Assembly (NCBI GenBank): GCA_904501715.1
Contig: CAJGCD010000001.1
Coordinates: forward strand, 1 to 51,206
Origin: an uncultured Clostridia bacterium
Lineage (GTDB): Bacteria; Bacillota; Clostridia; Oscillospirales; CAG-272
Direction of reading: 5' to 3'
Length of the DNA: 51,206 nt
In this document: one piece after another, positions 1-51,206 of the stretch
How the letters are laid out: each line of letters opens with the position of its first letter
Numbering within the stretch: position 1 is the first letter of the stretch
Translations under genes and position numbers: made by a program
Notes under the pieces: generated by a model
Databases searched by the model: none
Told to the model about the DNA's origin: nothing
What the model saw: only the letters and a program-made list of their open reading frames with translations

Positions 1-1
1 C

Positions 2-370
2 TACGTCCTCAAGGAGGTTGGAGCAGTTCTTAACTGGTTCGACGTTACCGAGGTCGAGGGACGCTTCTCTCTCAACGATAAGATATCCGATATTATGCAA
101 TCCAAGCGCGGAAAGATGTGGTTCATCGGCGTTGGTCTTAAGATAAAGAAGAAGATGAACGCTAACAAGAAGGGCGGCGACGGCGAAAAGAAGTCGGGCG
201 GCTTTGACGTTGACCTGAGCTCCGCTGACAGCGGACTCATGCAGATGATGGGCGGCTTTACCGTTCTTCGTCTTACAAGCATGATGGGTATGATGAACAT
301 TTCCTTTACCAAGGAAGAGCTGCTTAAGATGAACAAGAAGCTCAACCGCATCCGCAAGCCTAAAAACTGA
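2..370 (+). CDS. 3' end (122 codons) of a gene entering from the left edge. The tail resembles the C-terminal region of clostridial GH3-type beta-glucosidases, but the family call is tentative.
   Basis: Frame 2 is open from base 2 to the TGA at 368-370; the track shows it only from an internal Met at 95. It ends ...GGFTVLRLTSMMGMMNISFTKEELLKMNKKLNRIRKPKN and is followed by a strong terminator. Confidence 0.5.
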   Translation, partial: YVLKEVGAVLNWFDVTEVEGRFSLNDKISDIMQSKRGKMWFIGVGLKIKKKMNANKKGGDGEKKSGGFDVDLSSADSGLMQMMGGFTVLRLTSMMGMMNISFTKEELLKMNKKLNRIRKPKN

Positions 371-377
371 TAAATAT

Positions 378-412
378 AAAAAACAGACCGAGCCGAGCTC
401 GGTCTGTTTTTT
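378..412. terminator. Bidirectional rho-independent terminator between convergent genes
   Basis: A-run, then stem CAGACCGAG (384-392) / CTCGGTCTG (398-406) with a 5-nt loop, then TTTTTT (407-412). Confidence 0.75.
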
Positions 413-420
413 GTTTATAT

Positions 421-2283
421 TCACTTTGTAACGCGAAGAACTATACCGTCGCATTTTGGTATAGGCTTATTCAGCTCTCCGTATATCTCCTCTACTCTCC
501 AGCCTTCCTTTACAGAAGGATCAAACACTCTTTCTGTATCGGAATAGTTGATGGCAGTAACAATATAGCTATCATCGTTTTCCCTGCTCTGCGTCACGCA
601 TATCTGCGGGTCGTTACTCTTGATGACATAATTGTCTGTAAGCGTACCCGCAAACTCCTTGTATATCTTATAATAAGGAGCACTTTTATCCGGATTAAAG
701 CCGTGAGTCTGCTCTATTGCAATAAGCTCGGGAGTGAAATTCAAGAAGTAGACCTCTCCCTTTCCAAGCTTATTCCTTGAAAATACGATATTTCCGTTCT
801 CATTGGTCGCCAACACCTCCGCGCCTACAGATTCAAGCAGAAGCTCCTTTGCGGGGGTATATTGTATATCCCCAAAGGAGAAATGCGCCATATGAGTGCT
901 TCCCCTTTGCATACCCTTTGAGGTAAGTCCCGTAACTCTGTCAAACTCGGTCATGTGACCGCCGTAGTAGGTAATAAGAAGCTTAGCCCCCTTGTTCTCT
1001 ACACTGTCAAGAATTGCGTCGTAGGTACGGCGGAATGTGACCTCCCACCCCTCTATGGCGGGAAGTATATACGCGCCGGATTCAGAAGGGATACCGTCAC
1101 AGTTTTCGATACGAATATTGAAGCCAGCCTGCTTGGAAAGTATGTATGCGCCTGCGGCGCGGATATATTTTTCACCTCTGGGCAACACGCATACCGCGTC
1201 TGTATCCTTAGGTCCGATAGGGGGAAGCATGCTGAGCATCTCAGCCGATTTTTTCATCTGCTTTCCAACGGGCTTAGGCGCAAGCTCCTTATCCACAAGC
1301 CCCAGCTCACGCTCGTTCATTCCCCACGCGTAGGGCGCGTGCTTGAGGAGCAGATGCTCCATTCCGCACCACCAAAGATATCCCGTAAGATTATTCGCCC
1401 AAGCAGAAATCACATTCACCCGCAAAAAGTTAGCCGCCATCTCGCGGTTTCCTATTGCGTCGGAGAAGGTTCCCTGCTCCTGTATCATACAAGGCTTTCC
1501 ACCTATACCCGAATAAAACTCGCTTTGCGCTGTGGGAAGCATAGTAGTGCGCAGACCATTGTAAGGCTCTATATCACCTTTTATAGAGGGAGAAGGATAG
1601 GGGTGTGTACATAAAATGTCGCAAAGCTCACCTTGGTCCTCAATTCTCCACGCACCGCTCTCGGTATTAAGTCCGTGCATACCCGAGGATATGGGTCGCG
1701 TGCCGTCCACCGAGCGTATAGCGTTCACCATAAACGCGGTCCATTCATAGGCAAGATGCCGGTCAGACACCTTTTCAAGGCAGTTGCACTCGTTACCTAT
1801 ATCCCAGATGATTATATTATCTATGTCCTTAAGAGCGGAAACTATACCCTTTACGTATCTGTCTGTCCACCTTCTGACCTCGTGGTCGGAGATCAGATTT
1901 TTGCCTTCAAGAGCGGGAGGCGCGAACATTCTTCCGCTCATCCATCCCGTAAGGATAGACACGGTGATATCCATAGAAAACTCTTTTGCGATAGATGCAA
2001 ATTTTCTGAAGCGCTCTATCATAACGGGGTCTATTCCGTTACATTCGGGAGTCATATATTCCTCATTCTCCCCGAAAGCGTATTCCCTAAAATCATTAGT
2101 CCATCCGTACAGCTTTTTTATAGGTTGAAAATCCCGCCAATTGGGAAATACCCGCAAGTGAGTCACTCCGCATTCCTTAAGGGCGGTCAGGTCCTCTCTT
2201 ACGGTCTTTTCATCCCAGTTTTTCCACATTTCGGTTCCAGATTTGGAATCCCAATAGTTACAGCCAAGTAGAAATCTATTCAT
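421..2283 (-). CDS. Clan GH-A (GH5-like TIM-barrel) glycoside hydrolase with C-terminal beta-sandwich domains; no signal peptide
   Basis: 620-aa ORF. The N-terminus LGCNYWDSKSGTEMWKNWDE...GVTHLRVFPNWRDFQP is typical of (beta/alpha)8 glycosidases. WDIGNECN is the acid/base Glu motif and MIQEQGTF is a candidate nucleophile Glu. RBS AAAGGA lies upstream, 14 nt after the preceding gene. Confidence 0.7.
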   Translation of the reverse strand: MNRFLLGCNYWDSKSGTEMWKNWDEKTVREDLTALKECGVTHLRVFPNWRDFQPIKKLYGWTNDFREYAFGENEEYMTPECNGIDPVMIERFRKFASIAKEFSMDITVSILTGWMSGRMFAPPALEGKNLISDHEVRRWTDRYVKGIVSALKDIDNIIIWDIGNECNCLEKVSDRHLAYEWTAFMVNAIRSVDGTRPISSGMHGLNTESGAWRIEDQGELCDILCTHPYPSPSIKGDIEPYNGLRTTMLPTAQSEFYSGIGGKPCMIQEQGTFSDAIGNREMAANFLRVNVISAWANNLTGYLWWCGMEHLLLKHAPYAWGMNERELGLVDKELAPKPVGKQMKKSAEMLSMLPPIGPKDTDAVCVLPRGEKYIRAAGAYILSKQAGFNIRIENCDGIPSESGAYILPAIEGWEVTFRRTYDAILDSVENKGAKLLITYYGGHMTEFDRVTGLTSKGMQRGSTHMAHFSFGDIQYTPAKELLLESVGAEVLATNENGNIVFSRNKLGKGEVYFLNFTPELIAIEQTHGFNPDKSAPYYKIYKEFAGTLTDNYVIKSNDPQICVTQSRENDDSYIVTAINYSDTERVFDPSVKEGWRVEEIYGELNKPIPKCDGIVLRVTK

Positions 2284-2297
2284 AGGTAAATCCTTTC

Positions 2298-4319
2298 TTA
2301 AAGCTTTATTCGAGCTATCCTGTAATCAAAGCCGTCAAGCTCTATGGAGAGCTCGCTTGTATCGGATGCCATAGCATCCCCTGTTATAGCGTCGGTCACG
2401 CTCTGAGCCTTTTCGGGCAAAATGATGCTGACACATCCCGAAGGCTCGTTGACCATATTAGCCACAAAGCACAGCATTTCATTTCCTGCTTTATAGTAGC
2501 TGAATCTTACGCTGTCATCAGACACGCGTACGTCATTGTCGAAATACGGTCTCCACTGCGCCTCGCTTATGGGAAATTCATCAAGTGCTCTCCATACTCC
2601 GCTCATATCCTCAAGCGGCTGCTCAACGTCAACGGGCTTGGGGATTATACCAAATGGCAAAGCGTTTGCCATTGCCTGTCGGAAGGTCCACGTTGGAGGA
2701 TTTGAATAGCAGAGTATATTGATAGGAACTCCAAGATTTCTTCCCGTGTATACAGCTCTGTAATATTCCTCGGGAGCACGCTTCAGCTTTCCTTTAAGGA
2801 ATTCCCCTTGAACAGTCTCTCCGTCCCATAAGCAGTGCGAAAATGCGAGTGCCGCCACGGGGAAATTAGCAGAAGAGTGAGTACATATAGTTCCTCCGCG
2901 CTTTTCAACCATAGCGCAAAGTCGTTTCATCAGCTTTCTCACGGCAAATACGGGGTATGTCGTATGAAGCTTACCCTCTCTGTCGCGGTATCCGCAGCCA
3001 TGCTTTTCATTGTTGCAGGCTCTGCAGGTATTTATAGAATCCAGATACAGTCCGTCAAAGCCGAACTCGTCCATAAGCCTTTCCATAGCCTCTACGTATA
3101 TATCCTGCCACTCGCCGTTATAGCACACCTGAGGCGCTCGCTGCCAAGGGAAACGGTACCAATGCCAGCTTATATCCCCCACAAGATACTTTTCGTTATA
3201 CATAGGCGACATAGTGGATATCTCGTAGCCGAAATAAGGAATAACCTTCATTCCCCTCTTGTGCGCCTCCTCAACTATAAGCCTCAAGCGGTTTGCGCTC
3301 TCTACGGTGAGAAAGGGCGAATTCTGTATGTCGTTCCATTTTTCGTGTATGTAGAGCGTGTTGACTCCCATCCTCTTTATTCGGTCTATGACCGTCTCGG
3401 TATCTCCCGCAAGGGGCTTGAAAAGGAAATCCTCATAATTCTCGGGTATCTTCTTAAAGCAGTCTATATGCACGTTCTTTTCCGCGTAAGGGTTCTCGGG
3501 AAAGGGCTTTACGGGTGTGACCTGCATACCTATCCTGAAGGACAGCGGCATAAGGTTGTGTCCGCCGTTATCTCCCTTGTCGTACCAGGAAACGGGCTCG
3601 CTGTCCAAAAGATGTATGCGCACTATCACCGCATCGTCCTGTCTTACACATTCTATGACCCTCTTGCTATCGGCGGGCTGCCAATTTTCGTCGGATTCAA
3701 AGAATACCGAAAAGCCTATCTCATCATTGCCAAGGAACACCTGCTGAACGAAAGGCAGAGCAATACTCTCCTTTGGCATCGCGCCTATGTGATACATTAC
3801 GGGTAGCCCGTCGGGGATACTGCCGTCTATAATAGCCTCGCAGGCGGGTACGTATTGATATGAAGCGGCACATTCCTTCCTCAGAGGTATCTCAAGCCAA
3901 AGGCGGGTAAGCTCTCTTGCTCCCTTATCGCTTTCAGCCAGACCGAATGCCTGCGCGACCGTCGGTCCGTGGGTGGCTACCGTTATCCTCCAATCCATAC
4001 ATCCGTCATACTCGGCTTCAAGGGTAGTATTCATAATAAATCTCGGACTCTGCATATATTGGCAGGCGCTTACCGAGCTGCCGTCGTTACCGTACATAAG
4101 GCGGCTGCACACGTCGCTTATTACCAGCTCCTTGCCGTTTTCCGTACCGACCAAACGCATAGGAGCGGCTAAAAGCTCTTGTCCGCCCGATATTACAGAG
4201 GACAGAAGCGGCGAGGTGGACAAGGTATATTTTCTGTTCCATACGGATATTTCACAGCTTTTTCCGTCGCTGTCGGCTGTTATGGGCGTAAGCGACTTTA
4301 CCTCTAATTCCTTTTTCAT
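2298..4319 (-). CDS. Glycoside-hydrolase-like TIM-barrel protein of uncertain family (possibly GH123/DUF4091-like); no signal peptide
   Basis: 673-aa ORF with RBS AAAGGAGAAG. The central region VNTLYIHEKWNDIQNSPF...HKRGMKVIPYFGYE...FDGLYLDSIN...CLWDGE looks like a glycosidase barrel. The family assignment is from memory only. Confidence 0.55.
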   Translation of the reverse strand: MKKELEVKSLTPITADSDGKSCEISVWNRKYTLSTSPLLSSVISGGQELLAAPMRLVGTENGKELVISDVCSRLMYGNDGSSVSACQYMQSPRFIMNTTLEAEYDGCMDWRITVATHGPTVAQAFGLAESDKGARELTRLWLEIPLRKECAASYQYVPACEAIIDGSIPDGLPVMYHIGAMPKESIALPFVQQVFLGNDEIGFSVFFESDENWQPADSKRVIECVRQDDAVIVRIHLLDSEPVSWYDKGDNGGHNLMPLSFRIGMQVTPVKPFPENPYAEKNVHIDCFKKIPENYEDFLFKPLAGDTETVIDRIKRMGVNTLYIHEKWNDIQNSPFLTVESANRLRLIVEEAHKRGMKVIPYFGYEISTMSPMYNEKYLVGDISWHWYRFPWQRAPQVCYNGEWQDIYVEAMERLMDEFGFDGLYLDSINTCRACNNEKHGCGYRDREGKLHTTYPVFAVRKLMKRLCAMVEKRGGTICTHSSANFPVAALAFSHCLWDGETVQGEFLKGKLKRAPEEYYRAVYTGRNLGVPINILCYSNPPTWTFRQAMANALPFGIIPKPVDVEQPLEDMSGVWRALDEFPISEAQWRPYFDNDVRVSDDSVRFSYYKAGNEMLCFVANMVNEPSGCVSIILPEKAQSVTDAITGDAMASDTSELSIELDGFDYRIARIKL

Positions 4320-4330
4320 TTTCTTCTCCT

Positions 4331-6298
4331 TTAGTGCATTCTGAAATCCAGCTCCCGTGGGAGAGGATACTCGCCAAGTATCTCCTCCGCGCTAAGGCTA
4401 CACACATCCACATTCCTTTTTTTAGCCATTATCCAACCGTATATTTCGATCCAGATAGCCGAAAGCGAGTATTCGCCCTCCTTGATATCGTCTACCGTGA
4501 GAGAGGCGTTTATTATATCCGCGGCAAGCTCTGCTTCCCCAAGCCTTGAATAGCAGGCGCCCAGAAGCATTCTTACTCGTCCGTTTTCACGTATATCGGC
4601 GGGGAGAGTTTCGTAGAGCGACACCCATTCCCCATACCGCTCTGCCGCCATAAGAGCGTAGGCACATTCTATGGCAAGCGGCAAATAATCCTTTTTCAGC
4701 GAAAGTGCGGTCACCATATGCTCTGCCGCGCTGTCATAATCCCCTTCTATGTTTTTCTCTATCTGCGCAAGATTTCGGTAGCTCCAAGCATTTGCCTTAA
4801 GCTCTGCGGATTTAATAAAGCTATTCTTCGCCTTTGCTATATCTCCACCCGCGTAATACATCACACCTAACTGATTGTAGGCATACCAATCCTCTTTGAT
4901 ATTTTTGCCTAACAGCTCGGTCCAGAAGCTTCCCGTTACGTAGCTCGCTATAACGCTGTCAACAGAATGCTCGGGTAATGCTCCCGATTCCAAAAGCACG
5001 AGCCAATCTGTCTGCTCAGCGTCCATACTGTCCTCGGGAAAATGGCATATATGGCTGACGGGGACCTTTCTTATCTTGTTTTCAAGCGCGCCCCAGCCCG
5101 AGCCGTACAAAGCTATCTTGTCCTCTTCCACTATTTCAAAGGCATCCTTGACAAGCGACTTGTTTTTATTCGTCACAATGTCCGACACCTTGTCCGCGGC
5201 AGTACTGAAATCTCCGTGAGCCGCCTCGGGGTCAATGCTGAGCGCACAATAGCTCTCCCGCCATGATATACGGCTGTTGCCCTTCATAACGAAATGCTCA
5301 AGCTGTGTCTTCAGCAAGCCCGCCTGTATCTCTATATAGGCTCCCGCTTTATCGGAGAGCCACTCGTTCCAATGTCTTCCGCCCTCGTGCTGCCCCCATA
5401 CGAACATCTTTCTTCCCTTAAGTATTCGGTCCGAGGTCTGTAAAAGTCCCTTACCGTCCTTATCTGCCGTTGCTATCCATTTTTCGCTTTCGTCGGGGAT
5501 GTCAAAGAAGAAGTCTCTTGAGCGCGGAGAATTTACGGCATACGTAATATCTCTTCCGTCAACACAAGGCATCTGCGTTTTATCGAGAAAATATCCCCCG
5601 TCCTCGTATGCGCAGAAGAACATCTCATCAGCGGGAACTATAACACGGGTCTCTGGCGTTTCGGGAACGGCAATATTGGACCACCAATACATATAGGTTT
5701 CCTTGTCCGACGTATTTTCTATCGTAATATTGACCAACAGCTCTTTTTCACTGAGCGTTGCCTCAATAACGTACACTACCCCGCGTATGCGCTCGTATTC
5801 ATACATTCTGAGCACGGGCTCGCCCAGCTTATTCGTCACTTTTTGTGCAAACATAGGCGAGCAGGTCAGCGGATTATGTCCCTTTATACCTACGTTCCAT
5901 TCAACTCCGCCCGAAAACCACGCATTGCGCAAAGCAAGATTGGCAGGCTGAAAAACGTCGTTCTTATACAGAAGCTCTCGCTCCTCTGTTTTATCGTACA
6001 GCGACCAGAGCCTTCCGCCAAGCTCGGGTAAAAACACCGCTCTCACGTATTCGTTCTCAAGTATGGCGGCATCTATGCCTCTTTCTACTCTGTTTCGGTC
6101 GTATCCGTCGGTTATGCAATAGGGGAGCAGAGTATCTATCATTCCCTTTCCGATATACCTTCCGTCCTCTTTTGATATATTCTCACTAAGAGATATTTTA
6201 GCGCGTATGTAGCTGTTAACGTGTATGTCGGGCAAGCAGTTGTTTCTTCCCAAGTCTGCGGCAGGCATACTGTATTTCGTAAATAATAATTCTGTCAT
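4331..6298 (-). CDS. DUF5107 domain protein with a C-terminal TPR-repeat region
   Basis: I place the start at MTELLFTKY (ATG 6298, RBS GGAGGA 8 nt upstream) rather than the track's 6379. The N-terminal half (ENEYVRAVFLPELGGRLWSLYDK...NAWFSGGVEWNVG) matches my memory of DUF5107. The C-terminal 200 aa have TPR-like AxxYxxxG periodicity. Confidence 0.7.
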   Translation of the reverse strand: MTELLFTKYSMPAADLGRNNCLPDIHVNSYIRAKISLSENISKEDGRYIGKGMIDTLLPYCITDGYDRNRVERGIDAAILENEYVRAVFLPELGGRLWSLYDKTEERELLYKNDVFQPANLALRNAWFSGGVEWNVGIKGHNPLTCSPMFAQKVTNKLGEPVLRMYEYERIRGVVYVIEATLSEKELLVNITIENTSDKETYMYWWSNIAVPETPETRVIVPADEMFFCAYEDGGYFLDKTQMPCVDGRDITYAVNSPRSRDFFFDIPDESEKWIATADKDGKGLLQTSDRILKGRKMFVWGQHEGGRHWNEWLSDKAGAYIEIQAGLLKTQLEHFVMKGNSRISWRESYCALSIDPEAAHGDFSTAADKVSDIVTNKNKSLVKDAFEIVEEDKIALYGSGWGALENKIRKVPVSHICHFPEDSMDAEQTDWLVLLESGALPEHSVDSVIASYVTGSFWTELLGKNIKEDWYAYNQLGVMYYAGGDIAKAKNSFIKSAELKANAWSYRNLAQIEKNIEGDYDSAAEHMVTALSLKKDYLPLAIECAYALMAAERYGEWVSLYETLPADIRENGRVRMLLGACYSRLGEAELAADIINASLTVDDIKEGEYSLSAIWIEIYGWIMAKKRNVDVCSLSAEEILGEYPLPRELDFRMH

Positions 6299-6387
6299 TG
6301 TCTTATCCTCCGTTATACGTTTATTATAATGCCTGTGCTTTACGTATTCAATGTATAAACAGCTTGCTTTTTTGTACAAAATGACTT

Positions 6388-7149
6388 TTATTTCAAAGCT
6401 TCTCTATATCTTCCCGGAGTGCTTCCCGTTGCCGCCTTGAATTTTTTTGAAAAATGATATATATCGTAGTACCCGAGATGCTCGGCTATCTCCTTAAGCT
6501 TAAATTCTCCCGAGTCTATCATTGCCTTAGCCCGTGTCATCCTCAGCTCCTCGCGGTATTGCATTACAGAGCATCCAAGCTCCCTCCTGAAGCATAGCCG
6601 AAGATGCGAGGGGCTTATATTGCAGGCAGCCGAAATATCCTCAAGAGAAAAATTAACGTTGTAATGTCTGTGTATATATGCCAGCGCCGAGGATACACAA
6701 TTGCCCGCATCACCGCACTCCCCCGATATCCGCTTCATCATATCCATAAAGAGCTGTAAAAGCAGGATGCGTGCTTCTATATAGCAGTACTCTCCCTGCT
6801 CCTCCCACACTCTGCATATCCTTCGCACCGCGCTTATCTCCTCGGGGGTACAGTCGGTGACCTTTGGGAGCACTGTCCTCCCCTTAAGCAGAATATCCGC
6901 GTTGCTTGTAATATACGAACAAGGGTACGGAACGTCAAAGCTGTAGGAATCGCCCTCATCAAACCTGATAAACGTTCCCGCGCTTACCTTATTTACCTCG
7001 CCGCCGTAAAAAAAGCGTCCTTCTCCCGAAAGAAAGCAAACAAAGCCCGCGCCCTCTCTTGAACGTGTGGAGTATTTAAAATCCTCGCACTCGTCCTTCT
7101 TTACTATTACTCTTATGTCTCCTATATCTATGTCGCAAAAATAATTCAT
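6388..7149 (-). CDS. AraC/XylS-family transcriptional regulator (cupin sensor plus HTH)
   Basis: The C-terminal double HTH reads FSLEDISAACNISPSHLRLCFRRELGCSVMQYREELRMTRAKAMI...IAEHLGYYDIYHFSKKFKAATGSTPGRYR. Confidence 0.85.
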   Translation of the reverse strand: MNYFCDIDIGDIRVIVKKDECEDFKYSTRSREGAGFVCFLSGEGRFFYGGEVNKVSAGTFIRFDEGDSYSFDVPYPCSYITSNADILLKGRTVLPKVTDCTPEEISAVRRICRVWEEQGEYCYIEARILLLQLFMDMMKRISGECGDAGNCVSSALAYIHRHYNVNFSLEDISAACNISPSHLRLCFRRELGCSVMQYREELRMTRAKAMIDSGEFKLKEIAEHLGYYDIYHFSKKFKAATGSTPGRYREALK

Positions 7150-7233
7150 TTTCGCCTCGCTGCTTTTATATTTTTTGTATCAAACGTTTTTTTAATGATA
7201 TCATAAAATCATCAAAAATAAAAGTGTTTTTGT

Positions 7234-7271
7234 AAAAAAAGATAAAACGCGTCGAAAAACCGACGCGTTTT
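7234..7271 (-). terminator. Rho-independent terminator ending the GRE-activase unit
   Basis: Stem AAAACGCGTCG (7244-7254) / CGACGCGTTTT (7261-7271). On the minus strand it is followed by TTTTATCTTTTTTT. Confidence 0.7.
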
Positions 7272-7275
7272 GCTG

Positions 7276-8064
7276 TTAACTATTCTTTTTTTCTTTTATG
7301 AATTCCGCTCCCGCGTACTCTCTTCCCACGTTTTTGTATTTTACGGGGGCAAGCTCGTTGTAGGGCAGCTTTTCCCAAGGGTCCTCTCCCACTATTTGGG
7401 AGATGGCGCAAAGATTTTCGTAAGTATCGGTAATGTTAGGTATGAGAGGTGTCCTGAACGTATGCGGCTTTCCGCTTTTCTTCAGCCACGCGGCGTTTTC
7501 GAGTATTATTCCATTGTCAACACCCGTGTATTTCTTATGCGCGGCAGCCTCCGCCAGCTTTATGTCCATAAATACGAAGTCACAAAGCTCCGCCACTCTC
7601 TTAAAATCCTCCGCGGACGCATATCCCGAGGTTTCTATGGCAGTATGTATCCGTCCTCGCAAAATTGTGAGAAGCTCCGCGCAAAAATCTGCCTGAAGCA
7701 AGGGCTCACCGCCCGACAGCGTAACTCCTCCGCCCGTACTCCTGAAAAGTCCCTCATATTTCAACAGCTTACGAGAAAGTGCCTCGGCTTCCCACTCCTC
7801 GCCCGCTACACGCACCAAGTCCTGCGGACATATGTGAAGGCATCTGCCAAAATCCTTGCATTCCTCGTGATTACATTGTCTTTTGCACAGACCGCAGTGA
7901 GTGCAGTTTGCCTGCGACACGTATAGCTCTTTTTTAGGCGAAAGCCCCTCGGGATTATGACACCACACGCAGCGCAGAGGACATCCCTTCATAAAAACCG
8001 TAGTCCTTATTCCGCTCCCGTCGTGTACGGCAAACTCCTTGATATCAAAGACTAAGCCTTTCAT
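7276..8064 (-). CDS. Glycyl-radical enzyme activating enzyme (radical SAM)
   Basis: CPLRCVWCHNPE is the CxxxCxxC SAM cluster. CTHCGLCKRQC...CKDFGRCLHICP are ferredoxin-like auxiliary-cluster motifs. The ATG overlaps the GRE stop codon (ATGA at 8061-8064). Confidence 0.9.
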   Translation of the reverse strand: MKGLVFDIKEFAVHDGSGIRTTVFMKGCPLRCVWCHNPEGLSPKKELYVSQANCTHCGLCKRQCNHEECKDFGRCLHICPQDLVRVAGEEWEAEALSRKLLKYEGLFRSTGGGVTLSGGEPLLQADFCAELLTILRGRIHTAIETSGYASAEDFKRVAELCDFVFMDIKLAEAAAHKKYTGVDNGIILENAAWLKKSGKPHTFRTPLIPNITDTYENLCAISQIVGEDPWEKLPYNELAPVKYKNVGREYAGAEFIKEKKNS

Positions 8065-10031
8065 AGGCTGTATTCCTGACGAGCCATCACGTGGTCCTGA
8101 TACTCTCTGTCAAGCTCAACGAAATACGCCGACCATCCCCATATACGCACTATAAGCTGTCGGTAAGAATCGGGGTCTGCCTGTGCTGCCTTCAGCGTAT
8201 CGAGATTTATAGCGTTGAGCTGAAGCTGATGTCCACCTCTCTCAATAAAGTATTTTATCAGCATAGCAACCTTGGAAATACTGTCCTCGCTTGCGAACAC
8301 GCTTGAAGCAAGCTCAAGGGTAAGCGGACCTCCGTTTACAGTTCTTGTAAGGTCGTTGGCAGTGAAGGACTCTATGTCGCTGACAGGTCCCTTTACTTTC
8401 GCAAAAAGGCTGGGAGAGAAGTTAGTTCCAAATGCCTCGCCCTTTCGTCTTCCGTCGGCGGTAGCGCCTATATCGCGAGCGTGCCACAGATAGAACATAG
8501 CCGTACCCGTACCTGCTCTCCATACGCCGCCAAGACAGTTGCGCTTGCCCTCAAGAGCATCCGCGAAGCTATCAAGGAGAATGCCGCACATAGCGTCGGC
8601 ACGCTCCGAGTCAACACCCATCTTCGGCGCCTCATAACGGAGAGTGTGCAAGAGCTCGGGGTCGTTCTCAAAGTTTGCATCAAGGGCGGCTATAAGGCGC
8701 TCGGGGCTCACACTCTTTTCGTTATATACGTACTTCTCAACGCTCGCCAAAGCGTCAGCCGCAGAAGCAAGACCGCATCCGTGGAGTCCGAAATTGTTGT
8801 ACTTTTTAGCCTCTCTTAACAGATCCATAAAGGGAGATGCCACAAACCAAACATTGGCTATGCTCTCTCTTATTCTGTCACACTCGGCAGTTACTCTGCG
8901 CTTTACGTCACCAAGAAGCGCCTCAAAGCTTGACTTACCTATGTTCTCTCTTATAGCTGCATCAACGAGCTGAGGGAAATTTACCGCTCCGATATTGGCA
9001 ATATCATTTCCCACACCGGGAATTATAAACTCCCAGCACGCCGCAACAACGTAATTAACGGCATCCTCATAATCATATCCCAATCTTTGTAAGCCTTCTA
9101 TGACCACATCGTCGTTGGAATATTGCGGGAAACCAAGTCCCGCACGTGTAAGCTCCGTTCCCTTTTCAAATATGGAAAGAGGTGTTTTCTTGGAAACTCT
9201 CAAATTTATCTTAGGGTCGATAACGAGAAGATTTCTGCTGGCTTCGAGGCAGAGCTCGGAAAGCAGATTAAAGCAATCGTTTCCGTCCTTATCTATGCCG
9301 CCAAGAACCATACTCTGTCCGTTATCGCCCTGCTGAACACCAACGTAAAGGTCGCTGTCCTTATTAAAGGAAAGGAAGAAATCCTCAACGAGCTCAAGCG
9401 CACTCTCACGGGTATAAACGCCTGCATCCATATCATTTTTGAAATAAGGGTACATATACTGGTCAAATCGTCCTACCGTGTTGTGATAGTCACCCTCTAA
9501 CCACAGCGAATAATGAAGTATACGGAAGAACTGCAAAGCCTCGCGGAAGTTTCTCGCACCGTATCTGGGCACCTGAGTCAGCACCTCAACGATATCGCCC
9601 CTACCCATTCGCTTTGCTTCCTCAAGATATCTGTCCGAAAGGGCTATAATACTGTCAATTATACGCTTCTGATACTCGTCGGCAGACTCTCTGCGAGCAA
9701 GAAGACCCACCGAAATAGTCTTCTCGTACTCGGGAGAAAGATTGGATACGTATCCGAGCTCGTGAATATAATGCTCCTTTCGTATCTCTTTCCATTCTTT
9801 CTCGGTATAAACATCGGGCAGATTAGCCACAGTACGCATAAACACTATTTTTTCGTCCGAGTGAATGTGAGGCACTTCAAGAGATGAGAGATATTCAAAC
9901 CTACGCGTCATTCTCTCGGAGCTACACAGACCGAGAGCCGAATATTCAGATGAAAGCTCCTTATCCACCTTAAACCGCAATGCTCTGTGCTCTTTATTTA
10001 TAACGTAGTAGTCATATAAGCTCTTATTCAT
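8061..10031 (-). CDS. Glycyl radical enzyme (PFL-like superfamily, eliminase-type C-x-E active site), 656 aa, substrate unknown
   Basis: Start is MNKSLYDYY at 10031, with GGAG 7 nt upstream. GRE core motifs: REALQFFRILHYSLWLEG, GRFDQYMYPYF, Cys loop VVAACWEFIIPG, and Gly-radical loop LIVRIWGWSAYFVELD near the C-terminus. The track's 965-aa version extends upstream through the antisense strand of the GDPD gene, so I rejected it. Confidence 0.9.
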   Translation of the reverse strand: MNKSLYDYYVINKEHRALRFKVDKELSSEYSALGLCSSERMTRRFEYLSSLEVPHIHSDEKIVFMRTVANLPDVYTEKEWKEIRKEHYIHELGYVSNLSPEYEKTISVGLLARRESADEYQKRIIDSIIALSDRYLEEAKRMGRGDIVEVLTQVPRYGARNFREALQFFRILHYSLWLEGDYHNTVGRFDQYMYPYFKNDMDAGVYTRESALELVEDFFLSFNKDSDLYVGVQQGDNGQSMVLGGIDKDGNDCFNLLSELCLEASRNLLVIDPKINLRVSKKTPLSIFEKGTELTRAGLGFPQYSNDDVVIEGLQRLGYDYEDAVNYVVAACWEFIIPGVGNDIANIGAVNFPQLVDAAIRENIGKSSFEALLGDVKRRVTAECDRIRESIANVWFVASPFMDLLREAKKYNNFGLHGCGLASAADALASVEKYVYNEKSVSPERLIAALDANFENDPELLHTLRYEAPKMGVDSERADAMCGILLDSFADALEGKRNCLGGVWRAGTGTAMFYLWHARDIGATADGRRKGEAFGTNFSPSLFAKVKGPVSDIESFTANDLTRTVNGGPLTLELASSVFASEDSISKVAMLIKYFIERGGHQLQLNAINLDTLKAAQADPDSYRQLIVRIWGWSAYFVELDREYQDHVMARQEYSL

Positions 10032-10062
10032 ATGAATCTCCTTTTTTGTTTTTTTCAATTTG

Positions 10063-10071
10063 ATTATACCA
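10063..10071 (-). promoter_or_regulatory. Candidate extended -10 (TGGTATAAT) for the GRE operon; the -35 is poor, which suggests activator dependence
   Basis: The minus strand reads ...AAAGTGTGGTATAATCAAATTG about 30 nt upstream of the GRE ATG. No good TTGACA lies at 17 bp. Confidence 0.35.
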
Positions 10072-10112
10072 CACTTTATTGCATATTTCAGGCACTTTTT
10101 TGCAGATATACC

Positions 10113-10140
10113 TTGACATTCGGGTAAAAAGTGATATACT
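10113..10140 (+). promoter_or_regulatory. SigA-type promoter for the GDPD gene
   Basis: TTGACA (10113-10118), a 16-nt spacer, then TGATATACT (extended -10, 10132-10140). Confidence 0.5.
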
Positions 10141-10178
10141 AAAATCAACAAAAATAATATATGCCAAAGGAGATACTT

Positions 10179-11015
10179 ATGGATACCAAGGTTACACTTA
10201 CAGGTCACAGAGGATGGCGCGCAAAGTACCCCGAGAACACTATGCTGGGCTTCCGCAAGGCGCTTGAGATAGACGTTGACGCTATCGAGATGGACGCTCA
10301 TATGACCAAGGATTATCAGATAGTTGTCTGCCACGACGCAGACTTGGCACGCACCACCGACACCAAGGGAAAAATTTTCAATATGACCCTTGAGGAGGTA
10401 CGCAAGGCTGACGCGGGAATTAAATTCGGCGAGGAATTCAAGGGCGAAAAGGTTCCGACCTTCGAGGAGTTCGCCGAGCTTATGGCTACCCGCCCCGACG
10501 TAAAGCTTCTTCTTGAGCTTAAGGACTATCCCGAGGAGCTTGGCGATTTTGCGTATGCTTCGGCAGAGGCTACACTCTCTATCTGTAAGAAGTACGGCAT
10601 ATTCGGCAAGGACCGTCTTACCGTTATCACCTTCTCGGCAGGCATATGCGCATGGCTCAGAACCAGATACACAAAGGAGGACTTCTCCATCCACGGCTTC
10701 TATCCCAAGACCTGTATGAGAGGCTGGGAGAAGGACGACCCCTATAAGTACTATGATGAGGTATGCCTTTTCAACTGGGGCGACAAGACCCCTCAGGGCT
10801 TCCCCATAGACCACGGCACACCCGTAGCGGATAAGGCAAGATTTACCGAGTTTGCGCTTATGGGTATTAAGCCTTGCGTATATTACGGAATGAACACCGA
10901 CGAGAACGTTTACCGTCAGGCATTCGAGAATGGCGCCATAGGATTTACCTGTGACCACCCCGACGTCTGCGGTGAGATACTCGATAAGCTTGGCGCGCGT
11001 AAGCTTAAGAAATAA
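10179..11015 (+). CDS. Glycerophosphodiester phosphodiesterase (GDPD family), cytoplasmic
   Basis: I prefer the start MDTKVTL (ATG 10179, RBS AAAGGAGA). LTGHRGWRAKYPENTMLGFRKALEIDVDAIEMDAHMTKDYQIVVCHDADLARTTD is the GDPD signature. Confidence 0.85.
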   Translation: MDTKVTLTGHRGWRAKYPENTMLGFRKALEIDVDAIEMDAHMTKDYQIVVCHDADLARTTDTKGKIFNMTLEEVRKADAGIKFGEEFKGEKVPTFEEFAELMATRPDVKLLLELKDYPEELGDFAYASAEATLSICKKYGIFGKDRLTVITFSAGICAWLRTRYTKEDFSIHGFYPKTCMRGWEKDDPYKYYDEVCLFNWGDKTPQGFPIDHGTPVADKARFTEFALMGIKPCVYYGMNTDENVYRQAFENGAIGFTCDHPDVCGEILDKLGARKLKK

Positions 11016-11037
11016 TAACGCTTATATTTATAACCTA

Positions 11038-11066
11038 AAGAGTACGGATGAACTCCGTACTCTTTT
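11038..11066 (+). terminator. Rho-independent terminator
   Basis: Stem AAGAGTACGGA / TCCGTACTCTT with a 5-nt loop, followed by TT. Confidence 0.65.
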
Positions 11067-11114
11067 GACTATGTACTTAAAAGCTCAAAAAACCTGAAAA
11101 ATCCAAAAATTCTA

Positions 11115-11143
11115 TTTACAAATTTCGCCAATTGTGCTATACT
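11115..11143 (+). promoter_or_regulatory. SigA-type promoter for ygjV-azlCD
   Basis: TTTACA, a 17-nt spacer, then TGCTATACT (extended -10). Confidence 0.5.
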
Positions 11144-11175
11144 TTACTCCGTGATTATCTTTTGAGGAGCTTTTT

Positions 11176-11712
11176 ATGGAACTGACTGAAATAATAGGTC
11201 ATATACTCGGCTTCGTTGCTCTTATAGTAATATTTTTCACCTATCAGATGCGTGAAAAAAGGCTTATCATAGTTACCCAGACCGTATCTATAATCCTGAT
11301 GTGTCTGCAATACCTTCTCATAGGCGCTTACTCGGGATTTCTCTTGAACGTTGTATGCATAGTACGAAATATAGCCTACTATTACAAGGACAAAAAGCTT
11401 TTTTCCTCACCTCTTGTTCCCGCTGTATTTGCCGCCGCTATTATCGGCTTGAGCATATTCTCCTGGGAGGGCTATTACTCGGTATTTATGATACTTGCGC
11501 TCTCCATAAATACTCTTTGCCTTGGATACTTCGGCCCTCAAAAGCTCCGCGTCAGCCTTTTGTTTACCTGCACCTGCGCTATAATATACGATCTTTTCGT
11601 AGGCTCCGTGACAGGTATTGCTTTTGAGTCCATAGCCATAATCTCTGCCATCGTCGGCATAATACGCTTTACTAAGGACAGCACATCTCAATCAAAAAAG
11701 GATAAGCAATGA
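11176..11712 (+). CDS. YgjV-family inner-membrane protein
   Basis: A 178-aa, roughly 6-TM protein. The N-terminal pattern IGFVALIVIFFTYQMREKR...LLIGAYSGFLLNVVCIVRN resembles YgjV. Confidence 0.55.
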   Translation: MELTEIIGHILGFVALIVIFFTYQMREKRLIIVTQTVSIILMCLQYLLIGAYSGFLLNVVCIVRNIAYYYKDKKLFSSPLVPAVFAAAIIGLSIFSWEGYYSVFMILALSINTLCLGYFGPQKLRVSLLFTCTCAIIYDLFVGSVTGIAFESIAIISAIVGIIRFTKDSTSQSKKDKQ

Positions 11713-12428
11713 CTAAAAAACAATGGTTTGCCAAGGGAGCAATGGCGGGTATTCCCATTTCTCTGGGTTACTTTGCCGTAGCAATCGCCTTGGGTATTTC
11801 AGCAAAAAAAGCAGGAATAAGTGTGCTTCAGGCATCGGTCACCAGCCTGCTCATAAACGCATCCGCGGGCGAATACGCAGGCTTTACTCTCATCGCGGCG
11901 GGCGCTACCTATCTTGAAGTAATATTTATGGAAGCAGTCGCCAACGCCAGATATCTGCTTATGTCCACGGCGCTCAGCCAGAGACTGGAGCCGGGCACGG
12001 GAATATTAAAACGGCTTTTATTGGGCTTTACCGTCACCGACGAGATATTCGGCGTATCCATAGGACTTGACGGCTACGTCAGCCCCTATTTCACCTACGG
12101 CGCATTCGTGGTGGCTACCTGCGGATGGACGTCGGGAACTATGTTCGGCGCTTTGCTGGGCGAGATATTACCCTCAAGCGTAGTCAGTGCGCTCAGCGTA
12201 GGACTTTTCGGAATGTTCATATCGATATTTATCCCCGAGGCAAAGAAAAACAAGATAGTTGCCGCTCTGGTAGTTATCAGCTTTGCCGTGTCGCTTACCT
12301 TCGCTAAGCTGCCTTACATCTCGGATATCCCCGAGGGCATAAGAGTCATAATCATTACTGTTCTTATCTCGGTAGGCGCGGCGCTCCTCTTCCCCATCAA
12401 AGAAAAGGAGGAAAGCGAAAATGGATAA
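11709..12428 (+). CDS. azlC: AzlC-family branched-chain amino acid exporter subunit
   Basis: GIPISLGYFAVAIALGISAKKAGIS...NASAGEYAG is typical of AzlC. It overlaps ygjV by 4 nt and azlD by 8 nt. Confidence 0.8.
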   Translation: MTKKQWFAKGAMAGIPISLGYFAVAIALGISAKKAGISVLQASVTSLLINASAGEYAGFTLIAAGATYLEVIFMEAVANARYLLMSTALSQRLEPGTGILKRLLLGFTVTDEIFGVSIGLDGYVSPYFTYGAFVVATCGWTSGTMFGALLGEILPSSVVSALSVGLFGMFISIFIPEAKKNKIVAALVVISFAVSLTFAKLPYISDIPEGIRVIIITVLISVGAALLFPIKEKEESENG

Positions 12429-12738
12429 GATATGGATATACATAATCTGTATGGCGGCAGTGACCTATCTTATAAGGGTGATACCGCTGACCCTCATCAG
12501 AAAGCCTATAAAGAACGTATTTTTACGCTCATTCCTTTACTACGTACCCTACGTTACGTTGGCGGTAATGACCTTCCCCGCCATAGTTGACGCTACGGGA
12601 TATCCTCTCGCGGGGCTTATTGCCTTCTTTGTGGCAATCGCCTTGGCTTATTTCGGTAAGGGACTGTTTTTCGTCAGCGTTTCTGCCTGCGTTACGGTAT
12701 TCGTTCTTGAAAGAATATTTGATATTTTTATAAAGTAA
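12421..12738 (+). CDS. azlD: AzlD-family small membrane subunit
   Basis: A 105-aa hydrophobic protein directly following and overlapping azlC. Confidence 0.75.
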   Translation: MDKIWIYIICMAAVTYLIRVIPLTLIRKPIKNVFLRSFLYYVPYVTLAVMTFPAIVDATGYPLAGLIAFFVAIALAYFGKGLFFVSVSACVTVFVLERIFDIFIK

Positions 12739-12770
12739 AAAAATCCGAGAGCTCAGCTCTCGGATTTTTA
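12737..12770. terminator. Bidirectional terminator shared by azlD (+) and the beta-galactosidase gene (-)
   Basis: Stem TCCGAGAGC (12744-12752) / GCTCTCGGA (12756-12764), flanked by A7 and T5. Confidence 0.8.
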
Positions 12771-12771
12771 T

Positions 12772-15584
<2,813 letters not shown>

Positions 15585-15674
15585 ATTGACCTCCAAGTCT
15601 TTGTATCATAAGGACATTATATCACGGAAAGCTTCCTTTTTCAACCTTTCAACCGCTTTTCTAAATTTATTTTT

Positions 15675-15703
15675 ACAAAAAAGAGCGGAGGTGCCGCTCT
15701 TTT
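15675..15703 (-). terminator. Rho-independent terminator after the 390-aa membrane protein gene
   Basis: Stem AAGAGCGG / CCGCTCTT with a 5-nt loop, then a T-run on the minus strand. Confidence 0.65.
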
Positions 15704-15706
15704 CTC

Positions 15707-16879
15707 TTATAGATACTGCCTTAGTATGGCGTTTATAAAATTGTCGCTTCTGTAAAGGTAATACCCCATGACCTTGTCACCGCTGTGCAGCTCGCGATTG
15801 CGTAGCCCGTCCGTGGCATATATGTGTAGCGCACCGGGATTTACCACTATTATCTTCCTTGCTCCATTATCCGCGTCAAAATAGTATCTCTCACTTTTGT
15901 AATGCGTTGCTATGGCTGCCCGATGCTCGTAGGTAACTACTCCCGCCTCGTCAAGCATAACTATATAACGTCTTTTTAGCGGTGTGATCAGCTTGCAGAA
16001 GTATTTCTGTCCTTCTCTCTCAAGTACTATATTTGCTCCCTCATAGGAGTTGAATACCGAGCGGTATACCCCTTTAGCGCTTACCAGCCTGCCAAAGCCA
16101 CCCCTCAGCGCCTTCTTCATATGCTTCATAAGCCGATGTCGGTGATATATCGCTCTTATGTATTTGAAGGTGAAAAGCCACAGTATGAGCAACAGCACCA
16201 TAATCGTCATAGTAACTATAAGCATCCAAAAGGTCATCATCACCGACCAGACAAAGGGTATCACCACGGGAAGGACCAAGGCTCCCGCCAGATACATAGC
16301 TACGCTGAAGCCCACCTGCTTTATCCAATCTATCGCGTCCTTTTTCTTTAATATCTCTCTTCTCTTTTCTCTGGGACGCGCCCACCAATTGAGCGTAGCG
16401 CAATAAGCCACGAGAGAAAAAAAGGTAACGGTAACGAAGGATACCACAAGAAATATGAAAAAATGCCATTTTGCGTCCACCGACAAAAGAAATCCGTACC
16501 GCATATCGGTATATGCCCACGATGGCATTATTGCCGTCAGGGCGCACAGCGTAATAACGTCGCACCACAGCTCCCCCGAGCGCAACACAAAGGTCAGCTT
16601 TGCGAAAAAGCCCTTGAGTCTCTCCTCGCAGGAAAGAAAGCGCGCGCGGTATTCTCTGTCGTGAAGAACAAATATGCTTATAAGAGAGAATTGAATCAGA
16701 AACAAGTAACCGTACCTTACGGCAGAATATAGGTCTTCTGTCCAGAAGCCCTGTATGTAACGCTCAAAAATACCGCTCGCCGTGAAGAGCGGAAGCAAAA
16801 ACGCCACCGCAAGATATACCGTATAAAGAACCGTTGCCTTTCCTATCCGGCGCAATATCGCTTTCCTTGACTCTGTCAT
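15707..16879 (-). CDS. Hypothetical polytopic membrane protein with a soluble C-terminal domain of about 130 aa
   Basis: 390-aa ORF. It has about 7-8 hydrophobic segments and a basic loop RPREKRREILKKKD. The C-terminal domain GANIVLEREGQKYFCKLI...YYFDADNGARKIIVVNPG matches no family I recognise. Confidence 0.55.
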   Translation of the reverse strand: MTESRKAILRRIGKATVLYTVYLAVAFLLPLFTASGIFERYIQGFWTEDLYSAVRYGYLFLIQFSLISIFVLHDREYRARFLSCEERLKGFFAKLTFVLRSGELWCDVITLCALTAIMPSWAYTDMRYGFLLSVDAKWHFFIFLVVSFVTVTFFSLVAYCATLNWWARPREKRREILKKKDAIDWIKQVGFSVAMYLAGALVLPVVIPFVWSVMMTFWMLIVTMTIMVLLLILWLFTFKYIRAIYHRHRLMKHMKKALRGGFGRLVSAKGVYRSVFNSYEGANIVLEREGQKYFCKLITPLKRRYIVMLDEAGVVTYEHRAAIATHYKSERYYFDADNGARKIIVVNPGALHIYATDGLRNRELHSGDKVMGYYLYRSDNFINAILRQYL

Positions 16880-16985
16880 CTCGATGCCCCCTTTCCAAAG
16901 CTGTATCCCTTTTAGATAATTATAACTACTATCCTGTTTGATGTCAACCTTTTTTGATTATTATTAAATATTTGAAAAATATATC

Positions 16986-17014
16986 TTTACTTTTGTCCCT
17001 TTTTGTGATATAAT
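16986..17014 (+). promoter_or_regulatory. SigA-type promoter for putP
   Basis: TTTACT, a 17-nt spacer, then TGATATAAT (extended -10). Confidence 0.5.
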
Positions 17015-17061
17015 TGGATTTAATATCTTTTTTTGCATAAAATTTCAAAGGAGCAATATCA

Positions 17062-18636
17062 ATGGACGGAAATACTATTCAGATTTTGATATCAATGGTA
17101 ATCTACATGGCAGTAGTTATCGGTATCGGAATCATATTCGCAAAAAGAGCAAACGCAAGCTCTGAAAACTACTTTTTGGGAGGCCGCTCGCTTGGACCTT
17201 GGGTCACCGCTATGAGCGCAGAGGCTTCCGACATGAGCGGATGGCTTTTGATGGGCCTTCCCGGTGTAGCATACTGGTGCGGTCTTGCCGACGCGGCGTG
17301 GACTGCTATCGGTCTTGCTATCGGTACTTATTTTAACTGGCTGATAGTTTCAAAGAGACTTCGCCGTTACAGTGTAAGAGCCAATAACTCTATCACTCTT
17401 CCCGAATTTTTCTCTAACAGATTCCGCGAGAAGAACAAGGTCATAATGACTCTCGCCGCAGCGTTCATACTCATATTCTTCACTGTATACGCTGCAAGCT
17501 GCTTCGTTACCTGCGGAAAGCTCTTCTCCACTCTTTTCGGCACTCCCTACATCGCTATGATGCTTCTTGGTGCCGTATTCGTTCTGGTCTACACCATACT
17601 CGGCGGCTTCCTTGCAGAAAGTGCCTCTGACTTTATGCAGGCTATCGTAATGATAGTGGCACTCGTAGTCGTTGTAGTTCTGGGTACTGTGACCGCAGGA
17701 GGTATAGGTGCCGTTATAGATAACGCCAACAATATCCCCGGATTTCTTGATTTCTTCGGCCTTGCCACACCCGTTACCAACGAGGCAGGTGAGCAGGCTG
17801 TTATCGCGGGAACACCTATTTTCGGTGAGGCTTCCCCCTACGGTATCCTCACTATCTGCTCAATGATGGCTTGGGGTCTCGGCTACTTCGGTATGCCTCA
17901 GGTCCTCCTCCGCTTTATGGCTATCCGCCGCGAGGACGAGCTCAAGCGCTCAAGACGCATAGCTATGGTCTGGGTAGTTATCTCCCTTAGTGTTGCCGTA
18001 TTTATAGGAATTATGGGCAGACAGCTCTTCCCTGTGGCTCACGTTACAAAATCGGCAGCTGAGAATATCTTTATCACCCTTTCCACAAAGCTTCTTCCTC
18101 CCCTTCTCGCGGGATTTGTAATGGCGGGAATTCTTGCGGCTACCATAAGCTCCTCCGATTCCTATCTTCTCATTGCCGCTTCGGCGTTCTCCAAAAACGT
18201 ATTCCAAGGAATACTCAAGAAGAACGCTACCGACAAGCAGGTAATGTGGGTATCGAGAATAACCCTTCTTGCTATCGCGGTAATCGCCGCTATTATAGCT
18301 CTTGACGAAAACAGCGTTATCTTCACTATCGTATCCTTTGCGTGGGCAGGCTTCGGAGCGACCTTTGGTCCTCTTATGCTCTTCTCTCTCTTCTGGAAGA
18401 GAACGACACAGGCAGGCGCTATCGCGGGTATGATAGGCGGCGCGGGCATGGTATTCCTCTGGAAGCTTGTGCTCAATCCCCTTGGCGGAGTGTTCGCTAT
18501 ATACGAGCTTCTTCCCGCGTTCATCTTCTCTGCTATCTGCATAGCTGTAGTATCTCTTCTTACCAAGAAGCCCTCCGCTGAAGTAGAGGAAGACTTCGAG
18601 GCTGTAAAGCATGGCACAGAGGACGTTTTAGTCTGA
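17062..18636 (+). CDS. putP: Sodium/proline symporter (SSS family)
   Basis: YFLGGRSLGPWVTAMSAEASDMSGWLLMGLPGVAY closely matches the PutP signature. The protein is 524 aa with about 13 TM segments. Confidence 0.9.
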   Translation: MDGNTIQILISMVIYMAVVIGIGIIFAKRANASSENYFLGGRSLGPWVTAMSAEASDMSGWLLMGLPGVAYWCGLADAAWTAIGLAIGTYFNWLIVSKRLRRYSVRANNSITLPEFFSNRFREKNKVIMTLAAAFILIFFTVYAASCFVTCGKLFSTLFGTPYIAMMLLGAVFVLVYTILGGFLAESASDFMQAIVMIVALVVVVVLGTVTAGGIGAVIDNANNIPGFLDFFGLATPVTNEAGEQAVIAGTPIFGEASPYGILTICSMMAWGLGYFGMPQVLLRFMAIRREDELKRSRRIAMVWVVISLSVAVFIGIMGRQLFPVAHVTKSAAENIFITLSTKLLPPLLAGFVMAGILAATISSSDSYLLIAASAFSKNVFQGILKKNATDKQVMWVSRITLLAIAVIAAIIALDENSVIFTIVSFAWAGFGATFGPLMLFSLFWKRTTQAGAIAGMIGGAGMVFLWKLVLNPLGGVFAIYELLPAFIFSAICIAVVSLLTKKPSAEVEEDFEAVKHGTEDVLV

Positions 18637-18667
18637 TAATATAAATAAATCTGATAATATAAATAAA
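18632..18667 (+). repeat. Perfect tandem duplication of an 18-nt unit (TCTGATAATATAAATAAA x2) spanning the putP stop codon
   Basis: Bases 18632-18649 and 18650-18667 are identical. Confidence 0.9.
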
Positions 18668-18700
18668 AAAGAAAAAGCCGCAAGTGCGGCTTTTTCTTTT
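18664..18700. terminator. Bidirectional terminator between putP (+) and the AraC gene (-)
   Basis: AAAAAGCCGC-AAGT-GCGGCTTTTT, flanked by A and T runs. Confidence 0.75.
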
Positions 18701-19531
18701 TTATCCAAGGCTGTCTCTTCGGACCTCCTTGGGGGATTTATGAAAGGTATCGCGGCATACCTGATCAAAGGAGCGGATACTCTGAAATCCACTCTCAAAG
18801 CATATACGGGATATGGGAAGGTCGGTATCCTGAAGCATAGCGTAAGCATGCTCTAATCGGTACTGATTGAGCATCTTTTTGAAATTCATACCTATAACCC
18901 GATTAAATATCCTCGAAAGATATTGGTAATTGTACCCCTTTTCTCTCGCAACGTCCCGCAAAGTAATATCCCTTTTGAAATTTTCGGCAATATACTGAGC
19001 CACCGCCATAGTGACTGCGTCAGCAGTAGGGGTGGGCACGAGTTCGGTCCTGTCAAGAAGCTCTCCTCCCAGCATATAAAGACAGCCCTTTACCTGCATA
19101 CGTATCTGGTGAGGTGCTATGCGTATGCACAGCCCGCTGTCCTTACCAAAGAACTCTTCCATTTTGTCAAGAAAAAATCTCATAAGAGACTCACTTGGAT
19201 GAAAAACGCAGGTTTTGGGTCTTCTCCCGTCAAGAGTTTGGGAAAGAGTAAGGATAAGATGATCATGGAAGGTCACTCTTCGTACGGCGGACTCCTCCTT
19301 TATGGAAAAGCTATGTATCTGGAACGGGCTTACGAATATAGCGTCACCCACCTCAAGCAAATACTCCTGACCGCCCACCGAACATTGGCAGCATCCCTTT
19401 ATGACCATAAGGAACTCAAAATTCTTATGAAAATGCGGAGATTCGAAATCCAAAGCGCTGTTATCGTAAACATACGTAGAAAATTCCGAATTAAAGGTAT
19501 TTTCGGTCTGGTGATATAAGCTTTTCTTCAT
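18701..19531 (-). CDS. AraC/XylS-family transcriptional regulator
   Basis: Start is MKKSLYHQT (ATG 19531, RBS GGAGGG), not the track's 19621. It has an N-terminal cupin domain. The C-terminal HTH reads ITLRDVAREKGYNYQYLSRIFNRVIGMNFKKMLNQYRLEHAYAML...ICFESGFQSIRSFDQVCRDTFHKSPKE. Confidence 0.8.
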   Translation of the reverse strand: MKKSLYHQTENTFNSEFSTYVYDNSALDFESPHFHKNFEFLMVIKGCCQCSVGGQEYLLEVGDAIFVSPFQIHSFSIKEESAVRRVTFHDHLILTLSQTLDGRRPKTCVFHPSESLMRFFLDKMEEFFGKDSGLCIRIAPHQIRMQVKGCLYMLGGELLDRTELVPTPTADAVTMAVAQYIAENFKRDITLRDVAREKGYNYQYLSRIFNRVIGMNFKKMLNQYRLEHAYAMLQDTDLPISRICFESGFQSIRSFDQVCRDTFHKSPKEVRRDSLG

Positions 19532-19659
19532 ATTAACCCTCCGCAAAAAGTCAACTTCCTGCCATAAATCATACATTAAATGTTTTGTTTTGTCAAGTAT
19601 TATATGGTAAATTATATACATGATCTGCTATTTTAAAAGCAAACAAAGGAGACACGAAC

Positions 19660-22600
19660 ATGAAAAAATTTCTATCTGTTCTGCTTACGGTATGTATGAT
19701 GCTTCCGCTGTTAGCGGTACTGCCCGTAAGCGCAGCTACACCCACCGATGGCTTTACCTTTGACGGTGACGAATGGTACTATGCCAACGGAACTCTTTCA
19801 GACGTACCCCGTACGGTCGAAGCGTGGATATACGTTGACCCTAATTATGCGACCCAAGCCAGAACTACTATTATCAGTAACTACAATGGATTTACAAATT
19901 ACGCTTACTGGCATCTGGCGCTGCATTACACTACCGATACGGGCTTGTATCCCTACTTTGAATGGAACGAGCTTTATAACAACACCACTAGCCAGCAGAC
20001 CATAAGAAAGTTCAATTTCACCAACGCTAAGATAACCGCAGGCGAGTGGACTCATATCGCAGTGGTTATAGACGCTGCCAACAATTACGTAAGCTGCTAT
20101 AAAAACGGCACTCACATTCAGAACAACAACGGCTCCTTCCAGCTCAGCGACATAGCTAAAAACACTGTCGAGCTTCCCTTTAGCATCGGTAACGACAGCC
20201 GTCCTTCCGCTACGGGCACTGAAGCTGACCGTGCGTTCCACGGAAAGATAGCAAGCATATCACTCTTTGACGATGTGCGCACGGCTTCCGAGATATCATC
20301 CGATTATTCCAATGGAGCTGCAACGGATGATGCCAACGCTCTTGCCCATTGGGATTTCACCTCCAACGCTGAATCCGTCACCGACAAGGTAGGTAACATT
20401 GACCTGACATTGAGCAAATATTGGCTGACTGAGGACGAAATGAAGGCTATCCGCGGTGACAGCTTTGACCCCGAGTATTCCTTCGCGGTAGTAGGCGACA
20501 TTCAGTATATCACCGAATACGACGTAAATAACGGCACATCCTTCGTAGAGGAAATGCACGAATGGATAGCGGACAACGTTAGTGATAAAAATATCAAATA
20601 CGTTATGAATATGGGTGACATCACCAACCAAGATACAGATGCCGAATGGAAGCTGGCGTATGACTCGGTATCCGGTGCTCTTAACGAAGTGGTGGACTAT
20701 TCCATGATAAGAGGCAACCACGACCTTTATCTTGGCGGCACGGGCCTTGATACTTATTGGGGCACGGATGACGTATATACTGCTCAATTCAGGAGCGACA
20801 GAGGCGGTATGTACGTTGACGGCTCTGTAATAAACACATACACCAAATTCACTGTTGGATCTACCTCTTGGCTTGTCATTAATCTTGATTTTGCCGCAAA
20901 TGACGGCGTTCTCGACTGGGCAAATCAGGTAGTTGCGGCGCATCCCGACCACAAGGTAATAATGACCACTCACGGTTATCTCCATATGGACGGTACGCCC
21001 ATTTCGGACGAGGACTCGGGAAGTCTTTGGGGTGATACAAAAAATAACGGCGAGGAGATGTGGACTAAATTCGCGTCTCTTCACGAAAATATTGTTCTGA
21101 TACTATCAGGTCATATGGAATCCAACAACATCATGATGAGTCAGGCAAAGGGTGTACACGGAAATACCGTTACACAGTTCCTTATAGACCAGCAGGCAGT
21201 AGACAAGGCTTATATGACTGCGGAAGCAAAGCCTCTCGGTCTTGTGGCTATGTTCTACTTTGACAAGGACGGAAAGAACGTTTCGGTAGAGTGGTACTCC
21301 CCTCTTCGAAACAAATACTTCCAGACACGCAATCAGCTCTCCTTTGATATGACCGCCGCTTGCGAGGAACAAAAAATCGAGTGGAGCGGAGTATCTATTA
21401 CACCAAAGGGCGCGGGAACTATAAGCGACCCCTACGTTGTTGAAAACGGCGGAAATCTTTTGTGGATGTCACAGCAGTGCTCCACTGTAAAAGACAATGA
21501 GCCCTATTTTGACGGTGTTTACTTCAAGCAGATATGCGACATAGATCTTGGAGGTAATATTGTAAAATCTATTGGATATTACCACACCACCGAGGCAGGA
21601 GCATTGAAGATGGCGGCATTCGGAGGTTATTACGACGGCGGCGGATATTCCATCAAAAACGGACGTATAAGCGCATATAACATTTCTCATAAGCAGGATA
21701 TTAACTGGAGCGACGGACTGTTCGGTGCTATCTACGGTGCCACCATAAAGAACGTCGTGCTTGAAAATATAGACATATACAGCAAAGGCGTAACAGGTGC
21801 TATAGTAGGAAGAGCAATAGCTCCTTTTGACGGAAGCGCAACGGCTGATTTCAATATTATATCGGGCTGTGAGGTCAAGTCCACCTGTAACATATACGCA
21901 TATCACTGTCTTGGACAGTCTGTCAATGATGAGACGGTCTACGGCAATGAACATAACGCGGGTATTGTAGGCTCTATATGCGGTATGGCTTACGCTACCA
22001 CGATAAAGGGCTGTACCTCCGCCGCGGAGTTCTCACTCGACGGAAACCACTCGATTGCGGGCGGAATCGTGGGAGCCGCGGGATACAACTCTGTCATTGA
22101 TGCCTGCTCGTTTACAGGCGGAATGACTGTCGCTGAAGCCTCTTCCAAGGTGGCTTCCTCCTTCGGCGGTATCGTGGGAGCGGTAATTCCCTGCTCCACC
22201 AGTGAAACTATGTGGGTGAGCGACGTTACCACGGGCTCGCTGAGCATAAGCAACTGCTACAACAGCGGATATTTCCTTTACTCCGCAAGCACAGCCCCCT
22301 CAAAGGAGCTGCACTGGGGCGGTATAGTCGGAAACGCAAGCGAGCTTTACGACATCGACAACGCAATGACAATAAGCAAATGCTATAACCTTTACGGCAA
22401 GCAGGCAGAAAGCACTCTCACAAGCAACTGCTGGATAGGCGGTATCGTGGGCAAGGCAGGCGCTACCGAGGGCGCGGACGTCGGAACTCTTGTCATCACT
22501 GACAGCACCTCGGTAACCGTGGATGCCAAGGGCGGTACGGGAACTAACGAATATCGCTATACAAATACAAAAACAAGCGATAACAAGCTCCCCGCTGAGG

Positions 22601-22998
22601 CAGACAATATGGTGACAACACTCTCCGCTAACGATATGTCGAATAAGGTGAGCGAAATTGATAAGCTCATATCCTCTATCAGACCCTTTAAGCTGGTAGA
22701 TATACAGGACAACACCAACCAAGGCGGAAATAACTCTCAAGGCGGAGAGAGCAATACTCCCGGTGACGGCAATAATTCCAATATCGGCAACAACGGTTCC
22801 GATAATAACGACAGTAACGTCGGCAATGATGAGGTAACGGATACATCCGCGCAGACCACGGCAACATCCACATCGGATGCTACTCAGGCTCCTGCAAATA
22901 CGGTGGTCGTAATTGTAATTGTAGTCGCGGCTGCATCTGTTCTGCTTTGCGCACTCGTTCTCGGTACGGTAATATTGCTTGCAAAGAAAAAAAGCTGA
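19660..22998 (+). CDS. Large secreted, membrane-anchored surface protein: LamG-like lectin domain, calcineurin-type metallophosphoesterase, GLUG-motif repeat region, N/G/S/D-rich linker and a C-terminal TM anchor
   Basis: Signal peptide MKKFLSVLLTVCMMLPLLAVLPVSA. LamG-like region VEAWIYVDPN...FHGKIASISLFDDVRTASEI. Phosphoesterase motifs VVGDIQY, NMGDITN, RGNHD, TTHGYLH and SGHMESN. Repeated G(L/I)(F/V)G motifs include GLFGAIYG, AGIVGSICG and GGIVGAAG/AV/NAS/KAG. The tail VVVIVIVVAAASVLLCALVLGTVILLAKKKS has no LPXTG. Confidence 0.85.
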   Translation: MKKFLSVLLTVCMMLPLLAVLPVSAATPTDGFTFDGDEWYYANGTLSDVPRTVEAWIYVDPNYATQARTTIISNYNGFTNYAYWHLALHYTTDTGLYPYFEWNELYNNTTSQQTIRKFNFTNAKITAGEWTHIAVVIDAANNYVSCYKNGTHIQNNNGSFQLSDIAKNTVELPFSIGNDSRPSATGTEADRAFHGKIASISLFDDVRTASEISSDYSNGAATDDANALAHWDFTSNAESVTDKVGNIDLTLSKYWLTEDEMKAIRGDSFDPEYSFAVVGDIQYITEYDVNNGTSFVEEMHEWIADNVSDKNIKYVMNMGDITNQDTDAEWKLAYDSVSGALNEVVDYSMIRGNHDLYLGGTGLDTYWGTDDVYTAQFRSDRGGMYVDGSVINTYTKFTVGSTSWLVINLDFAANDGVLDWANQVVAAHPDHKVIMTTHGYLHMDGTPISDEDSGSLWGDTKNNGEEMWTKFASLHENIVLILSGHMESNNIMMSQAKGVHGNTVTQFLIDQQAVDKAYMTAEAKPLGLVAMFYFDKDGKNVSVEWYSPLRNKYFQTRNQLSFDMTAACEEQKIEWSGVSITPKGAGTISDPYVVENGGNLLWMSQQCSTVKDNEPYFDGVYFKQICDIDLGGNIVKSIGYYHTTEAGALKMAAFGGYYDGGGYSIKNGRISAYNISHKQDINWSDGLFGAIYGATIKNVVLENIDIYSKGVTGAIVGRAIAPFDGSATADFNIISGCEVKSTCNIYAYHCLGQSVNDETVYGNEHNAGIVGSICGMAYATTIKGCTSAAEFSLDGNHSIAGGIVGAAGYNSVIDACSFTGGMTVAEASSKVASSFGGIVGAVIPCSTSETMWVSDVTTGSLSISNCYNSGYFLYSASTAPSKELHWGGIVGNASELYDIDNAMTISKCYNLYGKQAESTLTSNCWIGGIVGKAGATEGADVGTLVITDSTSVTVDAKGGTGTNEYRYTNTKTSDNKLPAEADNMVTTLSANDMSNKVSEIDKLISSIRPFKLVDIQDNTNQGGNNSQGGESNTPGDGNNSNIGNNGSDNNDSNVGNDEVTDTSAQTTATSTSDATQAPANTVVVIVIVVAAASVLLCALVLGTVILLAKKKS

Positions 22999-23022
22999 CA
23001 TTTTTCAAAAAAACTAAAAATT

Positions 23023-23060
23023 TTCCTCAGGATGCCTCTACATCCTGAGGAATTTTGTTT
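23023..23060 (+). terminator. Rho-independent terminator
   Basis: Stem TTCCTCAGGATG / CATCCTGAGGAA with a 6-nt loop, then TTTTGTTT. Confidence 0.75.
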
Positions 23061-23103
23061 ATTGCGAGCCAGAGATTGACATAAAGTTAACACTTCAAAA
23101 CGA

Positions 23104-23132
23104 TTGACATAACCCTTCAAATGTTATATAAT
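23104..23132 (+). promoter_or_regulatory. Consensus SigA promoter of the rnf operon
   Basis: TTGACA (23104-23109), exactly 17 nt, then TATAAT (23127-23132). A second GATTGACATAA copy lies 28 nt upstream. Confidence 0.6.
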
Positions 23133-23201
23133 ATATGTGACGTTGAAAAACCAACGGCTTTTTGCCTAAAACATTATACAAAAAGAAAGGCAGGTACAGA
23201 A

Positions 23202-24512
23202 ATGGCATTTTTCTTAAACGGAGTTCACGTTCCTCACAGAAAGAACACCGCAAACTCCGCGGCTGTGAGAATGGATGCTCCGAATACAGTTACCATACCT
23301 ATGGCGATGCATATAGGCAGACCCGCCATACCTATCGTTAAAGTAGGAGATGAAGTAAAGGTCGGCACACTTATAGGTGCGCAGGACGGCTTTATATCCT
23401 CTCCTGTTTACTCGAGCGTTTCGGGAAGAGTAAAGAAGATATCCGACATCCTTCTCTCAAACGGAGCAAAGGCTCCCGCAGTTACCATAGAAAGCGACGG
23501 TCTTATGAGTGATGACGAGTCCCTGACCCCTCCCACCATAGCTTCACGGGAGGACCTTGTAGAAGCCATCAAAAAGAGCGGCGTCGTAGGTCTTGGCGGT
23601 GCGGGCTTCCCTACTTACGTGAAATTTTCGGTTGAGTCCGAAAAGGTAGACGAGCTTATTATAAACGGAGCAGAGTGCGAGCCCTATATCACAAGCGACT
23701 CCAACACTATGATAAACCGCTCCGAGGATATGGCTTACGGAATAGAGCTTATCATAAAATACTTTGACCCCAAGAGAGTTATAATCGGAATAGAGAGCAA
23801 CAAAAAAGCAGCTATCGCTTCTATGAAGGCGCTCGCAAATACAGATGCCCGTATAAGCGTAAAGGTTCTTCCCTCGGTATATCCCCAAGGCGGAGAAAAG
23901 GTGCTTGTGTATCACACTACGGGTAAAGCAATACCTATGGGCAAGCTTCCAATTGACGTTGGCTGTATCGTCTGCAATTGCACAACTATTGCGGCAATCG
24001 GAAGCTACGCAAAAACGGGAATGCCCTTGGTCAAAAAGTGTGTAACCGTAGACGGCGGTGCCGTAAAGGAGCCTAAGAACGTTATTGTTCCCATAGGAAC
24101 AAGCATCAAAGAGCTCATAGAATTCTGCGGCGGTCTTACCTCCGCTCCCGAAAAGGTTCTTTACGGAGGTCCTATGATGGGTATAGCCATCCCCGATATG
24201 GATGCCCCCGTGCTGAAGAACACAAATGCGGTGCTGGCGCTTACAACTAAGGAGGCAAAAACTCCCGAGGCTTCTGCCTGCATACGCTGCGGCTCTTGTC
24301 TTAATACCTGCCCATTTGGTATAAATCCCGCGGGCATTGCAGCCGCTTTGACAAAAAAGGATTTTGAAACAGTAGAAAAGCTTGGAATAAATCTCTGTAT
24401 GGAATGCGGCTGCTGTAGCTTTGTCTGCCCCGCTCACATTCCGCTTGTGCAGAATAACAAGCTCGCTAAGGCGGCTCTCAGAGAAGAAAAAACAAAGGAG
24501 GATAGGAAATAA
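23202..24512 (+). CDS. rnfC: Rnf complex subunit C (NADH-binding, 2x[4Fe-4S])
   Basis: I prefer the start MAFFLNGVHVPHRK (23202). Motifs: GLGGAGFPT, INGAECEPYITSD, CIRCGSCLNTCP and CMECGCCSFVCP. Confidence 0.9.
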   Translation: MAFFLNGVHVPHRKNTANSAAVRMDAPNTVTIPMAMHIGRPAIPIVKVGDEVKVGTLIGAQDGFISSPVYSSVSGRVKKISDILLSNGAKAPAVTIESDGLMSDDESLTPPTIASREDLVEAIKKSGVVGLGGAGFPTYVKFSVESEKVDELIINGAECEPYITSDSNTMINRSEDMAYGIELIIKYFDPKRVIIGIESNKKAAIASMKALANTDARISVKVLPSVYPQGGEKVLVYHTTGKAIPMGKLPIDVGCIVCNCTTIAAIGSYAKTGMPLVKKCVTVDGGAVKEPKNVIVPIGTSIKELIEFCGGLTSAPEKVLYGGPMMGIAIPDMDAPVLKNTNAVLALTTKEAKTPEASACIRCGSCLNTCPFGINPAGIAAALTKKDFETVEKLGINLCMECGCCSFVCPAHIPLVQNNKLAKAALREEKTKEDRK

Positions 24513-25435
24513 TGGATACTAAGCTTCACCTTTCCGCTTCTCCCCATATACATAGCGGCCGCTCGACCCAAAAGATAATGCTTGACGTTATTATCGCGCT
24601 TATGCCTACCTCTATTGTAGGCACCGTGGTATTCGGTCTGCGCGCCTTAGCTGTAATTGCGATATGTATCGCTACCTGCGTGCTCTCGGAATTTCTCTTT
24701 AATCTTGCTATAAAGAAAAAGCAGACTATAGGCGACCTCAGCGCCATAGTTACGGGACTTCTTCTGGCGCTCAACCTCCCCGCGACCCTTCCTCTTTGGC
24801 AGGCAGCGGTAGGAAGTTTCTTTGCTATCGTGGTAGTTAAATGCATTTTCGGCGGCATTGGTAAAAACCTTGTAAACCCCGCTATAACCGCAAGAGTGTT
24901 TATGCTTCTTTCCTTTAGCTCGGCAACCAAAGCAGCCTTCCCCGTTGACTCGGTTTCTTCCGCAACCCCTCTCGGGGAGCTTGAAGCGGGCTACTCCCCT
25001 TCTCTCCTCGACCTTCTGGTCGGAAATCACGGCGGAGCTATCGGCGAGGTCTGCGCGCTGGCTCTTATTGCGGGAGGTATATACCTCATAGGAAGAAAGG
25101 TAATCACCTGGCATATCCCCGTAGCCTTCGTTGGAGCTACCTTCCTGTTTATGTTCTTGTTTGGCGGCTTTGACCTTTATTTCTCCACCGCGCAAATTCT
25201 TTCAGGCGGACTTCTTATAGGAGCTATATTTATGGCTACCGACTACGTGACCTCCCCCTCCTCACCTTGGGGAAAAATAGTATTCGGTATAGGTGCCGCA
25301 TTCCTTACGGTAGTAATACGTCTGTGGGCAAGTCTTCCCGAGGGCGTATCCTATGCCATCCTTCTTATGAACATTATTTGTCCTTACATAGACAAATTGA
25401 CTCCCAGAAAGCTGTTTGGAGGTAAAAAGATATGA
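24512..25435 (+). CDS. rnfD: Rnf complex subunit D (membrane, FMN-linked)
   Basis: SPHIHSGRST at the N-terminus, the flavinylation-type motif VSSATPLG, and TDYVTSP. The start overlaps the rnfC stop by 1 nt. Confidence 0.9.
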   Translation: MDTKLHLSASPHIHSGRSTQKIMLDVIIALMPTSIVGTVVFGLRALAVIAICIATCVLSEFLFNLAIKKKQTIGDLSAIVTGLLLALNLPATLPLWQAAVGSFFAIVVVKCIFGGIGKNLVNPAITARVFMLLSFSSATKAAFPVDSVSSATPLGELEAGYSPSLLDLLVGNHGGAIGEVCALALIAGGIYLIGRKVITWHIPVAFVGATFLFMFLFGGFDLYFSTAQILSGGLLIGAIFMATDYVTSPSSPWGKIVFGIGAAFLTVVIRLWASLPEGVSYAILLMNIICPYIDKLTPRKLFGGKKI

Positions 25436-25938
25436 AAAAGCATTTAAAAAGCGTAGTTTCACTTTTTGCCATTTGCGCAGCGGTAGCAATACTTCTTGCT
25501 ATTACAAATTACTTTACCGCTCCCATAATAGCGGACTATGAAAACAAAAAAGCAAACGCGGCTCTTCTCGAGGTGCTTCCCGATGCGAAGAGCTTTGAAA
25601 AGGTCGATATTAATGAGCTTTCCGAACCCGTAACAGAAGCATATAAAGCCGACAACGGCGGCTACGTTTTCAAGCTGGTTACCGTAGGATACGGCCCCGA
25701 CTTCGTAATTATGTGCGGCGTAAATCCCGACGGAACCGTCAGCAAGGCTATCTGTCTTTCGAGCAACGAAACGCTTGAAAAGGAAAAGAACTACGGAGAA
25801 AGCTTTGCAGGTCTTGACGCAAGCGGCGTTAACTCGGTAGATACCATAGGCGGCGCTACAAAGACCACAAGCGCTTACCGCGATGCGGTAAAAGCTGCTC
25901 TCGATTCCTTTGCTAAGCTTAAAGGAGGTGTCAAGTAA
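25432..25938 (+). CDS. rnfG: Rnf complex subunit G (FMN-binding)
   Basis: N-terminal TM segment. The FMN_bind domain carries the canonical VDTIGGATKTTSAY motif. It overlaps rnfD with ATGA. Confidence 0.85.
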   Translation: MKKHLKSVVSLFAICAAVAILLAITNYFTAPIIADYENKKANAALLEVLPDAKSFEKVDINELSEPVTEAYKADNGGYVFKLVTVGYGPDFVIMCGVNPDGTVSKAICLSSNETLEKEKNYGESFAGLDASGVNSVDTIGGATKTTSAYRDAVKAALDSFAKLKGGVK

Positions 25939-26663
25939 TGAGCAATAAAAATAGTGGAAGCCTTTCCGTTCTGCTTAACGGAATAATCAAGGAAAATCCC
26001 GTTCTCGTGCTTATCCTCGGAACCTGTCCCACTCTCGCAATGACCAAGAACGCGTCGACCGCGCTCGGTATGGGGCTCTCGGTTCTCGTTGTACTTCTTT
26101 GCTCAAACGTTGCGATATCTCTCCTTCGTAAGCTTATACCCGAAACGGTAAGAATCCCCTGCTATATAGTAATCATCGCAGGATTTGTAACCATAGTCGA
26201 AATGATTATACACGCATTTCTCCCCGACCTATACAGCACTATGGGTGTATTCTTAAAGCTCATAACGGTTAACTGTATAATACTTGGCAGAGCTGAAATG
26301 TTCGCAAGCAAAAGCTCTGTTGGCAGATCCGCTCTTGACGGAATAGGAATGGGCGCCGGCTTTACTCTCGCTATCTTTTCAATATCCGTAGTAAGAGAAG
26401 TACTCGGAGCCGCATCCTTTATGGGCAACGAGATTCCCTTCCTTTCGGAATATGCCATAAAGTTCTTTGTGGAGGCTCCCGGAGGAATGCTTGTATACGG
26501 TCTTGCGATTGCCGCTATATACAAGCTTACAAACGGAAAGTTCCCCAAGAAAAAGAGCTTCTCGTGCGAGGGCTGTCCCTCCGCCTCTCTTTGCCATATG
26601 GGCGGTGAATGTTGCGAAAGCGAAGCAAACGCTGTAAAGGAGGAAAACACAGATGCTTGCTAA
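25938..26663 (+). CDS. rnfE: Rnf complex subunit E, with an extra Cys-rich C-terminal tail
   Basis: NPVLVLILGTCPTLA and ITVNCIILGRAE are typical RnfE/NqrD motifs. The last 37 aa or so, [35 protein letters not shown], are additional. Confidence 0.9.
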   Translation: MSNKNSGSLSVLLNGIIKENPVLVLILGTCPTLAMTKNASTALGMGLSVLVVLLCSNVAISLLRKLIPETVRIPCYIVIIAGFVTIVEMIIHAFLPDLYSTMGVFLKLITVNCIILGRAEMFASKSSVGRSALDGIGMGAGFTLAIFSISVVREVLGAASFMGNEIPFLSEYAIKFFVEAPGGMLVYGLAIAAIYKLTNGKFPKKKSFSCEGCPSASLCHMGGECCESEANAVKEENTDAC

Positions 26664-27255
26664 TTTTATAGTTATACTGACCTCCGCGGTTCTCATAAAC
26701 AACTACGTTCTCCGTCAGTTCCTTGGAATCTGCCCATTCCTTGGGGTCTCCAAGAAGCTTGACCAATCGGTGGGAATGGGTATTTCGGTAACCCTCGTAA
26801 TGATTATAGCAACGGCGGCTACGTGGCCCATACAATACTTTATTCTTGATGCGTTTGGTCTCGGATATATGCAGACCATCGTATTTATACTTATAATTGC
26901 CGCTCTGGTGCAAATGATAGAGCTTCTGCTCAAAAAGTTTATCCCTTCTCTTCACAAGGGACTTGGCGTATATCTTCCCCTTATAACCACCAACTGCGCC
27001 GTACTCGGCGTTACCATAAACAACATTACCGACGGATACGGCTTTTTGGAGTCGCTGGTAAGCTCTCTCGGCTGCGGTCTTGGCTTTATGCTGGCTATGG
27101 TCCTCTTTTCGGGTCTGCGTTCAAGAATAGACGAAACGGCTATTCCGAAATGCTTCAGAGGTCTTGCTTGTACTCTTATAGCGGCTTCCTTCATATCTCT
27201 TGCCTTCTTCGGCTTTGACGGACTTGCAGAGACCGTTGGTCAGGCACTTGCCTAA
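26653..27255 (+). CDS. rnfA: Rnf complex subunit A
   Basis: [20 protein letters not shown] and [10 protein letters not shown] are RnfA/NqrE motifs. RBS AGGAGG. Confidence 0.9.
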
Positions 27256-27266
27256 GGAGGTATAAT

Positions 27267-28088
27267 ATGATAATAACAGATATTTTACTTGCTTTAGCGG
27301 TAGTCGGTGCAATAGGACTTATCGCCGCTATCCTTCTTGCTCTTGTTTCTCATTTTTTCAACGTTCCCGAGAACGAGACCAAGAAAAATTTGCGAGAGCA
27401 GCTTCCCGGTGCAAACTGCGGAGCTTGTGGATACAAGGGCTGTGATGATTACGCCACCGCGTTGGCTGAAGGTAAGGAAACAAAAGCAAACCTTTGCATT
27501 CCCGGCGGAGATTCTACCGCGTCAAAGCTTTGCGAGATTCTAGGTGTAGTATCACAGGACGTTGAGGAAAAGGTTGCATTCGTTCACTGCAACGGCAACT
27601 GCGCCGTAACCTCCAAAAAGGCTAAATACGACGGAATACAAACCTGCCGTGCCGCTTCGGCACTGTACGGAGGTCCCAACGATTGCACATACGGCTGTAT
27701 GGGCTTTGGCGACTGTGCCGCAGTTTGTCCCGCCAACGCTATATGCGTAAGGGACGGCATAGCACACGTTGACAGCACAGCCTGCATCGGCTGCGGTCTG
27801 TGCGCCTCAACCTGCCCCAAGAGCATTATATCTCTTATTCCCCAAAATGCAAACACGGTTGTTATGTGCAGCAGCAAGGACAAGGGCGCGGATGCCCGCA
27901 AAAAATGCTCAAATGCGTGTATCGGCTGTAAAAAGTGCGAAAAGGTATGTCCCGAGGGCGCTATCGCAGTATGTGACAATCTGGCAAATATCGATTACAG
28001 CAAATGCACGGGATGCGGACTCTGTGTCCAAGGCTGCCCCACAAATTGTTTGAAATCGGTATGTTTTCCCGCCCTTGCGGAAAAATAA
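27267..28088 (+). CDS. rnfB: Rnf complex subunit B (polyferredoxin)
   Basis: N-terminal TM segment, then the [13 protein letters not shown] cluster domain, then four CxxCxxCxxxCP motifs. Confidence 0.9.
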
Positions 28089-28092
28089 TCTT

Positions 28093-28431
28093 ATGGTAAA
28101 CAAAAAAGCAAGAAACGATATTATATTAATAGCCGCAGTTATACTGATTGCGGCTATTGCCATAGTATGCCTGCTTTTTTTCAAAAAGGAAGGCAAAACG
28201 GCAGTGGTATACGTGGACGGAAGGCTTTACGGCAAATATCAATTGACCGAAAGCATTACCGTAGACATACACTCGGAGAACGGAACTAACCGATTGGTGA
28301 TAACCGACGGAAAAGCAAGCATTGAAGACGCAAGCTGTCCCGACCTCAGATGTGTCCGCCATTATGCCATATCAAGGGACACCGAGCAGATAATCTGCCT
28401 ACCCAACAAGGTAGTTGTATCGGTTGAGTGA
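28093..28431 (+). CDS. NusG domain II-containing membrane-anchored protein (DUF1312-type)
   Basis: TM anchor IILIAAVILIAAIAIVCLLFF, then ...ASCPDLRCVRHYAIS...IICLPNKVVVSVE. I chose the ATG at 28093. The track's start at 28075 is a TTG that overlaps rnfB. No terminator follows rnfB. Confidence 0.65.
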   Translation: MVNKKARNDIILIAAVILIAAIAIVCLLFFKKEGKTAVVYVDGRLYGKYQLTESITVDIHSENGTNRLVITDGKASIEDASCPDLRCVRHYAISRDTEQIICLPNKVVVSVE

Positions 28432-28444
28432 GGTGGGCTATACT

Positions 28445-28948
28445 ATGAATACTAAAACAAAAAAAATAGCATTTGTGGGACTTATGGCATCCCTCGCTAT
28501 GATACTTTCATACATCGAACTGCTTATCCCACCTGTTTTCACCGCCCTGCCGGGAATAAAGATGGGGCTGCCAAACATTGTAATAATATTTACTCTTTAC
28601 AAGCTTGGAATTAAGGAGGCAGCCACTGTTTCCTTTGTAAGGCTTGTGTGCGTATCCTTGCTTTTCGGCAATGCTATGATATTCGCTTACAGCCTCGCGG
28701 GGGCCTTTCTCAGCCTTACGCTTATGTCTGTGCTGAAGCGGCTGGATAGCTTCTCTCCCGTAGGTGTCAGCGTAGCGGGCGCAATAAGCCACAACGCAGG
28801 TCAGACGATGGTTGCCATTATCCTGTTGGAGCGGGTAGAAATAGGATACTATATGTTAGCTCTTACCGTTTCGGGCACTGTGGCGGGCATCCTCGTGGGT
28901 CTTGCGGCGGTATATTTATTAAAAATTCTTGCGAACCTGAAAATTTGA
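28445..28948 (+). CDS. Gx transporter family protein (Hpre_diP_synt_I-type small membrane protein)
   Basis: Start MNTKTKK (28445, RBS GAGGTGGG). About 5 TM segments. LSYIELLIPPVFTALPGIKMGLPNIVIIFTLY resembles this family. Confidence 0.65.
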   Translation: MNTKTKKIAFVGLMASLAMILSYIELLIPPVFTALPGIKMGLPNIVIIFTLYKLGIKEAATVSFVRLVCVSLLFGNAMIFAYSLAGAFLSLTLMSVLKRLDSFSPVGVSVAGAISHNAGQTMVAIILLERVEIGYYMLALTVSGTVAGILVGLAAVYLLKILANLKI

Positions 28949-28969
28949 TAGTATGTTATATCGGCGATG

Positions 28970-28998
28970 TTGACAACTCAACCGTTTTATGATAGAAT
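28970..28998 (+). promoter_or_regulatory. Internal SigA-type promoter ahead of the tandem-domain gene, apbE and PAP2
   Basis: TTGACA (28970-28975), a 17-nt spacer, then TGATAGAAT. Confidence 0.5.
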
Positions 28999-29057
28999 AA
29001 TCCTTGCGTAGGAATGTAGAAATACGATAGATATAACATCAAGAAGGAGATTTCAAA

Positions 29058-30035
29058 ATGAAAAAAATTTCATCACTTCTTTTGGTTGTCCTAATGATAA
29101 TCTCGGTCGTTGTCAGTATATATTTCATAAAAGCAGACGGTACGTTCAAGCTCGGACTTGGAGTTTACAGCGCATATAAAAGCGCAACCGACGTTACCGA
29201 CAGCGCAAACGGCGTAGGCTCATACGTAACCACTGCCGCGGCTGTTTTGCTTGACGAGGACGGAAGAGTAATAAAGTGCGAGATCGACACCGCCGAGGTT
29301 GTGGGTGAATTTACTGCCGAAGGCAAATTCGTAAGCAAGACCGAGTTCAACACAAAGGGTGAGCTTAAGGAAAACTACGGAATGAGCAAAATAGGTAAGA
29401 CCGAGTGGTACAAGCAGGCTGACGCATTCGAAAAGCAGGTAGTCGGTAAGACCGCTAAGGATATCGCTTCTCTTATGGCAAACGACGGCAGAGGCAACGC
29501 TGATGTTATGGCAGCGGGATGCACTATCTACGTAACCGATTTTGTAAAGGCAGTTGACGCAGCTATAAGCAACGCTAAGACCTCAGAATCTACCGCCGAC
29601 GATATCCTAAGACTTGCCCTTATCACCTCTCTCAAGGGCACCGACGCAACCGATAAGGCTGCGGGCGCGCTCGAATTCGAGACTACCTTTGCGGCTGTAA
29701 CACTTGATTCCGATTCCAAGATCACCGCTTGCGCAAACGATTGTCTTGCCGTAAAATTCTCCTTTGACAAGGACGGTAAGATAAGCGGCGAGTACGTGGG
29801 TGAAGTCAAGTCCAAGGCAACACTTAAGGAGGACTACGGAATGAGCGCGGCAGGCAAGACCGAATGGTACAAGCAGGCAGCCGCGTTTGACGCAGCATGC
29901 GTAGGTAAGACCTCCGCTGAGGTTGCGGGTCTTATGGGTACTGACTACAAGGGTGTTGAAGCTGTTCAAAGCGCGGGCTGTACTATTTACGTAAGCGGAA
30001 TGGTACAGGTCATCACTAAAGCGGCAAAGCAATAA
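29058..30035 (+). CDS. Membrane-anchored extracytoplasmic protein with two tandem FMN_bind-like domains (PplA-like architecture, non-canonical motif)
   Basis: N-terminal anchor ISSLLLVVLMIISVVVSIYFI. There is an internal duplication: TKGELKENYGMSKIGKTEWYKQADAFEKQVVGKTAKDIASL...DVMAAGCTIYVTDFVKAVDAA versus SKATLKEDYGMSAAGKTEWYKQAAAFDAACVGKTSAEVAGL...AVQSAGCTIYVSGMVQVITKA. Confidence 0.6.
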   Translation: MKKISSLLLVVLMIISVVVSIYFIKADGTFKLGLGVYSAYKSATDVTDSANGVGSYVTTAAAVLLDEDGRVIKCEIDTAEVVGEFTAEGKFVSKTEFNTKGELKENYGMSKIGKTEWYKQADAFEKQVVGKTAKDIASLMANDGRGNADVMAAGCTIYVTDFVKAVDAAISNAKTSESTADDILRLALITSLKGTDATDKAAGALEFETTFAAVTLDSDSKITACANDCLAVKFSFDKDGKISGEYVGEVKSKATLKEDYGMSAAGKTEWYKQAAAFDAACVGKTSAEVAGLMGTDYKGVEAVQSAGCTIYVSGMVQVITKAAKQ

Positions 30036-30096
30036 AACAATATAAAAATAAGGGTGGGTTCCCCTCCCTTACTTTTAACATTTTCGGGGAGCAAAT

Positions 30097-31158
30097 ATGA
30101 AAAGATTTTTTTGCGCCATATTATTAGCAAGTACACTTACGTGCTGTCTATCGCTTTACTCATGTACAACTCCGAGCAAAAAATATTCGGATTATACCTT
30201 TGATTATTTCGATACGGTGACCTCGGTTACAGGATATGCCCAAAGTCAGGATGAGTTCGACCAAGCTTTTAACCGGATTTCCGATTTGCTCAAGGAATAC
30301 CATCAACTCTTCACAATATACGATAGATACGATGGAATAAATAATCTTACCACAGTAAACGAGCTTTCGGGCGGTATCCACAAGCCCGTAAAGGTTGACA
30401 GAAAAATTATCGATATGCTTCTCTTCTCCAAGGATATGTACTCAAAAACAAACGGCAGAGTAAACATAGCCATGGGAAGCGTTCTGTCTATATGGCACGA
30501 ATACCGACAGAATGGCATCGAAAACCCAAGCACGGCAAAGCTCCCGACAATGGACGAGCTTACCGAGGCGGCAAAGCATACAGATATTGAAAAGCTTATT
30601 ATAGACGAGCAGGCGTCCACAGTCTTTCTTTCCGACCCCGAGATGCTGCTTGACGTAGGAGCTATTGCCAAGGGCTATGCGGTAGAGCAGATAGCGCAGA
30701 CGCTTATACAAAGCGGTATTACGGGCTACGTCCTCAACGTAGGAGGTAACGTACGCGCCATAGGACTCCGAGGTGACAAAACACCTTGGGTAGCGGGAAT
30801 AGACGATCCCAACGGGACAGAAAGCTCGCCCTATTACGCCACCCTTGCCCTTGAGGACCGCTCACTTGTGACCAGCGGCTCCTACCAACGCTATTATACA
30901 GTGAACGGCAAGGACTATAATCATATCATAGACCCCGACACACTTATGCCCGCCGAAAGATATATCTCTGTTTCTATCCTTTGCGAGAGCTCGGCTGTTG
31001 CCGATGCCCTCTCAACCGCTCTTTTCTGTATGAGCGTGGAGGACGGGACGGCTATACTTGACAGCTTCGGTGACGTAGAGGCTATGTGGGTGTCGCCCGA
31101 CGGTGATATACAATATTCAAAAGGATTTTCAAAATATATACAAGGAGATAACACATGA
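30097..31158 (+). CDS. apbE: FAD:protein FMN transferase (ApbE family) lipoprotein
   Basis: Lipobox LSLYSC. ApbE motifs: FDYFDTVTSV, AMGSVLSIWH, DVGAIAKGYAVEQ, NVGGNVRAIG, LVTSGSYQRYY, YNHIIDPDT and ADALSTALF. Confidence 0.9.
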   Translation: MKRFFCAILLASTLTCCLSLYSCTTPSKKYSDYTFDYFDTVTSVTGYAQSQDEFDQAFNRISDLLKEYHQLFTIYDRYDGINNLTTVNELSGGIHKPVKVDRKIIDMLLFSKDMYSKTNGRVNIAMGSVLSIWHEYRQNGIENPSTAKLPTMDELTEAAKHTDIEKLIIDEQASTVFLSDPEMLLDVGAIAKGYAVEQIAQTLIQSGITGYVLNVGGNVRAIGLRGDKTPWVAGIDDPNGTESSPYYATLALEDRSLVTSGSYQRYYTVNGKDYNHIIDPDTLMPAERYISVSILCESSAVADALSTALFCMSVEDGTAILDSFGDVEAMWVSPDGDIQYSKGFSKYIQGDNT

Positions 31159-31838
31159 TAGCGGATTGGATAAATTCAACCTTTGCGTCCTTTGACTACG
31201 CTATACTTCAATTTTTTCATACTCTTGCCGAGGGCGCGGGAGCAATACTTACACCCATAGCCGAGATATTCGCTCTCATAGGAGATAATGGATATTTCAG
31301 CTTTCTTCTGGCATTCATTCTTCTCTGCTTTCCTAAGACCCGCAAATGCGGCGTATGTATGATCTTCGCCGTAGGCTTTGGGGCGCTTTTTACCAACGTA
31401 GCGATAAAAAATATAGTTGCCCGCCCACGCCCATACGCCTCGGAGATACAGGCGTTTGCCGATTGGTGGAAATACATAGGCGCACCCCTGGAAAGCGAAT
31501 TTTCCTTCCCCTCGGGTCATACCACAGCGGCAATGGCGTCTATGACGGCTCTGTGCATAGCTATGTGGAAGAGCAAAAAATGGCTCCTCGCACCTGCCGC
31601 CGCTTACGTTGTGCTTATGGCGGCATCGAGAAACTACCTTATGGTACACTACCCCACCGACGTTATAGCCGCTTTCATAGTGGGTGGCGCAGCGGCAATA
31701 CTTGCGTGTCTGGCAATAAACGCAGTATGGAAGCTTATAGAGAAGCACTCAGACAAAAAGCTCTTCAATTTCGCATTGAATTTTGACATACTGCATCTGT
31801 TGAAAAAAGAAAAAAAGACGGATGACCCCGCAGCATAA
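31155..31838 (+). CDS. PAP2-family (type 2 phosphatidic acid / lipid phosphate) phosphatase
   Basis: KNIVARPRP, SFPSGHT and SRNYLMVHYPTD are the three PAP2 motifs. It overlaps apbE with ATGA. Confidence 0.8.
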   Translation: MIADWINSTFASFDYAILQFFHTLAEGAGAILTPIAEIFALIGDNGYFSFLLAFILLCFPKTRKCGVCMIFAVGFGALFTNVAIKNIVARPRPYASEIQAFADWWKYIGAPLESEFSFPSGHTTAAMASMTALCIAMWKSKKWLLAPAAAYVVLMAASRNYLMVHYPTDVIAAFIVGGAAAILACLAINAVWKLIEKHSDKKLFNFALNFDILHLLKKEKKTDDPAA

Positions 31839-31856
31839 ATTTACTGCTTACAATAC

Positions 31857-31890
31857 AAAAAGACAGATGAGCTTCTTATCTGTCTTTTTT
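31857..31890 (+). terminator. Rho-independent terminator ending the rnf-apbE-PAP2 block
   Basis: AAAAAGACAGAT...ATCTGTCTTTTTT. Confidence 0.65.
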
Positions 31891-32086
31891 ATTATATCTT
31901 TTTCTCGGCTTCCCTCAGCTTCCTTTGTGTTTCAGACGGTAACGCTGTTGCTTCATTGTCATAATCATATCTAAGACAGAAAATCAACAAAAGTTGAAAA
32001 TTGTTCTGGTCATATTTCCTTGTTTTTTGTCGTAGGATATGATAAAATTATTGTATAGTGTAAATAACTTTTGAAAGGAAAAGACT

Positions 32087-32971
32087 ATGAATAACTACTG
32101 CATACTTTATAATCCCTTCTCAGGTAACGGTCAAGGGAAAGAGTCAGTTAAGGCTCTATGCCGAAAGATCGGTGACACCGAATGTATAGATATGACCGCG
32201 CTGGATGGATACGAGGAGTTCTTTGCATCACACCCTGATTCTCACATTATCATATGCGGCGGTGACGGCACACTCAACCGCTTTATCAATGATACCGACG
32301 GCATTGAGATAAGCAACAGCATCTCCTATTACGCCAGCGGAAGCGGAAACGATTTCCTCCGTGACATATCGGGAACAGCGGGAGAGGTGATAAACATCGA
32401 TAAATACATAAAAAATCTTCCCTCCTGCAACGTAAACGGCAAGGACTATAAGTTTATAAACGGAATAGGCTACGGCATCGACGGATACTGCTGCGAGGTA
32501 GGCGACGAGCTGCGCCGCACCTCCGACAAGCCTATAAATTACACGGGCATAGCTATCAAGGGACTTCTTTTCCACTATAAGCCCACAGCCGCTACGGTCA
32601 CCGTTGACGGCGCCCAGCATAAGTTCAAGAAGGTATGGATAGCGCCTACTATGCTCGGCAGATATTACGGCGGCGGTATGATGCCCACACCCGCGCAGGA
32701 CAGACTCAACGGCGAGGGCAGCATTTCCACAATGGTCTTCCACGGAACGGGCAAGCTTCGTACACTTATGATATTCCCCTCGCTTTTCAAGGGAGAGCAC
32801 GTGAAGCACGAAAAAGTAATCTCTATTCTATCGGGTAAGGAGATTACCGTGGAATTTGATTCTCCCAGAGCCCTCCAGGTAGACGGTGAGACCGTTCTCG
32901 ACGTAAAGAGCTATACGGTCCGCGCCTACACCGATACGCCCCTGAAAGAAAAAGAAACAGCCAACGTATAA
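32087..32971 (+). CDS. Diacylglycerol-kinase-catalytic-domain lipid kinase (YegS/BmrU-like)
   Basis: The IIICGGDGTLNRFIN nucleotide-binding motif, in a 294-aa protein. Confidence 0.7.
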   Translation: MNNYCILYNPFSGNGQGKESVKALCRKIGDTECIDMTALDGYEEFFASHPDSHIIICGGDGTLNRFINDTDGIEISNSISYYASGSGNDFLRDISGTAGEVINIDKYIKNLPSCNVNGKDYKFINGIGYGIDGYCCEVGDELRRTSDKPINYTGIAIKGLLFHYKPTAATVTVDGAQHKFKKVWIAPTMLGRYYGGGMMPTPAQDRLNGEGSISTMVFHGTGKLRTLMIFPSLFKGEHVKHEKVISILSGKEITVEFDSPRALQVDGETVLDVKSYTVRAYTDTPLKEKETANV

Positions 32972-32975
32972 TTTT

Positions 32976-33016
32976 AAAAAGGAGCTTTAGCGCAAACGCG
33001 AAAAGCTCCTTTTTTC
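32976..33016 (+). terminator. Rho-independent terminator
   Basis: AAAAAGGAGCTTT...AAAGCTCCTTTTTT. Confidence 0.7.
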
Positions 33017-33079
33017 GTGCTAATTCGTGAAGATACGGTAAACAAATTGCAAATTATACGCTATACTCCCCCGTTATCC

Positions 33080-33108
33080 TTGACAAATCTTCGTTTTTAT
33101 TATATAAT
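33080..33108 (+). promoter_or_regulatory. Consensus SigA promoter
   Basis: TTGACA (33080-33085), 17 nt, then TATAAT (33103-33108). Confidence 0.55.
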
Positions 33109-33137
33109 TTACATAGTCCCATCAAGGAGGAGCAAGT

Positions 33138-34136
33138 ATGAGAAAAATACTTATAAAAGTGCTCGCCATTTTATGTATATTAACTCTTATCCCCATATTT
33201 TCGGCGTGCAATTCAAACGAACAGCAAACAAACCCAAGCAGTGCTTCGGGATTTCATACCATTACCTTTAACACCAAGGGCGGCTCAAAGATAGCCGATA
33301 TGACAGTAAAGCATGACAGCTTTGCCAAGGCACCTACGCCTCCCACCCTTGAAAATTACGTGTTCTGCCGTTGGCAGACCAGCGAAGGACGTGCATTCTT
33401 CTTCGATATGTACACGGTGGAGGAGGATCTGAATTTAGAGGCTATCTGGATAAAGGCAGACGACCTCTTCAGCCTTGCGGCAATGCCCGACAGCAACGGA
33501 ATAATGATAACAGACATCAAGCGTCAGGAGGACTTTGACGTACTGTACGTTCCCGAAATAATAAACGGAAAGACTGTTGAAGGACTTGGTGCGGGAGCAT
33601 TTGAAAGCGTTATTCCCTCTCATGCCTCAACGATTGTTTTCCCCGACACGATAAGATACGTTGAGGAAAACGCCCTTGCCTCTATTTCCGAGGTAAATAT
33701 AGTTTTGAACGGCACAATAAGCCACATAGAGGAGGAATCCTTCTTTGGAAACGGGCTAATAACCAAGATCACCTTGGGAAAGGGTATGGCATCCATCCCC
33801 TACCGCGCGTTCAGCACCTGTGTTATGCTGAAAACGGCTAACGTACCCGAGGGTGTCACAACCATAGAAGAAAATGCCTTTGAAGCCTGCGAGCGCCTTA
33901 TTACGCTTACACTCCCCTCAACCCTGACTGCTATACAGGATTCCGCCTTCGAGGAATGCACTGCCCTTAAGACCGTATTCTTTGGCGGTACAGAAGAGCA
34001 GTTCGACAATTTAAGCATAGCCGACGGAAACGAGGCAATAGAAAACGCCACTGTATATTATTATTCAGAGGAGCAGCCCACATCGGAGGGTAACTTCTGG
34101 CATTACGACAAAAACCAAACACCTACAATATGGTAA
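33138..34136 (+). CDS. Lipoprotein with a Listeria-Bacteroides (InlB B-type) repeat and a BspA-type leucine-rich repeat domain
   Basis: Lipobox IPIFSAC. HTITFNTKGGSKIADMTV...YVFCRWQTSEG is the repeat. The LRR_5-like units include IRYVEENALASIS, IEEESFFGN, IPYRAFSTC, IEENAFEAC and IQDSAFEEC. Confidence 0.8.
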   Translation: MRKILIKVLAILCILTLIPIFSACNSNEQQTNPSSASGFHTITFNTKGGSKIADMTVKHDSFAKAPTPPTLENYVFCRWQTSEGRAFFFDMYTVEEDLNLEAIWIKADDLFSLAAMPDSNGIMITDIKRQEDFDVLYVPEIINGKTVEGLGAGAFESVIPSHASTIVFPDTIRYVEENALASISEVNIVLNGTISHIEEESFFGNGLITKITLGKGMASIPYRAFSTCVMLKTANVPEGVTTIEENAFEACERLITLTLPSTLTAIQDSAFEECTALKTVFFGGTEEQFDNLSIADGNEAIENATVYYYSEEQPTSEGNFWHYDKNQTPTIW

Positions 34137-34151
34137 TCTTAGGAGAAGATT

Positions 34152-35315
34152 TTGAAAAAAACGCAGATAGATAAAGCACAGGCGGATAAAATAGCCGCCG
34201 CAAAAAAGACCTCCATTGGCGGACAGGCTCTGCTGGAGGGTATTATGATGAGAGGTCCCAAGGTATCCGCCATGGCGGTGCGTGACCCCAAGGGCGAGAT
34301 GATAATAGAAAAATGGGATACCCAGACAAAGCCCACACCAAAAATATTCAAGCTTCCCATAATCCGCGGAGTATATGGCTTTATAAGCTCTATGAAAATA
34401 GGCTATAAGGCGCTCATGCGCTCGGCTGAGCTGGCGGGGCTTGATGAGATCGAAGAAGAGATGGCAAGAGAAAAGGCGGCAAAAAAAGCCGCTAAGAAGG
34501 CTAACAAGACAAAGGCTCAGACAGAGCCCGAGGACACCGCCACAGCAGAAGCTTCCGTCGCAACAGAGGATACCGCCGCAGCTGAGGCAGAAATCACCAC
34601 CGTGGCAGAAGAAGCTACAAAGGAAAATCACTCAACGGATAAAAAGGAATCCTCTGCTCTTGTAACGGCAGTTATGGTGATAGCGTCGGCTCTCGGTGTA
34701 GCCTTGGCGGTAGGCTTGTTTATTATGCTTCCCACCTTTCTTTACGAGCTGCTCCCCCTTCCTACCTTTGACAACAAGGCTCTGAACTCTCTTGTAAAAT
34801 CAGCCTTTGAGGGCATTTTGAAGATAGTTCTTTTGGTTGGATATATGGCACTGGTCTCGCTTATGAAGGATATAAAAAGAACATTTCAATACCACGGCGC
34901 CGAGCACAAGACTATATTCTGCTATGAGAGCGGACTGGAGCTTACAGTGGAAAACGTACGTAAGCAACGTCGCTTCCACCCCAGATGCGGAACAGCCTTC
35001 CTTATACTTATGCTTATAGTGGGAATGTTCGTTTCCTTCTTTATCGACCCAATATTCTATCTCACCATAGGAAAGCTCCCCCACGTTGCTATCCGTGCCG
35101 TGATAAAGCTGTTGACGCTTCCCATTACTATGGGCATAGGCTACGAGCTTATAAAGCTTGCGGGAAGGCACGATAACCTTTTCACCCGAATAATATCCGC
35201 CCCGGGTCTGTGGCTGCAAAGAATAACCGTTCTTGAGCCTGATGACGGAATGATAGAATGCGCTATCACCGCCTTCAAGGAAGTAATCCCCGAGGACCAA
35301 AGCGACAACTATTAA
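34152..35315 (+). CDS. DUF1385 family membrane protein with an inserted Ala/Glu/Lys/Thr-rich low-complexity segment
   Basis: TTG start with RBS AGGAGAAG. IGGQALLEGIMMRGP and YHGAEHK are DUF1385 hallmarks. A 70-aa insert or so, EEEMAREKAAKKAAKKANKTKAQTEPEDTATAEAS..., follows the N-terminal domain. Confidence 0.8.
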   Translation: MKKTQIDKAQADKIAAAKKTSIGGQALLEGIMMRGPKVSAMAVRDPKGEMIIEKWDTQTKPTPKIFKLPIIRGVYGFISSMKIGYKALMRSAELAGLDEIEEEMAREKAAKKAAKKANKTKAQTEPEDTATAEASVATEDTAAAEAEITTVAEEATKENHSTDKKESSALVTAVMVIASALGVALAVGLFIMLPTFLYELLPLPTFDNKALNSLVKSAFEGILKIVLLVGYMALVSLMKDIKRTFQYHGAEHKTIFCYESGLELTVENVRKQRRFHPRCGTAFLILMLIVGMFVSFFIDPIFYLTIGKLPHVAIRAVIKLLTLPITMGIGYELIKLAGRHDNLFTRIISAPGLWLQRITVLEPDDGMIECAITAFKEVIPEDQSDNY

Positions 35316-35316
35316 A

Positions 35317-35352
35317 TAAAAAAACATTCTGCCCACAGGGCAGAATGTTTAT
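35317..35352. terminator. Bidirectional terminator between convergent genes
   Basis: Stem AAACATTCTGCCC / GGGCAGAATGTTT with a 3-nt loop. It overlaps the ogg stop codon. Confidence 0.8.
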
Positions 35353-36263
35353 TCTTGGGTTGAACGGTAACGCTCGTAGTAAAAGAGATATTGCTGAGCT
35401 ATACCCGCGTAAGCGCCAAAGCGCTGCCACGAGAGATTTTCATCCTCATCCCCAAAATATTTGACAGCCACGCGCTTCATCCATACGTCGACGGGAAAGG
35501 CGTTATATTTTCCAAAGCCGAACAGAAGCGCGCAGGACGCAACCTTTCGCCCTATTCCTTTTACGGAGCAAAGCGCTTCGATAGCCTTTTCTATATCACT
35601 CTCTGATGTTATTTCGTCAAAAGACAGACCTCCGTCAAGTGTGCGGGATACCGCGTCATATATGTATTTCGCGCGAAAGCCGGTTTTAAGCTCAAAAAGC
35701 CCTTCAACCCCCAATGCATAGAGCGCATCCGCCTCGGGAAAGGCGCAAAGCGAGCTTTTGCTTGAGATATGCTTTCGCATCTCATTACTCACGTCAATAG
35801 GCTTACCGCACTTGGCGCACAGTGCCTCGATTATCTTCTTTATTCTGGGAATATTGTTATTCTGCGAAATTATAAAAGAAATTACGCATTCAAAGGGCTC
35901 TTGCGCTAAAATGCGTATTCCCTTTCCGTACTCCACCGCGGCTTTGAGCGCTTCATTGTCACAGCACAAAAGAATATCCGCTCCTACGGCATCATAGTCA
36001 CGCTCTATATCAAGATACCGCTTCCACAGGTGCTCGTAATCTTCAAGAGTACTTCCGTATATAAGCACTGTATCACCGTCCTGAGCAAAGGACACGAGAC
36101 GCCCGAAGGCGACCCCCGAAAACTCCTTCTCGTGCTCGCTGTTCTCCACAGCATCAAAGCGGAAGCACTGTCCGCAATCGAATATCTTACCTATGTCAAA
36201 ATTTTGAATGCCCTCTATTTTTACGCACGGGCAACCGCCGCAAAAAATTTCTGTTACCTTCAC
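35349..36263 (-). CDS. ogg: 8-oxoguanine DNA glycosylase / HhH-GPD family DNA glycosylase-lyase
   Basis: VKGIGRKVASCALLFGFGKYNAFPVDVWMKRV is a helix-hairpin-helix with the catalytic Lys and Asp spaced as in Ogg1 (GVGTKVADC...VPVDVH). Confidence 0.65.
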   Translation of the reverse strand: MKVTEIFCGGCPCVKIEGIQNFDIGKIFDCGQCFRFDAVENSEHEKEFSGVAFGRLVSFAQDGDTVLIYGSTLEDYEHLWKRYLDIERDYDAVGADILLCCDNEALKAAVEYGKGIRILAQEPFECVISFIISQNNNIPRIKKIIEALCAKCGKPIDVSNEMRKHISSKSSLCAFPEADALYALGVEGLFELKTGFRAKYIYDAVSRTLDGGLSFDEITSESDIEKAIEALCSVKGIGRKVASCALLFGFGKYNAFPVDVWMKRVAVKYFGDEDENLSWQRFGAYAGIAQQYLFYYERYRSTQE

Positions 36264-36344
36264 AACATACCTCTGAAAAAATCAATGTAACTACATTCTA
36301 TCATATATCGACAGATTTTTCAAGTAAAATCTTTGGAGAAAGCT

Positions 36345-37070
36345 ATGGAAACAATTTACACAATACCCGTCAATGAAGCCTTTGAGGCATCCGCCGAGGA
36401 TAAATCCTGCGGATGTCCCTTCTGCACGCTGTACAACCGTCTGGAGGACGACGAGCTTGAGCTGATTCTGGGCGCATCTATGATGGAGCCTGACGTAAGA
36501 ATACGCACCAACAAGGAGGGCTTTTGCAAGACTCATTACGATATGATGTTCACCAGAAAGAACCGTCTGGGTATGGCTCTGACCTTGGAAAGCCATTTGG
36601 CAGAGCTTAAAGAGGAAATAAAGGACAAGGCCTTCTCGAAGCCCGGTGAGCGTCCAATGAAGCGCATATCGGCACTGGAGGATAGCTGTTACGTCTGCCG
36701 CAGAATAGAGTTTAACTTCCAGCATATGATTGAAACCGCCGTTATCCTTTGGGAGACCGACGAGGATTTTGCGCCCAAGCTCAAGGCTCAGCCCTATTTT
36801 TGCCTTCCCCACTATCGCAGATATCTGGAATACGCCTCAAAGCGCCTTGGAAAGAAGCAATACGCCGAATTCGAGGCACAGGTGTCGAGCATAGTCAATG
36901 CATATATGGAAACACTCAACGAGGATATAAGCTGGTTCTGCAAGAAATTTGACTACCGCTACGGCGACGAGCCCTGGTATAACTCAAAGGACTCGGTAGA
37001 ACGCGCAATGAAATTCCTTCGCGGCGACCTTCATAAGCCTCCACAGAAAAGAAAACCGCTGTACAACTAA
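36345..37070 (+). CDS. DUF6062-like Cys-rich protein of unknown function
   Basis: Start METIYTIP (ATG 36345, RBS GGAGAAAG). Paired Cys/His motifs: SCGCPFCTLY, GFCKTHY, SCYVCRRIE and YFCLPHY. Confidence 0.6.
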   Translation: METIYTIPVNEAFEASAEDKSCGCPFCTLYNRLEDDELELILGASMMEPDVRIRTNKEGFCKTHYDMMFTRKNRLGMALTLESHLAELKEEIKDKAFSKPGERPMKRISALEDSCYVCRRIEFNFQHMIETAVILWETDEDFAPKLKAQPYFCLPHYRRYLEYASKRLGKKQYAEFEAQVSSIVNAYMETLNEDISWFCKKFDYRYGDEPWYNSKDSVERAMKFLRGDLHKPPQKRKPLYN

Positions 37071-37093
37071 TAAAAGCATTAAGGAACTAATTT

Positions 37094-37648
37094 ATGATAG
37101 ACTTACTTGACCTTCAAAAGCACTTTATTCTCACCCACCTCAAAGAGGGAGATATCGCCGTTGATTTTACTATGGGCAACGGTCACGACACCGAATTCCT
37201 TTCAAAGACTGTGGGAGAGAGCGGACACGTTTTTGCCTTTGATATACAGGAGCAGGCATTAGCCTCCACCTCGGAAAACCTCAAAAAGGCAGGCTGTCCA
37301 GATAACTATGCCCTTATCCTTGACTCCCACCACAACGTCAAAAAGTACGTAGACGTTCCTATTAAAGCGGGAATGTTTAACCTTGGATATCTCCCCGGAA
37401 GCGACAAAACGGTAACCACTATGCGCTCTACCACGCTCCCCGCCATAGAGGCTGCCATCTCGCTTATGGACAGAGACGCAATAATTCTTGTAGCCGTATA
37501 CCCCGGTCACGCCGAGGGTGACGCTGAGGGAAAGCTTATCTGCGAATATCTTTCCACGCTGTCCCGTTACAAGGTCTGCGCCACAAGAATAAACATTCTC
37601 AATTCTCCAACCTCTCCGTTTTTCATAATAATAGAAAATAAGCCTTAA
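37094..37648 (+). CDS. mnmM: tRNA (mnm5s2U34)-methyltransferase MnmM / YtqB-type SAM methyltransferase
   Basis: DFTMGNGHDTEFLSKTVGESGHVFAFDIQEQAL...FNLGYLPGSDK...VYPGHAEG closely parallels B. subtilis YtqB. Confidence 0.8.
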   Translation: MIDLLDLQKHFILTHLKEGDIAVDFTMGNGHDTEFLSKTVGESGHVFAFDIQEQALASTSENLKKAGCPDNYALILDSHHNVKKYVDVPIKAGMFNLGYLPGSDKTVTTMRSTTLPAIEAAISLMDRDAIILVAVYPGHAEGDAEGKLICEYLSTLSRYKVCATRINILNSPTSPFFIIIENKP

Positions 37649-37663
37649 TAAAAAGGAAAAGAT

Positions 37664-39049
37664 ATGAACGAAACCAAACAGTCAAAAAAAGAAAAAGAGT
37701 CATACGCGCCTCTATCCGAGGACGAATTAAGAATGCTCAAGGCTTCTCAGGAGGGTGAGATAGACAGAAGCACTCTTCCTCCCCACGATAATTCGGATAT
37801 GGCGAAGGCAAAGCGATATGTAAAAAAGAATAAGCTTTCCGTACTTTTCGTCCTTCTGACCGTAATTATCTTGGCAGCCGTGCTCTTTGTCCTTGGCTTT
37901 ATGCTTGTCAGCTCTCTGCTAAACAGACCATCCACCGATGATTTTACTGTTATCCTCGGTGATGAGGATAACAAATATACGGTAAAATATGAGGACGCTA
38001 TGATTGATGACGTATTTTATCTTGATATTATCAAGATAGCGAAATACGCCGACATTGTAGTAAGCGGTAAGGAGCAAAGAATAAAGCTCATGTGCGAGGA
38101 CGGTACATACGTCAGATTTGAACACGGCAAGAATACGGCAACCGTTAACGGCACCCGAGTACATCTCAAGGGAACCGCTAAAATAACCGAGGCTACCGAT
38201 AAAAAGGACTTTGAATGTCTTGTTCCATATTCATTTATAGAAAAGCTGTTCTCAAATCCTACGGTAGGAGATACTCCGGGTGTTAGAACTGTATTTTCAA
38301 GCAAGGATAACAAGGTACAGATAGGCAGAGTGCTTTATCAGAGCGGTACTCCGCTTCCCATAAGCTTTTCCGCAGATTGCTTTGATATTGCCGAGGAGGA
38401 CTCTCTGCTTTCCTACAAAGCAACGTACCCCGAGCTTACGTCGATCTGCTCCAAAAAAACTATGCTGGTCAATAAAAACAATCCCCTCGGTGAAGGCTTT
38501 ACTCCCCAGGGGTTGTTTTCTTTGAATGAATTGGGCTGTCCCGTGGTAGAGGACGGAGACTATCTATTGATATCCGATGCGGCGCTTTCTCTGTGCGCGA
38601 TGATGAACGACCTTGAGAAATCAATCGGCAAGAAGGATAGCGTAGTGGTAACCAGCGCATATCGCTCCTACTCCAAGCAGAAGGGACTGTTTTCAACCTA
38701 CGTCACGGAGCTGATGGAGTATAAAGGCTACACCCGTGAGCAGGCAGAGGCTGAGGTATCAAAAACCGCCGCCAGAGCGGGATACAGCGAGCATCAAAGC
38801 GGTCTTTGCGTTGACCTTATAGAAAAGGGTAAGCTGGAGCTTGATGAGTCCTTTGAGGGCTGCGAGGCGTTTGCTTGGCTAAAGGATAACGCTTACCGAT
38901 ACGGATTTATTTTGCGATATCCCAAGGACAAAATAAGCATAACAGGTTACAGCTACGAGCCTTGGCACTACCGTTTTGTGGGTATAGATGCCGCCACCGT
39001 GATATATGAGGATAATTTATGCCTTGAGGAATATCTGGCTAAATTTTAA
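37664..39049 (+). CDS. Membrane-anchored D-alanyl-D-alanine carboxypeptidase (VanY / peptidase M15B) with an N-terminal stalk-like domain
   Basis: TM segment LSVLFVLLTVIILAAVLFVLGFMLV. M15B motifs: SAYRSYSKQ, GYSEHQSGLCVD and EPWHYRFVG. Confidence 0.8.
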   Translation: MNETKQSKKEKESYAPLSEDELRMLKASQEGEIDRSTLPPHDNSDMAKAKRYVKKNKLSVLFVLLTVIILAAVLFVLGFMLVSSLLNRPSTDDFTVILGDEDNKYTVKYEDAMIDDVFYLDIIKIAKYADIVVSGKEQRIKLMCEDGTYVRFEHGKNTATVNGTRVHLKGTAKITEATDKKDFECLVPYSFIEKLFSNPTVGDTPGVRTVFSSKDNKVQIGRVLYQSGTPLPISFSADCFDIAEEDSLLSYKATYPELTSICSKKTMLVNKNNPLGEGFTPQGLFSLNELGCPVVEDGDYLLISDAALSLCAMMNDLEKSIGKKDSVVVTSAYRSYSKQKGLFSTYVTELMEYKGYTREQAEAEVSKTAARAGYSEHQSGLCVDLIEKGKLELDESFEGCEAFAWLKDNAYRYGFILRYPKDKISITGYSYEPWHYRFVGIDAATVIYEDNLCLEEYLAKF

Positions 39050-39075
39050 CTAATAATATAATTGAATAGCGATAT

Positions 39076-39122
39076 AAAAATCGAATTCCGAATAAATTTT
39101 ATAACGGAATTCGATTTTTTCT
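39076..39122 (+). terminator. Rho-independent terminator
   Basis: Stem AAAAATCGAATTCCG / CGGAATTCGATTTTT with a 14-nt loop, then a T-run. Confidence 0.7.
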
Positions 39123-39251
39123 TTTAATATTCGGTATTTTTGCGACGTTCGCAATTATGGGTTGCATAAAGTTCAAAGCAAAGTTGGTTGAATTAAATAA
39201 AAATATTTGATATTATTATGCAGTAAATTTTAATTATAAAGGAGAAATATT

Positions 39252-41084
39252 ATGTGTGGAATAGTTGGATACACAGGCGCTAAAAACTGTATCCCCGTAC
39301 TTATTGAAGGTCTTAAAATGCTTGAATACCGCGGATATGACTCTGCGGGAGTATCTTTTCTCGATGGAAAATGCATAAGAACTGTAAAGGCTAAGGGAAA
39401 GCTCTCTAATCTTGAGGAACGCCTTGAGGCGTCAAAGCTTGGAGAAATGCATTGCGGAATAGGTCATACAAGATGGGCAACTCACGGTGCGCCATCGGAT
39501 ATCAATTCCCATCCCCACTCCACCGAAATGGTATCCCTTGTACACAACGGTATAGTTGAAAACCACGCGGAAATAGAAGCTTTTCTTCGCCAGAAGGGCT
39601 ACACCTTCGTATCTGACACCGATACCGAGCGCGCGTCAAAGCTTATAGATATGCTTTATAAAGAGACTAAGGACCCCGTAGCGACTCTCTTCAGAGCTTC
39701 GGCTGCCATAAGAGGCTCTTATGCCTTCGGCGTAATATTCAGCGATTTCCCCGGAAAAATATTCGCAATACGCAAGGACAGTCCTCTTATTATCGCCAAG
39801 GATGCCAGCGGCTCCTTCTTAGCCTCGGATATCCCCGCAATACTTCCCTATACAAAGGAATATTGCCGTCTTGACGAGCATTACGTGGCGGAGCTTTCCA
39901 GAACAGATATCAAGATATACGACGAAAACGCAAACGTATCCGAGCCTAAATACGAGGTGGCACTCTGGAACTCCGAGCAGGCTAAAAAGGGCGGTTTCCC
40001 TCATTTTATGCTGAAGGAGATATACGAGGAGCCCTCCGCTCTCGAAAGCACCATTGAGCGTAGAATAAGCAACGGTCTGCCCTCCTTTGACGAAACCTTC
40101 CCCGATAATATACTTCTCGAAAGCATAGACGAGATACACGTGGTAGCCTGCGGTACAGCTATGCACGCAGGTCTTGTGGGCAAATATATAATCGAAAAGC
40201 TTGCCCGTATCCCCGTAAACGTAGAGATCGCCAGCGAATTCCACTACCGCGACCCTATACTCAAGAAAAACAGCCTTGCTATATTTATTTCCCAGTCGGG
40301 TGAAACAGCAGATACTCTTGCCGCGTTGCGCCACGCAAAGAGTGAGGGAGTTCCCACTCTCGCGATCGTAAACGTATTCGGATCTTCCTTGGCTCGCGAG
40401 GCAGATTACGTGCTTTACACCATGGCAGGACCCGAAATATCTGTTGCAAGCACCAAGGCTTACAGCGTTCAGTGCGCTATTCTCTACCTTTTTGCCGCAC
40501 ATCTTGCTCTGATAAAGCAAAAAATCACAAGCGAAGCAGCAAGAAGTCTTTGCGAAAAGCTGCGCTCTGAGCTTCCCCGCGCGGTCGCCGCTACTCTGGC
40601 TTTGAACGATACCATTCACCAGATATCAACAAAAATATCCTCCGCCGAGCACCTTTTCTACATCGGCAGAGGAATAGATTATCAGCTTTCCATAGAAAGC
40701 TCTCTTAAGCTGAAGGAGATATCCTATATACACAGCGAGGCATATGCGGCTGGTGAGCTTAAGCACGGTACCATATCGCTCATAACCGACGGAATACCCG
40801 TAATATGCATTATGACCGACAGCTCGCTTGCTAAAAAGACTATAAGCGGAATTCACGAGGTTGCCGCAAGAGGCGCCCACGTAATTCTTATCTGCTCAGC
40901 GGATATTCAGGATGAGCACGCTCTTCCCGACGTGGAGACGGTTATACTTCCCCGCACCGAGCCGCTGCTTTATCCCTTCCTGACCGCTACCGCTACACAG
41001 CTTATCGCTTATCACACCTCCGCCGACAAGGGCATAGACGTGGATAAGCCCAGAAATCTGGCAAAATCGGTAACAGTGGAATAA
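39252..41084 (+). CDS. glmS: Glutamine--fructose-6-phosphate aminotransferase (isomerizing)
   Basis: MCGIVGY N-terminal nucleophile, two SIS domains, and the canonical C-terminal ...DKPRNLAKSVTVE. 610 aa. Confidence 0.95.
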   Translation: MCGIVGYTGAKNCIPVLIEGLKMLEYRGYDSAGVSFLDGKCIRTVKAKGKLSNLEERLEASKLGEMHCGIGHTRWATHGAPSDINSHPHSTEMVSLVHNGIVENHAEIEAFLRQKGYTFVSDTDTERASKLIDMLYKETKDPVATLFRASAAIRGSYAFGVIFSDFPGKIFAIRKDSPLIIAKDASGSFLASDIPAILPYTKEYCRLDEHYVAELSRTDIKIYDENANVSEPKYEVALWNSEQAKKGGFPHFMLKEIYEEPSALESTIERRISNGLPSFDETFPDNILLESIDEIHVVACGTAMHAGLVGKYIIEKLARIPVNVEIASEFHYRDPILKKNSLAIFISQSGETADTLAALRHAKSEGVPTLAIVNVFGSSLAREADYVLYTMAGPEISVASTKAYSVQCAILYLFAAHLALIKQKITSEAARSLCEKLRSELPRAVAATLALNDTIHQISTKISSAEHLFYIGRGIDYQLSIESSLKLKEISYIHSEAYAAGELKHGTISLITDGIPVICIMTDSSLAKKTISGIHEVAARGAHVILICSADIQDEHALPDVETVILPRTEPLLYPFLTATATQLIAYHTSADKGIDVDKPRNLAKSVTVE

Positions 41085-41085
41085 G

Positions 41086-42219
41086 CTATCTTTCTCTTCG
41101 GAAGAAAAACTTTTTCTCGTGAGCGTACACACTGTGCGCCAAGCCCATAAGAAAATACAGGGCAAAGACCGAGGAACCGCCCGCGCTGAGGAATGGAAGC
41201 GTGATACCCACAACGGGAACCACCGCAAGACACATCCAGAGATTTTCAACAGTCTGCAAAATTATTATAGCCGCGATACCGCCGCAAATAAGTCTGCCGA
41301 CAAAATCTCTGGAGGTGACTGCTATCCACAGCAGCCTGACCACCATTACGCAGAGCGCGAGTACGACCAAGGCTCCGCCTAAAAATCCGAATTTCTCGCA
41401 TATAGTAGAGAAAATAAAATCGGTATGCGAGGCGGGAAGCTCCTCGTATATACCGCCGCTCATCAGTCCTCTGCCAAAGAAACCGCCTGAGGCTATGGCA
41501 TCTCTGCTCATAAGAGCCTGCATTCCCACTCCCTCGGGGTCAAGCTCGGGCTGAAAGCCGTATATTATTCTGTTTTGCTGGTCGGTGCGCAGCAGCTCCC
41601 ACAAGAAAGGAAAGGAAACTACGCATAAAGAAGCGACTCCGAGGAAATACCATCCCGAAAGCCCCGCGAAGTACAGCATAAATGCTATCATTCCTACGTA
41701 TACAAGTGAAACACCTAAGTCACCCGAGAGCAATATGAGTCCGACGATAAGTCCCGCGTGGAGCGCAAGACCCAAAAGGCTCTTAGGGTGATTTATTTTT
41801 TCCTTGACCTGCTCTATATGCTTTGCGAAGGTGCATACAAAGGTTATCTTTACAAATTCCGAGGGCTGAATGGCAATATTCACCAAGGGAATACGCAGCC
41901 AGCTTCTGTTAGCGGTTTCCATATTCTCTCCCGTGCTTCCGAAGATAAGGGTCACAGTGAGCAGAATTGCTGATACCAGCAGCATTATCAGTGAAAATCT
42001 GTCGATGAAAAATCTGTAATCAACGTTAGAGACTATAAACAACGCCACCATTCCCGCCAAGGTCATAGCTATCTGCATAATAAGCTTACTGCGTCCAAAG
42101 TTTTCTGCCGCGCCAAAAATAGTCATTACGCTGACAAAGGAGAGAAATGCCATACATATGAACAATATTGGGTCTATATGCTTTAACCGTTCCTTAAAGG
42201 ACATCCCAAACACCTTCAT
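41086..42219 (-). CDS. FtsW/RodA/SpoVE-family peptidoglycan glycosyltransferase
   Basis: I prefer the start MKVFGMSF (42219, RBS AGGAGG 7 nt upstream). It is a 10-TM SEDS pattern with ...LPFLSAGGSS near the C-terminus. Confidence 0.85.
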   Translation of the reverse strand: MKVFGMSFKERLKHIDPILFICMAFLSFVSVMTIFGAAENFGRSKLIMQIAMTLAGMVALFIVSNVDYRFFIDRFSLIMLLVSAILLTVTLIFGSTGENMETANRSWLRIPLVNIAIQPSEFVKITFVCTFAKHIEQVKEKINHPKSLLGLALHAGLIVGLILLSGDLGVSLVYVGMIAFMLYFAGLSGWYFLGVASLCVVSFPFLWELLRTDQQNRIIYGFQPELDPEGVGMQALMSRDAIASGGFFGRGLMSGGIYEELPASHTDFIFSTICEKFGFLGGALVVLALCVMVVRLLWIAVTSRDFVGRLICGGIAAIIILQTVENLWMCLAVVPVVGITLPFLSAGGSSVFALYFLMGLAHSVYAHEKKFFFRRER

Positions 42220-42296
42220 ATGAACCCCTCCTTTCACTTAAATAAAATCAATCTCAAAGGGGCTGTTACAAAACTGCAACAGCCTCTTTTGTTTTA

Positions 42297-43736
42297 TCAA
42301 TATTGTCTGCCCCAAACGACCATATGCTTTGCGGGCTTACCGCAGCAAGCGCAAACGTCCGAGAGATGCTCCTCAACGAAGGGGATGCAACGGGATTTAA
42401 CTCCGCCTGTCTCCTCCTTAAGCTTGTCCTCGCACTCAACGTCGCCGCACCACATAGCCTTGATAAAGCCGGGGCGGTTCTCTGCCGCGTCAAGGAATTC
42501 CTCGTAGCTTCGAGCGACGCTCATCTTTTCCTCCAGATTCTTCTGGGCTCTTGTGTACAGCTCCTCGTGAACTGCCGCCAATGCCTTTTCTATCTCCTCC
42601 TCGATGTTGTCAAGAGAAACGAAGGTCTTTTGTCTGCTTACTCTGCTTACAAGCACGCAGGAGTTATTCTCAATATCACGAGGACCTATCTCAAGACGGA
42701 GCGGAACGCCCTTCATCTCGTACTGGCTGTACTTCCAGCCCGTAGAGTTATCGCTGTCGTCAAGCTTTACGCGCCACTTAGCCGCAAGCTTATCCCGAAG
42801 CTCTCCTGCCTTTTCAAGTACGCCCTCCTTATGCTGAGCAACAGGGATGATGGCTACCTGTATGGGGGCTACCTTAGGAGGCAGTATAAGTCCGTTGTCG
42901 TCACCGTGAGTCATAATGATAGCGCCTATCATTCTTGTGGAAACACCCCAAGAGGTCTGATGAGGATAGCATATCTTATTTTCTCTGTCGGTATAGGTAA
43001 TACCGAAAGCCTTTGCGAAGCCATCGCCGAAATAATGGGAGGTTCCGCCCTGAAGAGCAACACCGTTATGCATCATAGGCTCAATTGTGTAGGTCTCCAT
43101 TGCTCCCGCAAACTTTTCCTTCTCGGTCTTTCTTCCTGTAATAGCGGGAATTGCGAGCGTTTCTCTGTAAAAGTCCTCGTAACACTTGAGCATACGCAGA
43201 GTCTCCTCACGCGCGTCTGCCTCGTTTTCGTGCATAGTGTGTCCCTCCTGCCAAAGGAACTCGGAGGTACGGAGGAAGGGACGGGTGGTCTTTTCCCATC
43301 TTACCACGTTACACCACTGGTTATAAAGCTTGGGCAGGTCGCGGTAAGAGTGAATTATATTCTTGTAGTGCTCACAGAAAAGGGTTTCCGAGGTAGGACG
43401 CACCGCCAGACGCTCGGTAAGTCTGTTCTGACCTCCAACTGTTACCCAAGCGCACTCGGGAGCAAATCCCGCTACGTGGTCCTTTTCCTGCTGAAGAAGG
43501 CTCTCGGGAATGAACATAGGCATATATACGTTTTCGTGTCCGAGACGCTTAAATCTTGCGTCAAGGTCGCTCTGGATGTTCTCCCATATTGCGTATCCGT
43601 AAGGACGGATTATCATGCATCCCTTAACGCCCGAATAATCAACGAGCTCTGCCTTTTTTACAACGTCAGTGTACCATTGAGCAAAATCGGTATCCATTGC
43701 CGTTATCTGCTCTACCATTTTTTTATCGTTTGCCAT
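42297..43736 (-). CDS. proS: Proline--tRNA ligase (short archaeal/eukaryote-like class II type with a C-terminal Zn-binding domain)
   Basis: 479 aa. Motifs: [36 protein letters not shown], and the C-terminal CGDVECE...[18 protein letters not shown]. Confidence 0.95.
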
Positions 43737-43790
43737 TTTCTATATCCTTTCTCGCCTGAGAATTAAAGCATAATATTGCATACTACATAT

Positions 43791-43819
43791 ATTATAAAGC
43801 AAACCGACAAAAAAGTCAA
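43791..43819 (-). promoter_or_regulatory. Consensus-like SigA promoter for proS
   Basis: Minus strand: TTGACT (43819-43814), 17 nt, then TATAAT (43796-43791). This leaves a leader of only about 55 nt. Confidence 0.55.
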
Positions 43820-43857
43820 GACGGGCGAGGGTATAATTTTTAAAAAAGGATGTATTT

Positions 43858-44640
43858 ATGATAAAAAAAGACAAAGTTAATATCCTTTCGGTAAATTTCG
43901 AAATAAAAAGCAAAACCGAACAATTGGCGACGGTAAAGGACAGATTGAACAGAGGCTTGGTAACCAAGATATTCACACCAAATCCCCAGATACTACTTCA
44001 TGCAGCAAAAGACAAAAAAGCGTTGGATATATTACACAGCTCGGACATAAACCTTCCCGATGGTGTAGGTATCCTCATAGCCGCCAAGCTCTTGGGTGGA
44101 GATATTCCCGAAAGAATATCGGGGATAGATTTTGCCGAGGAGCTTCTACACTTGGCGGCGGAAAAGGGATATTCGGTATTTCTCCTTGGGGGGAAATCGG
44201 GAAGGGCCCACAAGGCAGAGCGCTCTCTCTTAGAAAAAATACCACACCTTAACATCTGCGGATGTCATAACGGATATTTTAATAAAAAAGGAGCAGAAAA
44301 CGAGAAAGTAAAAAAAATTATAGAACAAGCTCACCCAGATTTTCTTTTTGTCTGCCTTGGGTCACCTATACAAGAAGAATGGATAATAAACAACCTCTCC
44401 TCCCTGCCCTCCGTAAAGCTGGCAATCGGTCTTGGGGGCAGCATAGACGTGTGGTCGGGAAAGCTGAAGCGCGCCCCCTCACTATTACGCGCCTATGGGC
44501 TGGAATGGCTTTGGCGGACCGTTAAAGAGCCTAAGCGTATGAAAATATTTATGGATATACCCAAATTTTTTATCTGTATCGAAGCGCAAAAAAGAGCGTT
44601 CCGCAAAGAAGCGAAACGCTCGTATAGTGTCGAAAATTAG
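43858..44640 (+). CDS. WecB/TagA/CpsF-family glycosyltransferase
   Basis: INLPDGVGI, SVFLLGGK, PDFLFVCLGSPIQEEW and GLEWLWR are typical of TagA-like enzymes. Confidence 0.8.
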   Translation: MIKKDKVNILSVNFEIKSKTEQLATVKDRLNRGLVTKIFTPNPQILLHAAKDKKALDILHSSDINLPDGVGILIAAKLLGGDIPERISGIDFAEELLHLAAEKGYSVFLLGGKSGRAHKAERSLLEKIPHLNICGCHNGYFNKKGAENEKVKKIIEQAHPDFLFVCLGSPIQEEWIINNLSSLPSVKLAIGLGGSIDVWSGKLKRAPSLLRAYGLEWLWRTVKEPKRMKIFMDIPKFFICIEAQKRAFRKEAKRSYSVEN

Positions 44641-44739
44641 AGAGAGCAGATGTGAAATTTTATTTTTCATCATCTTTTATTTAAATTCAGTACCCGTATT
44701 GATTGGTTTTATCCGTAAATATTTGTGTTTTTTATCAAA

Positions 44740-44982
44740 TTAACAAGCGATGAATTTTTCAAACTCGTGATAGTAGTCGTTATCCATTTCTATGGTCATA
44801 TCACTCCAGTTGAGCTTCTTCGCAAGAAGCACTCCCAGAAGACTCTTGGCATTAACAGAAAATTTGGAACCGCTCTTGAGAACTATCTTGCCCTGAAGCT
44901 TTGTTGCGATAGCGACCATGTCCTTTGCATCCTGCATCGTATCGATCTCAATATCGTAGACATATTTATCGTTTATACTCAT
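44740..44982 (-). CDS. HPr-fold (Crh-like) small protein lacking the His15 phosphorylation site
   Basis: 80 aa. SVNAKSLLGVLLA matches the HPr/Crh Ser46 region (VNxKSIMGxMSL). The region that should hold G-x-H-A-R-P-A reads DTMQDAKDMV, with no His. Confidence 0.5.
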   Translation of the reverse strand: MSINDKYVYDIEIDTMQDAKDMVAIATKLQGKIVLKSGSKFSVNAKSLLGVLLAKKLNWSDMTIEMDNDYYHEFEKFIAC

Positions 44983-45154
44983 TTTTATGCACCGTTCCTT
45001 TCTCGGCTTTATCGTAGATATGAAACATCGGGTACTTCCTCTCTACGCGGCACATTCTACACCTCGTTTATGTCTAAAGTATTAACAATCTGTATTTAAT
45101 TTGTAACATTGCACAAATTTCAAAAATATTTTTTGTGCATCTTGAATAACCTCA

Positions 45155-45189
45155 AATAAAAAAAGAAAAGACCGTCGAAAACGGTCTTA
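45155..45189 (-). terminator. Rho-independent terminator after the TVP38 gene
   Basis: Minus strand: AAGACCG-TTTTCGA-CGGTCTT, followed by TTCTTTTTTTATTT. The stem overlaps the stop codon. Confidence 0.7.
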
Positions 45190-45957
45190 TTCTTGTGTTT
45201 TATCGTGTCTTTTTTTATTAGCCTTTTGTATAGCCATATATACGAGATATCCCGCTCCGCTGACTACTGCGGCAACAGCAAAAATTATTATCGCCTTTAA
45301 TATCTCACCCTCGCTGAACGCATCACCGCCAAGGGTGGACATAAGTATTGAGGGTATCCTCGCCACGGTGGTCAAAATGATATACATAGGTATGCTCACC
45401 TCGGTAAGCCCTATAATATAAGTAATGAGGTCCTTGGGCGTTCCGGGTATCAGAAACAGAAAAAATATGGTGGCATTTCTCTTTTTCGGGTCGCGGAGTA
45501 TGGGGAGCGAGTCTATCTTTTCCCGAGGATACAGTGACTCAACGAATTTTCGTCCGAATATACGTACCAAAAGTATTACCACGATGCTTCCAAGGGTTAT
45601 TCCCACAAGACAAAGCAGGGTTCCGAACCACGAGCCGAATATTACGCCCGCAGCTATCTCTACCGCCTCACCGGGTATAAGCGCTATAACGACCTGCACC
45701 ACGCAGACAGCAATAAATATCAAAGCGCCCGCCAACCAATGCTCAGCAACGAATATCTTGAGATTTTCAAGATTTTCTGCCGAGAAGTAATCCCTGAGCA
45801 AAAACGCGCCTATAACCGCCAAAACGCAAATAACCGCAGAGGCAATGGATATAACGGTAGCGGCATACCTTTTAGAATAGTGCTTGGTCTCTTCAAACTT
45901 TTTATCCGAAAGCTTGTCCGAAATCAGCTTTTTTGCTCGCTGACCTCTATTTCCCAT
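45187..45957 (-). CDS. TVP38/TMEM64 (DedA/SNARE-associated) family membrane protein
   Basis: Start MGNRGQRAKK (45957, RBS GGAGG). PGEAVEIAAGVIFGSWFGTLLCLVGITLGSIVVILLVRIFGRKF is the family core. Confidence 0.8.
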   Translation of the reverse strand: MGNRGQRAKKLISDKLSDKKFEETKHYSKRYAATVISIASAVICVLAVIGAFLLRDYFSAENLENLKIFVAEHWLAGALIFIAVCVVQVVIALIPGEAVEIAAGVIFGSWFGTLLCLVGITLGSIVVILLVRIFGRKFVESLYPREKIDSLPILRDPKKRNATIFFLFLIPGTPKDLITYIIGLTEVSIPMYIILTTVARIPSILMSTLGGDAFSEGEILKAIIIFAVAAVVSGAGYLVYMAIQKANKKRHDKTQE

Positions 45958-46052
45958 GATAGCACCTCCTTTTTGACAGCGTTGTACAACACCAACATTA
46001 TACCACATTTTTTATAAAAACAATATATTTTTTCGAAAATTCTCAAAGGTTT

Positions 46053-46090
46053 ATTTTAAAAATACCCGTGTATACCAATACACGGGTATT
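46053..46090 (-). terminator. Rho-independent terminator after the ABC operon
   Basis: Stem AATACCCGTGTA / TACACGGGTATT with a 6-nt loop, then a T-run on the minus strand. Confidence 0.75.
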
Positions 46091-46092
46091 CT

Positions 46093-46989
46093 TTATTTTG
46101 TTTTCTTGCTGAGCGAGTTAATAAATATATACACGCCTATGAGAATAGCCACGGTAACTCCCAGTATAGCGTACATAACGGTAGTTTCTACCTTATTACC
46201 GAAGAAATAGACGTTGCAGTCTATTGCGTCCTTCAAGGCTTCAAGAGCCTCGGTAGGCACCCCGCTTTTGCCAAGCTCATCACAAGCCCCTCTCAGGGTA
46301 TGATTACGAAGCAGTGCAGTTCCATAAGTACCGGGAAGAAAGGATATTACTGTTTGCAGCCCTTCTCCGAAGGAGGATATGGGCATATAAGCTCCGCAAA
46401 TGAAGCCGTAGCCCGAGCTTACTATGGTGCCTACCGCCGATATCTGCCCTTGGCTCGAAAGGAAGAAATTTATTATGGATGACAGCGCCGTGCCAAAAAG
46501 CACCAGCAATATCACGTCAAGTATAATGCACACTACGTCCAGAGCTGACATATACCATCCAGTAAAGGCTATATACACAAAGCAGATGACAGCGGACACA
46601 ATACAGATCGTGAGTGTGCAAACAAGGGACGCTACGTAATAGCTCAATGAGAATATAGAAGAACGCGTGGGAGATATCCTGAGGTCCTTGATAGCTCCCG
46701 TAGCCTTATCCTGAACCATCAAAAAATTAGAGCAAAATGCTACCGTGACGCAGGATACCGCCAATATAGAGGAAATAAGCTGTCCTCCCACAAGCCCGTC
46801 AATAAGCTTGTCGGATATTTCAAGCCCTGCGGGGAGATTCATAAGAAAGCTATCCCTGTAAACGTTACCCAAAAAGGTGGCGTAAAGCACCAGCAATATA
46901 GCGGGAGTTATCAAGGAGGTAAAGAACATTCCCTTATCCTTGAAAAAGAGCTTTATATTTCTTTTTATCATTATCAATGCAGTTTTCAT
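46093..46989 (-). CDS. ABC-2 type transporter permease
   Basis: A 298-aa, 6-TM protein placed 3 nt downstream of the ATPase gene. Confidence 0.75.
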   Translation of the reverse strand: MKTALIMIKRNIKLFFKDKGMFFTSLITPAILLVLYATFLGNVYRDSFLMNLPAGLEISDKLIDGLVGGQLISSILAVSCVTVAFCSNFLMVQDKATGAIKDLRISPTRSSIFSLSYYVASLVCTLTICIVSAVICFVYIAFTGWYMSALDVVCIILDVILLVLFGTALSSIINFFLSSQGQISAVGTIVSSGYGFICGAYMPISSFGEGLQTVISFLPGTYGTALLRNHTLRGACDELGKSGVPTEALEALKDAIDCNVYFFGNKVETTVMYAILGVTVAILIGVYIFINSLSKKTK

Positions 46990-46992
46990 TTT

Positions 46993-47916
46993 TTACTCCT
47001 TTGCGTTGCTCTCGTTAAGAGTCCTTCCCGTTACCGCGAGGAATACGTCATCCATCTTTCCCTTGGTTATCTCGTAATCAACAAAGATGTGAGAATTGTT
47101 AATAATCAGCTCTGTTGCCTTAGCGGTATTGGGTACAGACAGGCGGAAAGCATCACGGATAGGCTCATATTCAACGCCAAGCCCTCTGACTGTTTCCTCG
47201 TCAACTCCGTAAAGAGTTATAAAATCGCCAGTATAGGTGTTTTTCAGCTCTAAAGGTGTTCCCATAGCAGCTATACGTCCGCCCTCAATTATAACCACGC
47301 TATCAGCCTCAGCCGCCTCCTCCATATAATGCGTAGTCAGAAGAACAGTCATTTTTTCGCTTTTTCTCAGGTCTGAAATGACCTGCCATAGCGTCTTTCT
47401 CGTTTGCGGGTCAAGTCCCGTAGTGGGCTCATCCAATATAAGTATCTTAGGTCTGTGAAGAAGCGCTCTCGCTACGTCTATACGCCTTCTCTGCCCTCCC
47501 GACAGCTTACCCACCGTACGCTTTAATAAATCCTCAAACTCGAGAAGCTTGCTAAGCTCGGCGAGTCTTTTCTTAAAGGCTGTTCCCACAAGTCCGTAAA
47601 TAGCGGCTCTGCTTTCAAGATTGTCGTAAACGCTCAGCGCGCTGTCAAGGACAGACGTCTGGAAAACCACGCCTAAGGAGCTTTTTATCTTATCAAGCTC
47701 CCTGTCTAAATCCAAGCCGTCAACTGTTACCTTCCCACCGTCCTTTGGGAGCTGACCGCATATTACGTTTATGGTGGTGGATTTTCCCGCCCCGTTAACT
47801 CCAAGGAAGGCAAACAGCTCTCCCTCGCCTACCGAAAAGCTGAGGTCATTCACCGCTCTCACCTCGCCAAAGCTTTTATATAGATGCTCTATGCTTATCA
47901 TCTCTTTCATAGACAT
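46993..47916 (-). CDS. ABC transporter ATP-binding protein (DrrA/CcmA-like exporter ATPase)
   Basis: Walker A GVNGAGKST, signature LSGGQRRR and Walker B ILILDEPT. The second ATG at 47910 (MKEMIS) has better RBS spacing and may be the true start. Confidence 0.9.
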   Translation of the reverse strand: MSMKEMISIEHLYKSFGEVRAVNDLSFSVGEGELFAFLGVNGAGKSTTINVICGQLPKDGGKVTVDGLDLDRELDKIKSSLGVVFQTSVLDSALSVYDNLESRAAIYGLVGTAFKKRLAELSKLLEFEDLLKRTVGKLSGGQRRRIDVARALLHRPKILILDEPTTGLDPQTRKTLWQVISDLRKSEKMTVLLTTHYMEEAAEADSVVIIEGGRIAAMGTPLELKNTYTGDFITLYGVDEETVRGLGVEYEPIRDAFRLSVPNTAKATELIINNSHIFVDYEITKGKMDDVFLAVTGRTLNESNAKE

Positions 47917-47931
47917 TTCCTTTCTTCATCG

Positions 47932-47950
47932 TGATATCAAAATGATATCA
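47932..47950. promoter_or_regulatory. Two copies of the 8-bp palindrome TGATATCA separated by 3 nt, overlapping the -10/+1 region of the ABC operon promoter (candidate operator)
   Basis: TGATATCA at 47932-47939 and again at 47943-47950. Confidence 0.4.
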
Positions 47951-47970
47951 TATTTCATAAGCTTTGTCAA
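47942..47970 (-). promoter_or_regulatory. SigA-type promoter for the ABC exporter operon
   Basis: Minus strand: TTGACA (47970-47965), 17 nt, then TGATATCAT (extended -10). Confidence 0.5.
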
Positions 47971-47979
47971 GTACTTTTG

Positions 47980-48012
47980 TAAAAAAATGCCGTTGCGCAA
48001 CTGCGCAACGGC
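47980..48012 (-). terminator. Rho-independent terminator after the EIIC-like gene
   Basis: Stem GCCGTTGCG / CGCAACGGC with a 6-nt loop, then T7 on the minus strand. Confidence 0.75.
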
Positions 48013-48017
48013 TTACA

Positions 48018-49136
48018 TTAAGATTCTAACTGCATATCGCCCGTCTTTATCCATCCGAGCTTACGCATTATTTCATTGAAAATTATGGAGAATATAGCGG
48101 GAAGAACTACACATACAAGCGCAAGTCCAATCCACATCATAGTGCCGGGCTCGGTAGAGTCGATAACTCCTATGGGTCCAACCAAGCCGCAGGTTCCCAT
48201 GCCTGCCGCTACTCCCTGACATTTAAGCTTGAATATCATAGTGGATATAGGTCCCGTAAGTGCCGCAGCCAAGGTGGGGGCAACCCAAATTACAGGCTTC
48301 TTTACTATATTGCCCATCTGAAGCATAGAGGTTCCAAGACCTTGGGAAACTATACCGCCCCAACGGTTCTCACGGAAGCTTATAACCGCAAAGCCTACCA
48401 TCTGCGCGCAGCATCCCGCCACGCAAGCACCACCCGCCAGAAGGAAGCCCTCAGCAGTGCCGTTGGTAAGCGCTACCGCGTACGCAGCCTCGGAGAATAT
48501 CATAGCGCATATAGCCGCGCTGGATATGGGAAGCGTAAGCACCACACCCATGACCACCGACAGAACGATACCCATAAGCAAGGGCTGGAAGGTGGTAGCG
48601 TAGGACACGAAGCTTCCGAGATAATACATAACGTAAGAAACCAAGGGACAGAGCAGCCAGCTTGCCGCAAAGCCGATAACAAGAGTTACCACGGGGGTAA
48701 CGAGAATATCAACCTTGGTCTTTTTAGAAACCAGCTGACCTATCTCACAGGCGATTATAACCGCAAAGAACGCTCCCGCGGGTCCTGCCGCATAGAAGAC
48801 GCCCGAGCCGTCACCCACAGTTGCCGCCCATTTAATAACGCTGCCACCCTGATTTGCAATTATAGCACCCATTGCGTTTGACATAGCGCCTACCGCCGCG
48901 CAGGAGAACATTACCAGAGGGTGCGCCCCCAGTCTATGAGCTATGGCAACGCCTATTGCCATACCCGTTGCCGCCTTAGCGTATGTAGCTATGGTGTTAA
49001 GAAGCTCAAGCTCGGTGTACTTATAGAGCGTACCGAAAATCGTTCCGATAAGAAGTGACGCGAAAAGTCCCAAAGCCATAGCCCCCATTGCGTCAATAAA
49101 ATACCGATGCAAATATTTTTTGATTGTTTCCTTCAT
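48018..49136 (-). CDS. PTS EIIC-like permease (PTS_EIIC_2-type), orphan
   Basis: 372-aa polytopic protein. The N-terminus KKYLHRYFIDAMGAMALGLFASLLIGTI is as I remember for this family. No EIIA, EIIB or EI gene lies nearby. Confidence 0.5.
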   Translation of the reverse strand: MKETIKKYLHRYFIDAMGAMALGLFASLLIGTIFGTLYKYTELELLNTIATYAKAATGMAIGVAIAHRLGAHPLVMFSCAAVGAMSNAMGAIIANQGGSVIKWAATVGDGSGVFYAAGPAGAFFAVIIACEIGQLVSKKTKVDILVTPVVTLVIGFAASWLLCPLVSYVMYYLGSFVSYATTFQPLLMGIVLSVVMGVVLTLPISSAAICAMIFSEAAYAVALTNGTAEGFLLAGGACVAGCCAQMVGFAVISFRENRWGGIVSQGLGTSMLQMGNIVKKPVIWVAPTLAAALTGPISTMIFKLKCQGVAAGMGTCGLVGPIGVIDSTEPGTMMWIGLALVCVVLPAIFSIIFNEIMRKLGWIKTGDMQLES

Positions 49137-49304
49137 CTTATGATCCTCCTTTTTTAATAGATCCGAATTTTATTGGGACTATTATAGCACTAGCGATAAA
49201 TAATTTCAAGATAAATTTTCAACATTTTTTACCGCTATGAAAAAAGCATATAAAACAAATTGCACAAAAAACGACCTGATACGCTATAAAAGCCTTGTTC
49301 TCTA

Positions 49305-49333
49305 TTGACTTTTTTTGTCTCCTGCGATATAAT
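49305..49333 (+). promoter_or_regulatory. Consensus SigA promoter of the aconitase-family gene
   Basis: TTGACT (49305-49310), 17 nt, then TATAAT (49328-49333). RBS AAGGAG lies at 49358. Confidence 0.6.
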
Positions 49334-49370
49334 ATAAGGTAGCGTATTGTTTTTAACAAGGAGTACAAAA

Positions 49371-51206
49371 ATGATAAAACTTACAGAACACGGCGTTTTT
49401 CTTGAAAACGGAAAAATTTCCTCTTCCTCAAGCGTAAGCGCACAAGAAGCAAGAAAGGGCACTATCGCTTATTCAATACTCAGCTCCCACAACGTAGCCG
49501 CGGACGACTCGGCTCTGCGTATAAAATTTGACGCGCTGGTATCTCACGATATAACCTACGTGGGAATAATCCAGACCGCAAGAGCCAGCGGAATGAAGGA
49601 ATTCCCCATTCCCTACGCTATGACCAACTGCCACAACTCCCTTTGCGCGGTAGGCGGAACAATCAACGAGGATGACCACGTTTTCGGTCTTTCTGCCGCT
49701 AAAAAATACGGAGGAATATACGTTCCCGCAAACCAGAGCGTTATCCATTCCTATGCCCGTGAGGAGCTTGCTGGTTGCGGCAAGATGATTCTCGGCTCGG
49801 ATTCCCATACACGCTACGGCGCTCTTGGTACTATGGGCGTTGGCGAGGGCGGTCCTGAGCTTGTAAAGCAGCTTTTGAAAAACACTTACGATATAAAGGC
49901 ACCCGAGATAGTTCTGGTTTATCTTACGGGAACACCCAAGAAGGGTATCGGTCCTCACGACGTAGCTATTGCTCTGGTGGGCGCTACCTTTAAGAACGGA
50001 TTTGTCAAGAACAAGGTCCTCGAGTTCGTAGGTCCGGGTGTTAAAAATCTTCCTATTGACTTCCGTAACGGCATCGACGTTATGACCACCGAGACCACCT
50101 GTCTGTCCTCTATCTGGGAAACAGACGAGGTTACCGAGAAGCACTACGTAGCGCACGGCAGACCCGAGGATTACAAGCGCCTTGCTCCCGCTGACATAGC
50201 GTACTACGATTCTATGATAGAGATAGACCTCTCAGCTATGGAATCAATGATAGCGCTTCCCTTCCACCCCTCAAACGCATATACCATTCACGAATTTGTT
50301 GCCAACGCAAAGGAAATTCTCGCCGAGGTAGAGGCAGAAGCTAAAAAGAAATTCGGCAAGTGCAATCTTGACCTTTGCTCCAAGGCAAAGGCTGACGGCA
50401 CCGTAATGGCTGACCAAGGCATCATCGCGGGCTGTGCAGGCGGTATGTTTGACAGCATAGACGAGGCTGCGGCAATTCTTCACAACCAGAGCACAGGAAA
50501 CGGATACTTCTCGCTGTCGGTATATCCCACAAGCGTCCCCGTATCCCTTGAGCTTACAAAGATTGGCGTTACTGCCGACCTGCTCTCCGCTGGTGCCGTA
50601 ATCAAGCCCTCCTTCTGCGGTCCTTGCTTTGGCGCAGGGGACGTTCCCGCCAACAACGGTCTTTCTCTCCGTCACACCACACGTAACTTCCCCAACCGCG
50701 AGGGCTCGAAGCCCGGCGAGGGTCAGCTTTCGGGCGTTGCGCTGATGGATGCCAGAAGCATTGCCGCTACCGCGCGTAACGGCGGTGTTATCACAGCGGC
50801 TACCGACGTTGATTACGATTACACTCCCCACGACTATAATTTTGACAGCAGCGTATATAAAAAGCGTGTTTACTACGGCTACGGAAAGGCTGACCCCTCG
50901 GTGGAGCTTATTCTCGGTCCTAACATAACCGATTGGCCCGCGCAGTACGAGCTTGCGGACAATCTTCTCGTTAAGCTTGCGGCTGTAATCCGTGACCCCG
51001 TTACCACCACCGACGAGCTTATCCCCTCGGGCGAGACCTCGTCCTACCGCTCCAACCCTCTCCGCCTTGCGGAGTTTGCCCTCTCCCGCCGCGTTCCCGA
51101 ATACGTTGGACGCTCTAAAGCGGTTGCAAGCACTGAGGCGGCTCGCAGAAACGGAGAAAATCCCGCTGAGCTTGTAAAGGTTCTTGCAACCGTTGGCAAC
51201 GCGGAG
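49371..51206 (+). CDS. Aconitase-family [4Fe-4S] hydratase (aconitate hydratase-like), 5' portion (612 codons) running off the right edge
   Basis: This gene is absent from the ORF track because it has no stop codon in the window. My translation reads [10 protein letters not shown]...[23 protein letters not shown]...IIAGCAGG...[11 protein letters not shown]...[12 protein letters not shown], and is open to base 51206. The track's minus-strand ORFs 49473-50156 and 50271-50831 are its antisense shadows. Confidence 0.85.

Follow-up and report, generated by a model that had tools for sequence, protein, structure and literature searches.

Layout of the locus

The window analyzed here is a stretch of 51,206 nucleotides from an uncultured Clostridia bacterium. 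The features at its left end are given below by position and strand.

1..370, plus strand: 3' end of a convergent GH2-family gene, which as a whole encodes 755 aa in the parent contig
376..414, both strands: bidirectional intrinsic terminator, stem of 16-18 bp (7 GC pairs), a T-run on each strand
421..2283, minus strand: GH5-like (clan GH-A) glycosidase, 620 aa, from PDB matches and catalytic motifs
2298..4319, minus strand: 673-aa glycosidase-fold protein, called GH673 here, from an AF2 model and Foldseek
4331..6298, minus strand: DUF5107 and TPR protein, 655 aa, from Pfam
6323..6351, minus strand: sigma-70-type promoter of the DUF5107-GH673-GH5 operon, TTGAAT-17-TATAAT
6371..6386, minus strand: conserved 16-mer AGTCATTTTGTACAAA, candidate AraC operator, from comparison across loci
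6388..7149, minus strand: AraC-family regulator of the hydrolase module, Pfam HTH_AraC 1e-22
7244..7271, minus strand: intrinsic terminator of the GRE-activase operon, 12-bp stem with 6 GC pairs, then ATCTTTTTTT
7276..8064, minus strand: activating enzyme (radical SAM) of the glycyl radical enzyme, 262 aa, TIGR02494
8061..10031, minus strand: short glycyl radical enzyme (GRE), 656 aa, Pfam PFL-like and Gly_radical
10063..10091, minus strand: GRE promoter, CTGAAA-17-TATAAT with TG extended -10
10161..11015, plus strand: divergent glycerophosphodiester phosphodiesterase (GDPD), Pfam GDPD 2.6e-34

Gene calls and Pfam/NCBIfam matches place all six minus-strand genes of 421-10031 at the positions and in the order that a first-pass annotation of the sequence had given them. 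The terminator that it reported after the GRE-activase pair is present, with its stem and T-run, and so is the tight packing of the last three genes, which are separated by 11 and 14 nt and each preceded by a ribosome binding site (RBS). The GRE and activase ORFs overlap by 4 nt, and the GRE has an AGGAG RBS. A TTG at 6379 was rejected as the start of the DUF5107 gene; the ATG at 6298 gives 655 aa, matching the length of homologues, and has a GGAGGA RBS with the promoter ~25 nt upstream. The gene at the left edge had been taken for GH3-like, which is incorrect: the edge fragment by itself has no Pfam match, but the full gene, in locus L171, matches Glyco_hydro_2, Glyco_hydro_2_C and DUF4982 (L numbers denote the loci used for comparison). 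The terminator at 376..414 closes both this convergent gene and the hydrolase operon. The GRE was thought to head one cluster spanning 421-10031; the block is instead made up of at least three transcription units.

A hydrolase module with its own regulator

The DUF5107 protein matches Pfam DUF5107 (6e-31) and TPR and, in the PDB, 5cd6 (function unknown; 1e-11). Its gene adjoins that of GH673 in 14 of the 15 loci in which GH673 is at least 40% identical, and DUF5107 is a conserved partner of GH673. All Pfam matches of GH673 are sub-threshold (GHL6, GHL10, DUF6259 and GH66, with GH123_N in fragments), and a sequence search against the PDB returned no match. The AF2 model (pLDDT 91) consists of an N-terminal beta-sandwich, a (beta/alpha)8 barrel (TIM-barrel) and a C-terminal beta-sandwich, the same three-domain architecture as clan GH-D-type alpha-galactosidases/galactosaminidases (GH36 8X1B and AgaA 4FNU; GH97; GH101). 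The top Foldseek matches are the GH36 FpGalactosaminidase 8x1b (3.7e-20), GH101, GH97, GH36 AgaA, GH13 and GH31, at probability 1.0 for the top ones, with TM scores no higher than 0.5 and identity of ~10%. Unlike GH36, GH97 and GH101, to which its TM is only ~0.5, GH673 has no sequence-level family assignment, and its invariant CxNxxHGCG motif and obligatory-looking DUF5107-TPR partner are both missing from those families.

The 620-aa protein aligns with the endo-beta-mannanase 7bob (2.8e-20), with 9y4v and with GH5_18 beta-mannosidases (BlGH5_18, ScGH5_18), sharing their N-terminal barrel. Its GNEC and IQEQG motifs match the N-E acid/base (E165) and the Q-E-x-G nucleophile (E269) of these enzymes, from which it differs by low identity and an extra C-terminal region of ~220 residues. 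The protein itself has no Pfam GH5 match above threshold; its orthologue in L083 (42% identity) matches Pfam Cellulase/GH5_mannosidase.

At GH673 loci elsewhere an AraC gene is often adjacent, true GH36 genes are often nearby (L081, L083, L087 and L106), and a GH5-like gene is found in L083 and L148. AraC, DUF5107 and GH673, with or without GH5-like and GH36 genes, are a conserved module in its own right. The AraC of the window is a full-length orthologue (51% identity) of the AraC that precedes DUF5107-GH673 in L081, a locus lacking a GRE, and resembles GRE-associated AraC proteins in the HTH only; by this comparison it is the orthologue of the hydrolase-module regulator. The 16-mer AGTCATTTTGTACAAA lies upstream of DUF5107/GH673 in like orientation and position in eight independent loci, namely the window, L001, L081, L085, L090, L092, L173 and L174, with only two off-target matches in 2.45 Mb, and is likely the operator of this AraC. 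The regulator would bind the candidate operator upstream of the -35 and turn on the DUF5107-GH673-GH5-like operon.

The hydrolase-type proteins had been described as lacking signal peptides and the cluster as lacking a transporter. We find no signal peptide or transmembrane helix in these proteins (maximum 19-residue Kyte-Doolittle score <=1.4) and no transporter within 421-10031. As proposed, the three hydrolase-type proteins are cytoplasmic, and their tight, AraC-associated operon is consistent with work on an imported oligosaccharide. In such a scheme the three enzymes would together trim the imported oligosaccharide, the GH5-like protein as a predicted retaining enzyme of the beta-mannosidase/mannanase type (E165/E269), and GH673 as an alpha-glycosidase-type barrel working with DUF5107. 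The recurring GH36 alpha-galactosidase neighbors suggest galactomannan-type or other alpha-galactosylated oligosaccharides as the substrate.

Linkage of the GRE to its neighbors

The GRE and its activase make up a self-contained operon of two genes, which has an extended -10 promoter and a strong terminator to itself. Conservation of the -10 block extends to L001, L173 and L174, and that of the terminator to L001 and L173. The poor -35 of this promoter had been read as a sign of AraC control, but it is explained by the TG-extended -10, TGTGGTATAAT, and the GRE promoter lacks the 16-mer. The best 16-mer match between the GRE and DUF5107 promoters is 11/16, no better than in shuffled sequence. 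Given the strong terminator, the separate promoter and a 16-mer found only upstream of DUF5107/GH673, the GRE and hydrolase modules are separately controlled.

In order to place the GRE in context, we used 80 fetched species-level loci, all of which contain the GRE (80/80). In 70 of these, tblastn detects the activase beside the GRE, and the commonest other neighbor is a raffinose-synthase-like (RafS-like) alpha-galactosidase homologue of the GH36 clan, which adjoins the pair in 21/80, usually in the order GRE-activase-RafS. In the PDB this homologue is best matched by 7exf (1.5e-46), a plant alkaline alpha-galactosidase/raffinose synthase, and the same query found none in a control set of 90 GH673 loci. 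Regulator genes of the AraC (16 loci) or LacI (7 loci) type are found near the GRE, most of them directly upstream. By contrast, DUF5107/AraC lies next to the GRE in a single locus of the 80, that of the closest relative. This adjacency is seen at GRE identities of 92, 89 and 88% and is absent at 85% and at 78% and below; in the 85% locus (L175) a LysR gene takes the place after the GRE pair. Beyond the closest relatives, then, the GRE is not conserved beside these genes, a result that the first-pass annotation itself had named as refuting its proposed pathway. Two independent functional modules brought side by side by lineage-specific synteny, with a GRE that does not depend on the hydrolase module, are in our view the probable explanation of the locus.

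The first-pass annotation favored a single pathway in which the GRE transforms a sugar, sugar derivative or aglycone set free by the hydrolases, and AraC coordinates both in this lineage. We consider this unlikely. Four related genomes or contigs do retain the adjacency and co-orientation, the GRE family favors GH36-clan neighbors elsewhere while GH673 has a GH36-like fold, and in this strain a 26-mer lying between the GDPD and GRE genes recurs upstream of AraC with 23/26 positions alike, a similarity reached by 0/200 shuffles. However, the 26-mer is not retained in relatives, profile-profile comparison detects no homology between GH673 and the RafS-like partner (hhalign probability 0.3%), and the window GRE family is found in no GH673-homologue locus outside the lineage of the window. 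Other, unrelated GREs do flank DUF5107-GH673 within 10 kb in two metagenome loci (three in L103, one in L133), but some GRE in 2/80 GH673 loci is about the chance level in GRE-rich Clostridia. Together with the 1/80 linkage lost at 85% identity, the terminator and separate promoters, the orthology of the AraC and the lack of the 16-mer at the GRE promoter, these results do not support joint function and regulation. We agree with the earlier statement that no described pathway joins a GRE to a DUF5107/hydrolase set.

The divergent GDPD is a possible functional neighbor of the GRE. By analogy with GPC -> choline -> CutC, GDPD could supply a head-group alcohol (e.g. glycerol or inositol) from glycerophosphodiesters for dehydration by the GRE in this lineage. 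The two genes share an intergenic region in the window, L001, L173 and L174, and L045/L046 and L011 likewise have GDPD-domain proteins close to the GRE; none turned up in the 90 GH673 loci. In the PDB, the nearest relative of the GRE is a glycerol dehydratase. Nevertheless, only about 5/80 loci have GDPD near the GRE, it is gone in L175, the glycerol-dehydratase pocket residues are not kept, and there are no downstream aldehyde- or alcohol-dehydrogenase or microcompartment genes. We consider this partnership unlikely.

A clade of short glycyl radical enzymes

Returning to the GRE as an independent module, its Pfam domains are PFL-like (4e-74) and Gly_radical (3e-16), and every NCBIfam score falls under its cut-off. 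The clade of short GREs to which it belongs is large and uncharacterised; it is represented in 484 GTDB species, and its members are uniform in length (654-660 aa). The activase scores 249 bits with TIGR02494 (cut-off 174) and carries a CPLRCVWC (CX3CX2C) cluster motif (residue 28) as well as a second, auxiliary motif rich in Cys (residue 54).

The best solved relative is DhaB1 of the Clostridium butyricum B12-independent glycerol dehydratase DhaB1/DhaB2 (1R8W; E 1.6e-63 with the single sequence, 6.8e-78 with a profile). As in DhaB1, the GRE has the Gly motif (Gly632 in RIWG632W), the Cys332-Trp-Glu334 loop (C433/E435) and H183 (H281), and a PFL2-type activase is encoded alongside. Unlike DhaB1, it has 656 rather than 787 aa, with ~110 N-terminal residues unaligned and an internal deletion, identity is about 25-30% only, and there is no 1,3-propanediol dehydrogenase gene near the window GRE. 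The DhaB1 positions S282, Y339, D447 and Y640, which we take to form the glycerol-binding pocket, are replaced by N184, G238/gap, N346 and G509, invariant clade-wide.

HypD (trans-4-hydroxy-L-proline dehydratase, 6VXC) is the second-best NCBIfam model (257 bits, cut-off 1100). It has the Cys-X-Glu loop in common with the GRE, and the activase scores 232 bits with the HypD-activase model. The position aligned to HypD D278, presumably the amine-binding residue, is Asn184. PflD/YbiW (8YJO, 8YJN) score similarly (E 5.9e-57) and share a small residue (Gly) at the Y339 position; they differ in length (~780-826 aa), in having ASS where the GRE has YHN and Asp where it has N346, and in their linkage to PTS and aldolase genes, the GRE clade having no conserved kinase or PTS partner. 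PflD/YbiW act on 1,5-anhydro-hexitol 6-phosphates, a precedent in gut bacteria for eliminase-type GREs with sugar-derived substrates (PMC12441222).

Judged by its motifs and by alignment to 1r8w, 6vxc and 8yjo, the GRE lacks the signature residues of glycerol dehydratase, HypD and PFL and keeps a Gly radical motif together with the Cys-X-Glu loop seen in 1,2-eliminases. That it is a plain pyruvate formate-lyase, or a B12-independent dehydratase of glycerol or propanediol, is very improbable despite the 'pyruvate formate-lyase' names of homologues in source annotations and the top match to 1r8w, since the PFL model TIGR01255 gives 57 bits (cut-off 994) and the generic TIGR01774 275 (cut-off 678), Ala331-Cys332 replaces the Cys-Cys pair of PFL, the pocket is altered, glycerol dehydratase is ~130 residues longer, and the surroundings contain no genes of a 1,3-propanediol or propanol pathway.

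From these motifs we infer a 1,2-eliminase or dehydratase whose substrate would be polyhydroxylated and larger than glycerol. The activase would form the Gly632 radical, which would generate a Cys332 thiyl radical able to abstract H at a carbinol carbon of the substrate. Glu334 would take the proton from the hydroxyl as the vicinal oxygen leaving group is eliminated; the conserved Glu has a role in GRE 1,2-lyases (PMC6453916).

Implications

With the RafS-like gene adjoining the GRE pair in 21/80 loci, often with AraC or LacI nearby, a sugar- or polyol-derived substrate is plausible, probably one freed by GH36-clan alpha-galactosidase-like enzymes. The earlier suggestion that the GRE acts on a sugar-derived molecule is independently supported by these neighbors in other genomes, not by the 421-10031 cluster. 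Because the two modules are separately controlled and inherited and lie side by side in just one narrow lineage of bacteria, their neighborhood reveals no new pathway. The arrangement, retained across several related species (88-92% GRE identity), may bring this lineage an advantage, selective or regulatory. Finally, both modules are associated, each independently, with enzymes of the GH36 clan, and the fold of GH673 is itself GH36-like; a shared alpha-galactoside theme is possible.

Gene order and transcription units

Open reading frame (ORF) listing and translation bore out the six co-oriented genes that the first-pass annotation had described on the minus strand at 421-10031:

421-2283, minus strand, 620-aa protein (GH5-like), ORF
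2298-4319, minus strand, 673-aa glycosidase-fold protein (GH673), ORF
4331-6298, minus strand, DUF5107-TPR protein, identified with Pfam
6388-7149, minus strand, AraC regulator, identified by HTH_AraC
7276-8064, minus strand, radical SAM activase, identified by TIGR02494
8061-10031, minus strand, glycyl radical enzyme (GRE), identified by PFL-like and Gly_radical domains

The DUF5107 gene was assigned the ATG at 6298 as its start, and an upstream TTG was rejected. The ATG carries a GGAGGA ribosome-binding site and gives the 655 aa found in homologues. The GRE start at 10031 carries an AGGAG ribosome-binding site. The activase and GRE reading frames have 4 nt in common, the activase lies 126 nt from AraC, AraC lies 89 nt from the corrected DUF5107 start, and the three hydrolase-type genes are spaced by 14 and 11 nt. 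No signal peptide or transmembrane segment was detected by hydropathy in the cluster proteins. The convergent gene at the left edge (1-370, plus strand), which had been taken for GH3, is actually the tail of a GH2-family protein of 755 aa with Glyco_hydro_2 and DUF4982 domains in the parent contig (ENA ERZ27234996, k141_556372; L171).

A strong terminator follows the 3' end of the activase gene (7271-7244, a 12-bp stem and then a T-run), and the hydrolase operon ends at a bidirectional terminator (376-414). The GRE promoter reads CTGAAA-17-TATAAT with a preceding TG, and a separate promoter, TTGAAT-17-TATAAT at 6351-6323 of the minus strand, stands directly before DUF5107. Given the terminator and the separate promoters, the block would comprise at least three transcription units, namely GRE-activase, AraC, and DUF5107-GH673-GH5-like. 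The poor -35 of the GRE promoter had been read as fitting control by AraC. Extended -10 promoters need little -35, and therefore the TG-extended -10 accounts for the weak element without an activator. Scanning 1-13000 against Rfam revealed neither a riboswitch nor a leader, the sole match being sub-threshold and located on a terminator.

Linkage of the GRE to the hydrolase genes across genomes

The GRE, AraC, DUF5107-TPR and the two hydrolase-like enzymes had been proposed to form one cytoplasmic glycan pathway, and co-occurrence across genomes was therefore examined by searching the best 80 GRE loci, with 10-kb flanks, with all window proteins. The GRE was present in 80 of the 80 and the activase in 70, and DUF5107 together with AraC was found in 1 of 80, that being L001, the closest relative in the sample (89% GRE identity). 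Exact-protein look-ups showed that the order GRE-activase-AraC-DUF5107-GH673, with a divergent glycerophosphodiester phosphodiesterase (GDPD) gene beside the GRE, is kept in close relatives at 92% (L173), 89% (L001) and 88% (L174) GRE identity. At 85% the linkage is lost, with a LysR gene following the activase (L175), and the arrangement is missing from every locus at 78% GRE identity or less.

The reverse view gave the same picture. Homologues of GH673 number 480 at E <=1e-5, all of approximately 670-700 aa, and the GRE family of the window occurs in none of the seven distinct GH673 contexts and 80 metagenome loci searched from other lineages. Some GRE is found in 2 of 80 GH673 loci, which is about chance level in the GRE-rich Clostridia. 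In a human-gut metagenome contig (OIYO01000734.1, 1579-21531; L103), three different GRE units lie on the flanks of a DUF5107-GH673 pair. Each includes an AraC and an activase of its own, and an SDR is also part of one unit and an EamA transporter part of another. These GREs are shortened and uncharacterised (707, 746 and 760 aa) and fall below TIGR01774. A further locus (L133, 2297-4483) has a 728-aa GRE approximately 4 kb from a GH673 homologue. The GREs of these two loci are only 24-25% identical to that of the window. The layout is real, but GRE-hydrolase adjacency is not conserved across divergent genomes and the pathway inferred from it is not upheld. The GRE-activase and hydrolase genes are two conserved modules, found side by side in one narrow lineage only, and their components belong to known superfamilies in which they are uncharacterised members.

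The AraC regulator and its candidate operator

The AraC protein has the AraC/XylS arrangement of a C-terminal double HTH (HTH_AraC 9.6e-23, HTH_18 1.6e-20) and an N-terminal sensing domain, the region of which gives a weak Cupin_2 match. Along its whole length it shares 51% identity with the AraC encoded ahead of DUF5107-GH673 in a locus that has no GRE (L081). It is 33% identical to one adjoining GH673 in L085, and its similarity to GRE-associated AraC proteins is confined to the HTH. A 16-mer, AGTCRTTTTRTACAAA, occurs some 80-110 nt ahead of the start of DUF5107 or GH673 in the window (6386-6371) and in L001, L081, L085, L090, L092, L173 and L174, with only two other matches in 2.45 Mb, and is likely the operator of the hydrolase module's AraC. 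The 16-mer is absent from the GRE promoter, and the best match between the GRE and DUF5107 promoters is 11/16, no better than shuffles. Taken with the terminator and separate promoters, its location elsewhere speaks against the predicted co-transcription of the GRE with the hydrolases, or a regulatory site shared by them.

A 26-mer on the minus strand, TTATTTTTG[T/A]TGATTTTA[GT/TG]ATATCA, was considered as an operator common to GRE and AraC. Its two sites, in the GDPD-GRE intergenic region (10157-10132) and upstream of AraC (7221-7196), share 23 of 26 positions, a similarity that is significant in the window strain (reached by 0 of 200 dinucleotide shuffles). We dropped this candidate because within L001, L173 and L174 the similarity is no greater than the null and the sites overlap promoter -10 or -10-like elements.

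Predicted chemistry of the GRE

Sequence features place the protein in the GRE superfamily. It matches the ten-stranded barrel domain PFL-like (4.1e-74) and about 30 GREs in the PDB, and carries a clade-invariant C-terminal glycine radical motif, RIWG632WSAYF (consensus RVxG[FWY]; Gly_radical 3.4e-16), and a predicted catalytic cysteine of the Cys loop, C332, that aligns with C433 of 1r8w and the catalytic cysteines of HypD, PflD and CutC. The co-encoded activase scores 249 bits against a cut-off of 174 for TIGR02494 and has the CX3CX2C motif CPLRCVWC. The GRE family is large and tight, with database matches in the thousands, the best 120 at 68-92% identity, nearly all of 654-660 aa, and relatives in 484 GTDB species representatives.

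The best solved relatives, 1r8w glycerol dehydratase (GDH), PflD, HypD, propanediol dehydratase and CutC, are all similarly distant, and all NCBIfam models score far under their cut-offs. Compared with B12-independent glycerol dehydratase, Cys332-Trp-Glu334 (AACWEF) aligns with C433/E435 and H183 with H281. However, the GDH glycerol-pocket residues S282, Y339, D447 and Y640 are replaced by N184, G238 or a gap, N346 and G509, the generic TIGR01774 model gives 275 against 678, and the protein is approximately 130 residues shorter, its first ~110 residues aligning to no solved GRE; this activity is unlikely. HypD is similarly discounted (NF043068, 257 bits against 1100), as Asn184 occupies the position of D278, the amine-binding Asp. 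Pyruvate formate-lyase is dismissed because its Cys-Cys pair is replaced by Ala331-Cys332 and TIGR01255 gives 57 bits against a 994 cut-off.

These kept and replaced residues are invariant across the short-GRE clade. A Cys-X-Glu is typical of GRE 1,2-lyases, whose Glu removes the proton from the hydroxyl of the substrate (PMC6453916), and E334 supplies the Glu expected of 1,2-eliminases of the GDH, propanediol dehydratase, CutC, HypD and IslA/IseG type. The enzyme would thus be of the eliminase type, with a roomier and polar pocket that would suit a polyhydroxylated substrate bigger than glycerol. Precedent for sugar-derived substrates is provided by YbiW/PflD, GREs that act on anhydro-hexitol phosphates (PMC12441222). 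An AlphaFold model of the GRE built from an 11-sequence alignment (pLDDT 63) was too poor for Foldseek or pocket use.

Neighbours of the GRE family in other genomes

Neighbours in the best 80 GRE loci were clustered and scanned against Pfam and NCBIfam. A raffinose-synthase/Sip1-like (RafS-like) protein of approximately 680 aa is found in 21 of the 80, usually as GRE-activase-RafS with all three genes on the same strand, and at GRE identities of 61-77%; as a rough control, the same query matched 0 of 90 GH673 loci. Its best PDB match is 7exf, a plant alkaline alpha-galactosidase/RFS6 (1.5e-46). In three loci GH127, of the beta-L-arabinofuranosidase family, lies immediately upstream of the GRE in the same operon, giving four genes on one strand, GH127, GRE, activase and RafS-like (L031, 1692-8367; L045, 8151-14783; L046, 8169-14744), with GH36-like and GDPD-domain genes nearby. 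These loci are the most informative context for the substrate of the GRE clade. Regulators, most of them directly upstream, are AraC in 16 loci and LacI in 7. Other recurrent neighbours include GH36 melibiases, GDPD-domain proteins, esterases, GDSL lipases, MFS transporters, DUF4867 and KDG-kinase-like PfkB. The recurrent neighbours as a whole set the GRE family in glycoside-utilisation contexts. A sugar-derived substrate, as originally suggested, is therefore plausible from other genomes, the window cluster itself not being the source of support; what those genomes point to is an alpha-galactosidase-like partner, which is absent from the 51-kb window.

An inositol pathway, with PfkB as IolC and AP_endonuc_2 as IolE, was dropped, as the PfkB neighbours resemble KDG/KDGal kinases rather than IolC, and scores of the TIM-barrel neighbours fall well short of the IolE/IolI cut-offs. 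A literature search returned nothing relevant joining GRE with raffinose synthase, glycoside hydrolase or galactosidase.

The hydrolase module

In fold GH673 is a glycosidase, but its sequence falls into no family. Pfam gives sub-threshold GHL6, GHL10, DUF6259 and GH66 matches, GH123_N in fragments only, and no Melibiase/GH36 match, and there is no PDB sequence match. The AF2 model (pLDDT 91) is a beta-sandwich/TIM-barrel/beta-sandwich, a three-domain arrangement with a central TIM barrel that it is predicted to share with GH36 and clan GH-D. The nearest structures by Foldseek are GH36 FpGalactosaminidase (8x1b, 3.7e-20), GH101, GH97, GH36 AgaA (4fnu, 3.8e-16), GH13 and GH31, at TM ~0.5 and approximately 10% identity. 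D427 and E501 are guesses at the catalytic residues. Invariant in the family are a motif rich in Cys and His, CxNxxHGCG, and one more Cys that directly follows the putative nucleophile strand (DGLYLD); the residues concerned are C399, C435, N437, H440 and C442. They may form a metal site, structural or catalytic, of a kind that would be unusual among clan GH-D-like enzymes.

The idea that GH673 stands in for the RafS-like partner as a non-orthologous replacement was set aside as fold-level speculation, since profile-profile homology between the two families is lacking (hhalign probability 0.3%).

DUF5107 (PF17128) is assigned at 108 bits against a gathering score of 24.4 (E 6e-31), together with TPR repeats, and its only PDB match is 5cd6, a structure of unknown function. 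It adjoins GH673 in 14 of 15 loci at 40% GH673 identity or more, 10 of 17 at 36-40%, and 8 of 24 below, and AraC is often next to the pair. Literature searches on DUF5107 and DUF6259/GHL6 returned nothing relevant.

Alignments of the 620-aa protein were obtained to the GH5 beta-mannanase 7bob (2.8e-20), to 9y4v and to GH5_18 beta-mannosidases. Its GNE165C and IQE269QG fall on DLGNELD/LLQEFG of 7bob and LGNETN/LQEVG of 9y4v, and it so has the predicted N-E acid/base (strand 4) and nucleophile Glu (strand 7) of the GH5 (clan GH-A) (beta/alpha)8 barrel. Its only Pfam match is a sub-threshold Glyco_hydro_2_C (16.6 against 21), and a 42%-identical orthologue matches Cellulase and, faintly, GH5_mannosidase. 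This gene recurs in GH673 loci L083 and L148, and true GH36 melibiases are found in L081, L083, L087 and L106. Since GH36 and GH5 neighbours recur beside the module, it most likely trims imported alpha-galactosylated or beta-mannoside oligosaccharides in the cytoplasm under AraC control.

Wider surroundings

Further features of the window are:

12772-15381, minus strand, GH2 beta-galactosidase with LacZ-type domains
15707-16879, minus strand, adjoining 390-aa ORF without a Pfam match
23121-28088, plus strand, RnfC-type gene and then five co-oriented ORFs, with Pfam on the first gene only; probably an Rnf complex operon

The GH2 and 390-aa genes are both syntenic in the closest relatives, and strengthen the impression that in this lineage the GRE sits within an island for glycoside utilisation. 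An SSF sodium:solute symporter, a second AraC and a 1112-aa Laminin_G_3 and metallophosphoesterase protein lie at 17062-22998, 7-13 kb from the GRE, and a similar Laminin_G_3 and Metallophos protein is found near the DUF5107 module in L081 (1566-3440).

Implications

The linkage, if true as first stated, would have meant a new anaerobic pathway in which glycoside hydrolysis is coupled with radical chemistry, and the window neighbourhood does not demonstrate one. The fullest joint reading, to which we give little credence as a whole, starts from the recurrent GRE-activase-RafS-like operons, sometimes after GH127. In it, the short ~656-aa GRE clade is an unrecognised radical lyase or dehydratase for a sugar, cyclitol or polyol that is set free from plant alpha-galactosides or related glycosides, with raffinose-family or galactinol-type sugars, galactosylglycerol and extensin-type glycans as candidate sources; in the window lineage the GRE may have been recruited next to a second alpha-glycosidase-type module, DUF5107-GH673, and may cooperate with it; and, as a separate matter, DUF5107 and GH673 may form a two-component glycosidase founding a new GH family. 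Two leads follow. The first is the short-GRE clade of the gut and rumen, which is very widespread and has an active site matching no characterised GRE, the best genomic clue to its substrate being the RafS-like alpha-galactosidase homologue. The second is the conserved pair of DUF5107 and a GH36-like fold, which has an AraC of its own and a recognisable candidate operator motif and may be a new glycosidase system acting on oligosaccharides of the alpha-galactosylated or mannoside type. Either lead is a sensible target for enzyme discovery.

Follow-up and report, generated by a model that had tools for sequence, protein, structure and literature searches.

A compact glycyl radical enzyme (GRE) of the CXE class (1,2-eliminase/isomerase), served by a dedicated compact activase and acting on a neutral carbohydrate, is with moderate confidence the best reading of a gene pair in the 51,206-nt stretch of DNA analysed here (the window). 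The neighbourhoods of related loci and the residues of the predicted pocket indicate that the substrate is most likely a free hexose or a small sugar derivative. It would be freed by GH36-type alpha-galactosidases or other glycosidases from plant oligosaccharides or hemicellulose. From the same two lines of evidence we infer that glycerol, propanediol, choline, hydroxyproline and sulfonate are not the substrate.

The GRE gene and its two-gene operon

The following features were located in the window:

8061..10031, minus strand: GRE coding sequence, 656 aa, with PFL-like and Gly_radical domains (Pfam, homologue lengths, predicted barrel fold)
10038..10042, minus strand: ribosome-binding site AGGAG, 6 nt 5' of the GRE ATG (sequence read directly)
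10063..10091, minus strand: promoter-like CTGAAA-17-TATAAT with TG extension, about 30 nt 5' of the GRE start (consensus match only)
9030..9038, minus strand: Cys loop C332-W333-E334, with the thiyl-radical Cys and the CXE glutamate (invariant; aligns with C433-V-E435 of glycerol dehydratase, GD)
8133..8147, minus strand: Gly loop R629-I-W-G632-W633, with the radical-storing Gly between two Trp (invariant; aligns with RVAGY of GD, PflD, CutC and HypD)
8061..8064, minus strand: ATGA overlap of GRE stop and activase start, translational coupling (sequence read; related loci commonly show gaps between -3 and about +20 nt)
7276..8064, minus strand: coding sequence of the GRE-activating radical-SAM enzyme, 262 aa (TIGR02494, 249.1 bits against a cut-off of 174.35; next to the GRE gene in 68 of the 78 related loci)
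7960..7983, minus strand: radical-SAM cluster motif of the activase, C28-X3-C32-X2-C35 (invariant in 67 sequences)
7828..7905, minus strand: condensed auxiliary Fe-S insert of the activase, C54x2C57x2C60x3C64x4C69x5C75x3C79-P (all seven Cys invariant)
7244..7271, minus strand: intrinsic-terminator-like hairpin with a 12-bp stem and a T-run, 5 nt after the activase stop (sequence read)

The HMM search proposed in the initial annotation of this DNA detected both the PFL-like (PF02901, E 4e-74) and the Gly_radical (PF01228, E 3e-16) domains in the 656-aa protein, the C-terminal end of which reads ...YRQLIVRIWGWSAYFVELDREYQDHVMARQEYSL. A longer mechanical ORF over the gene counts 965 aa, with a GTG start at 10958. 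It was discarded because its upstream in-frame part runs antisense to a GDPD gene (10161-11015, plus strand, Pfam E 3e-34) and because homologues have about 656 aa. Close homologues, which form more than 120 clusters at 90% identity, all measure 654-660 aa and all share the same start Met. The small size of the GRE is genuine: as the antisense GDPD gene and the starts of the homologues indicate, the region upstream does not code for GRE and the short protein does not result from a mis-assigned start. Every statement made in the initial annotation on the sequence of this gene was reproduced.

The 262-aa protein contains the Pfam domains Radical_SAM and Fer4_12 and the motif C28PLRC32VWC35HNPE followed by further Cys. 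Its assignment to TIGR02494 (PFLE_PFLC) rests on a score above the cut-off and on the presence of CX3CX2C. The ferredoxin-like insert of canonical GRE-activating enzymes holds eight extra Cys (two auxiliary clusters), whereas seven invariant Cys within 26 residues were found here; the relatives of the activase range from 251 to 275 aa. The earlier description of a radical-SAM activase with auxiliary-cluster motifs, whose start overlaps the GRE stop, is correct. Judging from their layout, both genes form a real two-gene operon, in which the pair stands alone between the promoter-like site and the strong terminator-like hairpin.

Catalytic loops, predicted fold and active-site pocket

Residues 328-339 of the GRE read VVAACWEFIIPG, with the C332 codon at 9038-9036 and the E334 codon at 9032-9030, and GRFDQYMYPYF corresponds to residues 187-197. 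Conservation was evaluated on 37 family members, 69-92% identical to the window GRE. C332, W333, E334, R629, I630, W631, G632 and W633 are invariant in this set, as are more than 200 columns in total, and the length is conserved. The C-x-E Cys loop, GRFDQYMYPYF and R-I-W-G-W were thus all correctly reported in the initial annotation. The enzyme had also been called motif-divergent there, RIWGW lying outside the stricter PROSITE pattern as given in that annotation. The Trp on both sides of the radical Gly are real, but the term is overstated because RVXG[FWY] is the fingerprint applied today. The window GRE fits it with Ile for Val, W being allowed both at X and at the following position, and the RVWG[WF] loop is widespread, being common to a very large set of uncharacterised GREs.

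The AlphaFold model of the GRE (pLDDT 80, pTM 0.85) predicts a normal ten-stranded beta/alpha barrel. Structure prediction had been recommended in the initial annotation, and retention of the GRE barrel is borne out by Foldseek, which aligned the model to 50 GRE chains with TM 0.75-0.84 (about 0.8 to all eliminases/isomerases). Three loops, namely those of the Cys and the Gly and the one at 228-238, have a pLDDT below 50. About 126 residues are missing in the form of discrete peripheral deletions, which trim the channel loop after beta1 and, by about 60 residues, the N-terminal helices used for dimerisation.

Mapping of the substrate contacts of GD on the window GRE gave the replacements H164 to N97, S282 to N184, D447 to N346, Y640 to G509 and S642 to A511, while Y339 is deleted. 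The residues that stand in their place are polar or small and invariant in the 37 sequences (N97, H183, N184, Q233, Q234, D236, N237, Q239, D343, N346, T508, G509 and T510).

Proposed reaction

The invariant C332-W-E334 places the enzyme in the CXE (1,2-eliminase/isomerase) class, as defined in a 2026 review. The review agrees with the initial annotation that a CXE loop marks the eliminase branch, and it also assigns the newer GRE isomerases to it. In this class a hydroxyl of the substrate hydrogen-bonds to the CXE Glu, and a C-O, C-N or C-S bond beside the radical carbon is cleaved; the window GRE would most likely be a radical C-O eliminase or isomerase. If it works like the characterised CXE GREs, the activase would use SAM and its [4Fe-4S] cluster to abstract a hydrogen from G632, and the stored glycyl radical would give rise to a thiyl radical on C332. 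C332 would then take a hydrogen from a hydroxyl-bearing carbon of the substrate and E334 would deprotonate the same hydroxyl, yielding a ketyl radical. An adjacent C-O bond, to a hydroxyl or to a ring or glycosidic oxygen, would be expelled before the product radical regains its hydrogen from C332. Since the general-acid His of classical dehydratases is replaced by Asn, the leaving-group chemistry is probably different in detail.

We tentatively suggest, as a possibility of somewhat less than even chance, that the reaction is an undescribed one for GREs, namely radical C-O cleavage on an unphosphorylated hexose or small glycoside. It could take the form of dehydration, ring-opening isomerisation or glycosidic-bond lysis. 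A conceivable substrate would be galactose or an alpha-galactoside-derived sugar, the defined anomer of which would be supplied by a mutarotase-like partner. The enzyme-by-enzyme sections of the 2026 review, as far as covered here, list no GRE acting on an unphosphorylated sugar.

Gene neighbourhoods of related loci

The genes around the pair in the window code for AraC, a DUF5107/TPR protein, a GHL-type protein, a GH5_18-like protein and GDPD. They are singletons among 80 related loci and are not conserved across loci; therefore, function was deduced from recurrent neighbours. A PDB search with the 673-aa neighbour protein gave no match. The same inspection of the 51-kb window yielded only an AraC gene of the recurrent type (18701-19621), a GH2 and the GDPD, and no homologue of RafSyn, Melibiase or DUF4867.

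A labelled glycosidase of any family occurs within five genes on either side in 32 of 78 related loci, and AraC or LacI in 31. Alpha-galactosidases (GH36 or GH4) were detected within the same distance in 24 loci, about two thirds of the 78 having none nearby. The neighbourhoods are also enriched in sugar transporters and putative mutarotases. In many loci a GH36 gene of the Raffinose_syn type directly follows the activase with gaps of 0-26 nt; the best solved relative of this recurrent neighbour is a plant alkaline alpha-galactosidase (E 1e-51). DUF4867, a cupin proposed as sugar mutarotase or ring isomerase, is encoded between or after GRE and activase in six of the 78 loci. GRE relatives at 46-51% identity adjoin a Sugar_tr transporter with an aldose 1-epimerase, or GH125-GH3, or a sugar ABC transporter with SIS and AraA. 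The glycosidases are heterogeneous (GH36, GH4, GH2, GH127, GH51, GH43, GH78, GH125 and GH3) and therefore do not indicate a single sugar. No conserved kinase, aldolase or dehydrogenase of a downstream pathway was found among the related loci.

Family distribution and significance

The window GRE is not a one-off, since its family is present in at least 584 species genomes. It typifies a family mostly of herbivore and human gut Clostridia, the hosts being mainly Oscillospiraceae, Acutalibacteraceae, Ruminococcaceae and Lachnospiraceae from ruminant, chicken, mouse and human guts. An orthologue is encoded by Ructibacterium gallinarum DSM 107454. No characterised member was found in searches of the literature on GREs, anhydroglycolysis and DUF4867. 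A rough NJ tree shows the RVWGW clade as monophyletic and sets it apart from the long RVAGY clade. The family belongs to a wider RVWG[WF]/ACWE clade.

While a GRE with its activase is a known type of system, this large family has never been characterised and makes a promising starting point in the search for new sugar chemistry of anaerobes. As read from gene arrangement, co-transcription with genes for alpha-galactosidases and other glycosidases recurs in it, and the identity of its substrate could show how fibre-degrading anaerobes process plant sugar by radical chemistry. If the undescribed C-O cleavage proves true, it would represent a new anaerobic route of sugar utilisation shared by hundreds of gut Clostridia. 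The RVWG[WF] clade as a whole would then be a sugar-directed branch of GREs, including biosynthetic and possibly nucleotide-sugar-modifying members. Among PFL-like GREs, the window pair would moreover offer the smallest combination of enzyme and activase on which mechanism and structure could be studied, with an activase carrying a seven-Cys mini-ferredoxin insert.

Alternative explanations

That the enzyme is a diverged B12-independent dehydratase for glycerol or 1,2-propanediol, supplied with glycerol from plant galactolipids or glycerophosphodiesters by esterases, alpha/beta-galactosidases and GDPD, is unlikely. GD is the top PDB match (E 2e-80 with the family profile), the GDPD gene is the divergent neighbour of the GRE in the window and in two other loci, and SGNH esterases, GH36 and GH2 recur nearby, which are enzymes for stripping galactolipids to glycerol. 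Every substrate-contact position of GD is altered, however, and Gly and Ala in place of Y640 and S642 point to a pocket larger than a C3 substrate would need. The score with TIGR01774 (PFL2-3) is 274.7 bits against a cut-off of 678.2, and GD, PflD, HypD, PD and CutC score almost equally. Neither a recurrent 1,3-propanediol or aldehyde dehydrogenase in the 78 loci nor microcompartment shell genes among the annotated recurrent clusters were recognised. Very unlikely is a sulfosugar C-S lyase, releasing sulfite from the sulfoquinovose or sulfofructose of plant sulfolipid. DUF4867 (SftX) typically marks sulfoglycolysis clusters as an accessory gene and lies inside some GRE-activase operons, but these are few, and most DUF4867 proteins occur in ordinary aldose/ketose clusters. 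The hosts are herbivore gut bacteria, and the recurrent GH36 neighbour shows a weak sub-threshold match to GH31, GH36 and the GH31 sulfoquinovosidases being members of one clan, GH-D; its closest match, though, is the alkaline alpha-galactosidase. For the sulfonate triad Arg/Gln/Arg found in IslA, IseG and HpsG, correspondences deduced through GD give no counterpart: G509 would stand at the place of the second triad Arg (IslA R678), and N97/E101 in the beta1 segment. Among the neighbouring genes, neither a sulfite exporter nor a reductase was noticed.

The public records name two family members pyruvate formate-lyase (NCBI), and the Pfam domain is called PFL-like; that the enzyme has this activity is nevertheless extremely improbable. 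The loop A-C-W-E has a single Cys followed by X-Glu and no Cys-Cys pair, TIGR01255 scored 57 bits against 994, and PFL structures were the weakest full-length GRE matches (E 1e-15). From these sequence features, the name in the public records is wrong. Hardly any credence is given to a decaying or non-catalytic remnant that has lost about 130 residues. The protein is shorter than any characterised PFL-like GRE, and the loops holding Cys and Gly are poorly predicted; yet length and invariant columns are kept across the 37 sequences, the family is widespread, the deletions are confined to discrete peripheral blocks that leave the predicted barrel in place, and the activase is conserved and coupled.

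Comparison with known GREs

The preferred reading, a compact CXE-class GRE for a neutral carbohydrate, was compared with characterised systems. No GRE of known substrate clusters with the window GRE, whose identity to all the eliminases and isomerases is about 30%; for the best solved structures this value holds over alignments that are partial. With NCBIfam, HypD scored 257 bits against 1100 and CutC 198 against 1050; overall, the HypD, CutC, HpfG/HpsG, indoleacetate decarboxylase and HPA decarboxylase equivalogs gave 158-257 bits against cut-offs of 1000-1150, and the YjjI family gave no match. GD, HypD, CutC, HpfG/HpsG and decarboxylase identities were ruled out by these cut-offs together with the residue mapping. 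The proposal in the initial annotation that the protein fits no recognised substrate class is supported by these data, and none of the three findings named there as refuting it was observed.

Glycerol dehydratase (C. butyricum DhaB1, 1R8W/1R9D) and propanediol dehydratase (5I2A) are the top sequence matches and have the same PFL-like barrel. They share the CXE loop (with V in GD where W333 stands), RFDQYMYPY, an R-V/I-x-G-aromatic Gly loop and a partner activase with auxiliary Fe-S cysteines. GD differs by its length of 787 aa, by an identity of about 30% over the aligned parts and by the diol-pathway gene context, which is lacking here. CutC, HypD and the isethionate and DHPS sulfite-lyases show the same fold and CXE logic (Foldseek E 1e-35 to 1e-28), but their equivalog scores are 4-6 fold below cut-off and their substrate-specific residues are absent.

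YbiW and PflD (8ID7, 8ID0, 8YJO) are the sole characterised GREs known to act on carbohydrates. They convert 1,5-anhydroglucitol-6-P and 1,5-anhydromannitol-6-P to 1-deoxyfructose-6-P by CXE chemistry, in which a C2 ketyl radical precedes cleavage of a sugar C-O bond. Their match to the window GRE (E 1e-71, TM 0.81-0.84) resembles the eliminase scores, and their crystals lack the canonical N-terminal dimer, the N-terminal helices being the region trimmed in the window GRE. They differ in length (765-810 aa), in the RVAGY loop and in their 6-phosphate substrates. Their genes are found in PTS/aldolase operons, unlike those of the window family. The latter have as neighbours glycosidases, sugar importers of the MFS and ABC types and mutarotase-like genes, and neither a kinase nor an aldolase recurs beside them.

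The window GRE also resembles the uncharacterised RVWG[WF]/ACWE[FP] superclade, the members of which have 640-750 aa. In both, a Trp precedes the radical Gly and another follows the thiyl Cys; they also agree in having Asn where His164 would stand in beta1 and in being shortened. Other branches of the superclade lie in sugar-transport/isomerase operons or in polysaccharide and natural-product biosynthesis clusters; sugar catabolism is therefore not a valid description clade-wide. No other branch is as compact as the window subfamily (RIWGW, 654-660 aa), whose context is catabolic and rich in glycosidases.

Organisation of the GRE-activase pair

The pair consists of a glycyl radical enzyme (GRE) and its radical-SAM activase, both encoded on the minus strand.

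10091 to 10063, minus: promoter-like site CTGAAA-17-TATAAT, TG-extended, 5' of the pair (consensus match)
10031 to 8061, minus: GRE, 656 aa, ATG start six nt after AGGAG
GRE residues 187-197: core segment GRFDQYMYPYF
GRE residues C332 and E334: Cys loop VVAAC332WE334FIIPG
GRE residues R629-W633: Gly loop LIVR629IWG632W633SAYFVELD
8064 to 8061, minus: ATGA overlap of the GRE stop codon TGA and the activase start, four bases in common
8064 to 7276, minus: activase, 262 aa, with C28PLRC32VWC35HNPE
7271 to 7244, minus: terminator, 12-bp stem, 3' of the pair

The 656-aa coding sequence, the single Cys in C332-W-E334, the R-I-W-G-W loop and the ATGA overlap with the 262-aa activase were all recovered as initially annotated. 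With a promoter-like site on the 5' side and a terminator on the 3' side, the pair is predicted to be a self-contained two-gene operon. Pfam identified PFL-like (E 4e-74) and Gly_radical (E 3e-16) domains in the GRE, and Radical_SAM and Fer4_12 domains in the activase, which scored 249 bits against the NCBIfam GRE-activase model TIGR02494 (cut-off 174). Because the C/E/G triad is conserved and an activase is coupled, sequence analysis makes a functional radical enzyme near-certain.

A mechanical ORF of 965 aa was rejected as the GRE gene, being an artefact whose extension runs antisense to a divergent GDPD gene (10161-11015). Back-to-back promoter-like sites (10063-10140) were found within the 129-nt gap between GRE and GDPD, the one on the GDPD side (plus strand) being TTGACA-16-TATACT with 11/12 matches. 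Common regulation of both genes is possible, and GDPD was found close to the GRE in two further loci.

Compact size and predicted fold

Translation of the upstream in-frame stretch as part of a normal-length enzyme, an objection raised initially, is contradicted by its antisense position and by the length of the homologues. Among the 120 best clusters in a collection of 5.8 billion proteins (68-92% identical), nearly all measured 654-660 aa, and an alignment of 37 homologues displayed more than 200 invariant columns, including C332, W333, E334 and R629-I-W-G-W633. The small size is genuine. Alignment with GREs of 775 aa or more revealed deletions only, 126 residues in total, and no insertions.

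After residues 68-86: about 60 residues in four blocks, helices preceding beta1
After residues 123 and 144: 20 and 11 residues, downstream of beta1
After residues 363, 394 and 407: 15, 5 and 11 residues, behind the Cys loop

A 2026 review of GREs describes the pre-barrel helices as a conserved dimer interface and assigns a loop after beta1 to the channel through which BSS admits its substrate. Since the trimmed regions have these roles in other GREs, changed oligomerisation and substrate access are plausible by analogy.

When the AlphaFold2 model (pLDDT 80.3, pTM 0.85) was compared with all solved GRE eliminases, isomerases, decarboxylases and succinate synthases, each superposed on it with a query-normalised TM of 0.73-0.84. 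The superposition of this predicted model indicates that the barrel is kept and contradicts a degenerate, barrel-less protein. Values of pLDDT below 50 were confined to residues 228-238, 329-345 (Cys loop) and 626-640 (Gly loop), precisely the most conserved segments, including the invariant VQQGDNGQ loop (228-238); the shallow alignment of 37 closely related sequences may account for this.

Relation to characterised GREs

The closest solved relatives, glycerol dehydratase (GD), PflD, HypD, propanediol dehydratase and CutC, scored about equally (family profile E 1e-80 to 1e-64; about 30% identity over aligned parts), which contradicts clustering with any one GRE of known substrate. None of the NCBIfam GRE models passed its cut-off, all scores being far below (bits/cut-off: TIGR01774 275/678, HypD 257/1100, HpfG 236/1000, CutC 198/1050, PFL 57/994). 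The GD residue H164, the proposed general acid, is replaced by N97, H281-S282 by H183-N184, D447 by N346, Y640 by G509 and S642 by A511; Y339 is lost with a deleted stretch next to the invariant loop V232-Q-Q-G-D-N-G-Q239. By sequence mapping, the residues substituted in the pocket are either polar (Asn, Gln, Asp, Thr, His) or small (Gly, Ala). The low scores and the replaced glycerol-binding residues place the enzyme, on sequence criteria, in the Cys-x-Glu (CXE) class and outside all characterised substrate families, in line with the initial proposal of an eliminase-branch GRE fitting no known substrate class. The public name 'pyruvate formate-lyase' is wrong for this family, the protein having a single Cys.

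The Gly loop had been called motif-divergent. Trp indeed flanks Gly632 on both sides; however, compared with the currently used fingerprint, RVXG[FWY], the sole departure is that Ile stands in place of Val. In a set of 150 representatives clustered at 50%, very many sequences had an RVWGW (about 640-700 aa) or RVWGF (about 690-745 aa) loop, accompanied by an ACWE[FP] Cys loop and by Asn in the beta1 column that corresponds to 'His164'. W333, W631 and W633 around the radical relay are therefore best read as a clade signature, not as peculiar to this GRE. In a rough NJ tree, RVWGW sequences formed one clade joined to one RVWGF clade; the remaining RVWGF sequences branched elsewhere, and all RVWG[WF] sequences stood apart from the long RVAGY ones. 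A literature search found no paper characterising this family. The suggested uncharacterised clade is supported.

Distribution and gene neighbourhoods

With one genome per GTDB species, at least 584 genomes were found to encode a GRE relative. Nearly all of the best 80 (61-77% identical) belonged to Clostridia MAGs (Oscillospiraceae, Acutalibacteraceae, Ruminococcaceae, Lachnospiraceae, Erysipelotrichaceae, Christensenella) recovered from the guts of yak, deer, goat, sheep, buffalo, mouse and human; a single isolate, Ructibacterium gallinarum DSM 107454, was among them. The sole non-Firmicute record of the 80, titled Paludibacteraceae bacterium (locus L062), lies on a 3.7-kb contig, so that faulty binning or horizontal transfer may explain it.

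ORFs were called in the 80 loci and clustered, with counts made over 78. The activase adjoined the GRE in 68/78 loci, and 70 loci had room for it downstream. In L003, L008, L013, L031, L036 and L044, crude ORF calling gave no adjacent activase despite such room; either it lies elsewhere in the genome or the gene may have been missed by the calling. In 31/78 loci there was an AraC-type regulator, transcribed divergently, or a LacI. A GH36 Raffinose_syn/Sip1-type protein (Pfam E 2e-58; closest solved relative Arabidopsis alkaline alpha-galactosidase 7EXF, E 1e-51) was encoded in 20 loci, often directly 3' of the activase (gaps 0-26 nt), a GH36 melibiase in 9 and GH4 in 2. Taken together, alpha-galactosidase-type genes (GH36/GH4) occurred within five genes on either side in 24/78 loci; assuming a few such genes in each genome, the enrichment would by rough estimate exceed ten-fold. 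Other recurrent neighbours were GH2, GH78 rhamnosidase (Pfam), SGNH and alpha/beta esterases, MFS and ABC sugar importers, and three clusters assigned by visual inspection to GH127, GH51 and GH43. DUF4867, described as a cupin metalloprotein and proposed sugar mutarotase or ring isomerase, was found between or just after GRE and activase in 6 loci. In L078 (uncultured Acetatifactor sp., about 10001-11989), two family pairs lie side by side (AE-GRE, GRE-AE), followed by a GH36 Raffinose_syn-type gene, which indicates local paralogue expansion.

More distant relatives were found in the arrangements activase-GRE-Sugar_tr-aldose 1-epimerase (51% identity), GDSL-GH125-GH3-GRE-activase-AraC-ABC (50%) and sugar ABC-activase-GRE-TIM-SIS-...-AraA (46%). 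Relatives of 34-42% identity with RVWGF/RVWGW loops (L087/L088, or P0159, and L089, or P0148) reside in polysaccharide clusters (UDP-galactopyranose mutase GLF, glycosyltransferases, NDP-sugar epimerases/dehydratases) or natural-product-like ones (B12-radical-SAM, GT2, adenylation/carrier proteins), which hints that these GREs modify sugars biosynthetically.

In the window, a glycan-related four-gene operon (421-7149, minus) lies directly 3' of the terminator; none of its genes reappeared next to the GRE at any of the other 80 loci.

6388-7149, minus: AraC regulator
4331-6379, minus: DUF5107+TPR protein
2298-4319, minus: 673-aa GHL-type protein, weak GHL6/DUF6259/GH123_N hits, no PDB relative found
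421-2283, minus: 620-aa GH5_18-like beta-mannosidase/mannanase

The AraC type usually divergent from family GREs is located about 9 kb off (18701-19621, minus), divergent from a 1112-aa Laminin_G_3 and metallophosphoesterase protein (19660-22998). A GH2 LacZ-type beta-galactosidase (12772-15381, minus) and a sodium:solute symporter (17062-18636, plus) lie less than 8 kb from the GRE, with AzlC/AzlD and YgjV membrane proteins in between. An Rnf-type ion-translocating ferredoxin:NAD oxidoreductase operon (23121-31158) fits a host from the Clostridia that lives strictly anaerobically.

23121-24512: RnfC (Pfam-confirmed)
24512-25435: RnfD (Pfam-confirmed), followed by four short ORFs in the order expected of Rnf, candidate Rnf genes
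30097-31158: ApbE flavin transferase

Possible substrate and comparison with known systems

The CXE motif predicts the ketyl-radical, beta-C-X-cleavage logic common to eliminases and isomerases. That the His general acid has been lost speaks against simple dehydration of the GD or HypD type. The polar and small pocket residues, the consistently carbohydrate-related neighbourhoods and two unrelated putative mutarotases as partners together suggest that the substrate is a neutral sugar, taken in one particular ring or anomeric form. Less well supported are glycerol released from galactolipids, a sulfosugar and PFL chemistry. For this subfamily the first choice would be galactose or a compound derived from an alpha-galactoside, a tentative guess of rather low probability.

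The activase is compact as well. According to the review, a ferredoxin-like domain that contributes eight further Cys is present in most GRE activases; this family has seven in a mini-insert: 67 family activases, mostly 251-275 aa, share 10 invariant Cys, three of radical-SAM and seven in a 26-residue insert (Cx2Cx2Cx3C-x4-C-x5-C-x3-CP). The GRE-activase family is a solid lead for enzyme discovery and a moderate, not exceptional, surprise for the specialist. What is new is the compact form of a CXE GRE that is linked to sugars and paired with a mini-ferredoxin activase; the system is not categorically new.

Follow-up and report, generated by a model that had tools for sequence, protein, structure and literature searches.

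We sought to identify what the genes directly behind the Rnf cluster of a gut Clostridia bacterium contribute to it, and whether they could connect it to a second flavoprotein outside the cell. Rnf is the main ion pump in many fermenting gut anaerobes, and a preliminary description of this DNA had read the genes as a five-gene module extending the rnf operon. The window, that is the whole stretch of 51,206 nucleotides that was analysed, carries the following features; the five open reading frames behind rnfB (28093-31838) all lie on the + strand at the positions first assigned to them. The 325-aa product of the third is referred to as TAN.

23104-23132, +, promoter-like site ahead of rnfC, TTGACA-17-TATAAT, 12/12 matches (sequence scan)
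23202-28088, +, rnfC-rnfD-rnfG-rnfE-rnfA-rnfB, the six subunits CDGEAB
23202 (or 23121)-24512, +, rnfC
24512-25435, +, rnfD, motif DSVSSAT
25432-25938, +, rnfG, motif DTIGGAT
25938-26663, +, rnfE
26653-27255, +, rnfA
27267-28088, +, rnfB
28093-28431, +, eetA homologue, one N-terminal membrane helix and then a NusG_II domain (PF07009, E 2.7e-29)
28445-28948, +, eetB homologue, "Gx transporter", Hpre_diP_synt_I (PF07456, E 6.5e-37)
28970-28998, +, putative TAN promoter, TTGACA-17-TAGAAT with a TG extended -10 element (sequence scan)
29058-30035, +, TAN, predicted 325-aa PplA-like protein with two FMN-bind2-like domains of ~150 aa each (family profile, model)
~30043-30077, +, weak terminator-like hairpin 3' of the TAN gene (folding)
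30097-31158, +, apbE, FAD:protein FMN transferase, probable lipoprotein (PF02424, E 2e-67)
31155-31838, +, PAP2-family membrane phosphatase (PF01569, E 4e-20)
31857-31889, +, strong intrinsic terminator, 15-bp stem and then a T run (sequence scan)

Predicted transcriptional units behind rnfB

As had been reported, no + strand terminator-like site follows rnfB. The rnfB stop codon lies 4 nt from the ATG of eetA, and eetB begins 13 nt after eetA. In related loci the median gaps at the successive junctions from rnfB through apbE were 1, 11, 85 and 61 nt, the first of these taken over 74 loci. The eetAB genes would be translationally coupled to rnfB and transcribed together with rnfCDGEAB. The gap between eetB and the TAN gene is indeed 109 nt long and contains the TTGACA-17-TAGAAT element, and a near-consensus promoter is found at the equivalent position in 70 of 72 related loci (97%), against 7% of shuffled controls. 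Folding of the region behind the TAN gene gave a hairpin with the core AAGGGTGGG-TTC-CCCTCCCTT, followed by ACTTTTAAC, which has a folding energy of -14.6 kcal/mol (z -2.4) and is missed by a simple + strand scan. At the equivalent site, 72 of 75 related loci (96%) carry a canonical intrinsic terminator. Since this hairpin already lies between the TAN gene and apbE, the terminator at 31857 is the first strong one, as originally stated, but not the first of any kind. TAN would be expressed from its own strong sigma-70-type promoter with a leaky terminator behind it, and apbE by read-through past that terminator. Because TAN appears to have its own promoter and terminator, its regulation is probably separable from that of Rnf.

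The last two genes overlap by the ATGA that had been described, which can be read directly in the sequence. Among 81 loci, a PAP2 gene was found at this position in the window and in one 89%-identical relative (L001). Being limited to the source genome and its closest relative, PAP2 is therefore a passenger, and it was rejected as a part of the module for want of conserved co-occurrence with the other genes across the 81 loci; other parts of the genome hold further PAP2 genes as well as a BacA gene. The notion of a single five-gene module had to be given up, since eetAB is coupled to rnfB, the TAN gene sits between a conserved promoter and a conserved terminator of its own, and PAP2 is a passenger. 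The genes behind Rnf are a composite of three units (eetAB, TAN and apbE) and not one operon extension.

Predicted flavin export and maturation of Rnf

The first two genes had been described as small membrane proteins of unknown role, a label that can be replaced: their products are homologues of EetA and EetB, the published FAD-export pair, encoded by adjacent PF07009 and PF07456 genes. Data Set S1 of Rivera-Lugo et al. 2023 (PMC9973259) labels PF07009 as EetA, and the same paper describes PF07456 as EetB, an ECF-S-like subunit with which the FAD exporter binds its substrate, and counts 572 Clostridia genomes in which eetB is co-localised with Rnf. For FAD export, an ecfA-ecfA'-ecfT operon elsewhere in the genome (on C34) encodes ECF-T and two ECF ATPases, and the Walker A and LSGGQ motifs are present; unlike the Listeria locus discussed below, the window has no dedicated fmnA adjoining eetB, which leaves the general ecfT. 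From these homologies, EetB with the general EcfT, EcfA and EcfA' would carry FAD across to the external side of the membrane, and EetA would act as the conserved partner of EetB.

ApbE scores 228 bits against PF02424 (curated cut-off 25.6) and has a hydrophobic N-terminal signal with candidate lipobox Cys residues, in a lipobox less canonical than those of its relatives. It is the sole ApbE found in the assembly, and RnfG is the only Pfam FMN_bind protein found there; because the assembly is 81% complete, absences in the source genome are provisional. The flavinylation motifs previously attributed to RnfG and RnfD are both seen in the translations. The module therefore matures Rnf. As the only flavin transferase found, ApbE would use the exported FAD to flavinylate RnfG and RnfD, and probably TAN as well.

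Much of this has precedent. Rivera-Lugo 2023 (PMC9973259) and Meheust 2021 (PMC8238504) describe Rnf clusters in Clostridia that likewise hold rnf, eetB and apbE together, as well as multi-flavinylated RnfG proteins, which were proposed there to open a second route towards extracytosolic acceptors. Most relatives of the window resemble the latter, with an RnfG of ~390 aa and two FMN domains, whereas the window's own RnfG is a short form (168 aa) with a single FMN domain and one flavinylation motif, so that a relay via a second RnfG domain cannot apply here. Two-FMN-domain RnfG was confined to genomes with an Rnf-linked TAN (12 of 12, against none of ~217 with short RnfG). This co-occurrence may reflect shared inheritance, because the genomes concerned represent four coded families only, and 8 of the 12 belong to one genus.

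TAN and its candidate flavinylation sites

Beyond the flavinylation machinery, the block joins Rnf to an additional extracytoplasmic two-domain flavoprotein candidate, as had been proposed. The tandem domains of TAN were borne out as an internal duplication with halves 42% identical. No Pfam or NCBIfam match was obtained for TAN, and Pfam FMN_bind gave nothing even at E below 10. The structure model (pLDDT 94, pTM 0.87) shows two ~150-aa domains with three long strands apiece. The N-terminus is a signal-anchor hydrophobic helix without a lipobox Cys, in contrast to the lipobox form found in 76 of 80 relatives, and the protein is predicted to be extracytoplasmic, membrane-tethered and two-domain, as expected of a PplA-like protein. 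The family has more than 1,384 close homologues, falls into 1,854 clusters at 50% identity and is unannotated; its members hold 2, 4 or 6 domain copies, and some are fused to canonical FMN_bind domains. The family profile matches PDB 2KZX (E 2e-8), the AGCT of TAN aligning to the SGAT of 2KZX, and the matched stretch of 2KZX itself scores as Pfam FMN_bind (E 1.7e-5). A profile comparison with RnfG by hhalign reached 24% probability only, and no FMN_bind structure was among the top 50 Foldseek matches in the PDB. Compared by description, TAN resembles the FMN-bind2 proteins of Huang, Meheust, Barquera and Light 2024, mSystems (PMC11334425; example NTW96865.1): domains that span ~150-160 aa and contain three extended beta strands, no InterPro identifier, even copy numbers, and a pair of domains predicted to pack into a single compact, pseudo-symmetric unit that has two attachment sites. 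That paper gives neither an Rnf genomic context nor the AGCT variant motif for FMN-bind2. By sequence and model, TAN fits the description of two divergent FMN-binding domains of this kind.

Where a flavinylation motif normally reads SGAT, both halves of TAN carry an invariant AGCT. The canonical [S/T]-G-A-[S/T] is thus found in neither domain; relative to D-x-x-[ST]-G-A-[ST], the TAN motif differs at two positions and its conserved Asp is one residue more distant. We expect that ApbE probably attaches FMN to T156 (29523-29525) and T309 (29982-29984), each within A-G-C-T. Across the wider family the position reads SSVT, ASVT, ASCT, AQCS or canonical SGAT, and the Thr/Ser is kept in all domains examined except one. 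Replacement of Ala by Val at motif position -1 is reported to leave flavinylation in place to a reduced degree (PMC12052999).

If TAN were not an ApbE substrate, then it might hold another ligand, be it a non-covalent flavin or a metal, or use its invariant Cys for a thiol function. The non-canonical motif and the lack of an FMN_bind match would fit such a role, as would two further observations: the best Foldseek matches to one TAN domain are IscU scaffolds, and the Cys of AGCT is invariant in the Rnf-linked clade. The third ligand Cys of IscU presumably sits just ahead of the C-terminal helix, where the TAN Cys is likewise placed. The IscU matches, however, have TM-scores of ~0.4, below 0.5, with an rmsd of ~9 Å, and an Fe-S scaffold is implausible extracellularly. 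Across the wider family the Cys gives way to Val or Ala while the Thr/Ser is retained, some members have the canonical motif at the same position, and adjacency to apbE is universal. We consider a non-substrate TAN improbable. Under the preferred reading of TAN as an ApbE substrate, variant sites such as AGCT and SSVT would broaden the accepted ApbE recognition motif. Surveys of flavinylated proteins based on Pfam FMN_bind would miss this family of thousands of members.

Genomic context and the membrane electron donor

[quoted passage not shown] According to Rivera-Lugo et al. 2023 (PMC9973259), it comprises ndh2, dmkA, dmkB, eetA, eetB, pplA, fmnB/apbE and fmnA. The window has homologues of eetA, eetB and apbE in the same relative order, with a predicted two-domain outward-facing protein directly upstream of apbE. 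Related Oscillospirales supply the full set: ndh2-dmkB-dmkA-eetA-eetB-TAN-apbE loci were found in four sampled genomes, and in a fifth dmkA lies directly upstream of TAN. The earlier analogy to PplA thus held up, the TAN family being encoded beside apbE and occupying the PplA position of Listeria-type loci in other genomes from the same taxonomic order. TAN differs from Listeria PplA in having AGCT in place of SGAT, in going unrecognised by Pfam FMN_bind and, in this window, in carrying a signal-anchor where a lipobox would be expected; it is nonetheless probably the outward-facing Clostridia counterpart of PplA, judging by sequence and gene order. The membrane donor genes also differ, being rnfCDGEAB here, in genomes without a UbiA prenyltransferase, versus ndh2, dmkA and dmkB in Listeria.

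The arrangement of rnfCDGEAB, eetAB, TAN and apbE is conserved in the genomes of ~80 species, so that the synteny extends well beyond the source genome. Wherever a two-domain family member has apbE in its neighbourhood, its gene comes immediately before apbE, and the two move together; in five loci they precede rnfC. UbiA was found in none of 14 genomes with an Rnf-linked TAN and in all five with an Ndh2-linked TAN; neither NDH-2 nor UbiA was found in the 81% complete assembly of the source genome. The TAN family tree requires at least 2-3 switches between the Rnf and Ndh2 contexts. On this comparative evidence Rnf may have an electron outlet or inlet of the kind first suggested. In these quinone-free bacteria, TAN would accept electrons at the FMN that RnfG exposes on the outer side, and soluble flavins or further extracellular acceptors could receive them in turn.

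The composite reading, in which the module matures Rnf and probably also contributes a PplA-like flavoprotein, TAN, that is flavinylated by ApbE and may be fed by Rnf, seems to us likely. The larger proposal is more tentative, and we put it forward as possible: Rnf would act at the membrane as donor for an extracellular electron transfer route that needs neither quinones nor cytochromes. Electrons from reduced ferredoxin or NADH would arrive at the outward-facing FMN of RnfG, a protein with a second FMN domain in most relatives, would hop to the abundant double-flavin TAN and would end up on soluble flavins, Fe(III), oxygen or acceptors supplied by the host. Rnf and Ndh2/demethylmenaquinone would then be interchangeable inputs to one EetAB-PplA-ApbE output module in gut Clostridia. 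The clustering with Rnf could instead reflect merely a common need for ApbE and exported FAD. The block would then be a cassette for maturation, and TAN a flavoprotein that is served by another donor, or that binds or scavenges flavin at the surface. Many different flavinylated systems are known to have eetB and apbE in their gene clusters. RnfG also scores in three genomes of the Ndh2 context; in two of these it lies on another contig, with apbE staying at the Ndh2-type locus, so that Rnf maturation does not require adjacency. The same view could draw on TAN's own promoter and terminator and on one locus (L092) that has TAN-apbE with neither Rnf nor Ndh2 nearby. Yet Rnf is the only membrane redox complex adjoining TAN in 14 of 14 quinone-less genomes, its linkage to TAN has more than one origin in the family tree, two-FMN-domain RnfG is restricted to genomes with this type of TAN, and an alternative donor was not found in the 81% complete source genome. 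We regard a pure maturation role as rather unlikely. That TAN assists the Rnf complex as an accessory or in its assembly, docking on RnfG or passing FAD from EetB to ApbE and carrying no electrons outward, strikes us as very improbable: TAN is tightly conserved in rnf clusters and co-occurs with the unusual long RnfG, but its family is also found in Ndh2/DMK-type loci without Rnf nearby and, at L092, without both. A strong dedicated promoter moreover suggests an abundance far above that of a stoichiometric subunit, and the multi-copy forms with 4-6 domains resemble relay proteins.

If Rnf does feed TAN, quinone-less bacteria could discard excess reducing power through this outward branch, which would alter models of their redox balance. 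Rnf-linked genomes lack UbiA and Ndh2-linked genomes have it, a clean division from which a direct, testable prediction follows. Most of the block has already been published; the new element is TAN, which may be a PplA-like, quinone-free electron exit from Rnf and which is not mentioned as a candidate acceptor in the searched parts of PMC9973259 and PMC8238504. An earlier comparative study stated that cad(pplA)-apbE pairs are restricted to genomes without rnf (PMC7074142), a restriction that is contradicted by the existence of rnf-TAN-apbE loci.

The gene cluster behind rnfB

We located all five open reading frames that the preliminary description had placed behind rnfB, and four of the five gave clear family matches. 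The remaining one, here called TAN, encodes a 325-aa protein with two tandem domains.

Features of the window behind rnfB
28093-28431, + strand: eetA, NusG_II protein (PF07009, E 2.7e-29)
28445-28948, + strand: eetB, Hpre_diP_synt_I, 'Gx transporter' family (PF07456, E 6.5e-37)
28970-28998: promoter ahead of TAN, TTGACA-17-TAGAAT with TG extension, in the 109-nt gap between eetB and TAN
29058-30035, + strand: TAN, 325 aa, without Pfam or NCBIfam match
~30043-30077: hairpin behind the TAN gene, folding energy -14.6 kcal/mol, tail with only four T
30097-31158, + strand: ApbE (PF02424, E 2e-67)
31155-31838, + strand: PAP2 (PF01569, E 4e-20)
31857-31889: strong terminator

The junctions were also as first described. 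The NusG-II ATG follows rnfB after 4 nt and the Gx gene follows NusG-II after 13 nt, the 109-nt gap carries its promoter, apbE and PAP2 overlap in ATGA, and a strong terminator lies at 31857-31889. The GGAT and SSAT flavinylation targets were read in the translations as DTIGGAT in RnfG and DSVSSAT in RnfD. RnfE has a Cys-rich C-terminal tail (26545-26663) that overlaps the rnfA start.

The synteny that had been proposed as a check on the cluster was found across 80 species genomes, all of them Clostridia assembled from metagenomes, many of which are labelled Oscillospiraceae or Acutalibacteraceae. Wherever the contig was long enough, the genes ran in the order rnfCDGEAB-eetA-eetB-TAN-apbE, with median gaps of 1 nt (rnfB to eetA), 11 nt (eetA to eetB), 85 nt (eetB to TAN) and 61 nt (TAN to apbE). 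TAN-apbE lay upstream of rnfC in five loci, with eetAB still behind rnfB. Other genes were also seen at these loci. A small DUF1622 membrane protein (PF07784, E 5e-18) adjoined the cluster in 28/80 loci (L005, L006, L008 and L023 among them), positioned after apbE, before rnfC or between the two, and was not beside the window's cluster. In four metagenome-assembled genomes labelled Lachnospiraceae (loci L018, L031, L041 and L072), DUF2325 and DUF3793 genes were inserted between TAN and apbE.

The two genes directly behind rnfB had been described as small membrane proteins of unknown role, a description that needs correction. Rivera-Lugo et al. (PMC9973259) used PF07456 to search for eetB and list PF07009 proteins as EetA in their Data Set S1, and the NusG-II/Gx pair is therefore eetA-eetB. 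The same source reports that EetB is needed, with FmnA (ECF-T) and EcfA/EcfA', for FAD export to the ApbE-type FmnB. It finds eetB co-localised with eetA in 3,328 genomes and with apbE in 2,169 genomes, and beside Rnf genes in 572 Clostridia genomes, so that the Rnf link of eetA-eetB is already published and not new. The window's genome contains one ecfA-ecfA'-ecfT operon (contig C34) and a single copy of eetB. We regard the assignment of eetAB and apbE as the FAD-export and flavin-attachment set as secure. No other gene of the apbE kind was found in the assembly, so that RnfG and RnfD must both be served by this one.

PAP2 had been counted as a member of the module. Among the 80 related loci and the window, however, it stood behind apbE in just two, the window and L001, the locus whose TAN is 89% identical to the window's, and PAP2 is thus outside the conserved system. 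It is conceivable that PAP2 acts as an outward-facing phosphatase on AMP or FMN released near ApbE, though nothing supports this. The idea that it might be the sole undecaprenyl-diphosphatase of the genome was rejected, since BacA and a further PAP2 are encoded elsewhere in it. Directly after PAP2 and beyond the terminator lies a YegS/DAGK-type lipid kinase gene (32087-32971), likewise in L001, and the two enzymes may be a lipid-related pair with no connection to Rnf. Further downstream, a perfect TTGACA-17-TATAAT (33080-33108) precedes the gene of a lipoprotein (33138-34136) with BspA-type leucine-rich repeats (LRR_5, E 6e-36) and a Listeria-Bacteroides repeat.

Transcription signals around TAN and the window's lineage

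The promoter ahead of TAN is conserved. A near-consensus TTGACA-17-TAnnAT, usually with the TG extension, occupied the eetB/TAN gap in 70/72 loci as compared with 7% of shuffled controls, and was also present in loci where TAN precedes rnfC. The idea of a riboswitch or other regulatory element in the 109-nt gap was set aside on grounds of sequence conservation, which is limited there to the promoter. Behind TAN, an A-tract, GC hairpin and T-tract were found in 72/75 TAN/apbE gaps (median z -4.5). The statement that the first strong terminator stands at 31857 holds in that a strong one is located there, but the weaker hairpin at ~30043-30077 comes before it. Judged from sequence, this hairpin is weak in the window, and its equivalent in relatives is predicted to be a textbook intrinsic terminator. 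The conserved promoter and TAN/apbE terminator together led us to predict a three-part architecture, [P rnfCDGEAB-eetAB] [P TAN, leaky T] [apbE (PAP2) T]. Such an architecture would yield TAN in large excess over ApbE, a fitting ratio if TAN is the substrate of this enzyme. As there is no terminator between eetB and the TAN promoter, read-through from rnf into TAN is also likely.

RnfG of the window (25432-25938) and of L001 has 168 aa and one FMN domain, while in about 65/80 related loci it has ~390 aa and two D-x-[IV]-[SA]-G-[AS]-T motifs. Window TAN and its closest relatives carry a hydrophobic anchor that lacks the lipobox Cys; a lipobox was found in 76/80 related TANs. With its single-domain RnfG, signal-anchor TAN, weaker terminator and added PAP2, the window's lineage is a derived variant.

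The TAN family, its attachment motif and its fold

TAN is an internal duplication with 42% identity between its halves. Its close homologues number more than 1,384, nearly all of them ~325 aa long and free of any Pfam domain or informative name, and 1,854 clusters in a search of 1.84 billion representative proteins matched its profile, including four- and six-domain proteins. Pfam and NCBIfam searches with TAN and its halves gave no match, even at E <10. In 30 aligned homologues A-G-C-T was invariant in the first half, as was A-G-C in the second, where Thr was nearly so; two AGCT sites were found in nearly all of the 80 related loci.

The family profile matched a single solved structure, 2KZX, at E 4e-7 when it covered the whole protein and at 2e-8 when it covered one domain, with the TAN AGCT placed on the SGAT of 2KZX. 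The Pfam FMN_bind model recognises the matched part of 2KZX (E 1.7e-5) but not TAN itself. The AGCT position is held, in the wider family, by SSVT, ASVT, ASCT, AQCS or the canonical SGAT, and some members have canonical FMN_bind domains at their N-terminus. The Thr/Ser was kept in all examined domains but one while the preceding residue varied, which is the pattern expected of a flavinylation site. In a model substrate, changing Ala to Val at motif position -1 reduced but did not abolish flavinylation (review PMC12052999). We conclude that T156 and T309 of TAN are probably flavinylated. For the invariant Cys, an Fe-S or thiol role was dismissed as the family function, since Val or Ala takes the place of this residue in the wider family.

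The AlphaFold model of TAN was confident (pLDDT 94, pTM 0.87) and consists of two ~150-aa domains, each with three long strands followed by helices. By description it fits the published 'FMN-bind2' subtype (Huang et al. 2024, PMC11334425), which was found by BLAST, has no InterPro ID, spans ~160 aa and occurs in even copy number, its beta-sheet faces pairing into a pseudo-symmetric unit with two sites. Foldseek comparison of the whole model with the PDB gave only meaningless matches, such as MHC and porins, and that of domain 1 (29133-29585) gave no FMN_bind structures among the top 50. The best matches of this domain were IscU scaffolds (probability ~1, TM 0.35-0.46, rmsd ~9 Å). IscU, like the TAN domain, has a motif of small residue, Cys and Ser/Thr just before its C-terminal helix; the resemblance is probably one of generic topology. 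Aligning a TAN domain with RnfG by hhalign brought the motifs into register, but the match was weak (24% probability). Membership of TAN in the FMN-bind fold is thus suggested by sequence bridges and the published description, not by direct structural match. Lone single-domain relatives of ~200 aa with no apbE nearby were also seen (L090, L091, L098 and L099), of which the one in L090 reads SSCT at the motif and matches Pfam FMN_bind weakly (E 1e-3).

TAN beside Rnf or beside Ndh2

Of 301 genomes sampled evenly from the same order, 39 had a TAN-family gene and 229 had RnfG. The long two-FMN-domain RnfG was seen only in genomes with AGCT-type TAN, and the 12 sampled genomes that have it are exactly those with a high-scoring AGCT-type TAN; the window's genome, with AGCT-type TAN and short RnfG, is an exception. 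We fetched 18 TAN regions. With the exception of L086, two-domain TAN was always immediately followed by apbE; partner genes varied. Some loci had rnf adjoining TAN-apbE, in several arrangements. Four genomes had the order NDH-2 (a 640-685-aa Pyr_redox_2 protein), polyprenyl synthase, UbiA prenyltransferase, eetA, eetB, TAN, apbE, which matches the gene order of Listeria-type EET loci, TAN taking the place of PplA. In L086, from a fifth genome, UbiA was directly upstream of TAN, and no ndh2, eetAB or apbE was found in the neighbourhood. Most TANs in the Ndh2 context have the motif D-L-x-S-S-V-T. A UbiA-family gene adjoined TAN in 5/5 Ndh2-linked genomes and was found in 0/14 tested Rnf-linked genomes (94-100% complete); tblastn found neither NDH-2 nor UbiA in the window's own genome. 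In a maximum-likelihood tree of 30 family members the AGCT forms made up one Rnf-linked clade, and three further Rnf-linked members were nested among Ndh2-linked SSVT forms, so that at least 2-3 context switches are needed.

By position and domain plan, the identification of TAN as the PplA counterpart is secure. In these quinone-less bacteria Rnf would replace Ndh2/demethylmenaquinone as the donor to TAN, which would give electrons in Rnf a branch to the outside; for multi-flavinylated RnfG, a branch of this kind was put forward by Meheust et al. 2021 (PMC8238504). The main alternative is that a common need for maturation may be all that holds these genes together. At least two Ndh2-linked genomes speak for it, having Rnf on another contig while apbE stays with the Ndh2-type locus. 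The preliminary description had proposed an electron outlet or inlet beyond canonical Rnf; its observation of the extended operon is confirmed, and this interpretation is supported in part only.

Most of the module is already known. What is new is a PplA-like family that carries no annotation and has variant motifs for flavin attachment, together with TAN's conserved promoter and terminator and the association of TAN with either Rnf or Ndh2/UbiA. According to a comparative study of 2019 (PMC7074142), cad(pplA)-apbE pairs are confined to genomes that lack rnf. The rnf-linked TAN-apbE loci contradict this statement, and the likely reason is that the divergent TAN family went unrecognised as PplA-like. 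In locus L092 (G245:C9, 8872-11919), TAN-apbE stood beside a 324-aa thioredoxin-reductase-like Pyr_redox_2 protein with no rnf or ndh2 nearby, and this protein may be a third kind of donor.
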